A stretch of 37,939 nucleotides of DNA from Candidatus Hermodarchaeota archaeon (GTDB lineage Archaea > Asgardarchaeota > Lokiarchaeia > Sigyniarchaeales > SOKP01): positions 7,537 through 45,475 of the forward strand of contig JBHLLG010000021.1 of the NCBI GenBank assembly GCA_048885925.1, written 5' to 3'. Positions 1-37,939 of this stretch are shown here, in pieces. The stretch's first letter is position 1, and the number at the start of each line of letters is the position of its first letter. Below the pieces are notes generated by a model. The model saw nothing but the letters and a program-made list of their open reading frames with translations. It ran no database searches and was not told the DNA's origin. The position numbers and the translations under genes are program-made.

Positions 1-42
1 GGAGATGCCCAATACACTTTAGTTTTAGATAACACCTTCTAA
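1..42 (+). CDS. Possible 3' end of a gene entering the window (GDAQYTLVLDNTF*)
   Basis: Frame 1 is open from base 1 to TAA at 40-42 and is followed by AT-rich intergenic sequence; too short to assign. Confidence 0.25.
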   Translation, partial: GDAQYTLVLDNTF

Positions 43-355
43 TTTACCTCTTACTATCATTATTTACAAAACGAAACATATAATATTATTTTAATTTTGA
101 GAATTTATCATCTGTTAGAAATGAGTTTCTAAAACGAAATTAGATTAATTCTACAGACTAATTCCTTCAGAACTGATATATCTAAATTTTATTTGAATTT
201 TTGATTAATTTTCTAATATCTATTATATATTGAACACATAAAGCTCAAGATACATTTAAATACCAAATTATTATAAATTAAATTAAGCTCTTTATTGAGT
301 TATTAACTTTTATACATTTTTGGATAAAAATAAAGAAATTCAAGAGTAATTTATT

Positions 356-1459
356 ATGAAAAAATCAATTAAATATTTTTTACTTGGCATTTTTTGCTTA
401 TTTTTAATTATTCCATATTATATCCCTTTAACAAAGGCACAAGAATGGACTTATAATGGTGCTGAAACAGAAAGAATTCTAAATTTTTTTCTATATCCTT
501 CCGAAAGGTATTACTACAATTATACAGGAGGATCCCTTTTTTTTGACGAAACCTATGTACGATTTGACATAGTTAAGGGGAATATTACAGATACTTTTAT
601 GGGAATGACTTTAATTCCCGCTTTACCTCCTTTAGTTAATGGTACATGTATATTTGGTGATATTTACATGGGAAATGTTACTTCAAGAGAAGAAATTCTA
701 GCATCATCAGATTATCAATTTGTTTACTGGAATGAAACTATTGGATTAGAAACACTAAATCAATACCCTGCAATTTATATTCCTGTAGATGAATACGGAG
801 AAGCAACAGCCCAATCACTTGAAACTGCAGCTGAATCCGTTCAATGGGCTCTTAAAATAGCGGGATTTGGAAGTTTTGAACATAATGCTAGTTACTCAAG
901 TATATATTCAGTTGAACTATGGAATTCTACGTATAATAACGCCTATTACAAAATGAATTTTACTGAAAACGGACAACAAATTAATACTGAAATCTATAAT
1001 GTTCCTGATGCACCAAATATAACGTTAATCTCAAAACCAGCACAAAAGTCACCTGATTTTGTTAAACTTACGACTGAAAGCGGAGAATTTACAACAGATA
1101 CTACTGAAATCAGGTTGATTGCAAATATCACTGATGCGGATAATAATAATGATGGATTGGTTGATACGGATTATTCATACCGTATTTATAATGGAACGGA
1201 TTGGACTATATGGGCACCAGTAACAAGTGTTATTGATTATAATCTAGGTTCTGTTGAAAATGGAAGCTATGAATTTACAATGGAAGTTAAAAATATGTAT
1301 GGTGTTGTGGATGAATCTATAACAATCCAATATAATAGTGAAGAAGATGGTGTTGGAGATGAAATTATCCCGAGTTATCCAATAACAATAATTTCTTTAG
1401 TGGCTCTTTTCAGTATATCTATCATTATACTTATGAAAAGAAAAAGAATAAAGCTTTAA
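356..1459 (+). CDS. Secreted/cell-surface protein with C-terminal Loki-CTERM-like anchor
   Basis: N-terminal signal peptide (MKKSIK + hydrophobic + TKA), many N-x-S/T sequons, Ig-like C-terminal region, tail IPSYP-TM helix-KRKRIKL. Confidence 0.8.
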   Translation: MKKSIKYFLLGIFCLFLIIPYYIPLTKAQEWTYNGAETERILNFFLYPSERYYYNYTGGSLFFDETYVRFDIVKGNITDTFMGMTLIPALPPLVNGTCIFGDIYMGNVTSREEILASSDYQFVYWNETIGLETLNQYPAIYIPVDEYGEATAQSLETAAESVQWALKIAGFGSFEHNASYSSIYSVELWNSTYNNAYYKMNFTENGQQINTEIYNVPDAPNITLISKPAQKSPDFVKLTTESGEFTTDTTEIRLIANITDADNNNDGLVDTDYSYRIYNGTDWTIWAPVTSVIDYNLGSVENGSYEFTMEVKNMYGVVDESITIQYNSEEDGVGDEIIPSYPITIISLVALFSISIIILMKRKRIKL

Positions 1460-1524
1460 AGATTAATAATTAGAATTATAAAATTTCTTTTTTTTAATTT
1501 TTTCTGAATTTTTAATTAAATCCA

Positions 1525-2856
1525 TTAGAGAAAGAGATCTATAGTCTTTTGTGTTTTAATGAAGTTAATTATTTTGCTACTTTCTCTCCAATATTTATAA
1601 TCAACCATGAAACCGTTTGCCATACTTTTCAAAGCATCATTAAAATTATCCATAATAACTGGTTGGCTGATCCACATAGCATTATTAACCGTCTCTCTTA
1701 TTACCCATACTCCCAAAGGTACTACATATCCTCCTGAAACTTCCCGAAATATTAAAACTCTTGCTTGCTTTTTAATTTTATAGAGGTATTCACATACAGA
1801 TTTTCTAGCAGCATAATAAGCACCAGTGATATTACTCGCGTAAGATTTTCTTCCATGATAGAATTCATAATCCGTCATTATCTGTGGTTTGAGATTATGA
1901 ACATTTCCATTAAGTGAGATATTCCATAGCGTATTTGGAGCCCAGCATTCATTCATTTCATAGATAAATTTACCGGGAAAAAGAAGAATTTTAAAGTGAT
2001 TATCTAGATACGATGCTTCAAAGATCTGATAATCATTTATTTCTGGAAATTTTTTAATTTCTTCGATTAATGCTTTTGAAATTATATCGTCCACTGCTGT
2101 TATTGACCATCTAGTAGGAACTATTCTTCTTTTTTCACTGTCACCAAGCAATCCTGCTGAAAAGATTCTTTCAATGGTCGATTCTGGAACATTTCCTTTA
2201 AAATAAAGATATTGAGAAACTGCTTCAGATGCCTTTAAATCGGTATCTGAAACACAATAATCAACTTGTGGATGAATTTTTGTATTTTCGGTAATTTTAA
2301 TTTTTTCTGTCATTCCAGAAGGTCCTATTGGTAAAGCATGATTATCCATCATCATTCTTAGATTCATTTTTTGTAACTTCGTTTCAGTATCAACTGGTCT
2401 TGCTGCCATCGATAATTCTTGAGAGGTTTCTAGAAATCTCTGCGTTTTTAATGGAGGTGTATTCTTTCGTGATTTCTTTCCAATATTTACATTTATTTTA
2501 AAATTACTCCTCACTAAACTACTCCTATATCGGATTATATCTACCATCGGTCTACCAAACCAAAGTTCAGGAGCATCAAGTAAATGATAATCTGAAATGT
2601 TAAGTCCAGTTTCAAATTCTTGAAAGGGTACTAATGGTCCGAGATATACATTTGGATAATTGAAGCGACCAACAAAAAATCCTGGTGGGCTAGCACCGAA
2701 AATTTCAACATCTCTCCTCGTTTTATCCAATTCAAAAGGAACTAATGATTTCATTACGGACTTTTTAAGCAAGATAGGACACATTTTTTTGCCACATAAA
2801 AGTCTTGACCCTTTGCAACGAAGACAAATATTTTTTTCTGTTGGAGGTCTAACCAA
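1525..2856 (-). CDS. nreA: Archaeal DNA repair protein NreA
   Basis: N-terminal CxxCKG...LCG...CP motif, SPPGFFVGRFNYP, RRIVPTRWSITAVDD, YVVPLGVWVIRE, C-terminal PIP box QKTIDLF. Confidence 0.92.
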   Translation of the reverse strand: MVRPPTEKNICLRCKGSRLLCGKKMCPILLKKSVMKSLVPFELDKTRRDVEIFGASPPGFFVGRFNYPNVYLGPLVPFQEFETGLNISDYHLLDAPELWFGRPMVDIIRYRSSLVRSNFKINVNIGKKSRKNTPPLKTQRFLETSQELSMAARPVDTETKLQKMNLRMMMDNHALPIGPSGMTEKIKITENTKIHPQVDYCVSDTDLKASEAVSQYLYFKGNVPESTIERIFSAGLLGDSEKRRIVPTRWSITAVDDIISKALIEEIKKFPEINDYQIFEASYLDNHFKILLFPGKFIYEMNECWAPNTLWNISLNGNVHNLKPQIMTDYEFYHGRKSYASNITGAYYAARKSVCEYLYKIKKQARVLIFREVSGGYVVPLGVWVIRETVNNAMWISQPVIMDNFNDALKSMANGFMVDYKYWRESSKIINFIKTQKTIDLFL

Positions 2857-3009
2857 TCTATTCGCTCTTTAAATTTAGTATGTTCAAATAAAAAATAATT
2901 TCTCTTACTATAAAAAATGTAAAAGAGTTTAAATTTTTAATATTTATATAAAAGAAAAAAGACTTTAATTCTATTAATAGTAAATAATTGAAATAAATAT
3001 TGAAAGAGG

Positions 3010-3855
3010 ATGAACGCAAAAAAATTATATAAAAAATTGGATATAGATTTTAAGCTTGATCTCTGTAGAGACGATTGGTCTCGAATGGATTTTAATGAAT
3101 TCATTAGTAAGAATTTTAAAAAGCGTTATATGGGAATTCTATTAGATAATGCTAAGGAGATTGATGTTGTGTATACAGCAGTTTTTCCTTCTGATAATGT
3201 TTTGAATAAGATACTAGAATTAGAAAAACAGGAGGTCCTTTTAATTACTCATCATCCAATGGTGTGGGATATAAGAATAACACCCGTTTTCCAAGATATA
3301 AATCCACAACTGCTCCCTCGCTTAAAAGAACAAAAAATTTCAATATATACTATCCATGTTCCACTAGATAAAAACGGTGAATATTCAACAACCACAAATT
3401 TAGCGAAAAATTTAGGTGTAGATCCAGAAGGAGAATTTTATGAATATTTTGGTGTAAAAGTTGGAATTTATGGAAAAATTAATATAAATAATCCTGAGGA
3501 ATTAACAAATCAATTAAGCTCTAAAATAAAACATAAAGCAAAATTATGGAAGTATGGCTCTGATGAAATTAAAGATCGAAAGGTTGCTTTAGTAGCAGGA
3601 GGAGGTAATGAAATTGACATTATTCAAGAAATCATCGATTTGGGAATAAATACTTATGTAACTGGTATAACTGCTCTTAATGAGTACAGTCAAAAGGTTC
3701 ATGATTTTGAGAAACAAAATGAAATAAATGTCATTGGAGGTACTCATTATTCAACAGAGAAATTCGCATGTATCGAATTATGTAAATATTTCGAAAAATT
3801 AGATTTAAAATGTGAATTTATTGAAGACTCTCCTGTTTTGGAAGATTTAGAATAA
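3010..3855 (+). CDS. NIF3/DUF34 dinuclear metal-centre protein
   Basis: LITHHP, IYTIHVPLD and GTHYSTE metal-ligand motifs. Confidence 0.88.
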   Translation: MNAKKLYKKLDIDFKLDLCRDDWSRMDFNEFISKNFKKRYMGILLDNAKEIDVVYTAVFPSDNVLNKILELEKQEVLLITHHPMVWDIRITPVFQDINPQLLPRLKEQKISIYTIHVPLDKNGEYSTTTNLAKNLGVDPEGEFYEYFGVKVGIYGKININNPEELTNQLSSKIKHKAKLWKYGSDEIKDRKVALVAGGGNEIDIIQEIIDLGINTYVTGITALNEYSQKVHDFEKQNEINVIGGTHYSTEKFACIELCKYFEKLDLKCEFIEDSPVLEDLE

Positions 3856-3860
3856 TCTTT

Positions 3861-4292
3861 TTAATACTCCAAAACACCTATTTGCATAATCATTTTCCAT
3901 TCATTATTTACTTTAGAATATATCTTACAAACACGCCCTTTCCAATGATTTTTTTGACCCTTCTTATCAACCCATAAGGTATCAATATCAACAACTGCAA
4001 ATGCTCCATCTAATTCCTTAGAGAGTTCAATTTTCTTAATAAATCGACGATTATGTTTTAACTCATGCGTGTTAAATAAATCTAACCACCCTTTTCTCCA
4101 GCGATTATAGTCATATCTTCCCCATTCTATAACCCAATCCATTGGATCGTGAGATTGTGGTGTTCTTGGCCATGGCCAAACCATATCGGGATGAAAAACA
4201 GTCATTAATAGATCAACATCTTGCTTATTCCAAGCTGTAGTCTCTCTATTTACAATTTCTTCGATTTCTTTCCTTATGTCTTCCTTTGACAT
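3861..4292 (-). CDS. SnoaL/NTF2-like fold protein
   Basis: AWNKQDVDLLMTVFHPD and C-terminal WKMI pattern; ATG at 4292 preferred over GTG at 4301. Confidence 0.75.
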   Translation of the reverse strand: MSKEDIRKEIEEIVNRETTAWNKQDVDLLMTVFHPDMVWPWPRTPQSHDPMDWVIEWGRYDYNRWRKGWLDLFNTHELKHNRRFIKKIELSKELDGAFAVVDIDTLWVDKKGQKNHWKGRVCKIYSKVNNEWKMIMQIGVLEY

Positions 4293-4402
4293 AGATATCA
4301 CTTTATTTTAAAAAGTATGTTATAATTATAAAAATTCATTTCTAATATTATCTTAAATTATTAATATCAGCTTAAAAAAAATTATACATAATGTGAAGCA
4401 TT

Positions 4403-4948
4403 TTGATTATTAAAAGTCCTTATAATGGAACTAGCCCTAAAATTCATTCAACTGCTTTTATCGCTCCATATGTTGTAATAATTGGAGATGTAGAAATTGG
4501 CGCCTATACAAATATATGGTTTGGTGCTAAGCTAAGGGGCGATTGGGGGAAAATCACTATAGGAGAAAGAACAAGTATTCAAGAAAATGTTGTATTACAC
4601 TCTGCTCCAGGAGAAATTTGTAATATTGGAAATAATGTGAGATTAGCTCATTCATGTATGTGTCATGGTTCTTGTACTATTGGAGATTATTCTTTGGTGG
4701 GAATACATGCAACAGTTTTACAAGGTGCAAAGCTTGCAGAAGGATGCGTTTTAGGTGCGGGTTCAGTTTTAAGAGATGAAACAAAAAAACATTGTTTATA
4801 TGCTGGAGTACCAGCAACAAAAAAGAAAAAATACCCTGATCCTAAAGAAGCTAATATGGGAGCAAACTTATATGTTGAAAATGGTCAAAAATTTAAAAAA
4901 GCAGGAATAGAGCAAGAAATTCCTAATGAATTTTTATTCATAGAATAA
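4403..4948 (+). CDS. Gamma carbonic anhydrase family (YrdA/CaiE-like) hexapeptide-repeat protein
   Basis: IIGDVEIG, IWFGAKLRGD, IQENVVLH, LAHSCMCHG (three Zn-ligand His), AGVPA. Confidence 0.88.
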   Translation: MIIKSPYNGTSPKIHSTAFIAPYVVIIGDVEIGAYTNIWFGAKLRGDWGKITIGERTSIQENVVLHSAPGEICNIGNNVRLAHSCMCHGSCTIGDYSLVGIHATVLQGAKLAEGCVLGAGSVLRDETKKHCLYAGVPATKKKKYPDPKEANMGANLYVENGQKFKKAGIEQEIPNEFLFIE

Positions 4949-4966
4949 TTAGAATATAGGATTTAA

Positions 4967-5545
4967 TTATAATATTTTATCATACGCAAGCTCATGAAAT
5001 TCTAATATCTTTTTAACCATCTTCTTAAAACTGTATAAAATGTTAGTATTTTCTTTAGAAGATGTCCTGATAAAATCGCTTTCATTGTGATTTTTTAAAA
5101 ATTGCACGATAATCAAATCATCAATTTTATGTTTTTTAGCTTCCGTTTGAACTAAATCAAGTTTAGTGCCAAGTATAATCTTAGGTTGATCTTGAAGATT
5201 ATGCTCCAACAATTGAGAGTACCACCAATCTAATTTGGTGAGAGTTTCTATATTTACTAATTCAAAGACTAAAAATATTCCATTCGCTCCATTAATATAA
5301 TAATTAAAAAGTCGTTTGAACTGTTCTTGCCCCCCAAAGTCCCACAAAGATAATCTAACGAGACTTTCTTTACCATCAATTATGATCGGAATGTTATATG
5401 TGTAGAAATCAATTCCAACTGTTAGCTGAGTGTTCATATCAAAAGTATCAAAACATAATCTTCGAGCTATACAGGTTTTTCCTACAGCAGCACTACCAAT
5501 CAAGCAGATTTTGAAAATATAAGTTGGTTCTTCTCTTTCAGATAT
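4967..5545 (-). CDS. Small Ras-superfamily (Rab/Roc-like) GTPase, paralog 1
   Basis: G1 GSAAVGKT, G2 TVGIDF, G3 WDFGGQE, G4 TKLD, G5 TSSK. The frame extends upstream of the track's TTG (5503) through YIFKIC to an ATA at 5543-5545 with GGTGA 7 nt upstream. Confidence 0.88.
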   Translation of the reverse strand: MSEREEPTYIFKICLIGSAAVGKTCIARRLCFDTFDMNTQLTVGIDFYTYNIPIIIDGKESLVRLSLWDFGGQEQFKRLFNYYINGANGIFLVFELVNIETLTKLDWWYSQLLEHNLQDQPKIILGTKLDLVQTEAKKHKIDDLIIVQFLKNHNESDFIRTSSKENTNILYSFKKMVKKILEFHELAYDKIL

Positions 5546-5699
5546 AGACTTCTCACCATTAAAAATAAAGATATATAATTTAAGTATTTTAAATTTTTAA
5601 TGCTATATTTTTTTTCAATTTAATAATTATAATATAAATAATTAAAGATAGTTTTTTCAATATTTGTATAATCAATTGAAAATATTAATAGAGAAATAC

Positions 5700-6284
5700 T
5701 CAAAGTATTTTTTCATACTCTAGGTTATGATAATCTATTATTTTTTTGGTCATCTCTTTAAAAATGTCTTGAATGTTAATATTATCTCTAGAAGAAGTTG
5801 TAATGAAATCTTTTTCGTCGTGGTTGTTAAGGAACTCTTTGATAATTAACTCATCAATTTTAAATTGTTTACTCTCTTGTTCAACTAAATCGAGTTTTGT
5901 GCCAATTAAAATTTTCGGGCGATCTACCATTTTATATTCTATTAACCTATCATACCACCAATCTAGATTTATAAGACTTTGCATCTGTAATAAATCAAAT
6001 ACCAAAAAGATTCCATTCGCTCCAGTTATATAATATCTAAAAAGTGATTTGAAATGTTCCTGGCCACCAAAATCCCAGATAGAGAGTTTAATTGAGGAAT
6101 TTTTTCCATTTATAACTATTGGGATATCTTGGGTATAAAAATCTATTCCAACGGTTAATTTAGTGTCTGCGTTAAATGTATTGAAACAATATCGTCGACA
6201 AACACAAGTTTTACCTACACCTCCCGCCCCTATAAGGCATATTTTAAAGATATAGCGTTGATTTTCTTCTTTTAAAATAAACAT
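5700..6284 (-). CDS. Small Ras-superfamily (Rab/Roc-like) GTPase, paralog 2
   Basis: G1 GAGGVGKT, TVGIDF, WDFGGQE, TKLD, TSSR. Confidence 0.92.
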   Translation of the reverse strand: MFILKEENQRYIFKICLIGAGGVGKTCVCRRYCFNTFNADTKLTVGIDFYTQDIPIVINGKNSSIKLSIWDFGGQEHFKSLFRYYITGANGIFLVFDLLQMQSLINLDWWYDRLIEYKMVDRPKILIGTKLDLVEQESKQFKIDELIIKEFLNNHDEKDFITTSSRDNINIQDIFKEMTKKIIDYHNLEYEKIL

Positions 6285-6493
6285 CCACCTTTGTAAATTT
6301 AGTTATTTGATTTAATTCTATGAAATTTTTATATCTTTTTTCGTTGGTTAATGCTAGTCTTAATATCATAATAATTTTAGTCTTTTTAACATTATTTGAT
6401 TGATATAAAAATATCATAAAATTGTGATTTAATTAATAAAAAGTAGTTTTTTCTATATTCTTAAAATAAACTTATATATTAAAATAGACATTC

Positions 6494-7072
6494 TCAAAGT
6501 ATTCTGTCATACTTTAGGTTATTATAATCTAGTATCTTTTTGACCATCTCTTTAAAAATGTCTTTGATGTTGATATTCTCAGCTGAAGAGGTTTTAATAA
6601 AATCCCTTTCGCCATGATTGTCAAGAATTTCCTCAATAGTTAGCTCATCAATTCCAAATTGTTTATTTTCTTCATTAATTAAATCAAGTTTGGTACCAAT
6701 CAGAATTTTGGGGCGATCTGTAATTGCATATTCAATTAACCTATCATACCACCAATCTTAATTAACAAGACTCTGCATCTGTAATAAATCAAATACCAAA
6801 AAGATTCCATTTGCTCCATTAATATAATAGCGAAAAAGCGATTTGAAACGTTTCTGACCTCCGAAATCCCAGATAATCAGTCTAATGGAAGATTTATCTC
6901 CATCTATTATAATTGGAATATCATGAGTATAGAAATCTATTCCAACAGTTAACTTAGATACTAAGTTAAATGTATTAAGACAATATCTATGATAAATACA
7001 TGTTTTTCCTGCTCCTCCTGCACCAATAAGGCATATTTTTAGGATATAGTGATAGTCTTCTTCTTTAAATAT
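6494..7072 (-). pseudogene. Small GTPase paralog 3, interrupted by in-frame TAA (absent from ORF track)
   Basis: Hand translation gives YILKICLIGAGGAGKT...TVGIDF...WDFGGQ...QMQSLVN*DWWYDRL...GTKLD...TSSA. TAA at 6758-6760 replaces a Leu codon (CTA/TTA in the paralogs); the frame is otherwise intact to TGA at 6494-6496. Confidence 0.85.
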
Positions 7073-7235
7073 AAATCATCAACCTTAATAAATCAAGATT
7101 TCTTGCTGATTTATTATAATTTTTGTCTTATTTTTATAATAAATTCAATCTTTATAAAATATATAATTCGAAAAGAAGTTCAATTAAAAATTATCTCATA
7201 TAACTTTAATTCAAAATTAGATTAATAGATTTTAT

Positions 7236-8348
7236 TTACGTTTGAGATAATAATTCTATTAATGCTCTCGGAATTTCCTTATAATCATTTACAGCATAAA
7301 ATTTTCCTCTTCCAGCTTTAGCAATTTCTTTACATGTTCGAATGCCTTGATCAGCATCATTTTCCGCAGGCATTCCGATTACATGCAATTTTGGATACTT
7401 TTTTGCTAATTCAATGGGATCATCGCCACGATTATAATTCCCATCCGAAATTAATATACCAAAACGACTTTTTCTATTTTCTTTTATTTTATTTAATTCT
7501 TTCAATCCTTTTTCTAACCCAATACAGATATTTGTAAATCCTACTGCTTCAGAATCTAAAATATCATCAATAATCGAGGTAATTAACTTTTTTTGATTAA
7601 TTTTTTTCATAACCATTGCAGTAGAATTAAATAGTACAATTGCAAAATCTTCCTTTTCCATATTATAAGCTAAAACGGAGGTTGTAAGAGCTGCATTTAA
7701 TAATAAACGGCCATACATACTTCCACTTGTATCTAAAATTAATACTACTTTTCTTTTTTGTCGCTTTCTTTCAATTCCATAAATATCTTGGTAATTTATA
7801 TTTTTACTATAAATTTTCAATGGATTATGTTGGATTGTTTCATCAATACTAAATTCAGGCATCCCAATTTGATAAAGAGGAACAGTTTTTTTGAATTGGC
7901 CTCTAATTCCTCTACTTGTTATTTTTAAAGATAATTTTAAAATACTTTGACGAGCTAATCGCCTAAAAATTGTTTTATACTTTTCAGAAATAGGGCGCCT
8001 TATAAAAAAGTAAATTTCAGGCATTATATCTCCTGCTTCTTTAGCCTTTTCAGAGAAAAATTTAACACCTTCATCACAATTTAACGCATCAGTAGCAGCA
8101 TACACATTTGCTTTTAATAATCCCATTAAAGCTTCAATATTTTTGTACTGGATCGCTAGGTATGCCAGTTCTTTAATTTGCTTGTAATCTAGGGTATTTG
8201 CTAAATGTTTGTAATAATCAGGTTTTTTCTTCTTTTTACGGATTATTTCATATTCAAGTATTTCTCTATCTGGTTTACTTTCAGTAAGTCTTACATGCAG
8301 CCTTTTCTCAATCTCTTCAGACTCTTCCTCAGAGAAATCATCGATTAT
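7236..8348 (-). CDS. von Willebrand factor A domain protein (MoxR partner); true start uncertain
   Basis: MIDAS DTSGSM, GFTNI, ILISDG. Frame is open to 8360, 78 codons upstream of the first ATG (8126), with no ATG/GTG/TTG in that stretch. Confidence 0.85.
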   Translation of the reverse strand: MIDDFSEEESEEIEKRLHVRLTESKPDREILEYEIIRKKKKKPDYYKHLANTLDYKQIKELAYLAIQYKNIEALMGLLKANVYAATDALNCDEGVKFFSEKAKEAGDIMPEIYFFIRRPISEKYKTIFRRLARQSILKLSLKITSRGIRGQFKKTVPLYQIGMPEFSIDETIQHNPLKIYSKNINYQDIYGIERKRQKRKVVLILDTSGSMYGRLLLNAALTTSVLAYNMEKEDFAIVLFNSTAMVMKKINQKKLITSIIDDILDSEAVGFTNICIGLEKGLKELNKIKENRKSRFGILISDGNYNRGDDPIELAKKYPKLHVIGMPAENDADQGIRTCKEIAKAGRGKFYAVNDYKEIPRALIELLSQT

Positions 8349-9217
8349 TGAAAATCCGATTTATTAAGTACAGCTAAAACAATATTAGTTATAATTTCTT
8401 TCTTGGATTGGGTTAGTCCGTCTTCCAATTCAATTTTATTGTGTAATGCCATTACAGCGGCTTCAACCCAATTTTTAGCACTATTATCATTATCATATTG
8501 ACAGATTAAAGTTGCTAAATCTATAGCCCCTCTAATACTGCTCCCTCGCCGAATAGCAGTTGTTTCTCTTGTTGTCTGAATAATCTTTTGGGAAATTAAA
8601 GCTATTTTATTGGCATTCCCATTTTCTAATTTCGCTTCTTGCTTAATAATTAATACTTCTTCTTCAGGAATTTGATAATCAAGATTTATCCACACAAAAC
8701 GGTCTTTTAGGGCTTCACCAAGTACTGTAACTCCTATATGAGCTCTAGGATTAAGCGTTGCTATCACAAAAAAATCTTTATGTGTCTTAATAGTTTTTAA
8801 TTTAGAAATTTCGAGTATACCTTCATCTAATGCGGTTAATAAAGAATTCTGTGTATTTTCGGGCATCCTATTTATCTCATTTATGAATAAACAACCGCCT
8901 CTCAACATTGCCAAAGCTAATGGACCATATCTGTAAGAATCTTCAATATATCCTTTTGCGATTACTAAAGGGGGATCAAAGTACCCAACAAGATTATGGG
9001 GTAGTAATTCTTCGCTACAATCAACACGAAAAAATTTAGAATCGAAATATTCAGCCACTACTTTCGCTAAAGTAGTTTTTCCAACGCCCACTTCTCCTTC
9101 AATTAATATATTTTTTCCTACTGAATGCGCTAAAATAATTTGTTTTAACTCTTCGGATCTACCAATTATTTTAAATTTTTCTTGTATTTCTTTTACTATT
9201 TTGGTTGTATCAACCAT
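8345..9217 (-). CDS. MoxR-family AAA+ ATPase
   Basis: IIGR, Walker A GEVGVGKT, Walker B variant LFINEINR, QNSLLTALDEG, ATLNP, ALKDRF, SIRG. Confidence 0.9.
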   Translation of the reverse strand: MVDTTKIVKEIQEKFKIIGRSEELKQIILAHSVGKNILIEGEVGVGKTTLAKVVAEYFDSKFFRVDCSEELLPHNLVGYFDPPLVIAKGYIEDSYRYGPLALAMLRGGCLFINEINRMPENTQNSLLTALDEGILEISKLKTIKTHKDFFVIATLNPRAHIGVTVLGEALKDRFVWINLDYQIPEEEVLIIKQEAKLENGNANKIALISQKIIQTTRETTAIRRGSSIRGAIDLATLICQYDNDNSAKNWVEAAVMALHNKIELEDGLTQSKKEIITNIVLAVLNKSDFQ

Positions 9218-9353
9218 AATTTTAAGAGTTAAACATTTTTAAAATAATTTTAGATTGTAAAAGATAATTATTATAGATAATAAAATCCGTAATAGCTTTT
9301 AAAAAAATAAAATAAAGTAAGAAATTAAATAACCTCCTTCTTTTTGATAATTT

Positions 9354-10370
9354 ATGGAAGAAAAAACATATAAGGTTATTTATGTTGTTGGATTAGCATT
9401 AACAGCTGCGATAATGCTTTGGGTTTTAATTTTTGGAATCTTAACTTTGAATATCACATTTCTTATCTTCTTCTGGGTTATTATGTTTCTTTCCGGTTTT
9501 GGTTTAGTTTTAGGTATTGCTAATGGATTTTTACTTCTGATGGATAAGCTTAGCGATAAACTAAGTAAAAAGGGAACTAAATTTCTGATTATTATAGAAA
9601 TTATAATTCCTGCAATTTTAATTGGATATGCTATATATAAAATATTTACTAGTTACTTACAAGAAACTTCATTAACTCAATCTGGTATTTGGTTTTGGTT
9701 AGATAAAATACTTTATATCTATGGAATTGTTTCCTTACTTCTAACTCTCTATATTATACCTTTAGCAAGCGAACAATTTCAAAAAGCAGTTGAATTAGGA
9801 AAGCTTTCTTTCTGGAAAAAAAAAGCTAAAAAAGTAGCAAGAGAAATTAAAAAGAAATACTTCTCTTTAAGAAAAGAATTTGCAAGGGCACAAGTACAAG
9901 ATCAAATGACTGTAAAAGATATATTAGATTTATGGCGTAATAAGTTCGCGGTAAATCTTTTACTTATATTAGCAGTAGGAACGTTGATCTTTACTCCAAT
10001 AGCTTTTATATGTGTTATGTATTGGTTGCATTTATATATTTTTTTTAGAATTCAAACTCGCCTTTGGGAAAAAGGATTATTATTAATAGGAATGGTTTGG
10101 ATTGGATTAGTCGCAATAATTTCACCCTTTTTACCATTTCTACATTTAGGAATTTATGAAACAATAGATCCCTATTATTGGACGGTTAATATATTTTATT
10201 TGATAGGAATCTCCTTAGCTACATTTATTTTTATTAAAAAATTGCTAAATCTACAGGGTATTACAATAACAGCTTTAAAGATGAAAAGCAAAGATAAGAA
10301 GATTCAAAAACTTAAAGAAGAGAAAGAAGTATTAGAAAAACAATTAAAAGAAAAAAATTCTAATAATTAA
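9354..10370 (+). CDS. Multi-pass membrane protein, unknown function
   Basis: About 7-8 hydrophobic segments, basic cytoplasmic loop, C-terminal coiled coil. Confidence 0.75.
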   Translation: MEEKTYKVIYVVGLALTAAIMLWVLIFGILTLNITFLIFFWVIMFLSGFGLVLGIANGFLLLMDKLSDKLSKKGTKFLIIIEIIIPAILIGYAIYKIFTSYLQETSLTQSGIWFWLDKILYIYGIVSLLLTLYIIPLASEQFQKAVELGKLSFWKKKAKKVAREIKKKYFSLRKEFARAQVQDQMTVKDILDLWRNKFAVNLLLILAVGTLIFTPIAFICVMYWLHLYIFFRIQTRLWEKGLLLIGMVWIGLVAIISPFLPFLHLGIYETIDPYYWTVNIFYLIGISLATFIFIKKLLNLQGITITALKMKSKDKKIQKLKEEKEVLEKQLKEKNSNN

Positions 10371-10395
10371 TTCTATTTCTAAAATAAAAAAGAAG

Positions 10396-11316
10396 TTAAT
10401 CTAATGAAATCTTAGATTGCTCAGTTTTTTTTAATTCCATAACCAGGGTATTATTAGTTTGTTTCCACAATCTTAATGAAATTAAACCAATGGAAATCAG
10501 TACAATGGGGTAGACTATTATTTCCAACAAAGAGGGATTCGCATTATAGCCAAATAATGCTCTTAACAAGGATCCAATTATTTCAAGCCAAGCAGGAGTT
10601 GTGGGATTCCCATCCGGAAATGTTTCTGGTAAAATGCTTTTGATATTCCATACATCTTCAATGATTGGATTCAGAATGCCAGCTTCAATAAATTCATGGA
10701 TACCATATGTAATTAACCCTGCAGCGAACAGTATTAAAATGATATTAGTAGTCTTGAAGAATTTTGATAAGTTAATTGTTCGAAATCCATAAAATGTTAG
10801 AAGTCCAATGAAAACAGAAATTCCTAAACCTATAAAGGAACCTAAAATAATGGTAATTTGGCTGATTGATCCTATGGAACTTGTTCCAGTTAATAAAAGC
10901 ATTAATTCGATTCCTTCTCTAATAATTATTACAAATGTTAAAATACTAATTGAAAATACTTTCTGTTTCTCAATTGAATGTTCTAATTTTTCTTCTAAAG
11001 TTTTGCGCATCTTTGGACCTTCTTTACTAACCCATAATATCAAGGTTATAATAAAAAGACCAGATATAATAAATGTAGCACCTTCAAATACTTCTTCTAA
11101 TATCCCTGTAAATCCTCCAAATAACATTGAAAAAATTATAGCAAAGGCTATACTTGATAAAATAGCCATGATTGCTCCAATATATACATATTTATTATAT
11201 GAGCTTTGTTTTGTCTTTTTTAAATACAAAAGTAAAATTACAACTACTAAAACTGCTTCTAAACCTTCTCTCAATGCTAAGAATGTTGGAGATATTAAAT
11301 CTATATATGTAACCAT
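10396..11316 (-). CDS. FTR1/EfeU-family high-affinity iron permease
   Basis: Two RExxE motifs (REGLE, REGIE), 7 TM segments, GIHEFIEAG. Confidence 0.92.
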   Translation of the reverse strand: MVTYIDLISPTFLALREGLEAVLVVVILLLYLKKTKQSSYNKYVYIGAIMAILSSIAFAIIFSMLFGGFTGILEEVFEGATFIISGLFIITLILWVSKEGPKMRKTLEEKLEHSIEKQKVFSISILTFVIIIREGIELMLLLTGTSSIGSISQITIILGSFIGLGISVFIGLLTFYGFRTINLSKFFKTTNIILILFAAGLITYGIHEFIEAGILNPIIEDVWNIKSILPETFPDGNPTTPAWLEIIGSLLRALFGYNANPSLLEIIVYPIVLISIGLISLRLWKQTNNTLVMELKKTEQSKISLD

Positions 11317-11375
11317 TAAATATTACCTCAAATAATTTTTCTATGTAAAAAATTTTTTTAAAAAATATAAAGTTT

Positions 11376-11389
11376 TTAGTTATACCTAA
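11376..11389. promoter_or_regulatory. Candidate DtxR/MntR-type metal-repressor box
   Basis: TTAG-N6-CTAA palindrome ~60 nt upstream of the FTR1 ATG, next to a TATA-like tract; single short instance. Confidence 0.4.
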
Positions 11390-11496
11390 TAAGTTTAAAA
11401 AAAGTTAAGTTCTAAAAATAAAGAAATTCAATTTTTTAGCTATTAATTTATGAGATTATATTAAATTAATAGTGTAAGTTAAAAGTCTTTTATTAG

Positions 11497-12753
11497 CTAT
11501 TTTGGAAAAAGTTTTACTATGACCCTATCTCCTTTTTTTAATCCCTCCTGATTTGGAGGAATCTCAATTATTCCATCAGATGAAATTAATGAACTAATTA
11601 TACTAGAACCTTTCAATTTTACTGGTATAGCAACGAAATTAAATCCTTCCTTTTCAATTTTCACTCGTAAATAATGCAGGATACCAAGACCAGAAACTGG
11701 AACATCTTTAGTAATTATTGCCAATACTTCACTTCTAGGATCTAAAACTACAGCACCTAACAGTTTCCTAAGAGCAGGTCCAACTATTCGTAAAAATGAA
11801 ATATATGCTGCTACTGGAGTTCCAGGAAGACAAAAAATTAAGGTGTCATTTAATAATCCTATTAAAACTGGAGATCCAGGTCTCATGGCGATACCATGTG
11901 TTAATATGCTACCCAATTCATTTACAATCTCAGGAAGATAATCTTTAGTACCAACAGAAGTACCTCCTGTAAAAATTATAATCTGAGAATCTTTAATTGC
12001 GTCAATTATTTTAGTTTTAATAGTTTCTTTATCATCTTCAACAGTCTCACCTCTAATAACCATCCCTCCATATAAATTAACTAAGGCAGATATCATTGAA
12101 GTATTTGAGTTATAGATTTTCGCTGGTTTTAACACATTACCAGGTTCAATTAATTCGTCTCCTGAAGAAAAAATACTTAGTGTTGGTTTAATACGTATTT
12201 GTATTTTATCGAATCCTAAAGAAGTTAAAAGAGCAATGTGTTCTGCTTTTAATTCTATCCCTTTAGTTAAAACTAAGTTTCCTTTTTTAATATCTTCTCC
12301 TTTTTTTGATATGTTTTTTCCTGGAACAACAGATGTGTAAAGTTTTATTTTTTCTTTCTCAATCTCCGTATCTTCGATTTTAATCACTGCATCAGCACCT
12401 TCTGGTATCAATGCTCCAGTGGAGATTTTAATTCCTTCACCTTTATTAAGTTTAAGAGTAGTATATTCACCAATTTCTATAGTGCCTACAAGTTTAATCT
12501 CTTTTGAATTTTTTGGAGAGGCTTTAAAGGAATCTTCTGCTTTAATAGCATAGCCATCCATGGCTGATCGATCAAAAGGGGGATTATCTACTTCAGAAAC
12601 TACATCATTTGCTAATACGCGATTTAATGCTTTACTTATTTCAATTTCTTCTGTATTATTTATTTGGATATATGAAATTAATTTTTCTAACGCATCTTCT
12701 AAGGGAGTTAATTTTGAAAAACCTATTTTTCGAAGTTTCTCCATAATTATCAT
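11497..12753 (-). CDS. moeA: Molybdopterin molybdo/tungsto-transferase MoeA (copy 2)
   Basis: PPFDRSAMDGYA, ISTGALIPEGADAV, SSGDEL, GGTSVG, MRPGSP, LPGTP. Confidence 0.93.
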   Translation of the reverse strand: MIIMEKLRKIGFSKLTPLEDALEKLISYIQINNTEEIEISKALNRVLANDVVSEVDNPPFDRSAMDGYAIKAEDSFKASPKNSKEIKLVGTIEIGEYTTLKLNKGEGIKISTGALIPEGADAVIKIEDTEIEKEKIKLYTSVVPGKNISKKGEDIKKGNLVLTKGIELKAEHIALLTSLGFDKIQIRIKPTLSIFSSGDELIEPGNVLKPAKIYNSNTSMISALVNLYGGMVIRGETVEDDKETIKTKIIDAIKDSQIIIFTGGTSVGTKDYLPEIVNELGSILTHGIAMRPGSPVLIGLLNDTLIFCLPGTPVAAYISFLRIVGPALRKLLGAVVLDPRSEVLAIITKDVPVSGLGILHYLRVKIEKEGFNFVAIPVKLKGSSIISSLISSDGIIEIPPNQEGLKKGDRVIVKLFPK

Positions 12754-13319
12754 TCGTCTTTATTGATTAAGTATAGAATATGTCCTAATTCAGGTATTAT
12801 TATGCGTTCTAATGCTAATTTCACCGCATTTGGAGAACCTGGAAGTAAAAAAACAACTTTATTCTTTTTTTTTCTTTTTAAAATGCCTGCGGTTGCTCTT
12901 GATAACATAGCAGAGGTACCAATCTCATTGTAAGATAAATATCGAAAGAGTTCTCCAAACCCATTAAATTTTTTTTCTAATCTGGGCTCTATAGTTTCAT
13001 ATGTAACATCTTTTGGTGATAATCCAGTACCACCACTAAATATTATCGAATCTATTGAATTATCTTTCATTAGTTCTACTAAAATTTTGTTAATATGTTG
13101 TTCTGAATCTGGTATAATTGTGGTAAATGATAAAGTTATTGTTTGGTTACCCTCCAATGAGCGCTTGACCTTTGGAATTGTTTTATCTGAAACCTTTTTT
13201 CCTGTTTTCATTTCATTAAATCGAGTTGTGCTTACTATAATTAGAGCTAAATTTACTTTTTCCGGAGCTTTCTCTTTATGTTGTTCGGGAACTTTTTTTT
13301 TTTTGATCATATTAATCAT
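12750..13319 (-). CDS. moaB: Molybdopterin adenylyltransferase MoaB/MogA
   Basis: SGGTGLSPKDVT, GFGELFR, AMLSRATAG, LPGSPNAV. Confidence 0.92.
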   Translation of the reverse strand: MINMIKKKKVPEQHKEKAPEKVNLALIIVSTTRFNEMKTGKKVSDKTIPKVKRSLEGNQTITLSFTTIIPDSEQHINKILVELMKDNSIDSIIFSGGTGLSPKDVTYETIEPRLEKKFNGFGELFRYLSYNEIGTSAMLSRATAGILKRKKKNKVVFLLPGSPNAVKLALERIIIPELGHILYLINKDE

Positions 13320-13341
13320 TTTTTTTCTTATTAAATCATTT

Positions 13342-14568
13342 TTAGAAGAAATATACCCTTTGTTTATCTCCCTTTTCTATAATTGATTCTAACTCTTCAA
13401 TTTCTATATAACCATCAGCATAGAACATTGTACTTATCGCTTCTGATCCTGTTTTAATAGGAAAAATTTTCTTTTTACCTTCTACATTTTGAATTTTGAC
13501 TGCTTTAAACTCATGTCTACCAATAGTACTATAAATTCTCTCTCCAACTTCCAATTCTTTTGAAAATATTTCTCTTAAAGGATACCCTGACATTTTTCTT
13601 AAGAAATTATCTATAAAAACATAAAAACAACTTAAAGCAGATGTTGGATATCCCGGCAGAATAAATAAGATTCTATTCTTTACTTTTGCAAAAATGATTG
13701 GTTTTCCTGGTTTGATTTTAACGCCATGTATCAGAATTTCAATGTCATCATAATGCTCTAAAACTTTTGGTCCCAAGTCACCCTCCCCTTTAGATGTACC
13801 ACCTGATAGTATAACAATATCGCTATATTTTAAAGCTTCATCCATAGCATTCTTCAAATCCTCAAAATCATCTTTTAAAACACCTAAAAAGTTCACATGA
13901 ACTCCTGTATTTTCTATGGCTTTTTTTAAAACTATGGAATTAACATCATAAATCTTACCAATTTCTAATTCTTTTATATCCTGGTTTACTAATTCATTTC
14001 CGGTACTAAGGAGCCCTACTATAGGTTTCTTATATACATGTACTTCTTTAATTCCACATGAAGCTAAAATACCTATAGTTGCTAAATCAATTAACGTGTT
14101 TTTTTTTACAATAACATTTCCTTTTTTGATATCATGACCAATTTCAATAACGTGAGTTCCAGGTGTTATTGCTTTAGATATTAAAATCTTACTATCTTGT
14201 TTATCAGTAAACTCGATCATAACAATACCATTTGAGTTTTCAGGGATAGCTGCACCCGTTGCTACGTATGAACATTGACCTTTATTTAATCCTTTTTGAG
14301 GGATATCTCCAGCCTGAATTATCTCGATTAATTCAAGTTCAATTAGGTTATCTTCCTCAGCATTAAAAGTATCCTCTGCAATCACTGCATAACCATCCAT
14401 TCGAGATTTCCTAAAGTGTGGTACATTAATATTGCTAGTAATTTCTCTTGAAGTAGTTCTGTTGAATGAATCCTCTAAAGAAACAAGTTCTTCTTCTGTT
14501 TCCACTTTATGAATTGTATTAAGTATGTTTCTAAATTCTTCCACACTAATAGTTTTGAGAAATTTCAT
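13342..14568 (-). CDS. moeA: Molybdopterin molybdo/tungsto-transferase MoeA (copy 1)
   Basis: PHFRKSRMDGYA, ATGAAIP, STGNEL, SGGTSKG, IKPGKP, LPGYP. Confidence 0.93.
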   Translation of the reverse strand: MKFLKTISVEEFRNILNTIHKVETEEELVSLEDSFNRTTSREITSNINVPHFRKSRMDGYAVIAEDTFNAEEDNLIELELIEIIQAGDIPQKGLNKGQCSYVATGAAIPENSNGIVMIEFTDKQDSKILISKAITPGTHVIEIGHDIKKGNVIVKKNTLIDLATIGILASCGIKEVHVYKKPIVGLLSTGNELVNQDIKELEIGKIYDVNSIVLKKAIENTGVHVNFLGVLKDDFEDLKNAMDEALKYSDIVILSGGTSKGEGDLGPKVLEHYDDIEILIHGVKIKPGKPIIFAKVKNRILFILPGYPTSALSCFYVFIDNFLRKMSGYPLREIFSKELEVGERIYSTIGRHEFKAVKIQNVEGKKKIFPIKTGSEAISTMFYADGYIEIEELESIIEKGDKQRVYFF

Positions 14569-14635
14569 CTAAGAATCAATTTTTTATTAGTTTAAAATAT
14601 TCAAAAATCATTTTTTAATCTTTTATAGTCCATTT

Positions 14636-15079
14636 TTAATGAATCCACTCGGAAGTTCCATCCTTAAAATCTTCCCTTTTCCATACCGCTATTTCTTTTT
14701 TATACATTTCAACAGCTTTACTAATTACTTGAAAACCTTCTTTCCTATGTGCTGATGCTACAACAACATAAACCAAATCTTCAGAAAGATCAAATTCACC
14801 TTTTAAATGAACAATTTTAACATCAATAATTCCTTCTTCTTTTTTCAATTTTTCACAAATATCATTTATACTTTTATTTGCTAATTCATCATAAGCATCA
14901 ATTTTCATACTTACTACAGGTTTACCATTGATCGATGTATCTCTTACGATTCCTGTGAAAGTATGGATAGAACCAGCCTTCTTTATTTTAGGATTTGTTT
15001 TAATTGAATTAATTATATTTTCTAATTCAATTTCTCTTTTATTATATATACCTGACTGAATTTCTTCATAAGTTTTCAT
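14636..15079 (-). CDS. moaE: Molybdopterin synthase catalytic subunit
   Basis: GSIHTFTGIVR, ASAHRKEGF, VWKRE. Confidence 0.92.
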   Translation of the reverse strand: MKTYEEIQSGIYNKREIELENIINSIKTNPKIKKAGSIHTFTGIVRDTSINGKPVVSMKIDAYDELANKSINDICEKLKKEEGIIDVKIVHLKGEFDLSEDLVYVVVASAHRKEGFQVISKAVEMYKKEIAVWKREDFKDGTSEWIH

Positions 15080-15085
15080 TACATT

Positions 15086-15364
15086 TTACCCTCCTGATAC
15101 CGGTAATAAGAACGCAATTGTGTCTCCATCTTTTAATCTGACAAGAGAGGGATTTTTCTCATGAATTGCTTGATTATTTACAATAACTGAAATTAAATTA
15201 TGTAATTTTTGTTCTTTTTCATCCCAAACTAACTTTCTTAAATTATATTTCTCAAATAATAAATTTAGTACTCCTTGTAAATTATTACTTGATAAATCGA
15301 ATTTCTCCTTCTCTTTACCAGTTATATCCTTAAATTCCGCAAAATATAGAACTTCAACATTCAT
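15086..15364 (-). CDS. moaD: Molybdopterin synthase sulfur carrier MoaD/SAMP-like
   Basis: VLYFA start, C-terminal PVSGG, adjacent to moaE. Confidence 0.92.
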   Translation of the reverse strand: MNVEVLYFAEFKDITGKEKEKFDLSSNNLQGVLNLLFEKYNLRKLVWDEKEQKLHNLISVIVNNQAIHEKNPSLVRLKDGDTIAFLLPVSGG

Positions 15365-15389
15365 CTATTAAACAAACTATTATTATTTA

Positions 15390-16310
15390 TTAATAATAAG
15401 GCTCTCGTGAATCTACAACTTGTTTTACGATTTGTTCATATTTAGCTAGTGAATAATGATTCCGGAGAGCTTCTTTAATATTTCTTCCGAGATCAGAACG
15501 GTATAAACATCCAAAAAGATTTCCATCACATCCTACACGTAATTTAGTACATCCCATACAAAATTCATGGCTCGGAGTAATTGTTTCAATTGTTGCAGAA
15601 TTTGGCAATATGAATATTTTTCGATTCTGCATAGAACCTCTAATTAATATTTTCTCTGCTTTTGATTCAAGTTCTTGAATTATTGGTTTAATATCCAAAT
15701 GATGCTTTTTATAAAATTCACCATTCCCAACAATGGCATCTGAAACTTCATGTAATTCAATCAATTGAAGAGTAAATTTATTCTTTCCACAGAACTCCAA
15801 CATCGATTCTAATTCATTATTGTTGAGTCCTTTCATTAAAACAAAATTTAATTTTATTGGATTGAATCCTACTTCCTTTGCTTTTTGTAAACCTTTTAAT
15901 ACTTTATCTAAAGAATCTGAACCATAAATTATCTTATATACTTCTTTATTAAGTGATCCTAATGAAACATTTATCCTATTTAAACCTGCTTCATACAATT
16001 CCTCTGCTTTTTCATATAAAAGGAGTCCATTGGTGGTTAATGAAATATCTTTATATAAATGTAGATCGGAAACATTTCTTATTATATGTACGATTTCTTC
16101 TCGACATAAAGGTTCCCCTCCCGTAAATTTAATTCTTGTAACTTTTAGTATTTCAGCTAATATTTTACATAATTTGGTGATCTCCTTAACTGTTAATTCT
16201 GATGTTTTAGGGATAAATCCTTCTTGGTCGCAATAAATGCAGTTATAATTACACTTAGAGGTAATAGAAAATCTTATGTGTTTAATTTCCCTATCGCATT
16301 TATCTTTCAA
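15390..16310 (-). CDS. moaA: GTP 3',8-cyclase (radical SAM)
   Basis: CNYNCIYC, TGGEP, LTTNG, C-terminal FCMGCTKLR...GCL cluster. Confidence 0.93.
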   Translation of the reverse strand: MKDKCDREIKHIRFSITSKCNYNCIYCDQEGFIPKTSELTVKEITKLCKILAEILKVTRIKFTGGEPLCREEIVHIIRNVSDLHLYKDISLTTNGLLLYEKAEELYEAGLNRINVSLGSLNKEVYKIIYGSDSLDKVLKGLQKAKEVGFNPIKLNFVLMKGLNNNELESMLEFCGKNKFTLQLIELHEVSDAIVGNGEFYKKHHLDIKPIIQELESKAEKILIRGSMQNRKIFILPNSATIETITPSHEFCMGCTKLRVGCDGNLFGCLYRSDLGRNIKEALRNHYSLAKYEQIVKQVVDSREPYY

Positions 16311-16322
16311 GTATCAATCTCC

Positions 16323-16748
16323 TTATTTTTTGATTTTTTCCTCAACCTTTACATCATAAATTTGAGTTGATGGATATTGGCCTTTCTCGTCTTTCTCATA
16401 CATTTTAACCACGTCCCATAGATTCAGAAGAGCAACACTTACCCCAGTTAAAGCCTCCATTTCAACACCAGTTTTAGCAAAGCTTTTTACAGTACAGGTG
16501 ACCTTTATAGTTTTATCTTTAATCTCAAAATCTATAATAACATTACTTATTGGAATTGGATGGCAAAAAGGAACCAAATCAGGTACTTTTTTTACAGCAC
16601 TAATGGCAGATATCTTTGCCACAGTTAAAGCATCCCCTTTTTCAACTTTCTTTGACTTAATTCGCTCTATTGTTTCTTCTTTAAGCTCAATTTTTCCCGA
16701 TGCAGTGGCAATCCTAAGAATTGTTTCTTTATCAGATATATCTATCAT
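16323..16748 (-). CDS. moaC: Cyclic pyranopterin monophosphate synthase
   Basis: MIDISDK, KGDAL, PFCHP, TGVEMEAL, WDVVK. Confidence 0.94.
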   Translation of the reverse strand: MIDISDKETILRIATASGKIELKEETIERIKSKKVEKGDALTVAKISAISAVKKVPDLVPFCHPIPISNVIIDFEIKDKTIKVTCTVKSFAKTGVEMEALTGVSVALLNLWDVVKMYEKDEKGQYPSTQIYDVKVEEKIKK

Positions 16749-16772
16749 TTCGGCTAAAATCTTAATATTTTA

Positions 16773-16796
16773 CGTTATACTTTTCTGTACATAACG
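16773..16796. promoter_or_regulatory. ModE-like operator upstream of moaC
   Basis: CGTTAT-N12-ATAACG inverted repeat; same motif and spacing recur at 19775-19798. Confidence 0.72.
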
Positions 16797-16836
16797 ATAC
16801 CTATTTATCTAAAATCTAAATTTCTTAAAAACTTAT

Positions 16837-17928
16837 TTATAATATTTTTACATCTGTTGCTTTAAAATTAATAAATACTTCAGAATTAATTTTTAATCCT
16901 AAGTTTTTCCTCGATAATTCTGTTATTGTTATCAAAAACTTCTCTGATTTGCATCTAACAATCAAATGACAAATATTACCCAGATCACGGATATTTTCAA
17001 TGATGCCTTTAAACGTATTTCTATAACTGGTATCCTTCGTAGGTTCTTTCACAATCCCAATACTTTCAGGTCTAATGCATACCTTCACTTCACCTTCTTG
17101 TTGACTTGAAGCTGTTATAATCAAATCGTTAACTTTAACTTGTAATAGACCTGTGGAATCATCAAGTTTTGCAGTTCCATTGAATATGTTTTCATAACCC
17201 ACGAAAAGAGCTGCAAATTCATCCTTCGGAGCTGTAAATATTTCATTAGGAGATCCTATTTGTGTTATTTGTCCATTATTGAGGACTGCAATGCGATCTG
17301 CATACTTTATTGCTTCGAGAGGGTCATGAGTACTCATAATAATAGTTTTCTCCTTATTTTGCTTTATATTCATGATAAAATCTTCTAATAACTTAAGATT
17401 CATTGAATCTAAATTAGCAGAAACTTCATCTAACAAATAGATCTCTGGATCAACAATAAAGTTCATTGCAATAGCTACACGTTGCATTTCTCCACCTGAT
17501 AATGATCTTGCATTTTTATCTTCCATCCCTTTTAATCCAATAAAATCAATCAGTTTATTTACAGCCTCCCTATATGTATCTTTTTTCTTTCCACGCACCT
17601 TTAGACCATAAGCAATATTATTAAAAACCGTTGTATTCCTTACAACTGGCTTTTGTCTTACAAATGAAAATTTTCTTCGATAAATGACTTTTTCTTTCTT
17701 TGAAATTTTGCTTAAATCTTTATTTTTATAAAATATTTTTCCTTGAGTTGGAGGTTCTAATAATCCTAATATTCTTAATAAAATGGTTTTACCACTCCCA
17801 TTTGGACCAATTATTACAAAAAATTCACCCTTATCAACTGAAAAGTTGATATTAGACAAAATTCTTATTTTTGATTTGTCTGTCTTGTAAAATTCTTTTT
17901 CAAGATTTTTTACTTCAAGTAATTTCAA
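16837..17928 (-). CDS. tupC: Tungstate ABC transporter ATPase with TOBE domain
   Basis: GPNGSGKT, LSGGEMQR, LLDE, STHD, C-terminal TOBE (IRPE...FKATDV). Confidence 0.85.
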   Translation of the reverse strand: MKLLEVKNLEKEFYKTDKSKIRILSNINFSVDKGEFFVIIGPNGSGKTILLRILGLLEPPTQGKIFYKNKDLSKISKKEKVIYRRKFSFVRQKPVVRNTTVFNNIAYGLKVRGKKKDTYREAVNKLIDFIGLKGMEDKNARSLSGGEMQRVAIAMNFIVDPEIYLLDEVSANLDSMNLKLLEDFIMNIKQNKEKTIIMSTHDPLEAIKYADRIAVLNNGQITQIGSPNEIFTAPKDEFAALFVGYENIFNGTAKLDDSTGLLQVKVNDLIITASSQQEGEVKVCIRPESIGIVKEPTKDTSYRNTFKGIIENIRDLGNICHLIVRCKSEKFLITITELSRKNLGLKINSEVFINFKATDVKIL

Positions 17929-17929
17929 T

Positions 17930-18625
17930 TTAATCAGCTCTAGTTTGTAATCGTGTCATTCCATAATTCACTATAAATGCAATTAAGATAAGAATTACGC
18001 CCAATGCAATAGCCATTCCAAATTCTCCCATTCGAGTTTCTAATACAATACTAGTTGTGAAAGTGCGAGTTTCCCAACGTATATTACCTCCAACTATCAT
18101 GACAGCACCTACTTCTGAGATTGCTTGACCAAAAGCTACGAGAAATCCAGCAATTATTGATTTTTTTGAATGTTTTATTAATTCCCACCATAATTGACGT
18201 TCATTAGCCCCTAAAGAAAGTACTGTTTCCTTCAATTCGAGATCAACACTTTCAATTGCAGCTTTTGCAGTTCCCATAATAATGGGAACAGCTAGAAGAA
18301 ATTGAGCAATTATCATAGCCGTCGTAGAATAAAGTAAGCCGAAAGCTCCAAATGGACCATTTCGAGAAAGTAATAAATAGACTATTAAACCCATAACAAC
18401 TGGAGGAAATCCCATAAAAGTGTTAATAATGTTCGTCAGCTCCCTTTTTCCTTTAAATTTTCGTAAGCCAATGAACGATCCGATTGGTAGAGCAACTAAA
18501 GCTGCTAAAAAGGTTGACGTTAAGGAGACTCGGAAAGATACTTCGATAATGCCCCATACTTCAGGATCAAAGGTAAATATCAAACGTATTGCTTCTAATA
18601 TTCCTTCTATAATTTCGTTTGACAT
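17930..18625 (-). CDS. tupB: Tungstate ABC transporter permease
   Basis: MGFPPVVMGL, LSRNGPFG, AISEVGAVMIVGGNI...TR. Confidence 0.9.
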   Translation of the reverse strand: MSNEIIEGILEAIRLIFTFDPEVWGIIEVSFRVSLTSTFLAALVALPIGSFIGLRKFKGKRELTNIINTFMGFPPVVMGLIVYLLLSRNGPFGAFGLLYSTTAMIIAQFLLAVPIIMGTAKAAIESVDLELKETVLSLGANERQLWWELIKHSKKSIIAGFLVAFGQAISEVGAVMIVGGNIRWETRTFTTSIVLETRMGEFGMAIALGVILILIAFIVNYGMTRLQTRAD

Positions 18626-18676
18626 GAGTTTTTCCTTATTATAATGTTAAGAAAAAAAAATATATTATAAAATTTC

Positions 18677-19711
18677 TTAAATTAACAGACTTGCAAATTC
18701 CGCATGGAAAGGTGTCCAAATAGTTACTTCATCTTCGGTTGTAGTACAACCAGTGTCGAAATCACATGTTCCAAAATCAGCATGGAATAAAACTTCATTA
18801 TTCTTTTTATATGAATTAATAAGTGATTGCCCATAAGGCGATGTAAGAAAACCAACGAATTGACATACAGAGATGTACTTTACGTGTGAATGTAGAACAG
18901 GATTAACAGGAATGATACCATATGGGTTAAGCAATAAACTTTCACCGATTATGGATTCTGCTAATATCTTTAGGGAAGTATAAGTATCATTAAATGAAAG
19001 CCATGTACCTCTATCAACTAACGTATACCCTTCATGGGCAGCAACAGCATCTTCATAAGTCATTAGTAATGTTTCTGCCATACCTTGTCCTGTTTCCGTA
19101 TACTTATCAGGTTGATTCTCCCATCTTGTTGCCGCTACAACTCCAATCATTTTCCATAATTCTTTTTCTTTCGAATGAGTTCCAGAATTATCACCTCTTG
19201 AATAAAATGTCATATTCCCTGTATCAATTGCATCTCTTAACTTTGTCATAACTGTTGTTATATTATCACCTAATTGTAAATTAGCAGGGTTGGATTTATG
19301 CCCAACTATAATAAAGTCATTATACATAACGCATGCGCGATGAATTCCGTATGGAATGCCATCAACACCAAGACTAGCATTGACAAAATCATCTTCTCTA
19401 GATCTCGAATGAACTAGAATCACATCAGCATTCCCATCTTTTCCATATTGTATTGCGGTTCCTGTACCTACTGACAACACTTTAATTTTAATCCCAGTTA
19501 GTTCAGTAAATTTGGGAAGTAAAAAATCTAATAATCCTGAGTCATATGTAGATGTGGTAGTTGCTAACGTAATCTTTTTTGGATTTTGAGCGTTTATGTA
19601 ATCGATTACAAAATATGTTCCAATAGAACCTCCCGCTATAATTATAAGAGCTAAAATGATAGCTTTTTTATGCTCACTTATTGCTTCTTTTAGTGGTCTT
19701 CTTGTTGACAA
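18677..19711 (-). CDS. tupA: Tungstate-binding protein with N-terminal membrane anchor
   Basis: LATTTSTYDSGLL, GTG, SRGDNSGTHSKE, GQGM, DRGT. Confidence 0.92.
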   Translation of the reverse strand: MSTRRPLKEAISEHKKAIILALIIIAGGSIGTYFVIDYINAQNPKKITLATTTSTYDSGLLDFLLPKFTELTGIKIKVLSVGTGTAIQYGKDGNADVILVHSRSREDDFVNASLGVDGIPYGIHRACVMYNDFIIVGHKSNPANLQLGDNITTVMTKLRDAIDTGNMTFYSRGDNSGTHSKEKELWKMIGVVAATRWENQPDKYTETGQGMAETLLMTYEDAVAAHEGYTLVDRGTWLSFNDTYTSLKILAESIIGESLLLNPYGIIPVNPVLHSHVKYISVCQFVGFLTSPYGQSLINSYKKNNEVLFHADFGTCDFDTGCTTTEDEVTIWTPFHAEFASLLI

Positions 19712-19774
19712 AGTATCTTATTCAATATTTATAGTTTAATTCGATATTTATTCAAAATTTTCATCAAATTTAAA

Positions 19775-19798
19775 CGTTATGTCCAATGGGTAATAACG
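19775..19798. promoter_or_regulatory. ModE-like operator between tupA and the divergent molybdo-enzyme gene
   Basis: CGTTAT-N12-ATAACG inverted repeat. Confidence 0.72.
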
Positions 19799-19958
19799 CC
19801 TGAAATTACAAAGAGGCCAAATCTGGTATATATATCATTATACTTTTTAGTAAATTCACTATTTTTTTATGAAACTTATTTTAACTTTAAATAAATTTAC
19901 CCTTTCAAAACATAAGCATTACAACTAAATATATTGGTTCAATAAATTATATAGAATT

Positions 19959-21029
19959 GTGTTTCAAAACAATAATTTAAGTATGAGACGTAGAAGAAGT
20001 ATTTTTACCATAATAAAATCCTATTTGTTTTTAATCTTAATTATTGGAATTCTTAGTACACCCTTAATTCTATTAACTTATCATTCATATTCACTGAACT
20101 CAGTTACTCCGCTTGATGAATTTAAAGTACCTAACACGTTTCAAATTCCAGATATCGATATTGATAATTGGACTTTAAATATTACTGGTAATGTGCAAAA
20201 TCCATTAATTTTTTCTTACGATAATTTTACAGACTTACCTACTATTTCAATGAAAGTTACACATCAATGCACATCAATTCCTCTAGGTACTGGAATATGG
20301 CGTGGAGTACCTTTAGAATACTTATTGAATCTAATAGAACCCGGACCTGGTGCTATAGAAGTAGTATTTTTTGCGGTTGATAGTTATACATCTTCTCTTA
20401 CAATAGAAGAAATTATAGAATATGATGTGTTCCTTGCCTACGAGATAAATGGAGTGCCTTTACCTCCCGATCATGGATTCCCATTACGAGTTGTGGCTCC
20501 TTATCACGTAGGATACAAATGGGTTAAATTTGTTGAACGTATTGAAATAGTTAATTACGATTATAAAGGTTTTTTTGAATCTCGTGGATACAGTGATGAT
20601 GGATTACTTTCTATTGCTATAGATTGGAGATATCATTCTTATATCTTAGCACTATCATTTCTTATAGGTGGATTGTCTGCAATATCCGGATTGAGATACA
20701 CTAAGAGAGGGAAAATTTTCCATAAATTACCCAAATTTGTTAATATGAAATTTCACATCTTTACAGGCATGCTATTTATATTTGCTTCAATATTGACTTT
20801 TATTTCATGGCTAGATAAGACTTTTACTTTTCAAGGAAAGATTTTTTATACACCCCATGGAATATTAGCACTTATTGCTATAATTTTTTTAATTTTAAGC
20901 TATTCTTCTGGAGTTGGAGAATATTTTCTTAAATCCAAGAAATCACTCTGGCATAAGAATTTAAGTTATTTAGCTATTCTATCCTTTTTAATTTCAATCA
21001 GCGTTGGGTTGATATTAATATTTATTTAA
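19959..21029 (+). CDS. Sulfite-oxidase-family (MsrP/YuiH-like) molybdopterin oxidoreductase fused to a 4-TM His-containing domain
   Basis: WTLNITGNV, HQC, WRGVPL, HGFPLRVVAP, GYKWVK, GFFESRGY, then four TM helices each carrying a His; start may be ATG at 19983. Confidence 0.85.
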   Translation: MFQNNNLSMRRRRSIFTIIKSYLFLILIIGILSTPLILLTYHSYSLNSVTPLDEFKVPNTFQIPDIDIDNWTLNITGNVQNPLIFSYDNFTDLPTISMKVTHQCTSIPLGTGIWRGVPLEYLLNLIEPGPGAIEVVFFAVDSYTSSLTIEEIIEYDVFLAYEINGVPLPPDHGFPLRVVAPYHVGYKWVKFVERIEIVNYDYKGFFESRGYSDDGLLSIAIDWRYHSYILALSFLIGGLSAISGLRYTKRGKIFHKLPKFVNMKFHIFTGMLFIFASILTFISWLDKTFTFQGKIFYTPHGILALIAIIFLILSYSSGVGEYFLKSKKSLWHKNLSYLAILSFLISISVGLILIFI

Positions 21030-21127
21030 TGAAAACTAATTTTTTAATTAATTTCAAAAAAAAATATAAAAGTATAAATTTAATTTACTTGATTTAAGAG
21101 AATTCTTGACTTATTCATGCTTTTATA

Positions 21128-21340
21128 TTATTCTTCCTGTATTTTTTTAATAAAAAGTTTCAAGGTTTCAACAATTCCTTCAAATACCGCTAAATCAAAA
21201 CTGTCAAAAAGAGACACCAGATGATTAACTCCAGCTACTTCTTTATCACATGTATGACCAAAACGGGGAGCCCTGCATTCATAACAAACATTTAACGCAA
21301 AGACTTGAAGATTTTTTTCGTTCAATTCTTTACCGTTCAT
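21128..21340 (-). CDS. Small Cys/His protein, unknown function
   Basis: GAGGTGA ribosome-binding site upstream; CYEC...HTC motif. Confidence 0.65.
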   Translation of the reverse strand: MNGKELNEKNLQVFALNVCYECRAPRFGHTCDKEVAGVNHLVSLFDSFDLAVFEGIVETLKLFIKKIQEE

Positions 21341-21486
21341 GAATTTCTCACCTCAATTATCATATTAAAAATTCAATATGCTAGTTTAAAAAATAAATAC
21401 CAAGATATTGAACATCTTTGTTAAAACAGATTCACAAATTGCTTAAAAATAAAGATTAAAAAATAAAATTAAGAAAAATACAAAAT

Positions 21487-22215
21487 TTAAGGTAAAGTTA
21501 CTTTTCCACTAGACTCATCAAGTTTTAAAATTCCCTTAACAGCTAACTGCTTTATAGTGCGAACAGCCATTATTGGTGGTACGTCAAGGAGTTTCTTTAA
21601 ATCATCCAATTTTGCTTCGCCTTTGTCCATAATAGTAGCAATGATGTCTACTTCATGGATCTCCTCATCAGAATTTTCGATTAAAAAGGATGTAAAGAAA
21701 TTCTTTTGTCTCATTTGATTAATCCGAGCTTCTAGATCATCCATCTTATTCTGGTAAGCTTTTCTTAACTCTGCTTCCCGATTCTCATTTTCAACTGCTT
21801 TTTGATCAAATTCTGTTTTTTCTTCTTCCTTAGTAGCAATCTTTTCATTTATAGATGCGAGTTTTTCCTCAAGCTGTGTAAGTTCGAAGGCTGGTTTCTT
21901 TAAATCATTAACACTAGTTTCTAAATTATTGGTCAATTCAGAAATTTTAGAAGTTAATTCGTCTTTTTTAGTTTTTAATCCTTCAATTGTTTTATCTAAT
22001 TCTTCTGATTTTGTCCTTAATTCTGTTAATTCTGAATTTTGACTAGTCAGTTTTTCTTTAATGCTATCTTCTTCTTTTTGTTCAACTTGCATAAAACGCC
22101 ATGCTTCTTTTAGCTGAGAAAGTACTTCTTCATTATGTTTTTGCAATACTTGCCAATAAGTATCATAAGCAGTCTCAAATTGTTCAATTAGAGCTAAAAT
22201 TTCTTGTGATCCCAT
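21487..22215 (-). CDS. Coiled-coil protein with C-terminal winged-helix-like domain
   Basis: ~170 aa heptad-rich region followed by KLDDLKKLL...AVRTIKQLAVKGILKLDE..GKVTL. Confidence 0.75.
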   Translation of the reverse strand: MGSQEILALIEQFETAYDTYWQVLQKHNEEVLSQLKEAWRFMQVEQKEEDSIKEKLTSQNSELTELRTKSEELDKTIEGLKTKKDELTSKISELTNNLETSVNDLKKPAFELTQLEEKLASINEKIATKEEEKTEFDQKAVENENREAELRKAYQNKMDDLEARINQMRQKNFFTSFLIENSDEEIHEVDIIATIMDKGEAKLDDLKKLLDVPPIMAVRTIKQLAVKGILKLDESSGKVTLP

Positions 22216-22961
22216 TAGAAATCAACCTCCCCTTTTAAGGTTACTGTTCCTGTTGCCTCATTATATTCTATTGGTCCATTTTTTTGAACCATTGTCTTTA
22301 ATATATTTTTTGCTACATCTTCTCTTAGACCCATTGCCTGGACAATAGCCTTTAGCTCAAGAGTTGTATTCGGTTGTAATGCTTGTATAAGTTTTAACTG
22401 GGCTGATTGTATATAACCAGCTTTGATTAAAGATTTCATAGCTGCAGTACGCATCGCATATGAATTACTAAACTTCTCTTTTTTAAGATACTGTACTTGG
22501 AGTTCCTCTTCAAGTTCTTTCATTTTATTATCGAATTTTTCTTGGATATCTTTAAGCTCTACTATTCTTTTTTCTAATTCTCCTAATCGATTACTTCGAG
22601 TTGCTAATTCCTCTCTTCTTGCTGTAATTTTTGCTTGAGTATCATTTAATTCTTTTTGAGTATCTTGTATTTTTTCGAGTAAAGCTTGACGCTTATTTGT
22701 CAGATCTGAATTCCCTTCTTCTAATGAAGCTATATCTCGTTGATTTTGAGATATTTTATTCTTTAAAGAATTAATCTCATCATCATTAGTATCAATTGTC
22801 TTAAGATCCTTAGTTTTAGCTTGTTCAAGTTTTCCAATTTGTTCAAGTAGATTAGTCGGTTGAGCTTGCAATTTAGGAACTGAATTTGAGTTTAACCCAT
22901 TTAACTCTTCAATAATAGAAAATATTTTTTTTAAAGATGATTTTGTTTCAGTTAGAGTCAT
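22215..22961 (-). CDS. Coiled-coil protein with C-terminal winged-helix-like domain (partner/paralog)
   Basis: Heptad-rich region followed by LKAIVQAMGL...AKNILKTM...IEYNEATGTVTL; TAATG overlap with the next gene. Confidence 0.75.
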   Translation of the reverse strand: MTLTETKSSLKKIFSIIEELNGLNSNSVPKLQAQPTNLLEQIGKLEQAKTKDLKTIDTNDDEINSLKNKISQNQRDIASLEEGNSDLTNKRQALLEKIQDTQKELNDTQAKITARREELATRSNRLGELEKRIVELKDIQEKFDNKMKELEEELQVQYLKKEKFSNSYAMRTAAMKSLIKAGYIQSAQLKLIQALQPNTTLELKAIVQAMGLREDVAKNILKTMVQKNGPIEYNEATGTVTLKGEVDF

Positions 22962-23056
22962 ACTAAATTCTCTTTTAAAAATAGTTTTTTTAAACTTTAT
23001 AAAATAATAGTGGGAATCTTATTAAATTTTGATTTTTAGTTATGGAAAAATAAGAA

Positions 23057-23935
23057 TTAAACTTCTTTTGATATGTCTTTAATAAATTTTTCTTTACTTA
23101 CAGTGCCATATGGGAGATTTCTACGTTCGATAACTATATTTAAATTCTCTATTATTTTTTCTGCTAAGTAATTGAAATTAAAAGGAAAAGTTGGATTCAT
23201 TTGGTAATATTTCCTTAGAAAAATGTTAATTAAGTCTATCTTATGTTTTGGTTCCTCCATTTCAAAAAGTCCTGGATCTGTATCGAGAAGAGATGTACAA
23301 ATCCATGCTAAATCGTCCATATGATTACCTTCATAAGAATCTTCAAAATCAACAGCATATAAAATATCATTCGCAGCATCGTAAATGAAATCCCTCAATC
23401 TAGTATCCCCTTTACACAATACATATTTCTTTTTTGCTTTATATCTTTTTCTTACGAAATTCTTTTCATGTACTTGAGCAAGATATTCAGCAAGTCTTTC
23501 TATACTGTGAATAATCTGAGTTCTTGTCTTAGAGTCTAAACCATCCAATTCTTTTGCTGGTTTTAACTTTTCATTAATAAAATCACATAAATTCATTCCA
23601 TTGACTTTTTCAAGGATCAAGTAAGGTTTTCGGAAAAATAAAATTCTAGGAACGTTAAATTGCTGATTTCTCAATCTGGTTAATATATTTATCTCATTTG
23701 CGATATTTTTTGTCTTAAAAATCTTTATAATAAAATCATTTGGTAATTTATGAGGTTTTTTATCGAAAATAAGATTAATAACAGAATTTTTTTTGCTCGG
23801 GAGTTCTGTTATTTTGAAATTATTTCCGTGGAGTTCGGGGATTTGTTCTTTTAAATCTCTAATTAATTTGCTTTTAATTTTCTGTAGATCCATTTTCTGA
23901 TATTTAATATTAATATTGAATCTCTTATAAAGCAC
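23057..23935 (-). CDS. Protein-kinase-like (APH/RIO/Bud32-type) phosphotransferase
   Basis: IIKIF, NEINIL, VPRIL, LILEKV, catalytic-loop variant KGDTRLRDF, VDFE, DDLA; start may be the internal ATG (MDLQK). Confidence 0.75.
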   Translation of the reverse strand: MLYKRFNINIKYQKMDLQKIKSKLIRDLKEQIPELHGNNFKITELPSKKNSVINLIFDKKPHKLPNDFIIKIFKTKNIANEINILTRLRNQQFNVPRILFFRKPYLILEKVNGMNLCDFINEKLKPAKELDGLDSKTRTQIIHSIERLAEYLAQVHEKNFVRKRYKAKKKYVLCKGDTRLRDFIYDAANDILYAVDFEDSYEGNHMDDLAWICTSLLDTDPGLFEMEEPKHKIDLINIFLRKYYQMNPTFPFNFNYLAEKIIENLNIVIERRNLPYGTVSKEKFIKDISKEV

Positions 23936-23998
23936 ATAATTACTGCCATATTTATAACTATTTATAAATAGATATAAACAAAAAAATAGTTTAATATT

Positions 23999-24655
23999 CT
24001 AACTTTCTAAATTCTTTATCTTTTTGACCAAATCATTGAGATATAAATTACCCATGCCCAATTTTACTAATTTGGAGAAAAATAAAACCAAGGCAAATCT
24101 TATCCCTTGGATTTCAATATAATTTGAACATATTTTTTGGTTATTCTCTAATTCAAGATACATTTTCTTTAAATTACTTAATTTTTTTTCGCTTCGAACT
24201 TCAAATTCTTTTATTATTGAAAAAAGTGTATTACTCGGCAACGATGAATATAAAACATTTCCATCAATAGTAAACATTCCACTACCCAAAATTTCTTTAT
24301 CATCAACATAACTTCTTAATAAGTTGATAATCTCTTGAAATAATGGCTGTGAACTAAGACTAATTGCTTGATCTTCTTCTTCACCCACTTCAGTACTTAT
24401 ACTCTCATAAAACTCCATATGAGAGAATTCAAAATCAACTTTTTGGTATCCACGAACAATAAAGTTCTTATCTACAAAAGATTGAAAACTATGTTCGCAT
24501 ACAGCCCCCGAAGGGATAGAAACGGTAGTTAATTGTTTAGCGTGATTAATAATTTTCGTAGGTACTCGTAATGCTTTTTTACTTTTGCAAGTAGGACATA
24601 CTACTTGGATTTCTTGATAAGTTTCTTCAGAATTTAAATTGTTACTCTCAATCAT
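23999..24655 (-). CDS. Zn-ribbon protein with C-terminal roadblock/longin-like domain
   Basis: CPTC...CEH near N-terminus; ILGSGMFTIDGNVLYSSLP pattern in the C-terminal half. Confidence 0.6.
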   Translation of the reverse strand: MIESNNLNSEETYQEIQVVCPTCKSKKALRVPTKIINHAKQLTTVSIPSGAVCEHSFQSFVDKNFIVRGYQKVDFEFSHMEFYESISTEVGEEEDQAISLSSQPLFQEIINLLRSYVDDKEILGSGMFTIDGNVLYSSLPSNTLFSIIKEFEVRSEKKLSNLKKMYLELENNQKICSNYIEIQGIRFALVLFFSKLVKLGMGNLYLNDLVKKIKNLES

Positions 24656-24793
24656 TTGTATCTAGTGTTCTACATTAGTGAAAGTATTTATATATATGAT
24701 ATAATTTTAGCTCTTTATAAATTTACTACATAAAAAATAAGTCAGAGAGGTATGATTTAAAAATATTTTCAATAATAATGGTTTAGTACATAT

Positions 24794-26365
24794 TTATGAT
24801 AACGAGAATTCTGGATCAGCATAATTCAAGTCTAGAAATGCCTTTTTTCTTGTACGACAAGAACTGCATTCATTACATGGTTTACTTCCATCACTATAAC
24901 AACTCCATGTAACTTCTAAAGGGACATTTAACTCTTTAGCTAGTTGAATTACCTGACTTTTTGTCATATTTTCCAATGGAAACAACAATTTTACAATAGT
25001 TTTATCTTTATTATGCTTACCATCGTTGATCAATTTCTCTAAGGATTTGAAAAAATTTTGAGTAGTATCAGGAAACTTTAGAGGATCGGCTGTTATATGT
25101 CCGCCTATTATATATTTACACCCATAAATTTCAGCAAAATAAGCTGCTGTTGCGTAAAAAACAAGATTTCGTGCTGGAATAAACCCTTCAGGAGCATAAA
25201 CAGCGCTAGGAATAGGAAATCCTTCAATCCGTAAATCAATTGCTTCTTTTATATAAGGGATCGGGATTTCAATGAATTTAATATTGAGACTCTCTGCTAA
25301 TTTTAAAGCTGCCTTTTTTTCATTTTCCGGTCGAAAATGGTAATTAAATGATAGGGCTATTAAATCGTATCCCTTATTATATGCCCAGTAAAGCGCAGTA
25401 GTAGAATCTATTCCTCCAGATAATAAAATTATAGCTGAATTTGTTTTAGTTTCTTCAGAAAAATTCAACTTTGATATAACAGCAGCTTTTACCGCATCTT
25501 CTAAATCTGATAACTTATAACCTAACGCTTCGGCAGTGATATTATCATTTGAGGTAACATCACTCTTCATTACATCAACCATCTCTTTACATATTCCAAA
25601 TATTTCTGGAGCTTCTTCATAACTTATATGATTAATTCGTGGTTTTGGAACATTAAAACCCAAATCAACCATAATTTTAACAATCATTTCAATTAGATCA
25701 ATCATGTTAACAACTTTTGGACCAACAAGATCATAAATTTGATTATGCTTTCCAATTCCATCCGCAGCAGCTAAAAATGCTTCAACGGCATTCTTAACAA
25801 ATATCGGTTGCATAGGAGCATTACCAGTTCCAGCTACTTGAACTACTCCTTTTCCTATTTGATCTATTAGATCTGGGATTAATTCATCATTAGGTCCCAA
25901 AATATATGATGGTCTAAAAATTACATGACGTATTTTACTTTCTTTAAGTAACTGTTCAGCAGCCAATTTAGAGCGAAAATATTCATTATTAGCCCATTCT
26001 TCAATCCCATATCTATCAACCCCTAAACCTGAAGGGAACACGATTCTAGAGACATTTTCCTCTAATGCTGCTTCTATTAAAACACGCATTCCCTCAATAT
26101 TAACCTTTTCAAATATTTCTTTCGAACCACACACTACACCTCTAAATTGCATTACAGCTTTACACCCTCTTAAGGCTTCCTTTAATGAGTCAAGATCAAA
26201 ATTTTTAATAATAATTGCCTTGGCTCCAAGCTTCTCCACTTCTTTAGCTGCTTCATCTCTTCGCACAATACCTACAACATCCCATCCCCTCTGAATAGCT
26301 ACTTTAGTCGTGTGGAGTCCTAAATATCCATTAGCTCCAGTTATAGCTAATTTCTTATATTCCAT
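24794..26365 (-). CDS. queC: Fusion of NAD(P)-binding SDR/epimerase domain and 7-cyano-7-deazaguanine synthase QueC
   Basis: N-terminal TGANGYLG, YFRSK, FRPSYILG; C-terminal LLSGGIDS, FIPARNLVF, FPD, TWSCY...PCNECSSC. Confidence 0.88.
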   Translation of the reverse strand: MEYKKLAITGANGYLGLHTTKVAIQRGWDVVGIVRRDEAAKEVEKLGAKAIIIKNFDLDSLKEALRGCKAVMQFRGVVCGSKEIFEKVNIEGMRVLIEAALEENVSRIVFPSGLGVDRYGIEEWANNEYFRSKLAAEQLLKESKIRHVIFRPSYILGPNDELIPDLIDQIGKGVVQVAGTGNAPMQPIFVKNAVEAFLAAADGIGKHNQIYDLVGPKVVNMIDLIEMIVKIMVDLGFNVPKPRINHISYEEAPEIFGICKEMVDVMKSDVTSNDNITAEALGYKLSDLEDAVKAAVISKLNFSEETKTNSAIILLSGGIDSTTALYWAYNKGYDLIALSFNYHFRPENEKKAALKLAESLNIKFIEIPIPYIKEAIDLRIEGFPIPSAVYAPEGFIPARNLVFYATAAYFAEIYGCKYIIGGHITADPLKFPDTTQNFFKSLEKLINDGKHNKDKTIVKLLFPLENMTKSQVIQLAKELNVPLEVTWSCYSDGSKPCNECSSCRTRKKAFLDLNYADPEFSLS

Positions 26366-26589
26366 TTTCTGGGCATCCTCAAATTTCTTATAAAAAGTAA
26401 ATTTCCTTTTTCATTTTAAGATAATTATTATTTTTTATTGAAATCATTTTTCTAAGAAAATATATTTTATTTTTTAAGAAAACCTCTTTCATATTTATTG
26501 TTTTAAAACATAAAATATAAAAATAGCAAAGAGCTTGTACTATACAAAAATAGTCAAAGCAAAAAAATAACAATAGGGGAAATCTACTT

Positions 26590-27045
26590 TTGGGATTTAA
26601 AGTAATTGTAGAATCAACAGATGCTAAGTTTAGTGCAAGTCACTTCTTAAAAGAACCTCTTCAATGTACACGGCTCCATGGGCATAATTATTACGTTCAT
26701 GTTGAAGTAGGTGATGTTCTCGATAAAAATCATTTTGTTGTAAATTTTGCAGATCTAAAGGAAAATTTAATGACAATAATTAAACCTATGGATCATTATG
26801 TTTTAATACCAACAGAATCAAATGAATTAGATATACAAGAAGAAAAAGATTCCATAGAAATTGTAGCATCTAATAAAAGATATGTTTTCCCCCGAGAAGA
26901 CGTTTTTTTTTTACCTTTACCTGCCACCACAAGTGAACTTTTAGCTAAATATATTCACGACAAATTAAAAGAAATATATAGAAATAAAAAAATTCTGGTA
27001 AGAGTAGGAGAAAGTAAAAGTACTATGGCTGTGTTTGAAGAATAA
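26590..27045 (+). CDS. queD: 6-carboxytetrahydropterin synthase / PTPS family
   Basis: FSASH, CTRLHGHNY, MDH, TSELLA, VGES; divergent from queC. Confidence 0.88.
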   Translation: MGFKVIVESTDAKFSASHFLKEPLQCTRLHGHNYYVHVEVGDVLDKNHFVVNFADLKENLMTIIKPMDHYVLIPTESNELDIQEEKDSIEIVASNKRYVFPREDVFFLPLPATTSELLAKYIHDKLKEIYRNKKILVRVGESKSTMAVFEE

Positions 27046-27170
27046 GTTAAAATCTCCATAAACTTGATTTTCACCTAGAATTAAATAAAATTGAACATGT
27101 TCACAGAAATTAATATATTTTTTATAAAGTATTAAAAATACAATTAAAAACATATATTTATTTCATTTTA

Positions 27171-28067
27171 ATGATGATTGAGAAAACATATAAAATAGGA
27201 GTGTTCTATGGCACTGGTCCAGAAACAGAAATGTTAACTCAAAAGTTCGTTGGTAATCTCATTAATAATGAAGAATTTTGTAAAGCTTGTGAAGTTTTAG
27301 AACAAAATGTAAAATGCGATAAATGTCGTGAATATGTTAAGAGTTTTGCTAATTCAATCTATTTTTATGAGAAATTAGGTGAAAATGCTCCTGATTTTAT
27401 TGAGGAACCAGAACAATATCTTCCGAAAAATCTCCCTCCTGTTGACTTTTTAATGGTTGTAGGAATTCACCAAGATTTACTTTCTGGTCTTCCTGATTAC
27501 TTAAAAAATAGTAAAGTAAAGGCTGTTATTGTTCCAATAGAAGATCCTAAATGGGTACCAGCTGGTCTTCAAGTTCAAGTCTTAGAAGGATTTGAAAAAT
27601 TTGGTATTCAAGCAGCCTTTCCTAAGCCTTTTTGCTCCTTAAGTAAAGAGATAAATGAATATAACAAAATTGGGTTTCATTTAACAAAAAAACATGATTT
27701 TATCGATAAATTTATAGATTATTTTAAAATTGGTGAACCAATTGTCTCGTTTCTCTTAAGTAAGGATGGAGAATCTATTGAAGATACATGTGTCATTCAA
27801 AGTGCTCCATGTGGAAGCAGTTATTATGTTTGCCAGCAATTAAAATCAAAATATTTTAAGAATGGAAGAAGTGGAGATCTTTCTTTAAATGAAAGGATAA
27901 GTAAAGCTCATCATGCTTATCCATGTAATGCTTCAATGGACCAAGATTCTATATTAAAGGATTCAATACTGCATGTTGGAGGATACTTGATTAGAAATGC
28001 AATTAGGAGAGATCTAAACCTCGAAGAACAAGAAGGTCAAAAACTAGTTTATGTCATAAAAAAGTAA
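27171..28067 (+). CDS. DUF166-family archaeal protein
   Basis: PEQYLP, IHQDL, PKPFCSL, SAPCGS, HHAYPCNASM. Confidence 0.8.
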   Translation: MMIEKTYKIGVFYGTGPETEMLTQKFVGNLINNEEFCKACEVLEQNVKCDKCREYVKSFANSIYFYEKLGENAPDFIEEPEQYLPKNLPPVDFLMVVGIHQDLLSGLPDYLKNSKVKAVIVPIEDPKWVPAGLQVQVLEGFEKFGIQAAFPKPFCSLSKEINEYNKIGFHLTKKHDFIDKFIDYFKIGEPIVSFLLSKDGESIEDTCVIQSAPCGSSYYVCQQLKSKYFKNGRSGDLSLNERISKAHHAYPCNASMDQDSILKDSILHVGGYLIRNAIRRDLNLEEQEGQKLVYVIKK

Positions 28068-28119
28068 TATTTGGTTTTAGTTTAATCATTCAAGAAGCTA
28101 TTTATCTAAACATAAGTGA

Positions 28120-28884
28120 TTAACTTGATGCTTTGTATTGATAGTACTGGAGATTAGTTTGTATTCCTTCTATTGCAATAGCGGCATAATATTTATCTTC
28201 AGGAAATAAATCAATTATTGTCCAGAAATTAATCTCATTCATCCGAAATATTTTACTGATTCTTCTTGTAGGATATTTTTTATCAACAAGGACGCTAAAT
28301 TCATTAAGGGGTTCTGACAATCCAGTTCCTTTGGCTTTGATGAATGCTTCTTTACGTACCCAACATGTGTAAAAGAAATGTTCTTTTTGTTTTTTAGGTA
28401 GAGAGTTCTTAATCTTTATTTCTAGGTCTGAGTAACATTTACTACCAACAAGATCACAATCGATATTTCTATTAAATTGTTGGAGATCAATACCAACTTC
28501 TTGATTACGTGCAATAGCATAAAGAGCAATATTACCTGAATGAGATGTACTAAAGAATAATGGTTTAGTGTTATAATTATATTTTAGGAATGGTTTTCCA
28601 TATTGATTATACGTAAAGACTATATTTTTTGGGTCATCATCTAAATATATACTTAAGATATGTCGAAGTATTCCCCTTGAAGCAATATGCTTATTTTTGT
28701 CTTTATTAAACCTATAACTCTCAAATTTTAATCTCTCAGCAGCTGATAAGACATTTTTGTATTTTTGAAGTTGCTTCTTAGAGATATTCAGGTTGGCTTT
28801 CCAAACATGGACTTTATTATTAAGCTGTGTCTTTGTAGGTTGTGTTTGCATCCAGATATTTTGCTCTAAAATTTTCGTGTACAT
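28120..28884 (-). CDS. sfp: Sfp-type 4'-phosphopantetheinyl transferase
   Basis: YGKP, FSTSHSG, VGIDL, WVRKEAFIKAKGTGL; starts 7 nt after the NRPS stop. Confidence 0.92.
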   Translation of the reverse strand: MYTKILEQNIWMQTQPTKTQLNNKVHVWKANLNISKKQLQKYKNVLSAAERLKFESYRFNKDKNKHIASRGILRHILSIYLDDDPKNIVFTYNQYGKPFLKYNYNTKPLFFSTSHSGNIALYAIARNQEVGIDLQQFNRNIDCDLVGSKCYSDLEIKIKNSLPKKQKEHFFYTCWVRKEAFIKAKGTGLSEPLNEFSVLVDKKYPTRRISKIFRMNEINFWTIIDLFPEDKYYAAIAIEGIQTNLQYYQYKASS

Positions 28885-28891
28885 ATATTTC

Positions 28892-31800
28892 TCACTCAGA
28901 TCTCTCCCTAATCAATTCCCTAAGCTGTTTCATGAAATTATTAGCTAATTTTTCTATAGTTGTCTTTTTGTAAATGTTATTACTATAGCACCACTCCATT
29001 TTATATTGTCGGCCGATTACTCCTGCAGTGATTTCTATTGAATATTTTCTATCTCCTAGAAGGTAGTTATCTTGCGATTTGTGAAATTCAGAGATTTTTG
29101 CGAACGGAGATTGACTTAGGAGTGCATGGTCAAATTGACCGACATAATTAAAGCAAATTTGTGCTTGAGGTGTTTTTTGTACGTGCATAGAAGTACGATA
29201 TTTATCATTTAGGTATCTTAACAAACCATAATTAAATCCATGGTGAGGAACTGCTGCGAACTGCTCTTTTATTGATAATAGATTCTCTTGAAGACTAGAA
29301 TTTGAATCGAAACTGACATAGAACGGGAAAAAAGTAGTACAACGACCAACAGTTCTGGAGAGATTCATATCATCAAATATTTGTTCTCGCCCATGTGCTA
29401 GGAGATCAAACAGAAAGGAAGATTCATGAGTCCAATCGTAAAAAGTTTTTGCCAATATAGTAAGTAGGACGTCAATAGTTCGGATCGGATATTTCTGCGG
29501 AAGTTGATTTATTAAGGAATAGGTTTCTTCACGGCTTATCATTGTGTACACGCTTTCAACCGTTTCTGCTCTTGGATTGCCTGGATAATCTGCTGGAATT
29601 GATGGAACATTATTTAAAAGCAAATTATGCCAATAATCAATTTCCTCCTCAACCTCCTCCGATTGTGCATATGCTTCTAACCTTTCACTCCAGCGTTTAA
29701 ATGCACTTGTTTTTGGTGGAAATGATATCTCCTTACCATTGAGTAATTGTTGATATCCTGTTTGAATATCTTCTAAAACAATTCGCCAAGAAAAACCATC
29801 CAAAATTAAGTGATGTCCAACCATTAGAAATATACCTTCCTCCTCTGGTCCAAAATTAATAAAGGACGTATTTAATAAAGGACCATTAGAAAAGTTCAGA
29901 CTTTGCTGGAGGTTCGCCGAGATTTCATATAATCTTTTTTCTTGAGTAATTTTTGAGAGACCTGATAAATCAATTTCAGTAAATATGTTCACATCTTCCT
30001 TACTTATTATTTCTTGCTGCCATTTGTCGTTCTTGAGGAAATATCTTGTACGGAGGCAATCATGATGCTTACATAGTTCAAGTACTACATTCTTTAATAA
30101 TATGGGATCAATTCCTGGTTTTGTATAGATTGTATGACCCTCAACCCAAAGATGAAGATTCTTTAGTGATTGTTCAAAGAACCAATACTGACCAGGTAAT
30201 AATGATACATCGCCTGTTATAGTTATTTGATCTTTTTTGTTTGATACTTTGCCTTTCTTAGCAATTTTTGCTAACTCAAATATGTTTGAATACTCAAAAA
30301 TCTGTACAGGGGCAAATCCAAGACCTGCGAGGTTTGCTCTTGCAACAGCTTGAATGGCTAATATTGAATCCCCACCATTCTCGAAAAAGTCATCATGAAT
30401 ACCTATTTCATCAATTTGAAGGATTTCACGCCAAATTTTAGCTAAAATTTTTTCATTTTTTGTCTTTGGATATACTCTTTCGGACTTATGAATATGAATA
30501 TTATTTGCCTGGGTTGATAGGGCTTTTCTATCTACTTTCCCAGTCGGAGTCAGGGGCATCTCATTTAGTATCATAAATTTAGTAGGTACCATGTAGTTTG
30601 GAAGTTTTGATTCTACATATACACGAAGATCATTATTGCTTATGCTATCCTTAATCTCTGGAACAACATAGGCAACAAGTTGCTTATTAAATTTTGATTC
30701 ACCTTCTGCAATAACTACGACGTGTTTTAGTTGAGGATGTTGGATCATGACCGCTTCAATTTCTTCTAATTCGATTCGGAATCCACGGATTTTAACTTGA
30801 AAATCTTCCCGTCCTAAAAATTCAATATCACCACTTGGTAAATATCGCCCTAAATCTCCAGTCTTGTATAGATATTCTTTATTACGAGGATGGTAAATAA
30901 ATTGAGCTTTGGTTCTTTCTTCATCTCGCCAATAACCTTTAGCAACACCAACACCCCCAATGAATAATTCACCTGGAACCCATATAGGGCAAGGTTCTAA
31001 AAAATCATTCAGTACACGGAAAAATTGATTTTTCAAAGGTTTACCGTATGGAATACTACTCCATTTGTCGTCCACATGTAATATTGGGTAAAGTATTGAC
31101 CAGATTGCTCCTTCCGTAGCACCACCTAAGCTTATTATTTGAATATCTCCTTCTTGAATTGATCTGATCTGGCTTGGTAAATTTACTGGGATCCAATCAC
31201 CACTCATTAGAATAATTCTTAGTGATGATGGTAATGTTTTCAATATTCCTTTAGTATATTCAACCAGGATCTTCATGAGCGCAGGAACAGAATTCCATAA
31301 AGTCACATTATGTCTTTTAATCATTTTGAGCCAATTTTCGGGATCAGGAGATTTACTAACATCTGGAAGTACTATAGTTCCACCAGCTGCGAGTGTTCCG
31401 AAAATATCATATACAGATAAATCAAAATTTAAAGCAGAAATCGCAAAGACTCTATCTTTATGTGTTACATCAAAACGATGGTTTATATCTTCTATAGTAT
31501 TGACAGCGCTTTGATGTGAAATCATTACGCCTTTAGGTAATCCCGTAGAACCTGAAGTAAAAATAACATATGCCAGGTCATTAGGAGATTGCATAGGTAT
31601 ATGAGATGTTTCACTAAATGAGTTTACAATTAAGTCGTCTACACATAAAATCTGTAGATTATCTTCTGGTAAGAAAATTTCTGAAATCCAAGACTGTGTA
31701 AGGACAATATTTATTTGTCCGTAATTAATCAAGTATTGAATACGCTCTTCTGGATACCAAGGATCAATAGGAAGGTAAGCTCCACCCGATTGAAGGATCC

Positions 31801-34800
31801 CAAGAACTGCGACAATTTGCTCCCAGCCTTTTTCCATAATAACGGCTATAAGTTTATTTGGTTGAGCTCCATGATTGAGAAGCCAATTTGCCACTTGATT
31901 TGCTTTTCTTCCAAGCTCACCATAAGAAAGGGTTTTTGATGATGATATGATGGCTTTTTTCGCTGGTGTTTTTTCTGCATGCTGGAAAAATTTAGTTTGA
32001 AGGAGATCATTTCCTAGGGGCATTTGGGTTGCATTTACAGAATCTTGAATCATGAGATGTTCTTTTGGAACTAACCAATGAGCGATTGTTGTCCAGTTTG
32101 AATCCCAAGCTTCCTGGCTGTTACTTAAGTAATCAAGGAGCCTACAATATGCCCTAAACATGTCATCTATGAGGGATCCCGGAAAAAATGAACCTACTAC
32201 ATCCCAATTGAATTGTAAGGAATCATTTTCTTCACGTAATTGGTGATCTATCCAGACTTGTGGAGTTTGAGTAAGACAGTTGACAATTTTCCCTATCCAA
32301 TTCAAAGGATTTTGTTTCTTGTTTAGATTTTCAGTCTCGAGAAGACTTGTAAATACAACAGGCATAGAGGCGTCATTTTGTGTACCCTTATTCCGAGATA
32401 GTTTTCTTAATACTTGAACACCATTAAAAAAGCGATGATCATAATCTTGCCAAAAATCCGCTTGCAGCCTTTTCGCAATTGATTCAAATGTATCTTCATT
32501 GGAAATTTCTACTCCCAATAATAATAATGACGTAAAATCACCGACAATATCATTGATTTCTGGATGGATCGGTATACGGTTAAAAATTGGGATGTTAATA
32601 GTAAATCTTGATGATTTACTCCATACTGATAGTATGGATGCATAAGCTGCCAATAGCACACTTGAGGGCGTTAAACCAGATTTTGCAGCCCTTGACTTTA
32701 ACTGGTTCCAGCTTTCTGAATTTAATTTGGATTCTTTTCTTGTGAAATATTGATTCATTTCATTCGGCTTTATCTTGAGTATTGGCAACTCTGGAGCGGG
32801 AGGAAGTGAGTGTAATTTATTTAACCAATAGGATCGGGACTTCTGGAAGATATCTGAATCTTGAATATTAGATAATGCCAACACATAATCTCGAAAAGAT
32901 AAACTTAATTTTGGTAATGGTTCATCGATATTTTCATAAAGAAGAGCAAGTTCATGAAGGATGATTTGTAAGCTTCTAAAATCTATCATAGAAAAATCAT
33001 AACTAAAATGGATCCTCTTCTTGTCACCATCAATAATTGAAACGCAAATATTAAATAGGGGCCATTTTCCTAAACCGAGAACTTCATATGATAACCTCTG
33101 TCTGATTTGGTTACTAGATAATTCATCACCAGTACAATCAAATACTTCTATTTTGTAGGGTGGACAGTCTTCAAGGATTATTTGATTTCCATCTGGTAAT
33201 ACTATACATCGCAACATATCATGCCGGGTTATCAGTTTGTTCCAAGCCTTTTCGAATTGTCTAATGTTCAGATACATTGTTTCAAATTCATAATAAGCCT
33301 GAGTTGGGATATTTCCCAACTCGAAAATATCATTCCGGCCAACCCAATATACTTTTTGTAGATCAGTTAATGGGAAAGGAGAATATCTATCATTGGGATT
33401 ATGACATAATTTTAAGATTTCTCCTTCCTCTAAAGGTTTCTTTGATTTGTTTATTTCTATTAGATTCGCAAGATTGGATATTGTAGGGTTTAGATAAAAA
33501 TTAAATGCTGAAAGATTCACGTTAAATTTTTCATCAATTTTAGCTAAAAGTTGAATTACTTGTAATGAATTTCCACCTAATTCAAAAAAATTGTCAAAAA
33601 TTCCAATCTGATCAATAAATAAGATTTCTGACCAGATTTCAACAAGTGATTGATCTACTTTGGTTTTTGGACGAGAATAAGAAGATGACATCCTTGGCCT
33701 TTCACGGGAAGGTTGTGGAAGCGCATTTCTGTCAACTTTTCCGTTTGGTAGCCTTGGAAAGTCTTTCATCCACACATATGTAGAAGGTATCATGTATTCC
33801 GGTAGATGGTCATTGAGATAAGAAATTACAGTTTGCTTATCTAATATTTGCTCTAAATTGTTTGCAGAAACCATATATGCTATTAATCCAGCCACTTTGT
33901 TGTTTTCATTTCTAGCTGTCACAATAGCATCCTTAACAAGGTGGTGCTGCTGTAATACTTGCTCAATTTCTCCCAGTTCTACTCTGAATCCTCTAATCTT
34001 CATTTGATTGTCAATACGGCTTACGAATTCTAAATTCCCATCACATCTGCGTTTAATTAAATCGCCAGTTTTGTATAAACGATCCAATGGATTTGGTGAA
34101 AAGGGATCTCGAATAAATTTTGCATCCGTAAGTTCAGGTTGATTTAGATATCCCCTTGCAATGCCTATTCCTCCAATGTAAAGTTCTCCAACTTCACCTG
34201 GATTTACTGGAGTTAATGTGTTATTTAACAGATGGACCCGAATATTTGAGATCGGCTGACCGATGGGCGGATTATTTTCATTAACTACACATTCAGCAAC
34301 AGTCGTACATACTGTGGATTCTGTAGGACCATAAGCATTTAGAAAACGTCGGTTTTGTCCCCAACGTTTTACAATTTCTGCTTTACATTGTTCACCTGCA
34401 GAAATTAGAGTTCGCAATTCTGGCAATTCGTCCTCTGGGAGAACTGAAAGAATTGAAGGAGGTAAGGTTACAATGTTTATCTTTTGTTCTTTAAGTATAC
34501 CGATAACACCGGATCCTTTTTGAAGCATGTACTCAACTGGCACATACAAAATTGCACCAGCAATTAATGTAGTGAATATTTCTGAAACCGAAGCATCGAA
34601 GCTGAGAGAAGAAAATTGAAGAACTTTATCGTTGGGCTTAATATCAAAGATCTTTATCTGTTCTCTTACTAAGTTGCTTAAACCTTTATGTTCAATCATT
34701 ACGCCTTTTGGAGTTCCAGTAGAGCCTGATGTGTAAATTATGTAAGCTAAATTATTAGGCATCGAATTACTAACTGGATTTGAAGAATTCTCCTTTGAAA

Positions 34801-35275
34801 TTAATTCCGATTCGCCATTAATTGATATTATTTCAACATCACCTTGATTTGGAATTTTATCCGATAATTCATCCTTTGTCAATATTATTTTCACTTGGGA
34901 ATCATCAATCATAAATGAAATTCGACTATAAGGATATGAAGGATCTAATGGTAAATAAGCTCCTCCAGCCTTTAGAATTCCCAGAATACTTACTATCATA
35001 TCTATTGACCGGTCAATAAAAATACCAACGATTATTTCTGGGCCAACTCCTTTTGCTTGGAGATAATGTGCTAATTGATTAGCTTTAAGGTTTAGATCAA
35101 AATAACTTATCTGATCGATTTCACAACATAATGCAACATTATCTGGTTTAGATTCGGCTACTATTTCGAACAACTCGTGTACACAATAGTTAATTTGTAG
35201 ACTTTTTTTCTGTTCATCGCTATGCCTTATACCTTCTTGAGATATATTGTTTGATCCAAGATTAGTTATTTTCAT
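28892..35275 (-). CDS. Two-module nonribosomal peptide synthetase A-T-Cy-A-T-E(like)
   Basis: A1 YTSGSTGTPKG/NAYGPTE/YKTGD; T1 FFELGGNSL; Cy FPLTDLQKVYWVGR, DFSMID, PVVFTS, QTPQVWIDHQ; A2 FTSGSTGLPKG, SLGGATE; T2 FFENGGDSI; terminal HHLILDGFSW, HGRE, RTVG, VPHHG, FNYVGQ. Confidence 0.95.
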   Translation of the reverse strand: MKITNLGSNNISQEGIRHSDEQKKSLQINYCVHELFEIVAESKPDNVALCCEIDQISYFDLNLKANQLAHYLQAKGVGPEIIVGIFIDRSIDMIVSILGILKAGGAYLPLDPSYPYSRISFMIDDSQVKIILTKDELSDKIPNQGDVEIISINGESELISKENSSNPVSNSMPNNLAYIIYTSGSTGTPKGVMIEHKGLSNLVREQIKIFDIKPNDKVLQFSSLSFDASVSEIFTTLIAGAILYVPVEYMLQKGSGVIGILKEQKINIVTLPPSILSVLPEDELPELRTLISAGEQCKAEIVKRWGQNRRFLNAYGPTESTVCTTVAECVVNENNPPIGQPISNIRVHLLNNTLTPVNPGEVGELYIGGIGIARGYLNQPELTDAKFIRDPFSPNPLDRLYKTGDLIKRRCDGNLEFVSRIDNQMKIRGFRVELGEIEQVLQQHHLVKDAIVTARNENNKVAGLIAYMVSANNLEQILDKQTVISYLNDHLPEYMIPSTYVWMKDFPRLPNGKVDRNALPQPSRERPRMSSSYSRPKTKVDQSLVEIWSEILFIDQIGIFDNFFELGGNSLQVIQLLAKIDEKFNVNLSAFNFYLNPTISNLANLIEINKSKKPLEEGEILKLCHNPNDRYSPFPLTDLQKVYWVGRNDIFELGNIPTQAYYEFETMYLNIRQFEKAWNKLITRHDMLRCIVLPDGNQIILEDCPPYKIEVFDCTGDELSSNQIRQRLSYEVLGLGKWPLFNICVSIIDGDKKRIHFSYDFSMIDFRSLQIILHELALLYENIDEPLPKLSLSFRDYVLALSNIQDSDIFQKSRSYWLNKLHSLPPAPELPILKIKPNEMNQYFTRKESKLNSESWNQLKSRAAKSGLTPSSVLLAAYASILSVWSKSSRFTINIPIFNRIPIHPEINDIVGDFTSLLLLGVEISNEDTFESIAKRLQADFWQDYDHRFFNGVQVLRKLSRNKGTQNDASMPVVFTSLLETENLNKKQNPLNWIGKIVNCLTQTPQVWIDHQLREENDSLQFNWDVVGSFFPGSLIDDMFRAYCRLLDYLSNSQEAWDSNWTTIAHWLVPKEHLMIQDSVNATQMPLGNDLLQTKFFQHAEKTPAKKAIISSSKTLSYGELGRKANQVANWLLNHGAQPNKLIAVIMEKGWEQIVAVLGILQSGGAYLPIDPWYPEERIQYLINYGQINIVLTQSWISEIFLPEDNLQILCVDDLIVNSFSETSHIPMQSPNDLAYVIFTSGSTGLPKGVMISHQSAVNTIEDINHRFDVTHKDRVFAISALNFDLSVYDIFGTLAAGGTIVLPDVSKSPDPENWLKMIKRHNVTLWNSVPALMKILVEYTKGILKTLPSSLRIILMSGDWIPVNLPSQIRSIQEGDIQIISLGGATEGAIWSILYPILHVDDKWSSIPYGKPLKNQFFRVLNDFLEPCPIWVPGELFIGGVGVAKGYWRDEERTKAQFIYHPRNKEYLYKTGDLGRYLPSGDIEFLGREDFQVKIRGFRIELEEIEAVMIQHPQLKHVVVIAEGESKFNKQLVAYVVPEIKDSISNNDLRVYVESKLPNYMVPTKFMILNEMPLTPTGKVDRKALSTQANNIHIHKSERVYPKTKNEKILAKIWREILQIDEIGIHDDFFENGGDSILAIQAVARANLAGLGFAPVQIFEYSNIFELAKIAKKGKVSNKKDQITITGDVSLLPGQYWFFEQSLKNLHLWVEGHTIYTKPGIDPILLKNVVLELCKHHDCLRTRYFLKNDKWQQEIISKEDVNIFTEIDLSGLSKITQEKRLYEISANLQQSLNFSNGPLLNTSFINFGPEEEGIFLMVGHHLILDGFSWRIVLEDIQTGYQQLLNGKEISFPPKTSAFKRWSERLEAYAQSEEVEEEIDYWHNLLLNNVPSIPADYPGNPRAETVESVYTMISREETYSLINQLPQKYPIRTIDVLLTILAKTFYDWTHESSFLFDLLAHGREQIFDDMNLSRTVGRCTTFFPFYVSFDSNSSLQENLLSIKEQFAAVPHHGFNYGLLRYLNDKYRTSMHVQKTPQAQICFNYVGQFDHALLSQSPFAKISEFHKSQDNYLLGDRKYSIEITAGVIGRQYKMEWCYSNNIYKKTTIEKLANNFMKQLRELIRERSE

Positions 35276-35447
35276 TTTTTCAACTCTATATTTTGTTTTT
35301 AATTTTTTGTCTTTTCTTTAAATGATGTCATGATACCTGTTTATATGTAAAAAATAAAAAAAAGATATATAGAATGGAGGAATAGTGATTTAGGTGTGGT
35401 CATTCGATAAACCTTTTATCAAAATTTTTTCCTCCTTTTTCTATATT
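35276..35447 (-). repeat. Intergenic module copy A: stem-loop + U-tract + promoter/operator + leader
   Basis: Aligns with 36233-36404; shared core GATATATAGAATGGAGGAAT..TGATTTAGGTGTGGTCATTCGA; arms ATATAGAA/GGAGGAA pair with TTCCTCC/TTCTATAT. Confidence 0.85.
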
Positions 35448-35515
35448 GTAATTTAGAGATTTCAACCCTCTTTTGATATATCTCCTTTAATTATTTTTCT
35501 AATTATTTTCTACAT

Positions 35516-36232
35516 CTAATGAAAATTTATGTTAGATATTAATGCTATCTCAAGCAAACCAAGGAAGTTATAATATGGATTAGGCCCTGTATAATCTTCA
35601 CCTACTTTAACAATGAAGCTAATTACATGAATTTTTGCTGTGTCTCCCTCTTCCCAACCGTTGTATGAATTTAGAAACTCACCTGATCCATAGCCACACA
35701 AGAAAACTGATTCGAAAGTGCCACCACCTTCCCAAACATAATAGCCCCATGGGCGATATATAATATTTCCATCCTCATCATAGTCATCAGGTCCAAGTGT
35801 ATCTAAATCTATCGTAAATTTTAATTCATAGGTAAAATCCATGACTCCTCGAAATATGTGTATAGCTTCAGGAATAGGAAGGTAAAAATTTGTAACATGG
35901 AATGGAGCATTTTTTACATGCATTTTGACGGTAATTAGCAATATATTATTTTCAAGTTCTCTTTCAAGCACAGAACCTTTAGGATCATAGTCCAATGCGG
36001 AAACCCAATGCGGTATTGTTGGATCATCCAGAAAAGACCATATAATTAGCACCTTTTCATAATCTGGCATTCCTCCCATTGGATCTCGTACAACAGGAGC
36101 TAACCAATCCTCTATTGGTCTTTTATTTATTTTTCCTTTTCCGCTATACGCAATAGCTGCAGGGATGAAACTGAAAATGACAGTTAATATTATTACCACT
36201 AATACTAAATTTTTTATTTCCGATCTTTTCAT
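35516..36232 (-). CDS. Secreted protein of unknown function
   Basis: Signal peptide ending IFSFIPAAIA; beta-rich, aromatic body; no family recognised. Confidence 0.75.
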   Translation of the reverse strand: MKRSEIKNLVLVVIILTVIFSFIPAAIAYSGKGKINKRPIEDWLAPVVRDPMGGMPDYEKVLIIWSFLDDPTIPHWVSALDYDPKGSVLERELENNILLITVKMHVKNAPFHVTNFYLPIPEAIHIFRGVMDFTYELKFTIDLDTLGPDDYDEDGNIIYRPWGYYVWEGGGTFESVFLCGYGSGEFLNSYNGWEEGDTAKIHVISFIVKVGEDYTGPNPYYNFLGLLEIALISNINFH

Positions 36233-36404
36233 TTTTATATCAACTCTTAATTTTTTTTTTAAATTTTTGTTTTTTCTTTATTGTCATGGCACATATTTAC
36301 ACATTAAAAAATAAAAAAAAGGATATATAGAATGGAGGAATGATGATTTAGGTGTGGTCATTCGAGAAGCCATTTATCTAAACACTTTCCCCTATTTCTA
36401 TATT
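36233..36404 (-). repeat. Intergenic module copy B
   Basis: Same core and pairing arms as copy A. Confidence 0.85.
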
Positions 36405-36448
36405 TTTTAAAAACTAAATTTCATTGAGCAACCATCATACAATATTGT

Positions 36449-37039
36449 TTATTCTACAATTAAAGTATGTTCATAACTATATACAGAACCTGGATCTGGC
36501 CATTGAGGTCCATACCAAAATTCAGGACCGTCGTAATTTATAAATATTCTCCATCCTTTTTCTCTCGGATCCTCACCATAGAGTTTTTTAATCAACAATT
36601 CGCATTTTACTATATGTTCTCCCTTTTCAAAGAAGTTTGGTTCAAAAAATTGATACCAAATCCAAAGATGGAAATTATACGTGATAGGTTCACCAGTTTC
36701 AGGGTGGATATCCTCAATATCTTTAAATAAAATATGACATCTACGTAGTTTAACCTCTTTACCATCTATAGTAAGCGTCTCTTTAAAAGGTGGTCTGGTA
36801 TTCCAACCCTCATCTAGTTCTAACGGTATTGCTAAACCCCATCCAATTCTATAATAACTTTCTTTTGAACCATCAATAGTCCTTTCTTGAACGAAAGCTC
36901 CATTTCCTATCCATTGGTCTCCAAAAATTGGTCCTAAAAATGGAGGGATGCCTGCATTAACTGTGGATATAAAGCTGAAAATGAGAATTCCTACTGTAGC
37001 ACTCAAAGTTAATTTTGAAAAAAGTCTTGATTTATTCAC
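36449..37039 (-). CDS. Secreted protein of unknown function
   Basis: GTG start after the same GAGTTGATATAAAA leader; signal peptide ending IFSFISTVNA. Confidence 0.75.
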   Translation of the reverse strand: MNKSRLFSKLTLSATVGILIFSFISTVNAGIPPFLGPIFGDQWIGNGAFVQERTIDGSKESYYRIGWGLAIPLELDEGWNTRPPFKETLTIDGKEVKLRRCHILFKDIEDIHPETGEPITYNFHLWIWYQFFEPNFFEKGEHIVKCELLIKKLYGEDPREKGWRIFINYDGPEFWYGPQWPDPGSVYSYEHTLIVE

Positions 37040-37105
37040 TTTTATATCAACTCTAAATTTTTTTTAAATTTTTTTTTATTTCTTACGGTATTATGGCGCT
37101 TTTAA
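37040..37105 (-). repeat. Intergenic module copy C (promoter/leader part only, no stem-loop)
   Basis: TTTTATATCAACTCT, T-tracts and TTATGGCGC match the gene-proximal half of copies A and B. Confidence 0.7.
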
Positions 37106-37363
37106 TTAAATAAACAAAATTTTTACTTATTATTCGATCGTGCCATAACATTTTAAAAATAGAACGTTTCATATATAAATTTTATGATCAAGTTTTTATA
37201 TTAATAATAAGTATATATAATGTAGAAGTAAGGATTAATAACGTTTTTTGAAGTCTTTCTTAAAGAATTTTCAAGATAATTATGATAAAGTGATGTTAGA
37301 AAGAATAATTAAGATATAAGTTAAAATCTAATATTTAGCTTTAATAGGGGTCGAAAAAGCCGA

Positions 37364-37939
37364 TTGAATGAAAAAAATAGTAGTACTCTTGCAACAGAAT
37401 GGAATCAATTGATAGTAAAGCATCCATTGCGATTTGATATTTGGGCTATCCTTGAACTTCATACTCAATTGAATGTAACTCAAATTACTCATTACGTAGA
37501 ACAAAGTAAATCTACGGTTGCTAGACATCTTAAATTAATGGAAAAAGATGGGCTTCTTATATCAAGGATAGCAAAAGCAGATGTGAAAGGAAGGATACCA
37601 CCGAAGATCTATCAAATCAATCCAAGATTTCTAGAAAAGGAGTTAGAATTAGAAAAAAGGTTTAATTCAGAAGAACCTCAAAATCTTCAACAATTTTACA
37701 AAAAGGAGGTTACGAATTATCGAAAAATGAGTTATAATATAAAAAAACTGTTAAATTATCTAGATCCATTATTAGATCTTCTTGAAGAGCAGCTAGGGGA
37801 TATTAAAGCGGCTAAAAGTACCTATGATGAATTCTTATCATATATAGATGAACCAGTTTATCTCTATTTTGACAAAAAGCGGTCCAGAAAACTCATAGAT
37901 TTACATTCAGAATATGTTTTAAAATTACATAAGCTAGCT
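37364..37939 (+). CDS. ArsR-like winged-helix transcriptional regulator (runs off window end; absent from ORF track)
   Basis: TTG at 37364 opens MNEKN...HPLRFDIWAILE...LNVTQITHYVEQSKSTVARHLKLMEKDGLL; no stop found before the window end. Confidence 0.85.
   Translation, partial: MNEKNSSTLATEWNQLIVKHPLRFDIWAILELHTQLNVTQITHYVEQSKSTVARHLKLMEKDGLLISRIAKADVKGRIPPKIYQINPRFLEKELELEKRFNSEEPQNLQQFYKKEVTNYRKMSYNIKKLLNYLDPLLDLLEEQLGDIKAAKSTYDEFLSYIDEPVYLYFDKKRSRKLIDLHSEYVLKLHKLA

Follow-up and report, generated by a model that had tools for sequence, protein, structure and literature searches.

A probable laterally acquired two-gene NRPS cassette in a Lokiarchaeial chromosome and its proposed route to a thiazoline

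Modules 1 and 2 of bacitracin synthetase BacA form an Ile-Cys aminoacyl-thiazoline start unit, AusA is an A-T-C-A-T-R protein with reductive release, the PchE and HMWP2 lines take an ArCP-bound aryl acid as their starter, and BmdB closes with a C domain for which a free amine serves as substrate. The locus described here lies within a window of 37,939 nt (the whole stretch of DNA analysed) on contig JBHLLG010000021.1 of the Candidatus Hermodarchaeota assembly GCA_048885925.1. It shares with BacA the A-T-Cy-A(Cys)-T order and a free N-terminal amino acid, and an aminoalkyl-thiazoline intermediate is predicted. However, BacA has further modules and a line ending in TE, whereas the archaeal protein ends in an E-like domain with no partner found in the genome, and its A1 is of aromatic type instead of the Ile type of BacA. 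As in the aureusimine system AusA/AusB of Staphylococcus aureus, a bimodular NRPS is directly followed by its own PPTase gene, but Cy replaces C, an E-like domain replaces R, no release domain is present, and the NCBIfam AusA/AusB models match the NRPS and PPTase with scores far under the cut-offs (870 bits against 2500 and 55 bits against 225). The closest solved relatives of the Cy and Cys-activating A domains are found in PchE, HMWP2/Irp2, and the bacillamide enzyme BmdB; unlike those lines, the present one has an amino-acid A domain as starter and an E-like end, and none of the salicylate, ArCP, Ox, MT, or TE parts turned up. With an amino-acid A1, no TE, and neighbours that differ between loci, it does not resemble an aryl-capped thiazoline siderophore system of the pyochelin/yersiniabactin type.

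No known organisms are more closely related to eukaryotes than the Asgard archaea, whose chemistry is little known. NRPS clusters in Asgard genomes are already known from surveys, which have reported a C-domain-containing NRPS in a Lokiarchaeota MAG (PMC7472256), an NRPS BGC in an Asgardarchaeota MAG (PMC11051675), and 581 NRP BGCs in 3451 representative archaeal genomes (PMC12144867). In their available parts, these papers do not describe an architecture, a validated junction, an empty site, a second locus, a selection analysis, or dependence on a PPTase. Mis-binning can always be alleged against survey counts of this kind. For the present locus, the link to an archaeal chromosome is fourfold, consisting of an empty site, contigs from other samples that span a junction, insertion at a second locus, and selection, which makes the two genes (Table 1) a well-founded target for heterologous expression. 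It is likely that they represent a genuine, laterally acquired, self-contained NRPS cassette in a Lokiarchaeial (Asgard) chromosome, for which a thiazoline mechanism is proposed.

Table 1. Positions in the window of the cassette, its domains, and the flanking features
Feature	Position	Strand	Basis
PTPS/QueD-type gene	26590..27045		Pfam
DUF166 gene, left host flank, convergent with cassette	27171..28067	(+)	Pfam; 80-90% identical orthologues, matches in 35/39 other genus genomes searched
Insert of 7.27 kb relative to empty site of congener G002	28080..35349	.	flank matches of L011
Core common with second archaeal copy, L083:2002-9141	28107..35246	(-)	blastn, 92% nt identity
Sfp-type PPTase, 254 aa	28120..28884	(-)	Pfam ACPS and AASDHPPT_N
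NRPS gene, A1-T1-Cy-A2-T2-E-like	28892..35275	(-)	ORF, translation, Pfam, NCBIfam
Terminal E-derived domain, residues 1685-2127; HHLILDG kept, E4 = LLAHGRE, E5 = RTVGRC	28895..30223	(-)	PDB matches, motif table
T2 carrier domain, residues 1600-1680, GGDSI serine motif	30236..30478	(-)	Pfam PP-binding; own-genome PF00550 match C21:37802-37981
A2 adenylation domain, residues 1090-1595, code DLYNLSLIWK (Cys)	30491..32008	(-)	transferred alignment columns
Cy heterocyclization domain, residues 625-1075	32051..33403	(-)	PDB matches; DFSMIDFRS instead of HHxxxDG
T1 carrier domain, residues 536-612, LGGNSL serine motif	33440..33670	(-)	Pfam PP-binding at 543-606
A1 adenylation domain, residues 30-525, code DASTIAAVCK	33701..35188	(-)	ungapped alignment to 1amu_A
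Terminator-like repeat, long hairpin and U-run, 3' of 238-aa gene, just upstream of insert	35340..35497	(-)	7 G000 copies
238-aa gene, right host flank	35516..36232	(-)	no Pfam family; 78% identical orthologue beside DUF166 3' end in G002:C37
Second repeat copy, 3' of 196-aa gene	36297..36418	(-)	repeat comparison

The host had been called a probable Asgard archaeon in the first-pass annotation, and its Lokiarchaeial identity is supported by eukaryote-type actin (a match of 441 bits and 3 more), by ESCRT-III (two Snf7 matches), by markers of archaea on the same contig, and by close relatives that carry names. Nre_N, present once in the genome, shares the contig with the NRPS, and among 14 control genomes this family matches only the 3 archaea. 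The 90%-clusters of the NRPS and of QueD include proteins named Candidatus Lokiarchaeota archaeon and Promethearchaeota archaeon. The described contiguity of the cassette with the archaeal genes DUF166 and queD was also confirmed, with Pfam as the basis for both. The left junction, between DUF166 and the PPTase, is bridged by contigs of three other runs, namely X2 (27935-30123, 1 mismatch), X3 (27884-32121), and X6 (27941-28318, from a different study). The right junction is bridged by only about 30 nt, the contigs of X2 and X3 stopping in the multi-copy repeat at 35379-35382. Neither a chimeric junction nor a break in coverage was seen. In X5 and X6, coverage of the NRPS by contigs is piecewise, and the uncovered bins in those runs count as no evidence. 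The NRPS starts 2.7 kb from the contig end.

The corresponding empty site was found in the congener G002, in which contig C37 runs from the 3' end of DUF166 into the repeat and the 238-aa gene, some 50 nt taking the place of the 7.27 kb. In the window, the host genes on either side of the cassette are convergent. Positions 2-91 of L011 match 27987-28079 of the window, and positions 141-1194 match 35350-36405. Terminal inverted or direct repeats were looked for at the insert ends (28080 and 35349) and none were found; the insert holds only two ORFs and shows no inverted repeats, target-site duplication, or transposase/integrase of a transposon or integrative element. One joint in X6, from 28061 to 35356, may represent an empty-site form in the same community; with 29 nt on its shorter side and a depth of 2.9, it is too weak to be used.

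Both genes also occur on a separate JGI metagenome contig (L083), between different archaeal genes and with 92% nucleotide identity over 7144 nt. This copy is homologous to the cassette from around NRPS codon 11 to some 15-20 nt past the PPTase stop, and its flanks match G000:C22:35944-37636 and 37765-37885 at 72-78%. Because the neighbours differ between the two loci, no neighbour belongs to the cluster. Between the window and L083, the NRPS had a dS of 0.24 and the PPTase one of 0.18, versus 1.71 and 0.94 for flank genes, indicating that the cassette moved more recently than its two hosts diverged. The NRPS dN/dS of 0.21 overall (0.14-0.21 across A1, T1, Cy, A2, and E) implies that the cassette is under purifying selection; the values were 0.21 for the terminal domain and 0.37 for the PPTase, whose amino acid identity is 85%. 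Eight full or near full-length archaeal NRPS copies were found, which are 88-90% identical, 2119-2127 aa long, and free of stops. A bacterial-type assembly line and the PPTase that it needs can thus persist and move among Lokiarchaeia.

Several observations bear on the foreign origin of the cassette. The NRPS was found in 0/52 other species of the genus, and the cassette has a GC content of 35.0% versus 29.0 +/- 2.0% (top 0.1% of windows) and a GC3 of 25.2% versus 19.4 +/- 2.9%. In a Cy-A2 tree, 7 archaeal copies formed one clade (support 100) with a stem of 0.67 among bacterial Cy-A modules, without resolution of the sister group. The lateral acquisition proposed in the first-pass annotation is therefore borne out by the empty site in G002, the absence from all congeners, and the nesting among bacterial modules. 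A scan of 185,579 species genomes with the NRPS yielded 43 loci, all bacterial, whose best segments were 35-56% identical, and in a word-index search no hit beyond the cassette cluster exceeded 51% identity. The cassette is, by sequence comparison, ultimately bacterial in origin; since identity to bacterial relatives does not exceed about 59% in any domain, the donor cannot be named.

The NRPS is a single ORF (ORF list and translation), and the uninterrupted 2127-aa A-T-Cy-A-T-E-like protein noticed on first reading was recovered by the ORF, its translation, Pfam, and NCBIfam. Its Pfam content comprises AMP-binding, PP-binding, Condensation, and AMP-binding_C, each twice. As in modular (type I) NRPSs, the A domains (PF00501 x2, 549.5 bits summed; TIGR01733, 845 bits) have the core motifs and a 10-residue code ending in K517, and the two PF00550 carriers have the phosphopantetheine serine; with regard to chain release, TE, R, and terminal C are absent from the ORF according to Pfam. 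The middle C-family domain is of the Cy type, matching solved Cy structures at 3.5e-96 to 6.4e-59 (EpoB Cy 3.5e-96, Irp2 8e-95, BmdB 2.6e-78, with FmoA3-type and PchE structures among them) versus 3.8e-16 at best for ordinary C domains in the PDB matches, and its DFSMID aligns to the EpoB motif (DxxxxD). It also contains PVVFTSLL and QTPQVWIDHQ; in view of BmdB and EpoB studies, the Thr of PVVFTS and the Asp of QVxxD are candidate cyclodehydration residues.

The A1 code was read from an ungapped HMMER alignment to 1amu_A (chain positions D235, A236, W239, T278, I299, A301, A322, I330, and C331) and that of A2 from the same alignment columns. The A1 residues at these positions are D A S T I A A V C, and K513 sits in the NGKVDR motif. 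Both codes previously read by eye, DASTIAAVCK and DLYNLSLIWK, were reproduced under GrsA numbering, and the former is common to all 8 archaeal copies. The best single-domain PDB matches were ApnA A1, TycA, and GrsA for A1, and 6lta, BmdB, and PchE for A2. A literature text search for DASTIAAVCK and four near variants found no printed substrate assignment; the tentative assignment of Tyr to A1 draws on likeness to Phe-activating domains, and the substrate is most likely Tyr or para-substituted Phe. For A2, DLYNLSLIWK is listed as a Cys-activating code in the available text of PMC12283262, which, together with the column read-out, agrees with the first-pass annotation in regarding it as the Cys code of Cy modules.

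The ATG of the PPTase (28884-28882) follows the NRPS stop (28892-28894) after a gap of 7 nt, and Pfam supports the Sfp-type assignment made earlier for this gene. The protein has the two subdomains of Sfp-type (group II) PPTases, PF22624 at residues 35-123 and PF01648 at residues 130-236, and scores 173.5 bits against the HetI NCBIfam equivalog (cut-off 370), below the level of a HetI assignment. Its nearest non-cassette protein is 38% identical. The sole ACPS match and the sole two PP-binding matches in the genome all fall inside the cassette; in this 181-contig assembly (95% complete, 4.4% contaminated), the only PPTase means the only one found.

The terminal domain matches solved E domains of PvdL, BacC, GrsA, TycA, and TycB at 1e-60 to 3e-76 and C domains only at 2e-10, and HHLILDG, with the second His of HHxxxDG, is present in 8/8 archaeal copies, placing it in the E family. 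The E4 motif reads LLAHGRE in 7/8 copies and FLAHGRQ in one, so that the Glu of EGHGRE is missing. L1959 of the NRPS aligns with TycA E882 (chain position 882 of 9bfd_A), a numbering inferred from 9bfd_A chain positions, the available text of PMC8905534 and PMC10510592 giving no residue-by-residue statement. The replacements of this Glu by Leu and of the GWFT Trp by Arg are fixed in 8/8 archaeal copies, whereas control E-domain segments have Glu in 321/332 and Trp in 329/332 at those positions; the control set consists of E-like segments of 149 representative proteins from an exhaustive representative search, whose ranking is dominated by multi-E proteins. A catalytic role is described for the Glu of the EGHGRE motif (TycA E882, GrsA E892) in the available part of PMC8905534. 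The earlier description of this domain as E-like holds with respect to family, but with the catalytic Glu missing it is here named E-derived instead of an E domain proper. Without Glu and Trp in this domain, the final step is uncertain. TE, reductase, MbtH, and tailoring genes are absent from the window, as had been stated, and in the whole 95%-complete genome no Thioesterase (PF00975) match over the cut-off, no Condensation (PF00668) domain beyond those of the NRPS, and no MbtH were found. A Glu-less terminal E-like domain in a TE-less line thus offers a tractable case for the question of product release.

In the proposed mechanism, the PPTase would turn T1 and T2 into their holo forms, A1 would load an aromatic amino acid, most likely Tyr or para-substituted Phe, and A2 would load Cys. 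Cy would join both and cyclodehydrate them, giving an aminoacyl-thiazolinyl thioester on T2. The E-derived domain may still epimerise the acidic thiazoline C4-H or may have another role, for example in off-loading. Since the line has no TE, R, or terminal C domain, release would occur through hydrolysis or through some factor acting in trans. We infer both product and release from this scheme, by which a small thiazoline peptide is probably produced in these archaea. The possibility that the thiazoline intermediate leaves spontaneously in a diketopiperazine-type release was considered and rejected by chemical reasoning instead of computation, since the ring would need a bridgehead C=N.

It is extremely improbable that an assembly or binning artefact has joined a bacterial NRPS to archaeal DNA or binned it with such DNA. 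The GC content 6 points over the genome mean, the absence from all 52 congeners, the location near a contig end, the contamination estimate of 4.4%, and the exclusively bacterial named non-cassette homologues would fit such an origin, but both flanks are adjacent at the G002 empty site, the DUF166-PPTase junction is reproduced in three other runs, and the independent JGI contig has both genes between other archaeal genes and genus-specific repeats. Moreover, a partial copy was deposited as Candidatus Lokiarchaeota, GC3 is largely host-adapted, and even the nearest bacterial relatives reach no more than 59% identity per domain. In bacteria, a terminal E domain normally passes the chain to the next subunit. 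The NRPS could be an orphan, captured as the opening subunit of a larger bacterial assembly line while its partner was left behind, and having no defined product or yielding only slowly hydrolysed shunt material. This is consistent with a terminal E domain lacking a downstream C, TE, or R domain, with the loss of the E-domain catalytic Glu, and with the ...Cy-A-T-E ends that exist within longer bacterial proteins (P0042 and P0026). Eight stop-free copies of the same length, dN/dS values near 0.2 for all catalytic domains, the E-like one among them, retention of the PPTase with the NRPS at both loci, and fixation of the derived E motifs in all copies argue against it and make it improbable.

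The two remaining alternatives concern the product and its release. It is possible, though somewhat unlikely, that the substrate activated by A1 is not Tyr but Phe, homotyrosine, a different para-substituted aromatic acid, or an amino acid specific to the host, in which case the product would not be Tyr-Cys derived. Only W239S and I330V separate the A1 code from that of GrsA-Phe, variants of TycA with Ser at the aligned position (7ywj and 5n81, which we take to be engineered for para-substituted Phe analogues) are among the top solved matches, and a link between DASTIAAVCK and a substrate is absent from the texts searched. On the other hand, DASTIAAVCK and DASTVAAVCK are presumably Tyr codes of cyanobacterial NRPSs, and the nearest bacterial A1 relatives (Nostoc and others) have an identical or 1-off code. 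As for release, the E-derived domain might act as an off-loading catalyst (by hydrolysis or transfer to a free nucleophile) and not as an epimerase, so that the two genes would be a complete pathway. This appears unlikely, but is favoured by the retained His and the Leu and Arg replacements, fixed in 8/8 copies under constraint, by the failure of the PF00975 and PF00668 genome searches to find another release function, and by the position of Glu-less E-like segments, which are C-terminal in 6/11 cases versus 52/321 for those with Glu (Fisher p = 0.005, exploratory, with rows that are not independent). Against it, we know of no E-family domain that releases chains, and the GGDSI motif of T2 is of a type that we take to be typical of carriers serving E domains. 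In addition, GrsA E892A retains about one sixth of activity according to the available part of PMC8905534, and His alone may therefore still epimerise. Quite unlikely is the broader proposal that a minimal complete pathway circulates laterally among Lokiarchaeia as a two-gene cassette, bringing its own PPTase for hosts without a carrier-protein system and using the E-derived domain for off-loading. If true, Asgard archaea would make and release an aminoacyl-thiazoline, as a metal binder or signal in syntrophic consortia.

With regard to the upstream side of the preferred laterally acquired cassette, the first-pass annotation had described the same leader as that preceding the neighbouring genes. 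The shared repeat is real, but its reading as a leader was not upheld. An Rfam search of 27900-37939 gave no match at E <= 1. The repeat is also present at the G002 empty site, and each of its 7 copies in G000 lies 3' of a co-oriented gene. As judged from these features, it is a terminator-like element that was already in place 3' of the upstream gene, and its fold (-18 to -25.5 kcal/mol) is succeeded by a run of 8-9 U.

Pfam detected AMP-binding, PP-binding and Condensation-family domains, two of each, in the large protein of the cassette, and the ACPS domain together with the AASDHPPT N-terminal subdomain in the 254-aa protein, which identifies the latter as an Sfp-type PPTase (its best NCBIfam model, HetI, scores 173.5 bits, below the cut-off of 370). 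The uninterrupted NRPS frame and the adjoining Sfp-type PPTase claimed in the first-pass annotation are thus borne out by the ORFs and Pfam matches. The first Condensation-family domain is a heterocyclization (Cy) domain; among solved structures it is closest to EpoB Cy (3.5e-96), Irp2, BmdB, 6lta (a Cy-A-T NRPS) and PchE, ordinary C domains reach 3.8e-16 at best, and DFSMIDFRS occupies the place of the C-domain HHxxxDG. The final domain is a member of the E family, with the E domains of PvdL, BacC, GrsA, TycB and TycA scoring 1e-60 to 3e-76 and C domains 2e-10. In the genome, no TE match over the cut-off, no MbtH and no C domain beyond those of the cassette could be found.

Coordinates of the features (window positions unless a contig or stretch is named; G000, source genome; L011 and L098, stretches of contigs C37 and C9 of the relative G002)
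Feature	Location	Strand	Remarks
NRPS gene	28892..35275	-	uninterrupted 2127-aa ORF
PPTase gene	28120..28884	-	254-aa ORF, 7 bases downstream of NRPS
Nre gene	1525..2856		single in genome; same contig as cassette
Repeat copies	35340-35497, 36297-36418; G000 C1:334157-334291, C1:330483-330587, C54:3791-3917, C38:24099-24204, C159:957-1056
Left empty-site match	L011 2-91 vs window 27987-28079
Right empty-site match	L011 141-1194 vs window 35350-36405
Megasynthase	L098 (G002:C9) 9718-19704	-	Pfam order NMO-type ER, KS, AT, ACP, KR, DH, ACPS
Megasynthase, other congeners	G020:C19, G022:C22, G023:C46, G024:C125, G076:C21, G026:C118, G060:C62

The host genome (3.9 Mb in 181 contigs, 95% complete and 4.4% contaminated, with the window at C21:7537-45475) is Asgard on several lines of evidence, with one profile match to Actin (441 bits), three further actin-family matches and two to Snf7. 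Within 14 control genomes, the Nre family was matched in the three archaea alone. Proteins with 90% or higher identity to the neighbouring QueD carry the name Promethearchaeota archaeon, and the cluster that holds the NRPS includes one partial protein recorded as Candidatus Lokiarchaeota archaeon.

The cassette occupies a site that is empty in G002, whose contig C37 begins with the final 75 bases of DUF166, followed ~50 nt on by a repeat and then by the orthologue of the 238-aa gene. At this position, between two convergent genes, the window holds an insert of 7.27 kb (28080-35349) with the two genes as its sole content; the insert shows neither terminal repeats nor a target duplication and has no recombinase gene. 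GC content is 35.0% vs 29.0 +/- 2.0% for the genome (top 0.1% of 954 windows) and GC3 is 25.2% vs 19.4 +/- 2.9% (top 3.8% of 1418 long ORFs); the composition of the cassette is foreign, yet largely adapted. A coverage break or chimeric joint, which the first-pass annotation had named as refuting its reading, was not seen among contigs of four other runs (three studies) compared with window 26000-37939. The DUF166-PPTase junction is spanned by contigs of X2 (27935-30123, 1 mismatch), X3 (27884-32121, 21 mismatches) and X6, from a different study (27941-28318, 6 mismatches). On the NRPS upstream side, X2 (30105-35379) and X3 (34202-35382) show zero mismatches from the NRPS across the 74 nt upstream of it and end ~30 nt into the multi-copy repeat; this junction is supported, without full bridging. 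In the G002 assembly a contig break falls exactly on the insertion site (G002:C2:2-895 and G002:C37:2-76 both end in the 3' end of DUF166), which could reflect strain heterogeneity there in that sample.

The sequence upstream of the NRPS, previously taken for the same leader as that of the neighbouring genes, is a repeat with seven copies in the source genome. It is a terminator-like element on the 3' side of the upstream 238-aa gene, is present at the G002 empty site, and recurs in other members of the genus. In the intergenic repeat (~110-150 nt), 8-9 U come after a long, interrupted hairpin, and the loop (CGAATGACCACACCTAAA) is strongly conserved. A co-oriented gene immediately precedes the repeat in 7/7 cases, the products of these genes mostly starting with a signal-like segment; the repeat has no match in Rfam. 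The cassette was inserted right after the U-run, and the NRPS's own upstream region comprises 74 nt (35276-35349), unrelated to that of the second archaeal copy on the JGI metagenome contig L083. The loop conservation exceeds the need of a plain terminator. The 238-aa and 196-aa genes (35516-37039, minus strand) belong to no Pfam family and have a signal-like start, and relatives with 27-37% identity to the 238-aa protein form tandem arrays in several congeners (G027:C70, G006:C1:3207196-3211521 and G011:C140).

A bacterial origin of the cassette is clear from sequence comparison. The best identities outside the cassette cluster are ~50% for A1, ~48% for Cy, ~59% for A2 and ~41% for E, and for the PPTase the closest relative reaches 38% identity. 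In a FastTree analysis of 109 Cy-A2 segments (returns of two homologue searches, a subset of known modules), the seven archaeal copies group in a single clade (support 100, stem 0.67) inside a bacterial radiation of Cyanobacteriota, Acidobacteriota, Bacillota, Omnitrophota and unnamed rows, with no resolved sister group; no donor is identifiable from the per-domain identities, the PPTase search or this tree. The nesting among bacterial segments, the empty G002 site and the lack of an NRPS in the other species representatives of the genus (0/52 genomes) agree with the lateral acquisition proposed earlier.

On L083 (9391 nt), both cassette genes are present with 92% nucleotide identity over 7144 nt; the homology sets in near codon 11 of the NRPS and stops 15-20 nt past the PPTase stop. 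The flanks on this contig, a GATase fragment and a glucosamine-6-P-isomerase-like gene, differ from those in the window; because the neighbours differ between the two loci, no flanking gene at either is part of the pathway. The L083 flanks are 72-78% identical to G000:C22:35944-37636 and 37765-37885, where the equivalent site is a mere 120-nt spacer with convergent genes on either side. The same flank is 70-79% identical to 50/52 congeners, so L083 comes from a relative. Between window and L083, dS is 0.24 for the NRPS and 0.18 for the PPTase, vs 1.71 and 0.94 for the 319-aa and 173-aa flank genes between G000 and L083, so the age of the cassette is several-fold below that of the split between its two hosts. 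It moved between Lokiarchaeial lineages, or else one close source supplied both hosts. Seven more cassette NRPS proteins (2119-2123 aa, one partial), 88-90% identical, occur in ENA, NCBI and JGI assemblies. The dN/dS is 0.21 for the whole NRPS (A1 0.17, T1 0.14, Cy 0.17, A2 0.20, E-like 0.21, and T2 0.61, from 17 differences only) and 0.37 for the PPTase.

The cassette PPTase is the sole ACPS match in the 95% complete genome, the two NRPS T domains are its sole PP-binding matches, and 43 of the 52 congeners have no ACPS match, the remaining nine mostly carrying one fused in a ~3500-aa megasynthase (inside a long frame in 8/9); the NRPS thus depends on the PPTase it travels with. The megasynthases, found in several congeners and not in G000, are type I PKS/FAS-like proteins of ~3300-3500 aa with the PPTase domain fused C-terminally. 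Stand-alone proteins of ~430-480 aa with weak Condensation N-terminal matches (41-75 bits) were observed in 21 of 59 relatives searched (including G007, G008, G011, G013, G014, G016, G019, G021 and G054), not in G000, and are probably acyltransferases of the same superfamily.

The A1 pocket region was aligned ungapped to 1amu_A, whose chain numbering reproduces D235, A236, W239, T278, I299, A301, A322, I330 and C331. The columns give DASTIAAVC for A1, with K513 within the NGKVDR motif, and DLYNLSLIWK for A2, so both codes in the first-pass annotation are correct. DASTIAAVCK is presumably a Tyr code; no mention of it or of four near variants was found in the paper texts searched. Counted as support for Tyr are W239S and I330V as the sole differences from GrsA-Phe, the same or a one-off code in the bacterial domains closest to A1 (Nostoc and others), and ApnA A1, TycA and GrsA as the best single-domain structures. 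For A2, DLYNLSLIWK is listed among Cys-activating signatures (PMC12283262). We regard the domain order, intact motifs, both codes, dependence on the co-resident PPTase and selection together as demonstrated. A1 would load an aromatic amino acid and Cys would be loaded second, Cy would condense both and then cyclodehydrate, and the last step would fall to the E-derived terminal domain.

The earlier E-like call for this domain stands as to family, by its matches to solved E domains, whereas the catalytic Glu is replaced by Leu. All eight archaeal copies depart from E domains at conserved positions, with LLPGQ(Y/N)WFF vs the usual LTPIQxWFF in E1, LLAHGRE (7/8) or FLAHGRQ (1/8) vs LEGHGRE in E4, and RTVGRC (7/8) or RTVSRC (1/8) vs RTVGWF in E5. 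L1959 aligns to position 882 of TycA chain 9bfd_A, and Glu882 and His743 are the catalytic pair of TycA (PMC8905534). An exhaustive search provided a control: in its 149 best representative proteins (P0215-P0363), 321 of 332 E-domain segments have Glu at the catalytic position and 329 have Trp at the E5 position. Glu is also kept in bacterial relatives ending ...Cy-A-T-E (P0042, P0026). The archaeal domain may still epimerise, because about one sixth of activity is left in GrsA E892A (PMC8905534, introduction), or else may have another role; epimerisation at the acidic C4-H of a thiazolinyl thioester seems plausible to us. Glu-less segments are C-terminal in 6/11 cases vs 52/321 with Glu (Fisher p = 0.005; exploratory, rows related), an excess that may point to degenerate E-like domains at protein ends as a recurrent class.

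NRPS clusters have been reported in a Lokiarchaeota MAG (PMC7472256) and an Asgardarchaeota MAG (PMC11051675), and 581 NRP clusters in 3451 archaeal genomes (PMC12144867); the cassette may be among the clusters of these surveys. Added here are proof of the NRPS gene's seat in an archaeal chromosome, the two-gene, self-sufficient make-up of the cassette, its movement between loci and lineages, and the altered terminal E-derived domain. The NRPS is a known enzyme kind, well anchored, in an unusual host, and no new system type.

Elsewhere in the window, a metal-related neighbourhood (10396-21029) contains an FTR1 iron permease, two MoeA paralogues, MoaB-like, MoaE, ThiS/MoaD-like, MoaA and MoaC genes, a molybdate/tungstate-type ABC transporter with TOBE domains and a molybdopterin oxidoreductase; it has no link to the cassette, whose L083 neighbours are others. 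In a 523-aa protein (24794-26365, minus strand), QueC is fused to an N-terminal NAD-dependent epimerase/dehydratase-type domain; its gene adjoins those for PTPS/QueD and DUF166, in a block kept across the genus.

Follow-up and report, generated by a model that had tools for sequence, protein, structure and literature searches.

Two ~80-nt hairpins, each followed by a long T tract, in a 37,939-nt stretch of DNA from a Candidatus Hermodarchaeota archaeon (the whole of the stretch analysed, hereafter the window) belong to a lineage-specific family of hairpin-plus-T-run elements found in one family of Lokiarchaeia-type archaea. The element is found predominantly behind co-oriented genes, most of them from a single family of exported proteins, and is interpreted, with moderate confidence, as a conserved 3'-end module that terminates and stabilises transcripts and closes the transcription units of chiefly exported-protein genes. 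Literature searches found no published description of the element.

Hairpins and genes of the window

The two hairpins (copy A, 35367..35446; copy B, 36325..36403; both on the minus strand) lie exactly where a previous interpretation of the same DNA, made from the letters alone (hereafter the sequence-only reading), had placed them, and the long T tract described there takes the form T8-A-T6 in both cases. For copy A this tract (35349..35363, minus strand) lies directly 3' of the hairpin and is the predicted termination site; for copy B it occupies 36306..36320 on the same strand. Covariance-model matches cover 35350-35466 (copy A, 125.5 bits) and 36308-36420 (copy B, 117.1 bits). In both copies the outer stem (P1) is formed by ATATAGAA/TTCTATAT and the second stem (P2) by GGAGGAA/TTCCTCC (GGGGAA in copy B), enclosing an inner part of ~45 nt, which in copy A is folded into the inner stems P3 and P4. 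The interval from the stop codon of the 238-aa gene to hairpin A (35447..35515, minus strand) is a conserved spacer containing the motif GAGGGTTGAAATCTCTAAAT (35451-35470), which is common to many copies of the family. The sense-strand RNA of copy A folds at -19.9 kcal/mol (z = -3.76) and that of copy B at -18.0 kcal/mol (z = -1.50), with opposite-strand folds of -23.8 and -23.9 kcal/mol, respectively.

Copies A and B are 84-87% identical (84% over 91 nt), and their likeness spans the whole intergenic region of ~190 nt, including the promoter-like block and the next start codon (85% column identity). A further remnant copy, reduced to the inner stems and then T6 (28072..28112, minus strand; 80% identical to copy B; nhmmer E = 0.039), lies directly 3' of the stop codon of a 4'-phosphopantetheinyl transferase (PPTase) gene. 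The previous count of two copies was therefore correct for A and B, but missed both this remnant and the extension of the likeness past the hairpin.

On the minus strand, the order of features is promoter, 196-aa gene, element, promoter, 238-aa gene, element, promoter, NRPS gene, PPTase gene and element remnant. The genes for the 196-aa (36449..37039) and 238-aa (35516..36232) exported proteins, both on the minus strand, were assigned to one family, cl0 (profile E = 3.8e-16 and 2.2e-79), and neither product had a match in Pfam. Copy B lies 3' of the former and copy A 3' of the latter, which bears out the previous placement of the element after both secreted-protein genes, as does its absence before the first unit, where neither nhmmer nor the covariance model gave a match. 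A 28-nt A/T-rich promoter-like block also precedes this first gene, which is without a hairpin. The corresponding block before the NRPS gene, with an AGAGTTGA leader, lies at 35276..35330 (minus strand), and its paralogues lie at 36233-36290 and 37040-37095.

What had been termed an NRPS array is, based on Pfam, one bimodular NRPS gene (A-T-C-A-T-C; 28892..35275, minus strand, downstream of copy A) and one PPTase gene (28120..28884, minus strand; ACPS and AASDHPPT_N), after which the remnant copy follows. The 2127-aa NRPS protein has two each of the AMP-binding, PP-binding and Condensation domains. A divergent ArsR/MarR-type HTH gene (37364..37939, plus strand; HTH_5 and MarR), cut by the contig end, is likely the regulator of the unit, and the divergent HTH arrangement recurs at other copies of the element. 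The NRPS gene has a G+C content of ~35%, compared to 28-33% in its surroundings, and the first 600 aa of its product were without a match in all 39 other genomes of the genus (E ≤ 1e-50), suggesting that the NRPS-PPTase pair may have been acquired horizontally. The NRPS gene shares its promoter-like block with both cl0 genes, and an element remnant is found 3' of the PPTase gene, an arrangement from which we infer that the foreign pair took the place of the coding portion of a third cl0-type unit. The NRPS-PPTase genes sit between element modules, and among the 40 genomes of the genus the NRPS occurs only in the source genome.

Distribution of the element

The source genome contains seven full copies on five contigs (nhmmer E = 2.7e-31 to 1.9e-26) and one remnant. 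A covariance model built from the seven full copies matched 23 of the 39 other genomes of the genus and, in a wider sample of 120 genomes of the order, 41 of the 100 other genomes of the same family, distributed over three genera (g1, 22/34; g14, 18/35; g16, 1/7) with 1-8 copies per genome. Matches were absent from the remaining genera and from the genomes of the sister families (0/14, 0/1 and 0/4; 0/19 in total). The genomes, one per species, are mutually related, and the loci examined are those found by the model. An exact 22-base core was present in 26 stretches of species-representative genomes, 25 from Promethearchaeota/Promethearchaeia MAGs and one from a Hodarchaeota, and two core patterns had no exact match among viral contigs. 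The model scan thus returned the further copies in Lokiarchaeia-type genomes that the sequence-only reading had proposed looking for, and its fallback, that without such copies the pair would be a neutral remnant of a local duplication, does not hold.

A search of 34800-37939 against Rfam in permissive mode gave four matches of 17.9-23.6 bits (E = 1.2-7.5), compared to gathering scores of 51.8-100; the element corresponds to no Rfam family. Alignment of 111 copies from 94 stretches to the covariance model distinguished two subtypes that differ in the inner stems, the second with a different loop, as well as a few copies with a short or unrelated inner part that nonetheless retain the outer stems and T tract.

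Position, orientation and T tract

Based on crude ORF calls (≥60 aa, overlaps removed), 99 of the 111 copies have a co-oriented ORF upstream, with a stop codon ≤60 nt from the model start in 84 of these 99 cases (median, 33 nt); the hairpin proper starts ~20 nt beyond the model start. The upstream ORF is on the opposite strand for six copies, and six of the 111 had ≤290 nt of upstream sequence for analysis. Downstream genes are either co-oriented (n = 74) or convergent (n = 34), which indicates that the element is not a 5' leader. The longest T run was ≥7 in 104 of the 111 copies. In the two relatives examined, cl0 and a beta-lactamase-like gene form an operon with one element after the second gene and none between, so that the element closes transcription units and not genes. 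Of the options in the sequence-only reading, that of a terminator is consistent with the position after co-oriented stops, the near-invariant T tract and the placement at an operon end, and its interpretation as a whole was in part supported. Four of the six copies with an opposite-strand ORF upstream have both neighbouring genes on the opposite strand, which counts against a terminator.

T runs of ≥6 were present ≤100 nt from the stop codon for 1234 of the 3160 crude genes in the source genome, mostly right after the stop codon. Hairpins before T tracts are exceptional in this genome: among the best 40 folds of 1614 windows upstream of T tracts were three of the seven element copies (fold stability: top 1% for two copies, 1st-5th percentile for the third), and the other strong folders among these 40 were mostly coding sequence or tRNA. 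The source genome encodes aCPSF1 (TIGR03675 match, 888.7 bits; cut-off, 580.2). A bacterial-type intrinsic terminator, with a short G+C-rich stem and a loop of 3-8 nt, was rejected for a stem-loop of ~80 nt with an A/T-rich outer stem; a scan for such terminators matched neither copy and identified five sites in the region, compared to 7.8 expected. Antisense T runs of ≥5 occurred in 22 of 27 convergent and 42 of 74 tandem contexts, but as the copies are non-independent and the Mann-Whitney p ranges from 0.07 to 0.17, the idea of a bidirectional terminator is a trend only. Three metatranscriptome runs of the same study placed no reads on 34900-37300.

Structure and covariation

Across the alignment, the model structure was paired in 89.1% of cells (P1 arms, 91.7%; P2 arms, 90.8%). 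Two-sided changes affected 16 of 26 pairs (49 cells), compared to 8-14 pairs and 21-49 cells in slid control structures; the covariation score was 0.100 (best control, 0.073), and 0 of 500 column shuffles reached the observed values. Because the controls overlap with the observed values and the alignment itself was fitted to the model, the covariation is considered weak, and the stems are preserved mostly by sequence invariance.

Compared to shuffles, the hairpin had a median z of -4.36 in the sense and -5.04 in the antisense direction, the antisense fold being more stable in 96 of the 111 copies, and an earlier 64-copy alignment contained G-U pairs in 62 cells and A-C oppositions in 49 cells. 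With the antisense fold often the more stable and G-U pairs about as frequent as A-C oppositions, folding is silent on strand, and the strand on which the element acts would be indicated by the T tract and gene orientation alone. The G-U pair that the sequence-only reading had noted in copy B is real, but the minus-strand polarity argued from it is weak family-wide. No extra hairpin was predicted in the spacer by RNAalifold. Small ORFs were also rejected as the conserved feature; an SD-like GGAG with TTG/GTG in the spacer, loop frames starting with ATG and an antisense frame from AGAATGGAGG are, when read by eye, broken by 1-nt indels or stops in other copies, and subtype 2 is without the ATG. 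A K-turn or C/D-box loop was rejected by eye.

Conservation of the element

Within the source genome, the elements are 76-90% identical, and the proteins encoded upstream have no BLAST hit to each other or ≤31% identity. For all pairs, element identity reaches a plateau of ~75-78% whenever protein identity is <60%, and the similarity of the element is decoupled from that of the genes. Among 116 well-occupied columns, 23 were conserved at ≥95%, 60 at ≥85% and 24 at <70%, conservation being highest in the 3' arm and the sequence of the apical loop.

In ten orthologous pairs, to which two loci contribute twice and for which the column classes were taken from other copies, 43 of 500 conserved columns (8.6%) and 30 of 149 variable columns (20.1%) differed, and the third codon positions of the upstream genes differed by a mean of 16.5%. 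Conserved columns thus diverge at roughly half the rate of third codon positions, suggesting moderate purifying selection on the element in place, not strong constraint. In a tree of the copies, noisy given its ~150 alignment columns, copies grouped by locus and not by genome. Median element identity was 72% between genera and 73% within genera, and some near-consensus copies in different genera were up to 95-97% identical with flanks at ~40%. This identity across genera with unrelated flanks, together with one independent gain, would fit an element that spreads as well as one that is conserved.

Upstream genes and the cl0 family

A majority of the upstream genes (67 of 99) form one BLAST cluster, cl0, which includes the 196-aa and 238-aa genes of the window. 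The cl0 proteins are a fast-evolving exported family with an N-terminal hydrophobic signal (judged by eye) and no Pfam match. An AlphaFold model of the 238-aa protein is beta-rich (pLDDT = 89.9), with no match in the PDB at E ≤ 0.001 using Foldseek and a best Z of 5.5, within the noise range, using VIA-align wide. The other 13 upstream clusters include beta-lactamase-like, pectate-lyase-like, NosD/beta-helix, PKD and DUF998 proteins, as well as three that are cytoplasmic (AlaX-like, PNP_UDP_1 and URO-D). Judged by eye from their N-termini, the upstream proteins appear to be mostly exported or membrane proteins.

All three cl0 genes of the source genome are followed by the element. Across the 40 genomes of the genus, cl0 and the element occur together in 19, the element alone in five, cl0 alone in one and neither in 15, such that the element is present in 19 of the 20 genomes with cl0 and missing from 15 of the 20 without it, a co-occurrence that is no formal test because these genomes are mutually related. 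In at least three cases, a 3'-end remnant of cl0 persists between an unrelated gene and the element (the AlaX locus of the source genome, a 242-aa gene on contig C1 and a beta-lactamase-like gene of a relative).

Gene exchange and mobility

Several loci differ between relatives in the genes or the element that they carry. The element is present in one genome at the orthologous PNP-like locus, where five others carry a short, element-free intergenic region, and at the AlaX locus the source genome has the cl0 remnant and the element, both of which two other genomes are without. Different species carry different genes in the slot between the element and a divergent HTH/TPR gene pair, with syntenic flanks. 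Between the source genome and two genus mates, the aCPSF1 gene, a housekeeping gene, is saturated at four-fold sites (36-41% identical), whereas the 238-aa gene has 83% third-position identity to its counterpart in one of these mates. For another pair, the upstream gene is identical at 134 of 147 four-fold sites and the gene beyond the element at 36 of 75, with identity dropping from ~97% to ~80% around the element.

Signatures of transposition were sought among the 111 copies, where the best flanking 14-mer averaged 10.54, compared to 10.58 in mismatched-flank controls, indicating no target-site duplications; a 14-of-16 direct repeat at the PNP locus is inside the control range. The arms resemble the terminal inverted repeats of MITEs, yet conserved sequence runs beyond them on both sides. 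An nhmmer search of the source genome (95% complete) found only the seven copies and weak fragments, and no longer element with matching arms.

The core-site pair of attC has the consensus RYYYAAC ... GTTRRRY. It was present in one of the 111 copies, compared to 11 of 2000 random windows, which lends no support to the attC similarity that the sequence-only reading had proposed to check. Tyrosine recombinases were absent from contigs with copies, and the only two in the source genome are on contigs C51 and C76. With one element per unit in addition, the option of a recombination site of a cassette system was not supported.

Proposed function and alternatives

As a 3'-end terminator and stabiliser, which we regard as the somewhat favoured interpretation, the module would comprise the conserved spacer, the ~80-nt hairpin with its three tiers, and a tract of U8-10, behind which a second U tract often lies. 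RNA polymerase would read through the exported-protein gene or operon and the hairpin and halt in the U tract, with aCPSF1 presumably aiding. The long hairpin, then at the 3' end of the mRNA, would guard against 3'-to-5' decay and may shield the next promoter, a few tens of bases downstream. Since archaeal termination does not need a hairpin, at least in the parts of the source drawn on here (PMC8716108), the role of the hairpin is one that we infer. A U tract suffices in Archaea and T runs are common after stop codons, so that the T tract would explain termination and the hairpin would be an extra, for which protection of the mRNA 3' end and insulation of the close promoter may be the most economical role. 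That its sequence is conserved is suggestive of a specific binding partner. The module would belong chiefly to cl0 and stay in place while the genes in front are swapped, which would account for its position beside unrelated genes, here the NRPS-PPTase pair.

Part of the evidence also suits a selfish, non-autonomous mobile repeat (MITE- or SPRITE-like) whose presence at gene 3' ends is merely tolerated or reflects later co-option, with the stems as terminal inverted repeats and not an RNA structure. The element is dispersed at 1-8 copies per genome with arms that are inverted repeats, it occupies the PNP-like locus in one genome and not in five others, cross-genus copies can be 95-97% identical with flanks at ~40%, median identity is nearly the same between (72%) and within (73%) genera, and in some copies the inner part was swapped or lost with the arms retained. 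Such a repeat is nonetheless unlikely, as flanking direct repeats show no excess over controls (10.54 vs 10.58), the orientation is non-random (99 co-oriented copies vs six), the copy number is low and the 95%-complete source genome has no longer element with matching arms, and also given that conserved columns are constrained in place, copies group by locus and not by genome, and presence follows one gene family, cl0. A comparably low probability is given to a cis-regulatory 3'-UTR element or a 3'-UTR-derived sRNA, the loop and UUCCUCC arm of which would bind a protein or pair with mRNAs of an exported-protein regulon. The high conservation of the apical loop and 3' arm (23 columns at ≥95%, 60 at ≥85%), superfluous for a plain terminator, would be explained in this manner, as would the upstream genes for mostly exported or membrane proteins (N-termini by eye); however, some copies retain the outer stems and T tract with inner stems that are replaced or missing, the second subtype has another loop, the AlaX, PNP and URO-D families upstream are cytoplasmic, and neither an Rfam match nor a binding partner or target was found.

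The turnover of genes in front of the element raises the question of recombination. An attC-like site for the exchange of gene cassettes, folded as single-stranded DNA and marking cassette 3' ends, would account for slot genes that differ among species between syntenic flanks, for the recent exchange of an upstream gene and element between species (134/147 vs 36/75 four-fold sites) and for the cl0 3'-end remnants between unrelated genes and the element, and integrons have been reported as enriched in Asgard archaea (PMC9668308, in the part drawn on here). We consider it very unlikely, with the core pair in one of 111 copies (random windows, 11 of 2000), both tyrosine-recombinase genes of the source genome on other contigs, one element per two-gene operon, a separate promoter for each unit and a T tract after the hairpin; homologous recombination via the conserved flanks accounts for the exchange just as well. 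A broader and speculative proposal, which we rate as quite improbable, is that the element forms the fixed 3' boundary of an undescribed archaeal gene-slot system, framed with the divergent HTH/TPR pair, in which exported-protein genes or the NRPS-PPTase pair would be swapped by recombination at the element, either site-specific or homology-driven. That the element is a neutral leftover of a local tandem duplication can practically be dismissed: the window copies are adjacent and the duplicated stretch takes in the next promoter, but there are seven copies on five contigs and 111 across three genera, and the two upstream proteins have no significant BLAST similarity (best E = 6) beside elements that are 87% identical.

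Relation to known systems and significance

In Archaea, terminators are described as U tracts for which a hairpin is not required, with two U4 tracts as the best signal for aCPSF1 and a Lokiarchaeal aCPSF1 that behaves alike (PMC8716108, as far as the portion drawn on here extends). The element resembles these U-tract/aCPSF1 (aCPSF1/FttA) terminators in the coding-strand T run 3' of the unit, the T8-A-T6 of the window amounting to two tracts of U4 or longer. In the same portion of that source, archaeal U-tract terminators have no preceding hairpin and a sequence that is not conserved between genes (PMC8716108); the element, unlike them, keeps a hairpin of ~80 nt and a spacer across unrelated genes in three genera.

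The closest described analogue is SPRITE of Streptococcus pneumoniae, a dispersed AT-rich repeat in which a U-rich tract follows a long duplex (PMC3049150). SPRITE is concentrated near CDS 3' ends and between convergent genes, and the sections of the source used here report that target duplication was not demonstrable and no IS had matching ends (PMC3049150); its authors suggest co-option as a terminator (PMC3049150; review, PMC10969869). SPRITE is a bacterial repeat of unrelated sequence that numbers ~30 copies per genome and has, so far as these sections go, no tie to one gene family, whereas the archaeal element has 1-8 copies, tracks cl0 and is strict in orientation. REP/BIME palindromes and MITEs are likewise short, multi-copy, intergenic inverted repeats, which can stabilise the upstream mRNA or terminate transcription (PMC10969869); compared to these, as portrayed in the part of the review used, the element has few copies and a strong orientation bias and is without target-site duplications or, in its own genome, an autonomous partner. 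Though attC sites, which have conserved ends around a variable centre, are also imperfect palindromes of similar size at the 3' ends of accessory genes (PMC9668308, in part), and share with the element a cassette-like turnover of the genes in front, the element lacks core sites and a nearby integrase, and occurs once per transcription unit rather than once per gene, with a T tract and then a separate promoter behind it.

A conserved hairpin-plus-U module behind unrelated genes in three genera would be an unusual archaeal 3'-end signal, and would give a first handle on the biology of mRNA 3' ends in Asgard archaea. The element marks a small, patchy set of regulator-controlled exported-protein units whose gene content turns over between species, and one such unit in the source genome appears to have received an NRPS by horizontal transfer. 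With the covariance model, such units, as well as their operon ends, can be located in Asgard metagenome bins.

Sequence signals and likely regulators around the element

Beyond the element itself (a conserved ~80-nt hairpin and T tract at the 3' ends of transcription units), further short signals recur in its neighborhood. A motif resembling ATTTCTAAATTTA lies ~15 nt 5' of the hairpin and is repeated 11–36 nt past the T tract, as seen at element copies upstream of cl2-type genes (e.g., loci L004, L038, L114, and L118). In the source genome (G000), a 258-aa gene of cl0, the exported-protein family found upstream of most element copies, and a 476-aa beta-helix gene have in common a ~80-nt conserved upstream block, distinct from the promoter-like block (contig C38, upstream of position 23284; contig C54, upstream of 2368). 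Within this block is a palindrome-like sequence, GATCATCAATTCGATGATC, probably an operator.

Each exported-protein unit closed by the element is faced by a recurring divergent pair, consisting of an ArsR-like HTH gene (231–251 aa) and a TPR protein gene (471–512 aa), as on contig C1 of the source genome (326472–334291), at window positions 37364–37939, and at loci L186 and L187. The slot gene beside the pair varies from species to species. By analogy, the combination of the HTH/TPR pair and an exported-protein unit recalls receptor-regulator pairs adjoining secreted products.

Divergence, possible transfer, and probable acquisition

Amongst the cl0 family, divergence at codon positions 1+2 is similar to that at position 3 (e.g., identities of 90% and 90%; 88% and 83%), suggesting relaxed or diversifying selection. 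The model of the 238-aa cl0 protein (window 35516–36232) was beta-rich and confident (pLDDT 89.9); no convincing match was found in a comparison to the PDB, where the top, weak rows were hydrophobic-ligand-binding half-barrels.

The ~1.3 kb surrounding the element in L116, from a genome of genus g14, and L143, from a genome of genus g1, are mostly 70–100% identical, a likeness across assigned genera that could be due to recent transfer or a binning artefact. Elsewhere in the window, three 300-nt direct repeats (4949–5248, 5682–5981, and 6476–6775; 68–79% identity, spacing 733 and 794 nt) lie across small ORFs on the minus strand and probably represent paralogous genes in tandem.

The pair formed by the NRPS and phosphopantetheinyl transferase genes (window 28120–35275, minus strand) was detected in none of the 39 other genomes of the genus searched, and its G+C is a little above that of its surroundings. 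The promoter-like block of this pair is one also carried by the adjoining small exported-protein genes. The pair looks like a recent acquisition brought under native control signals.
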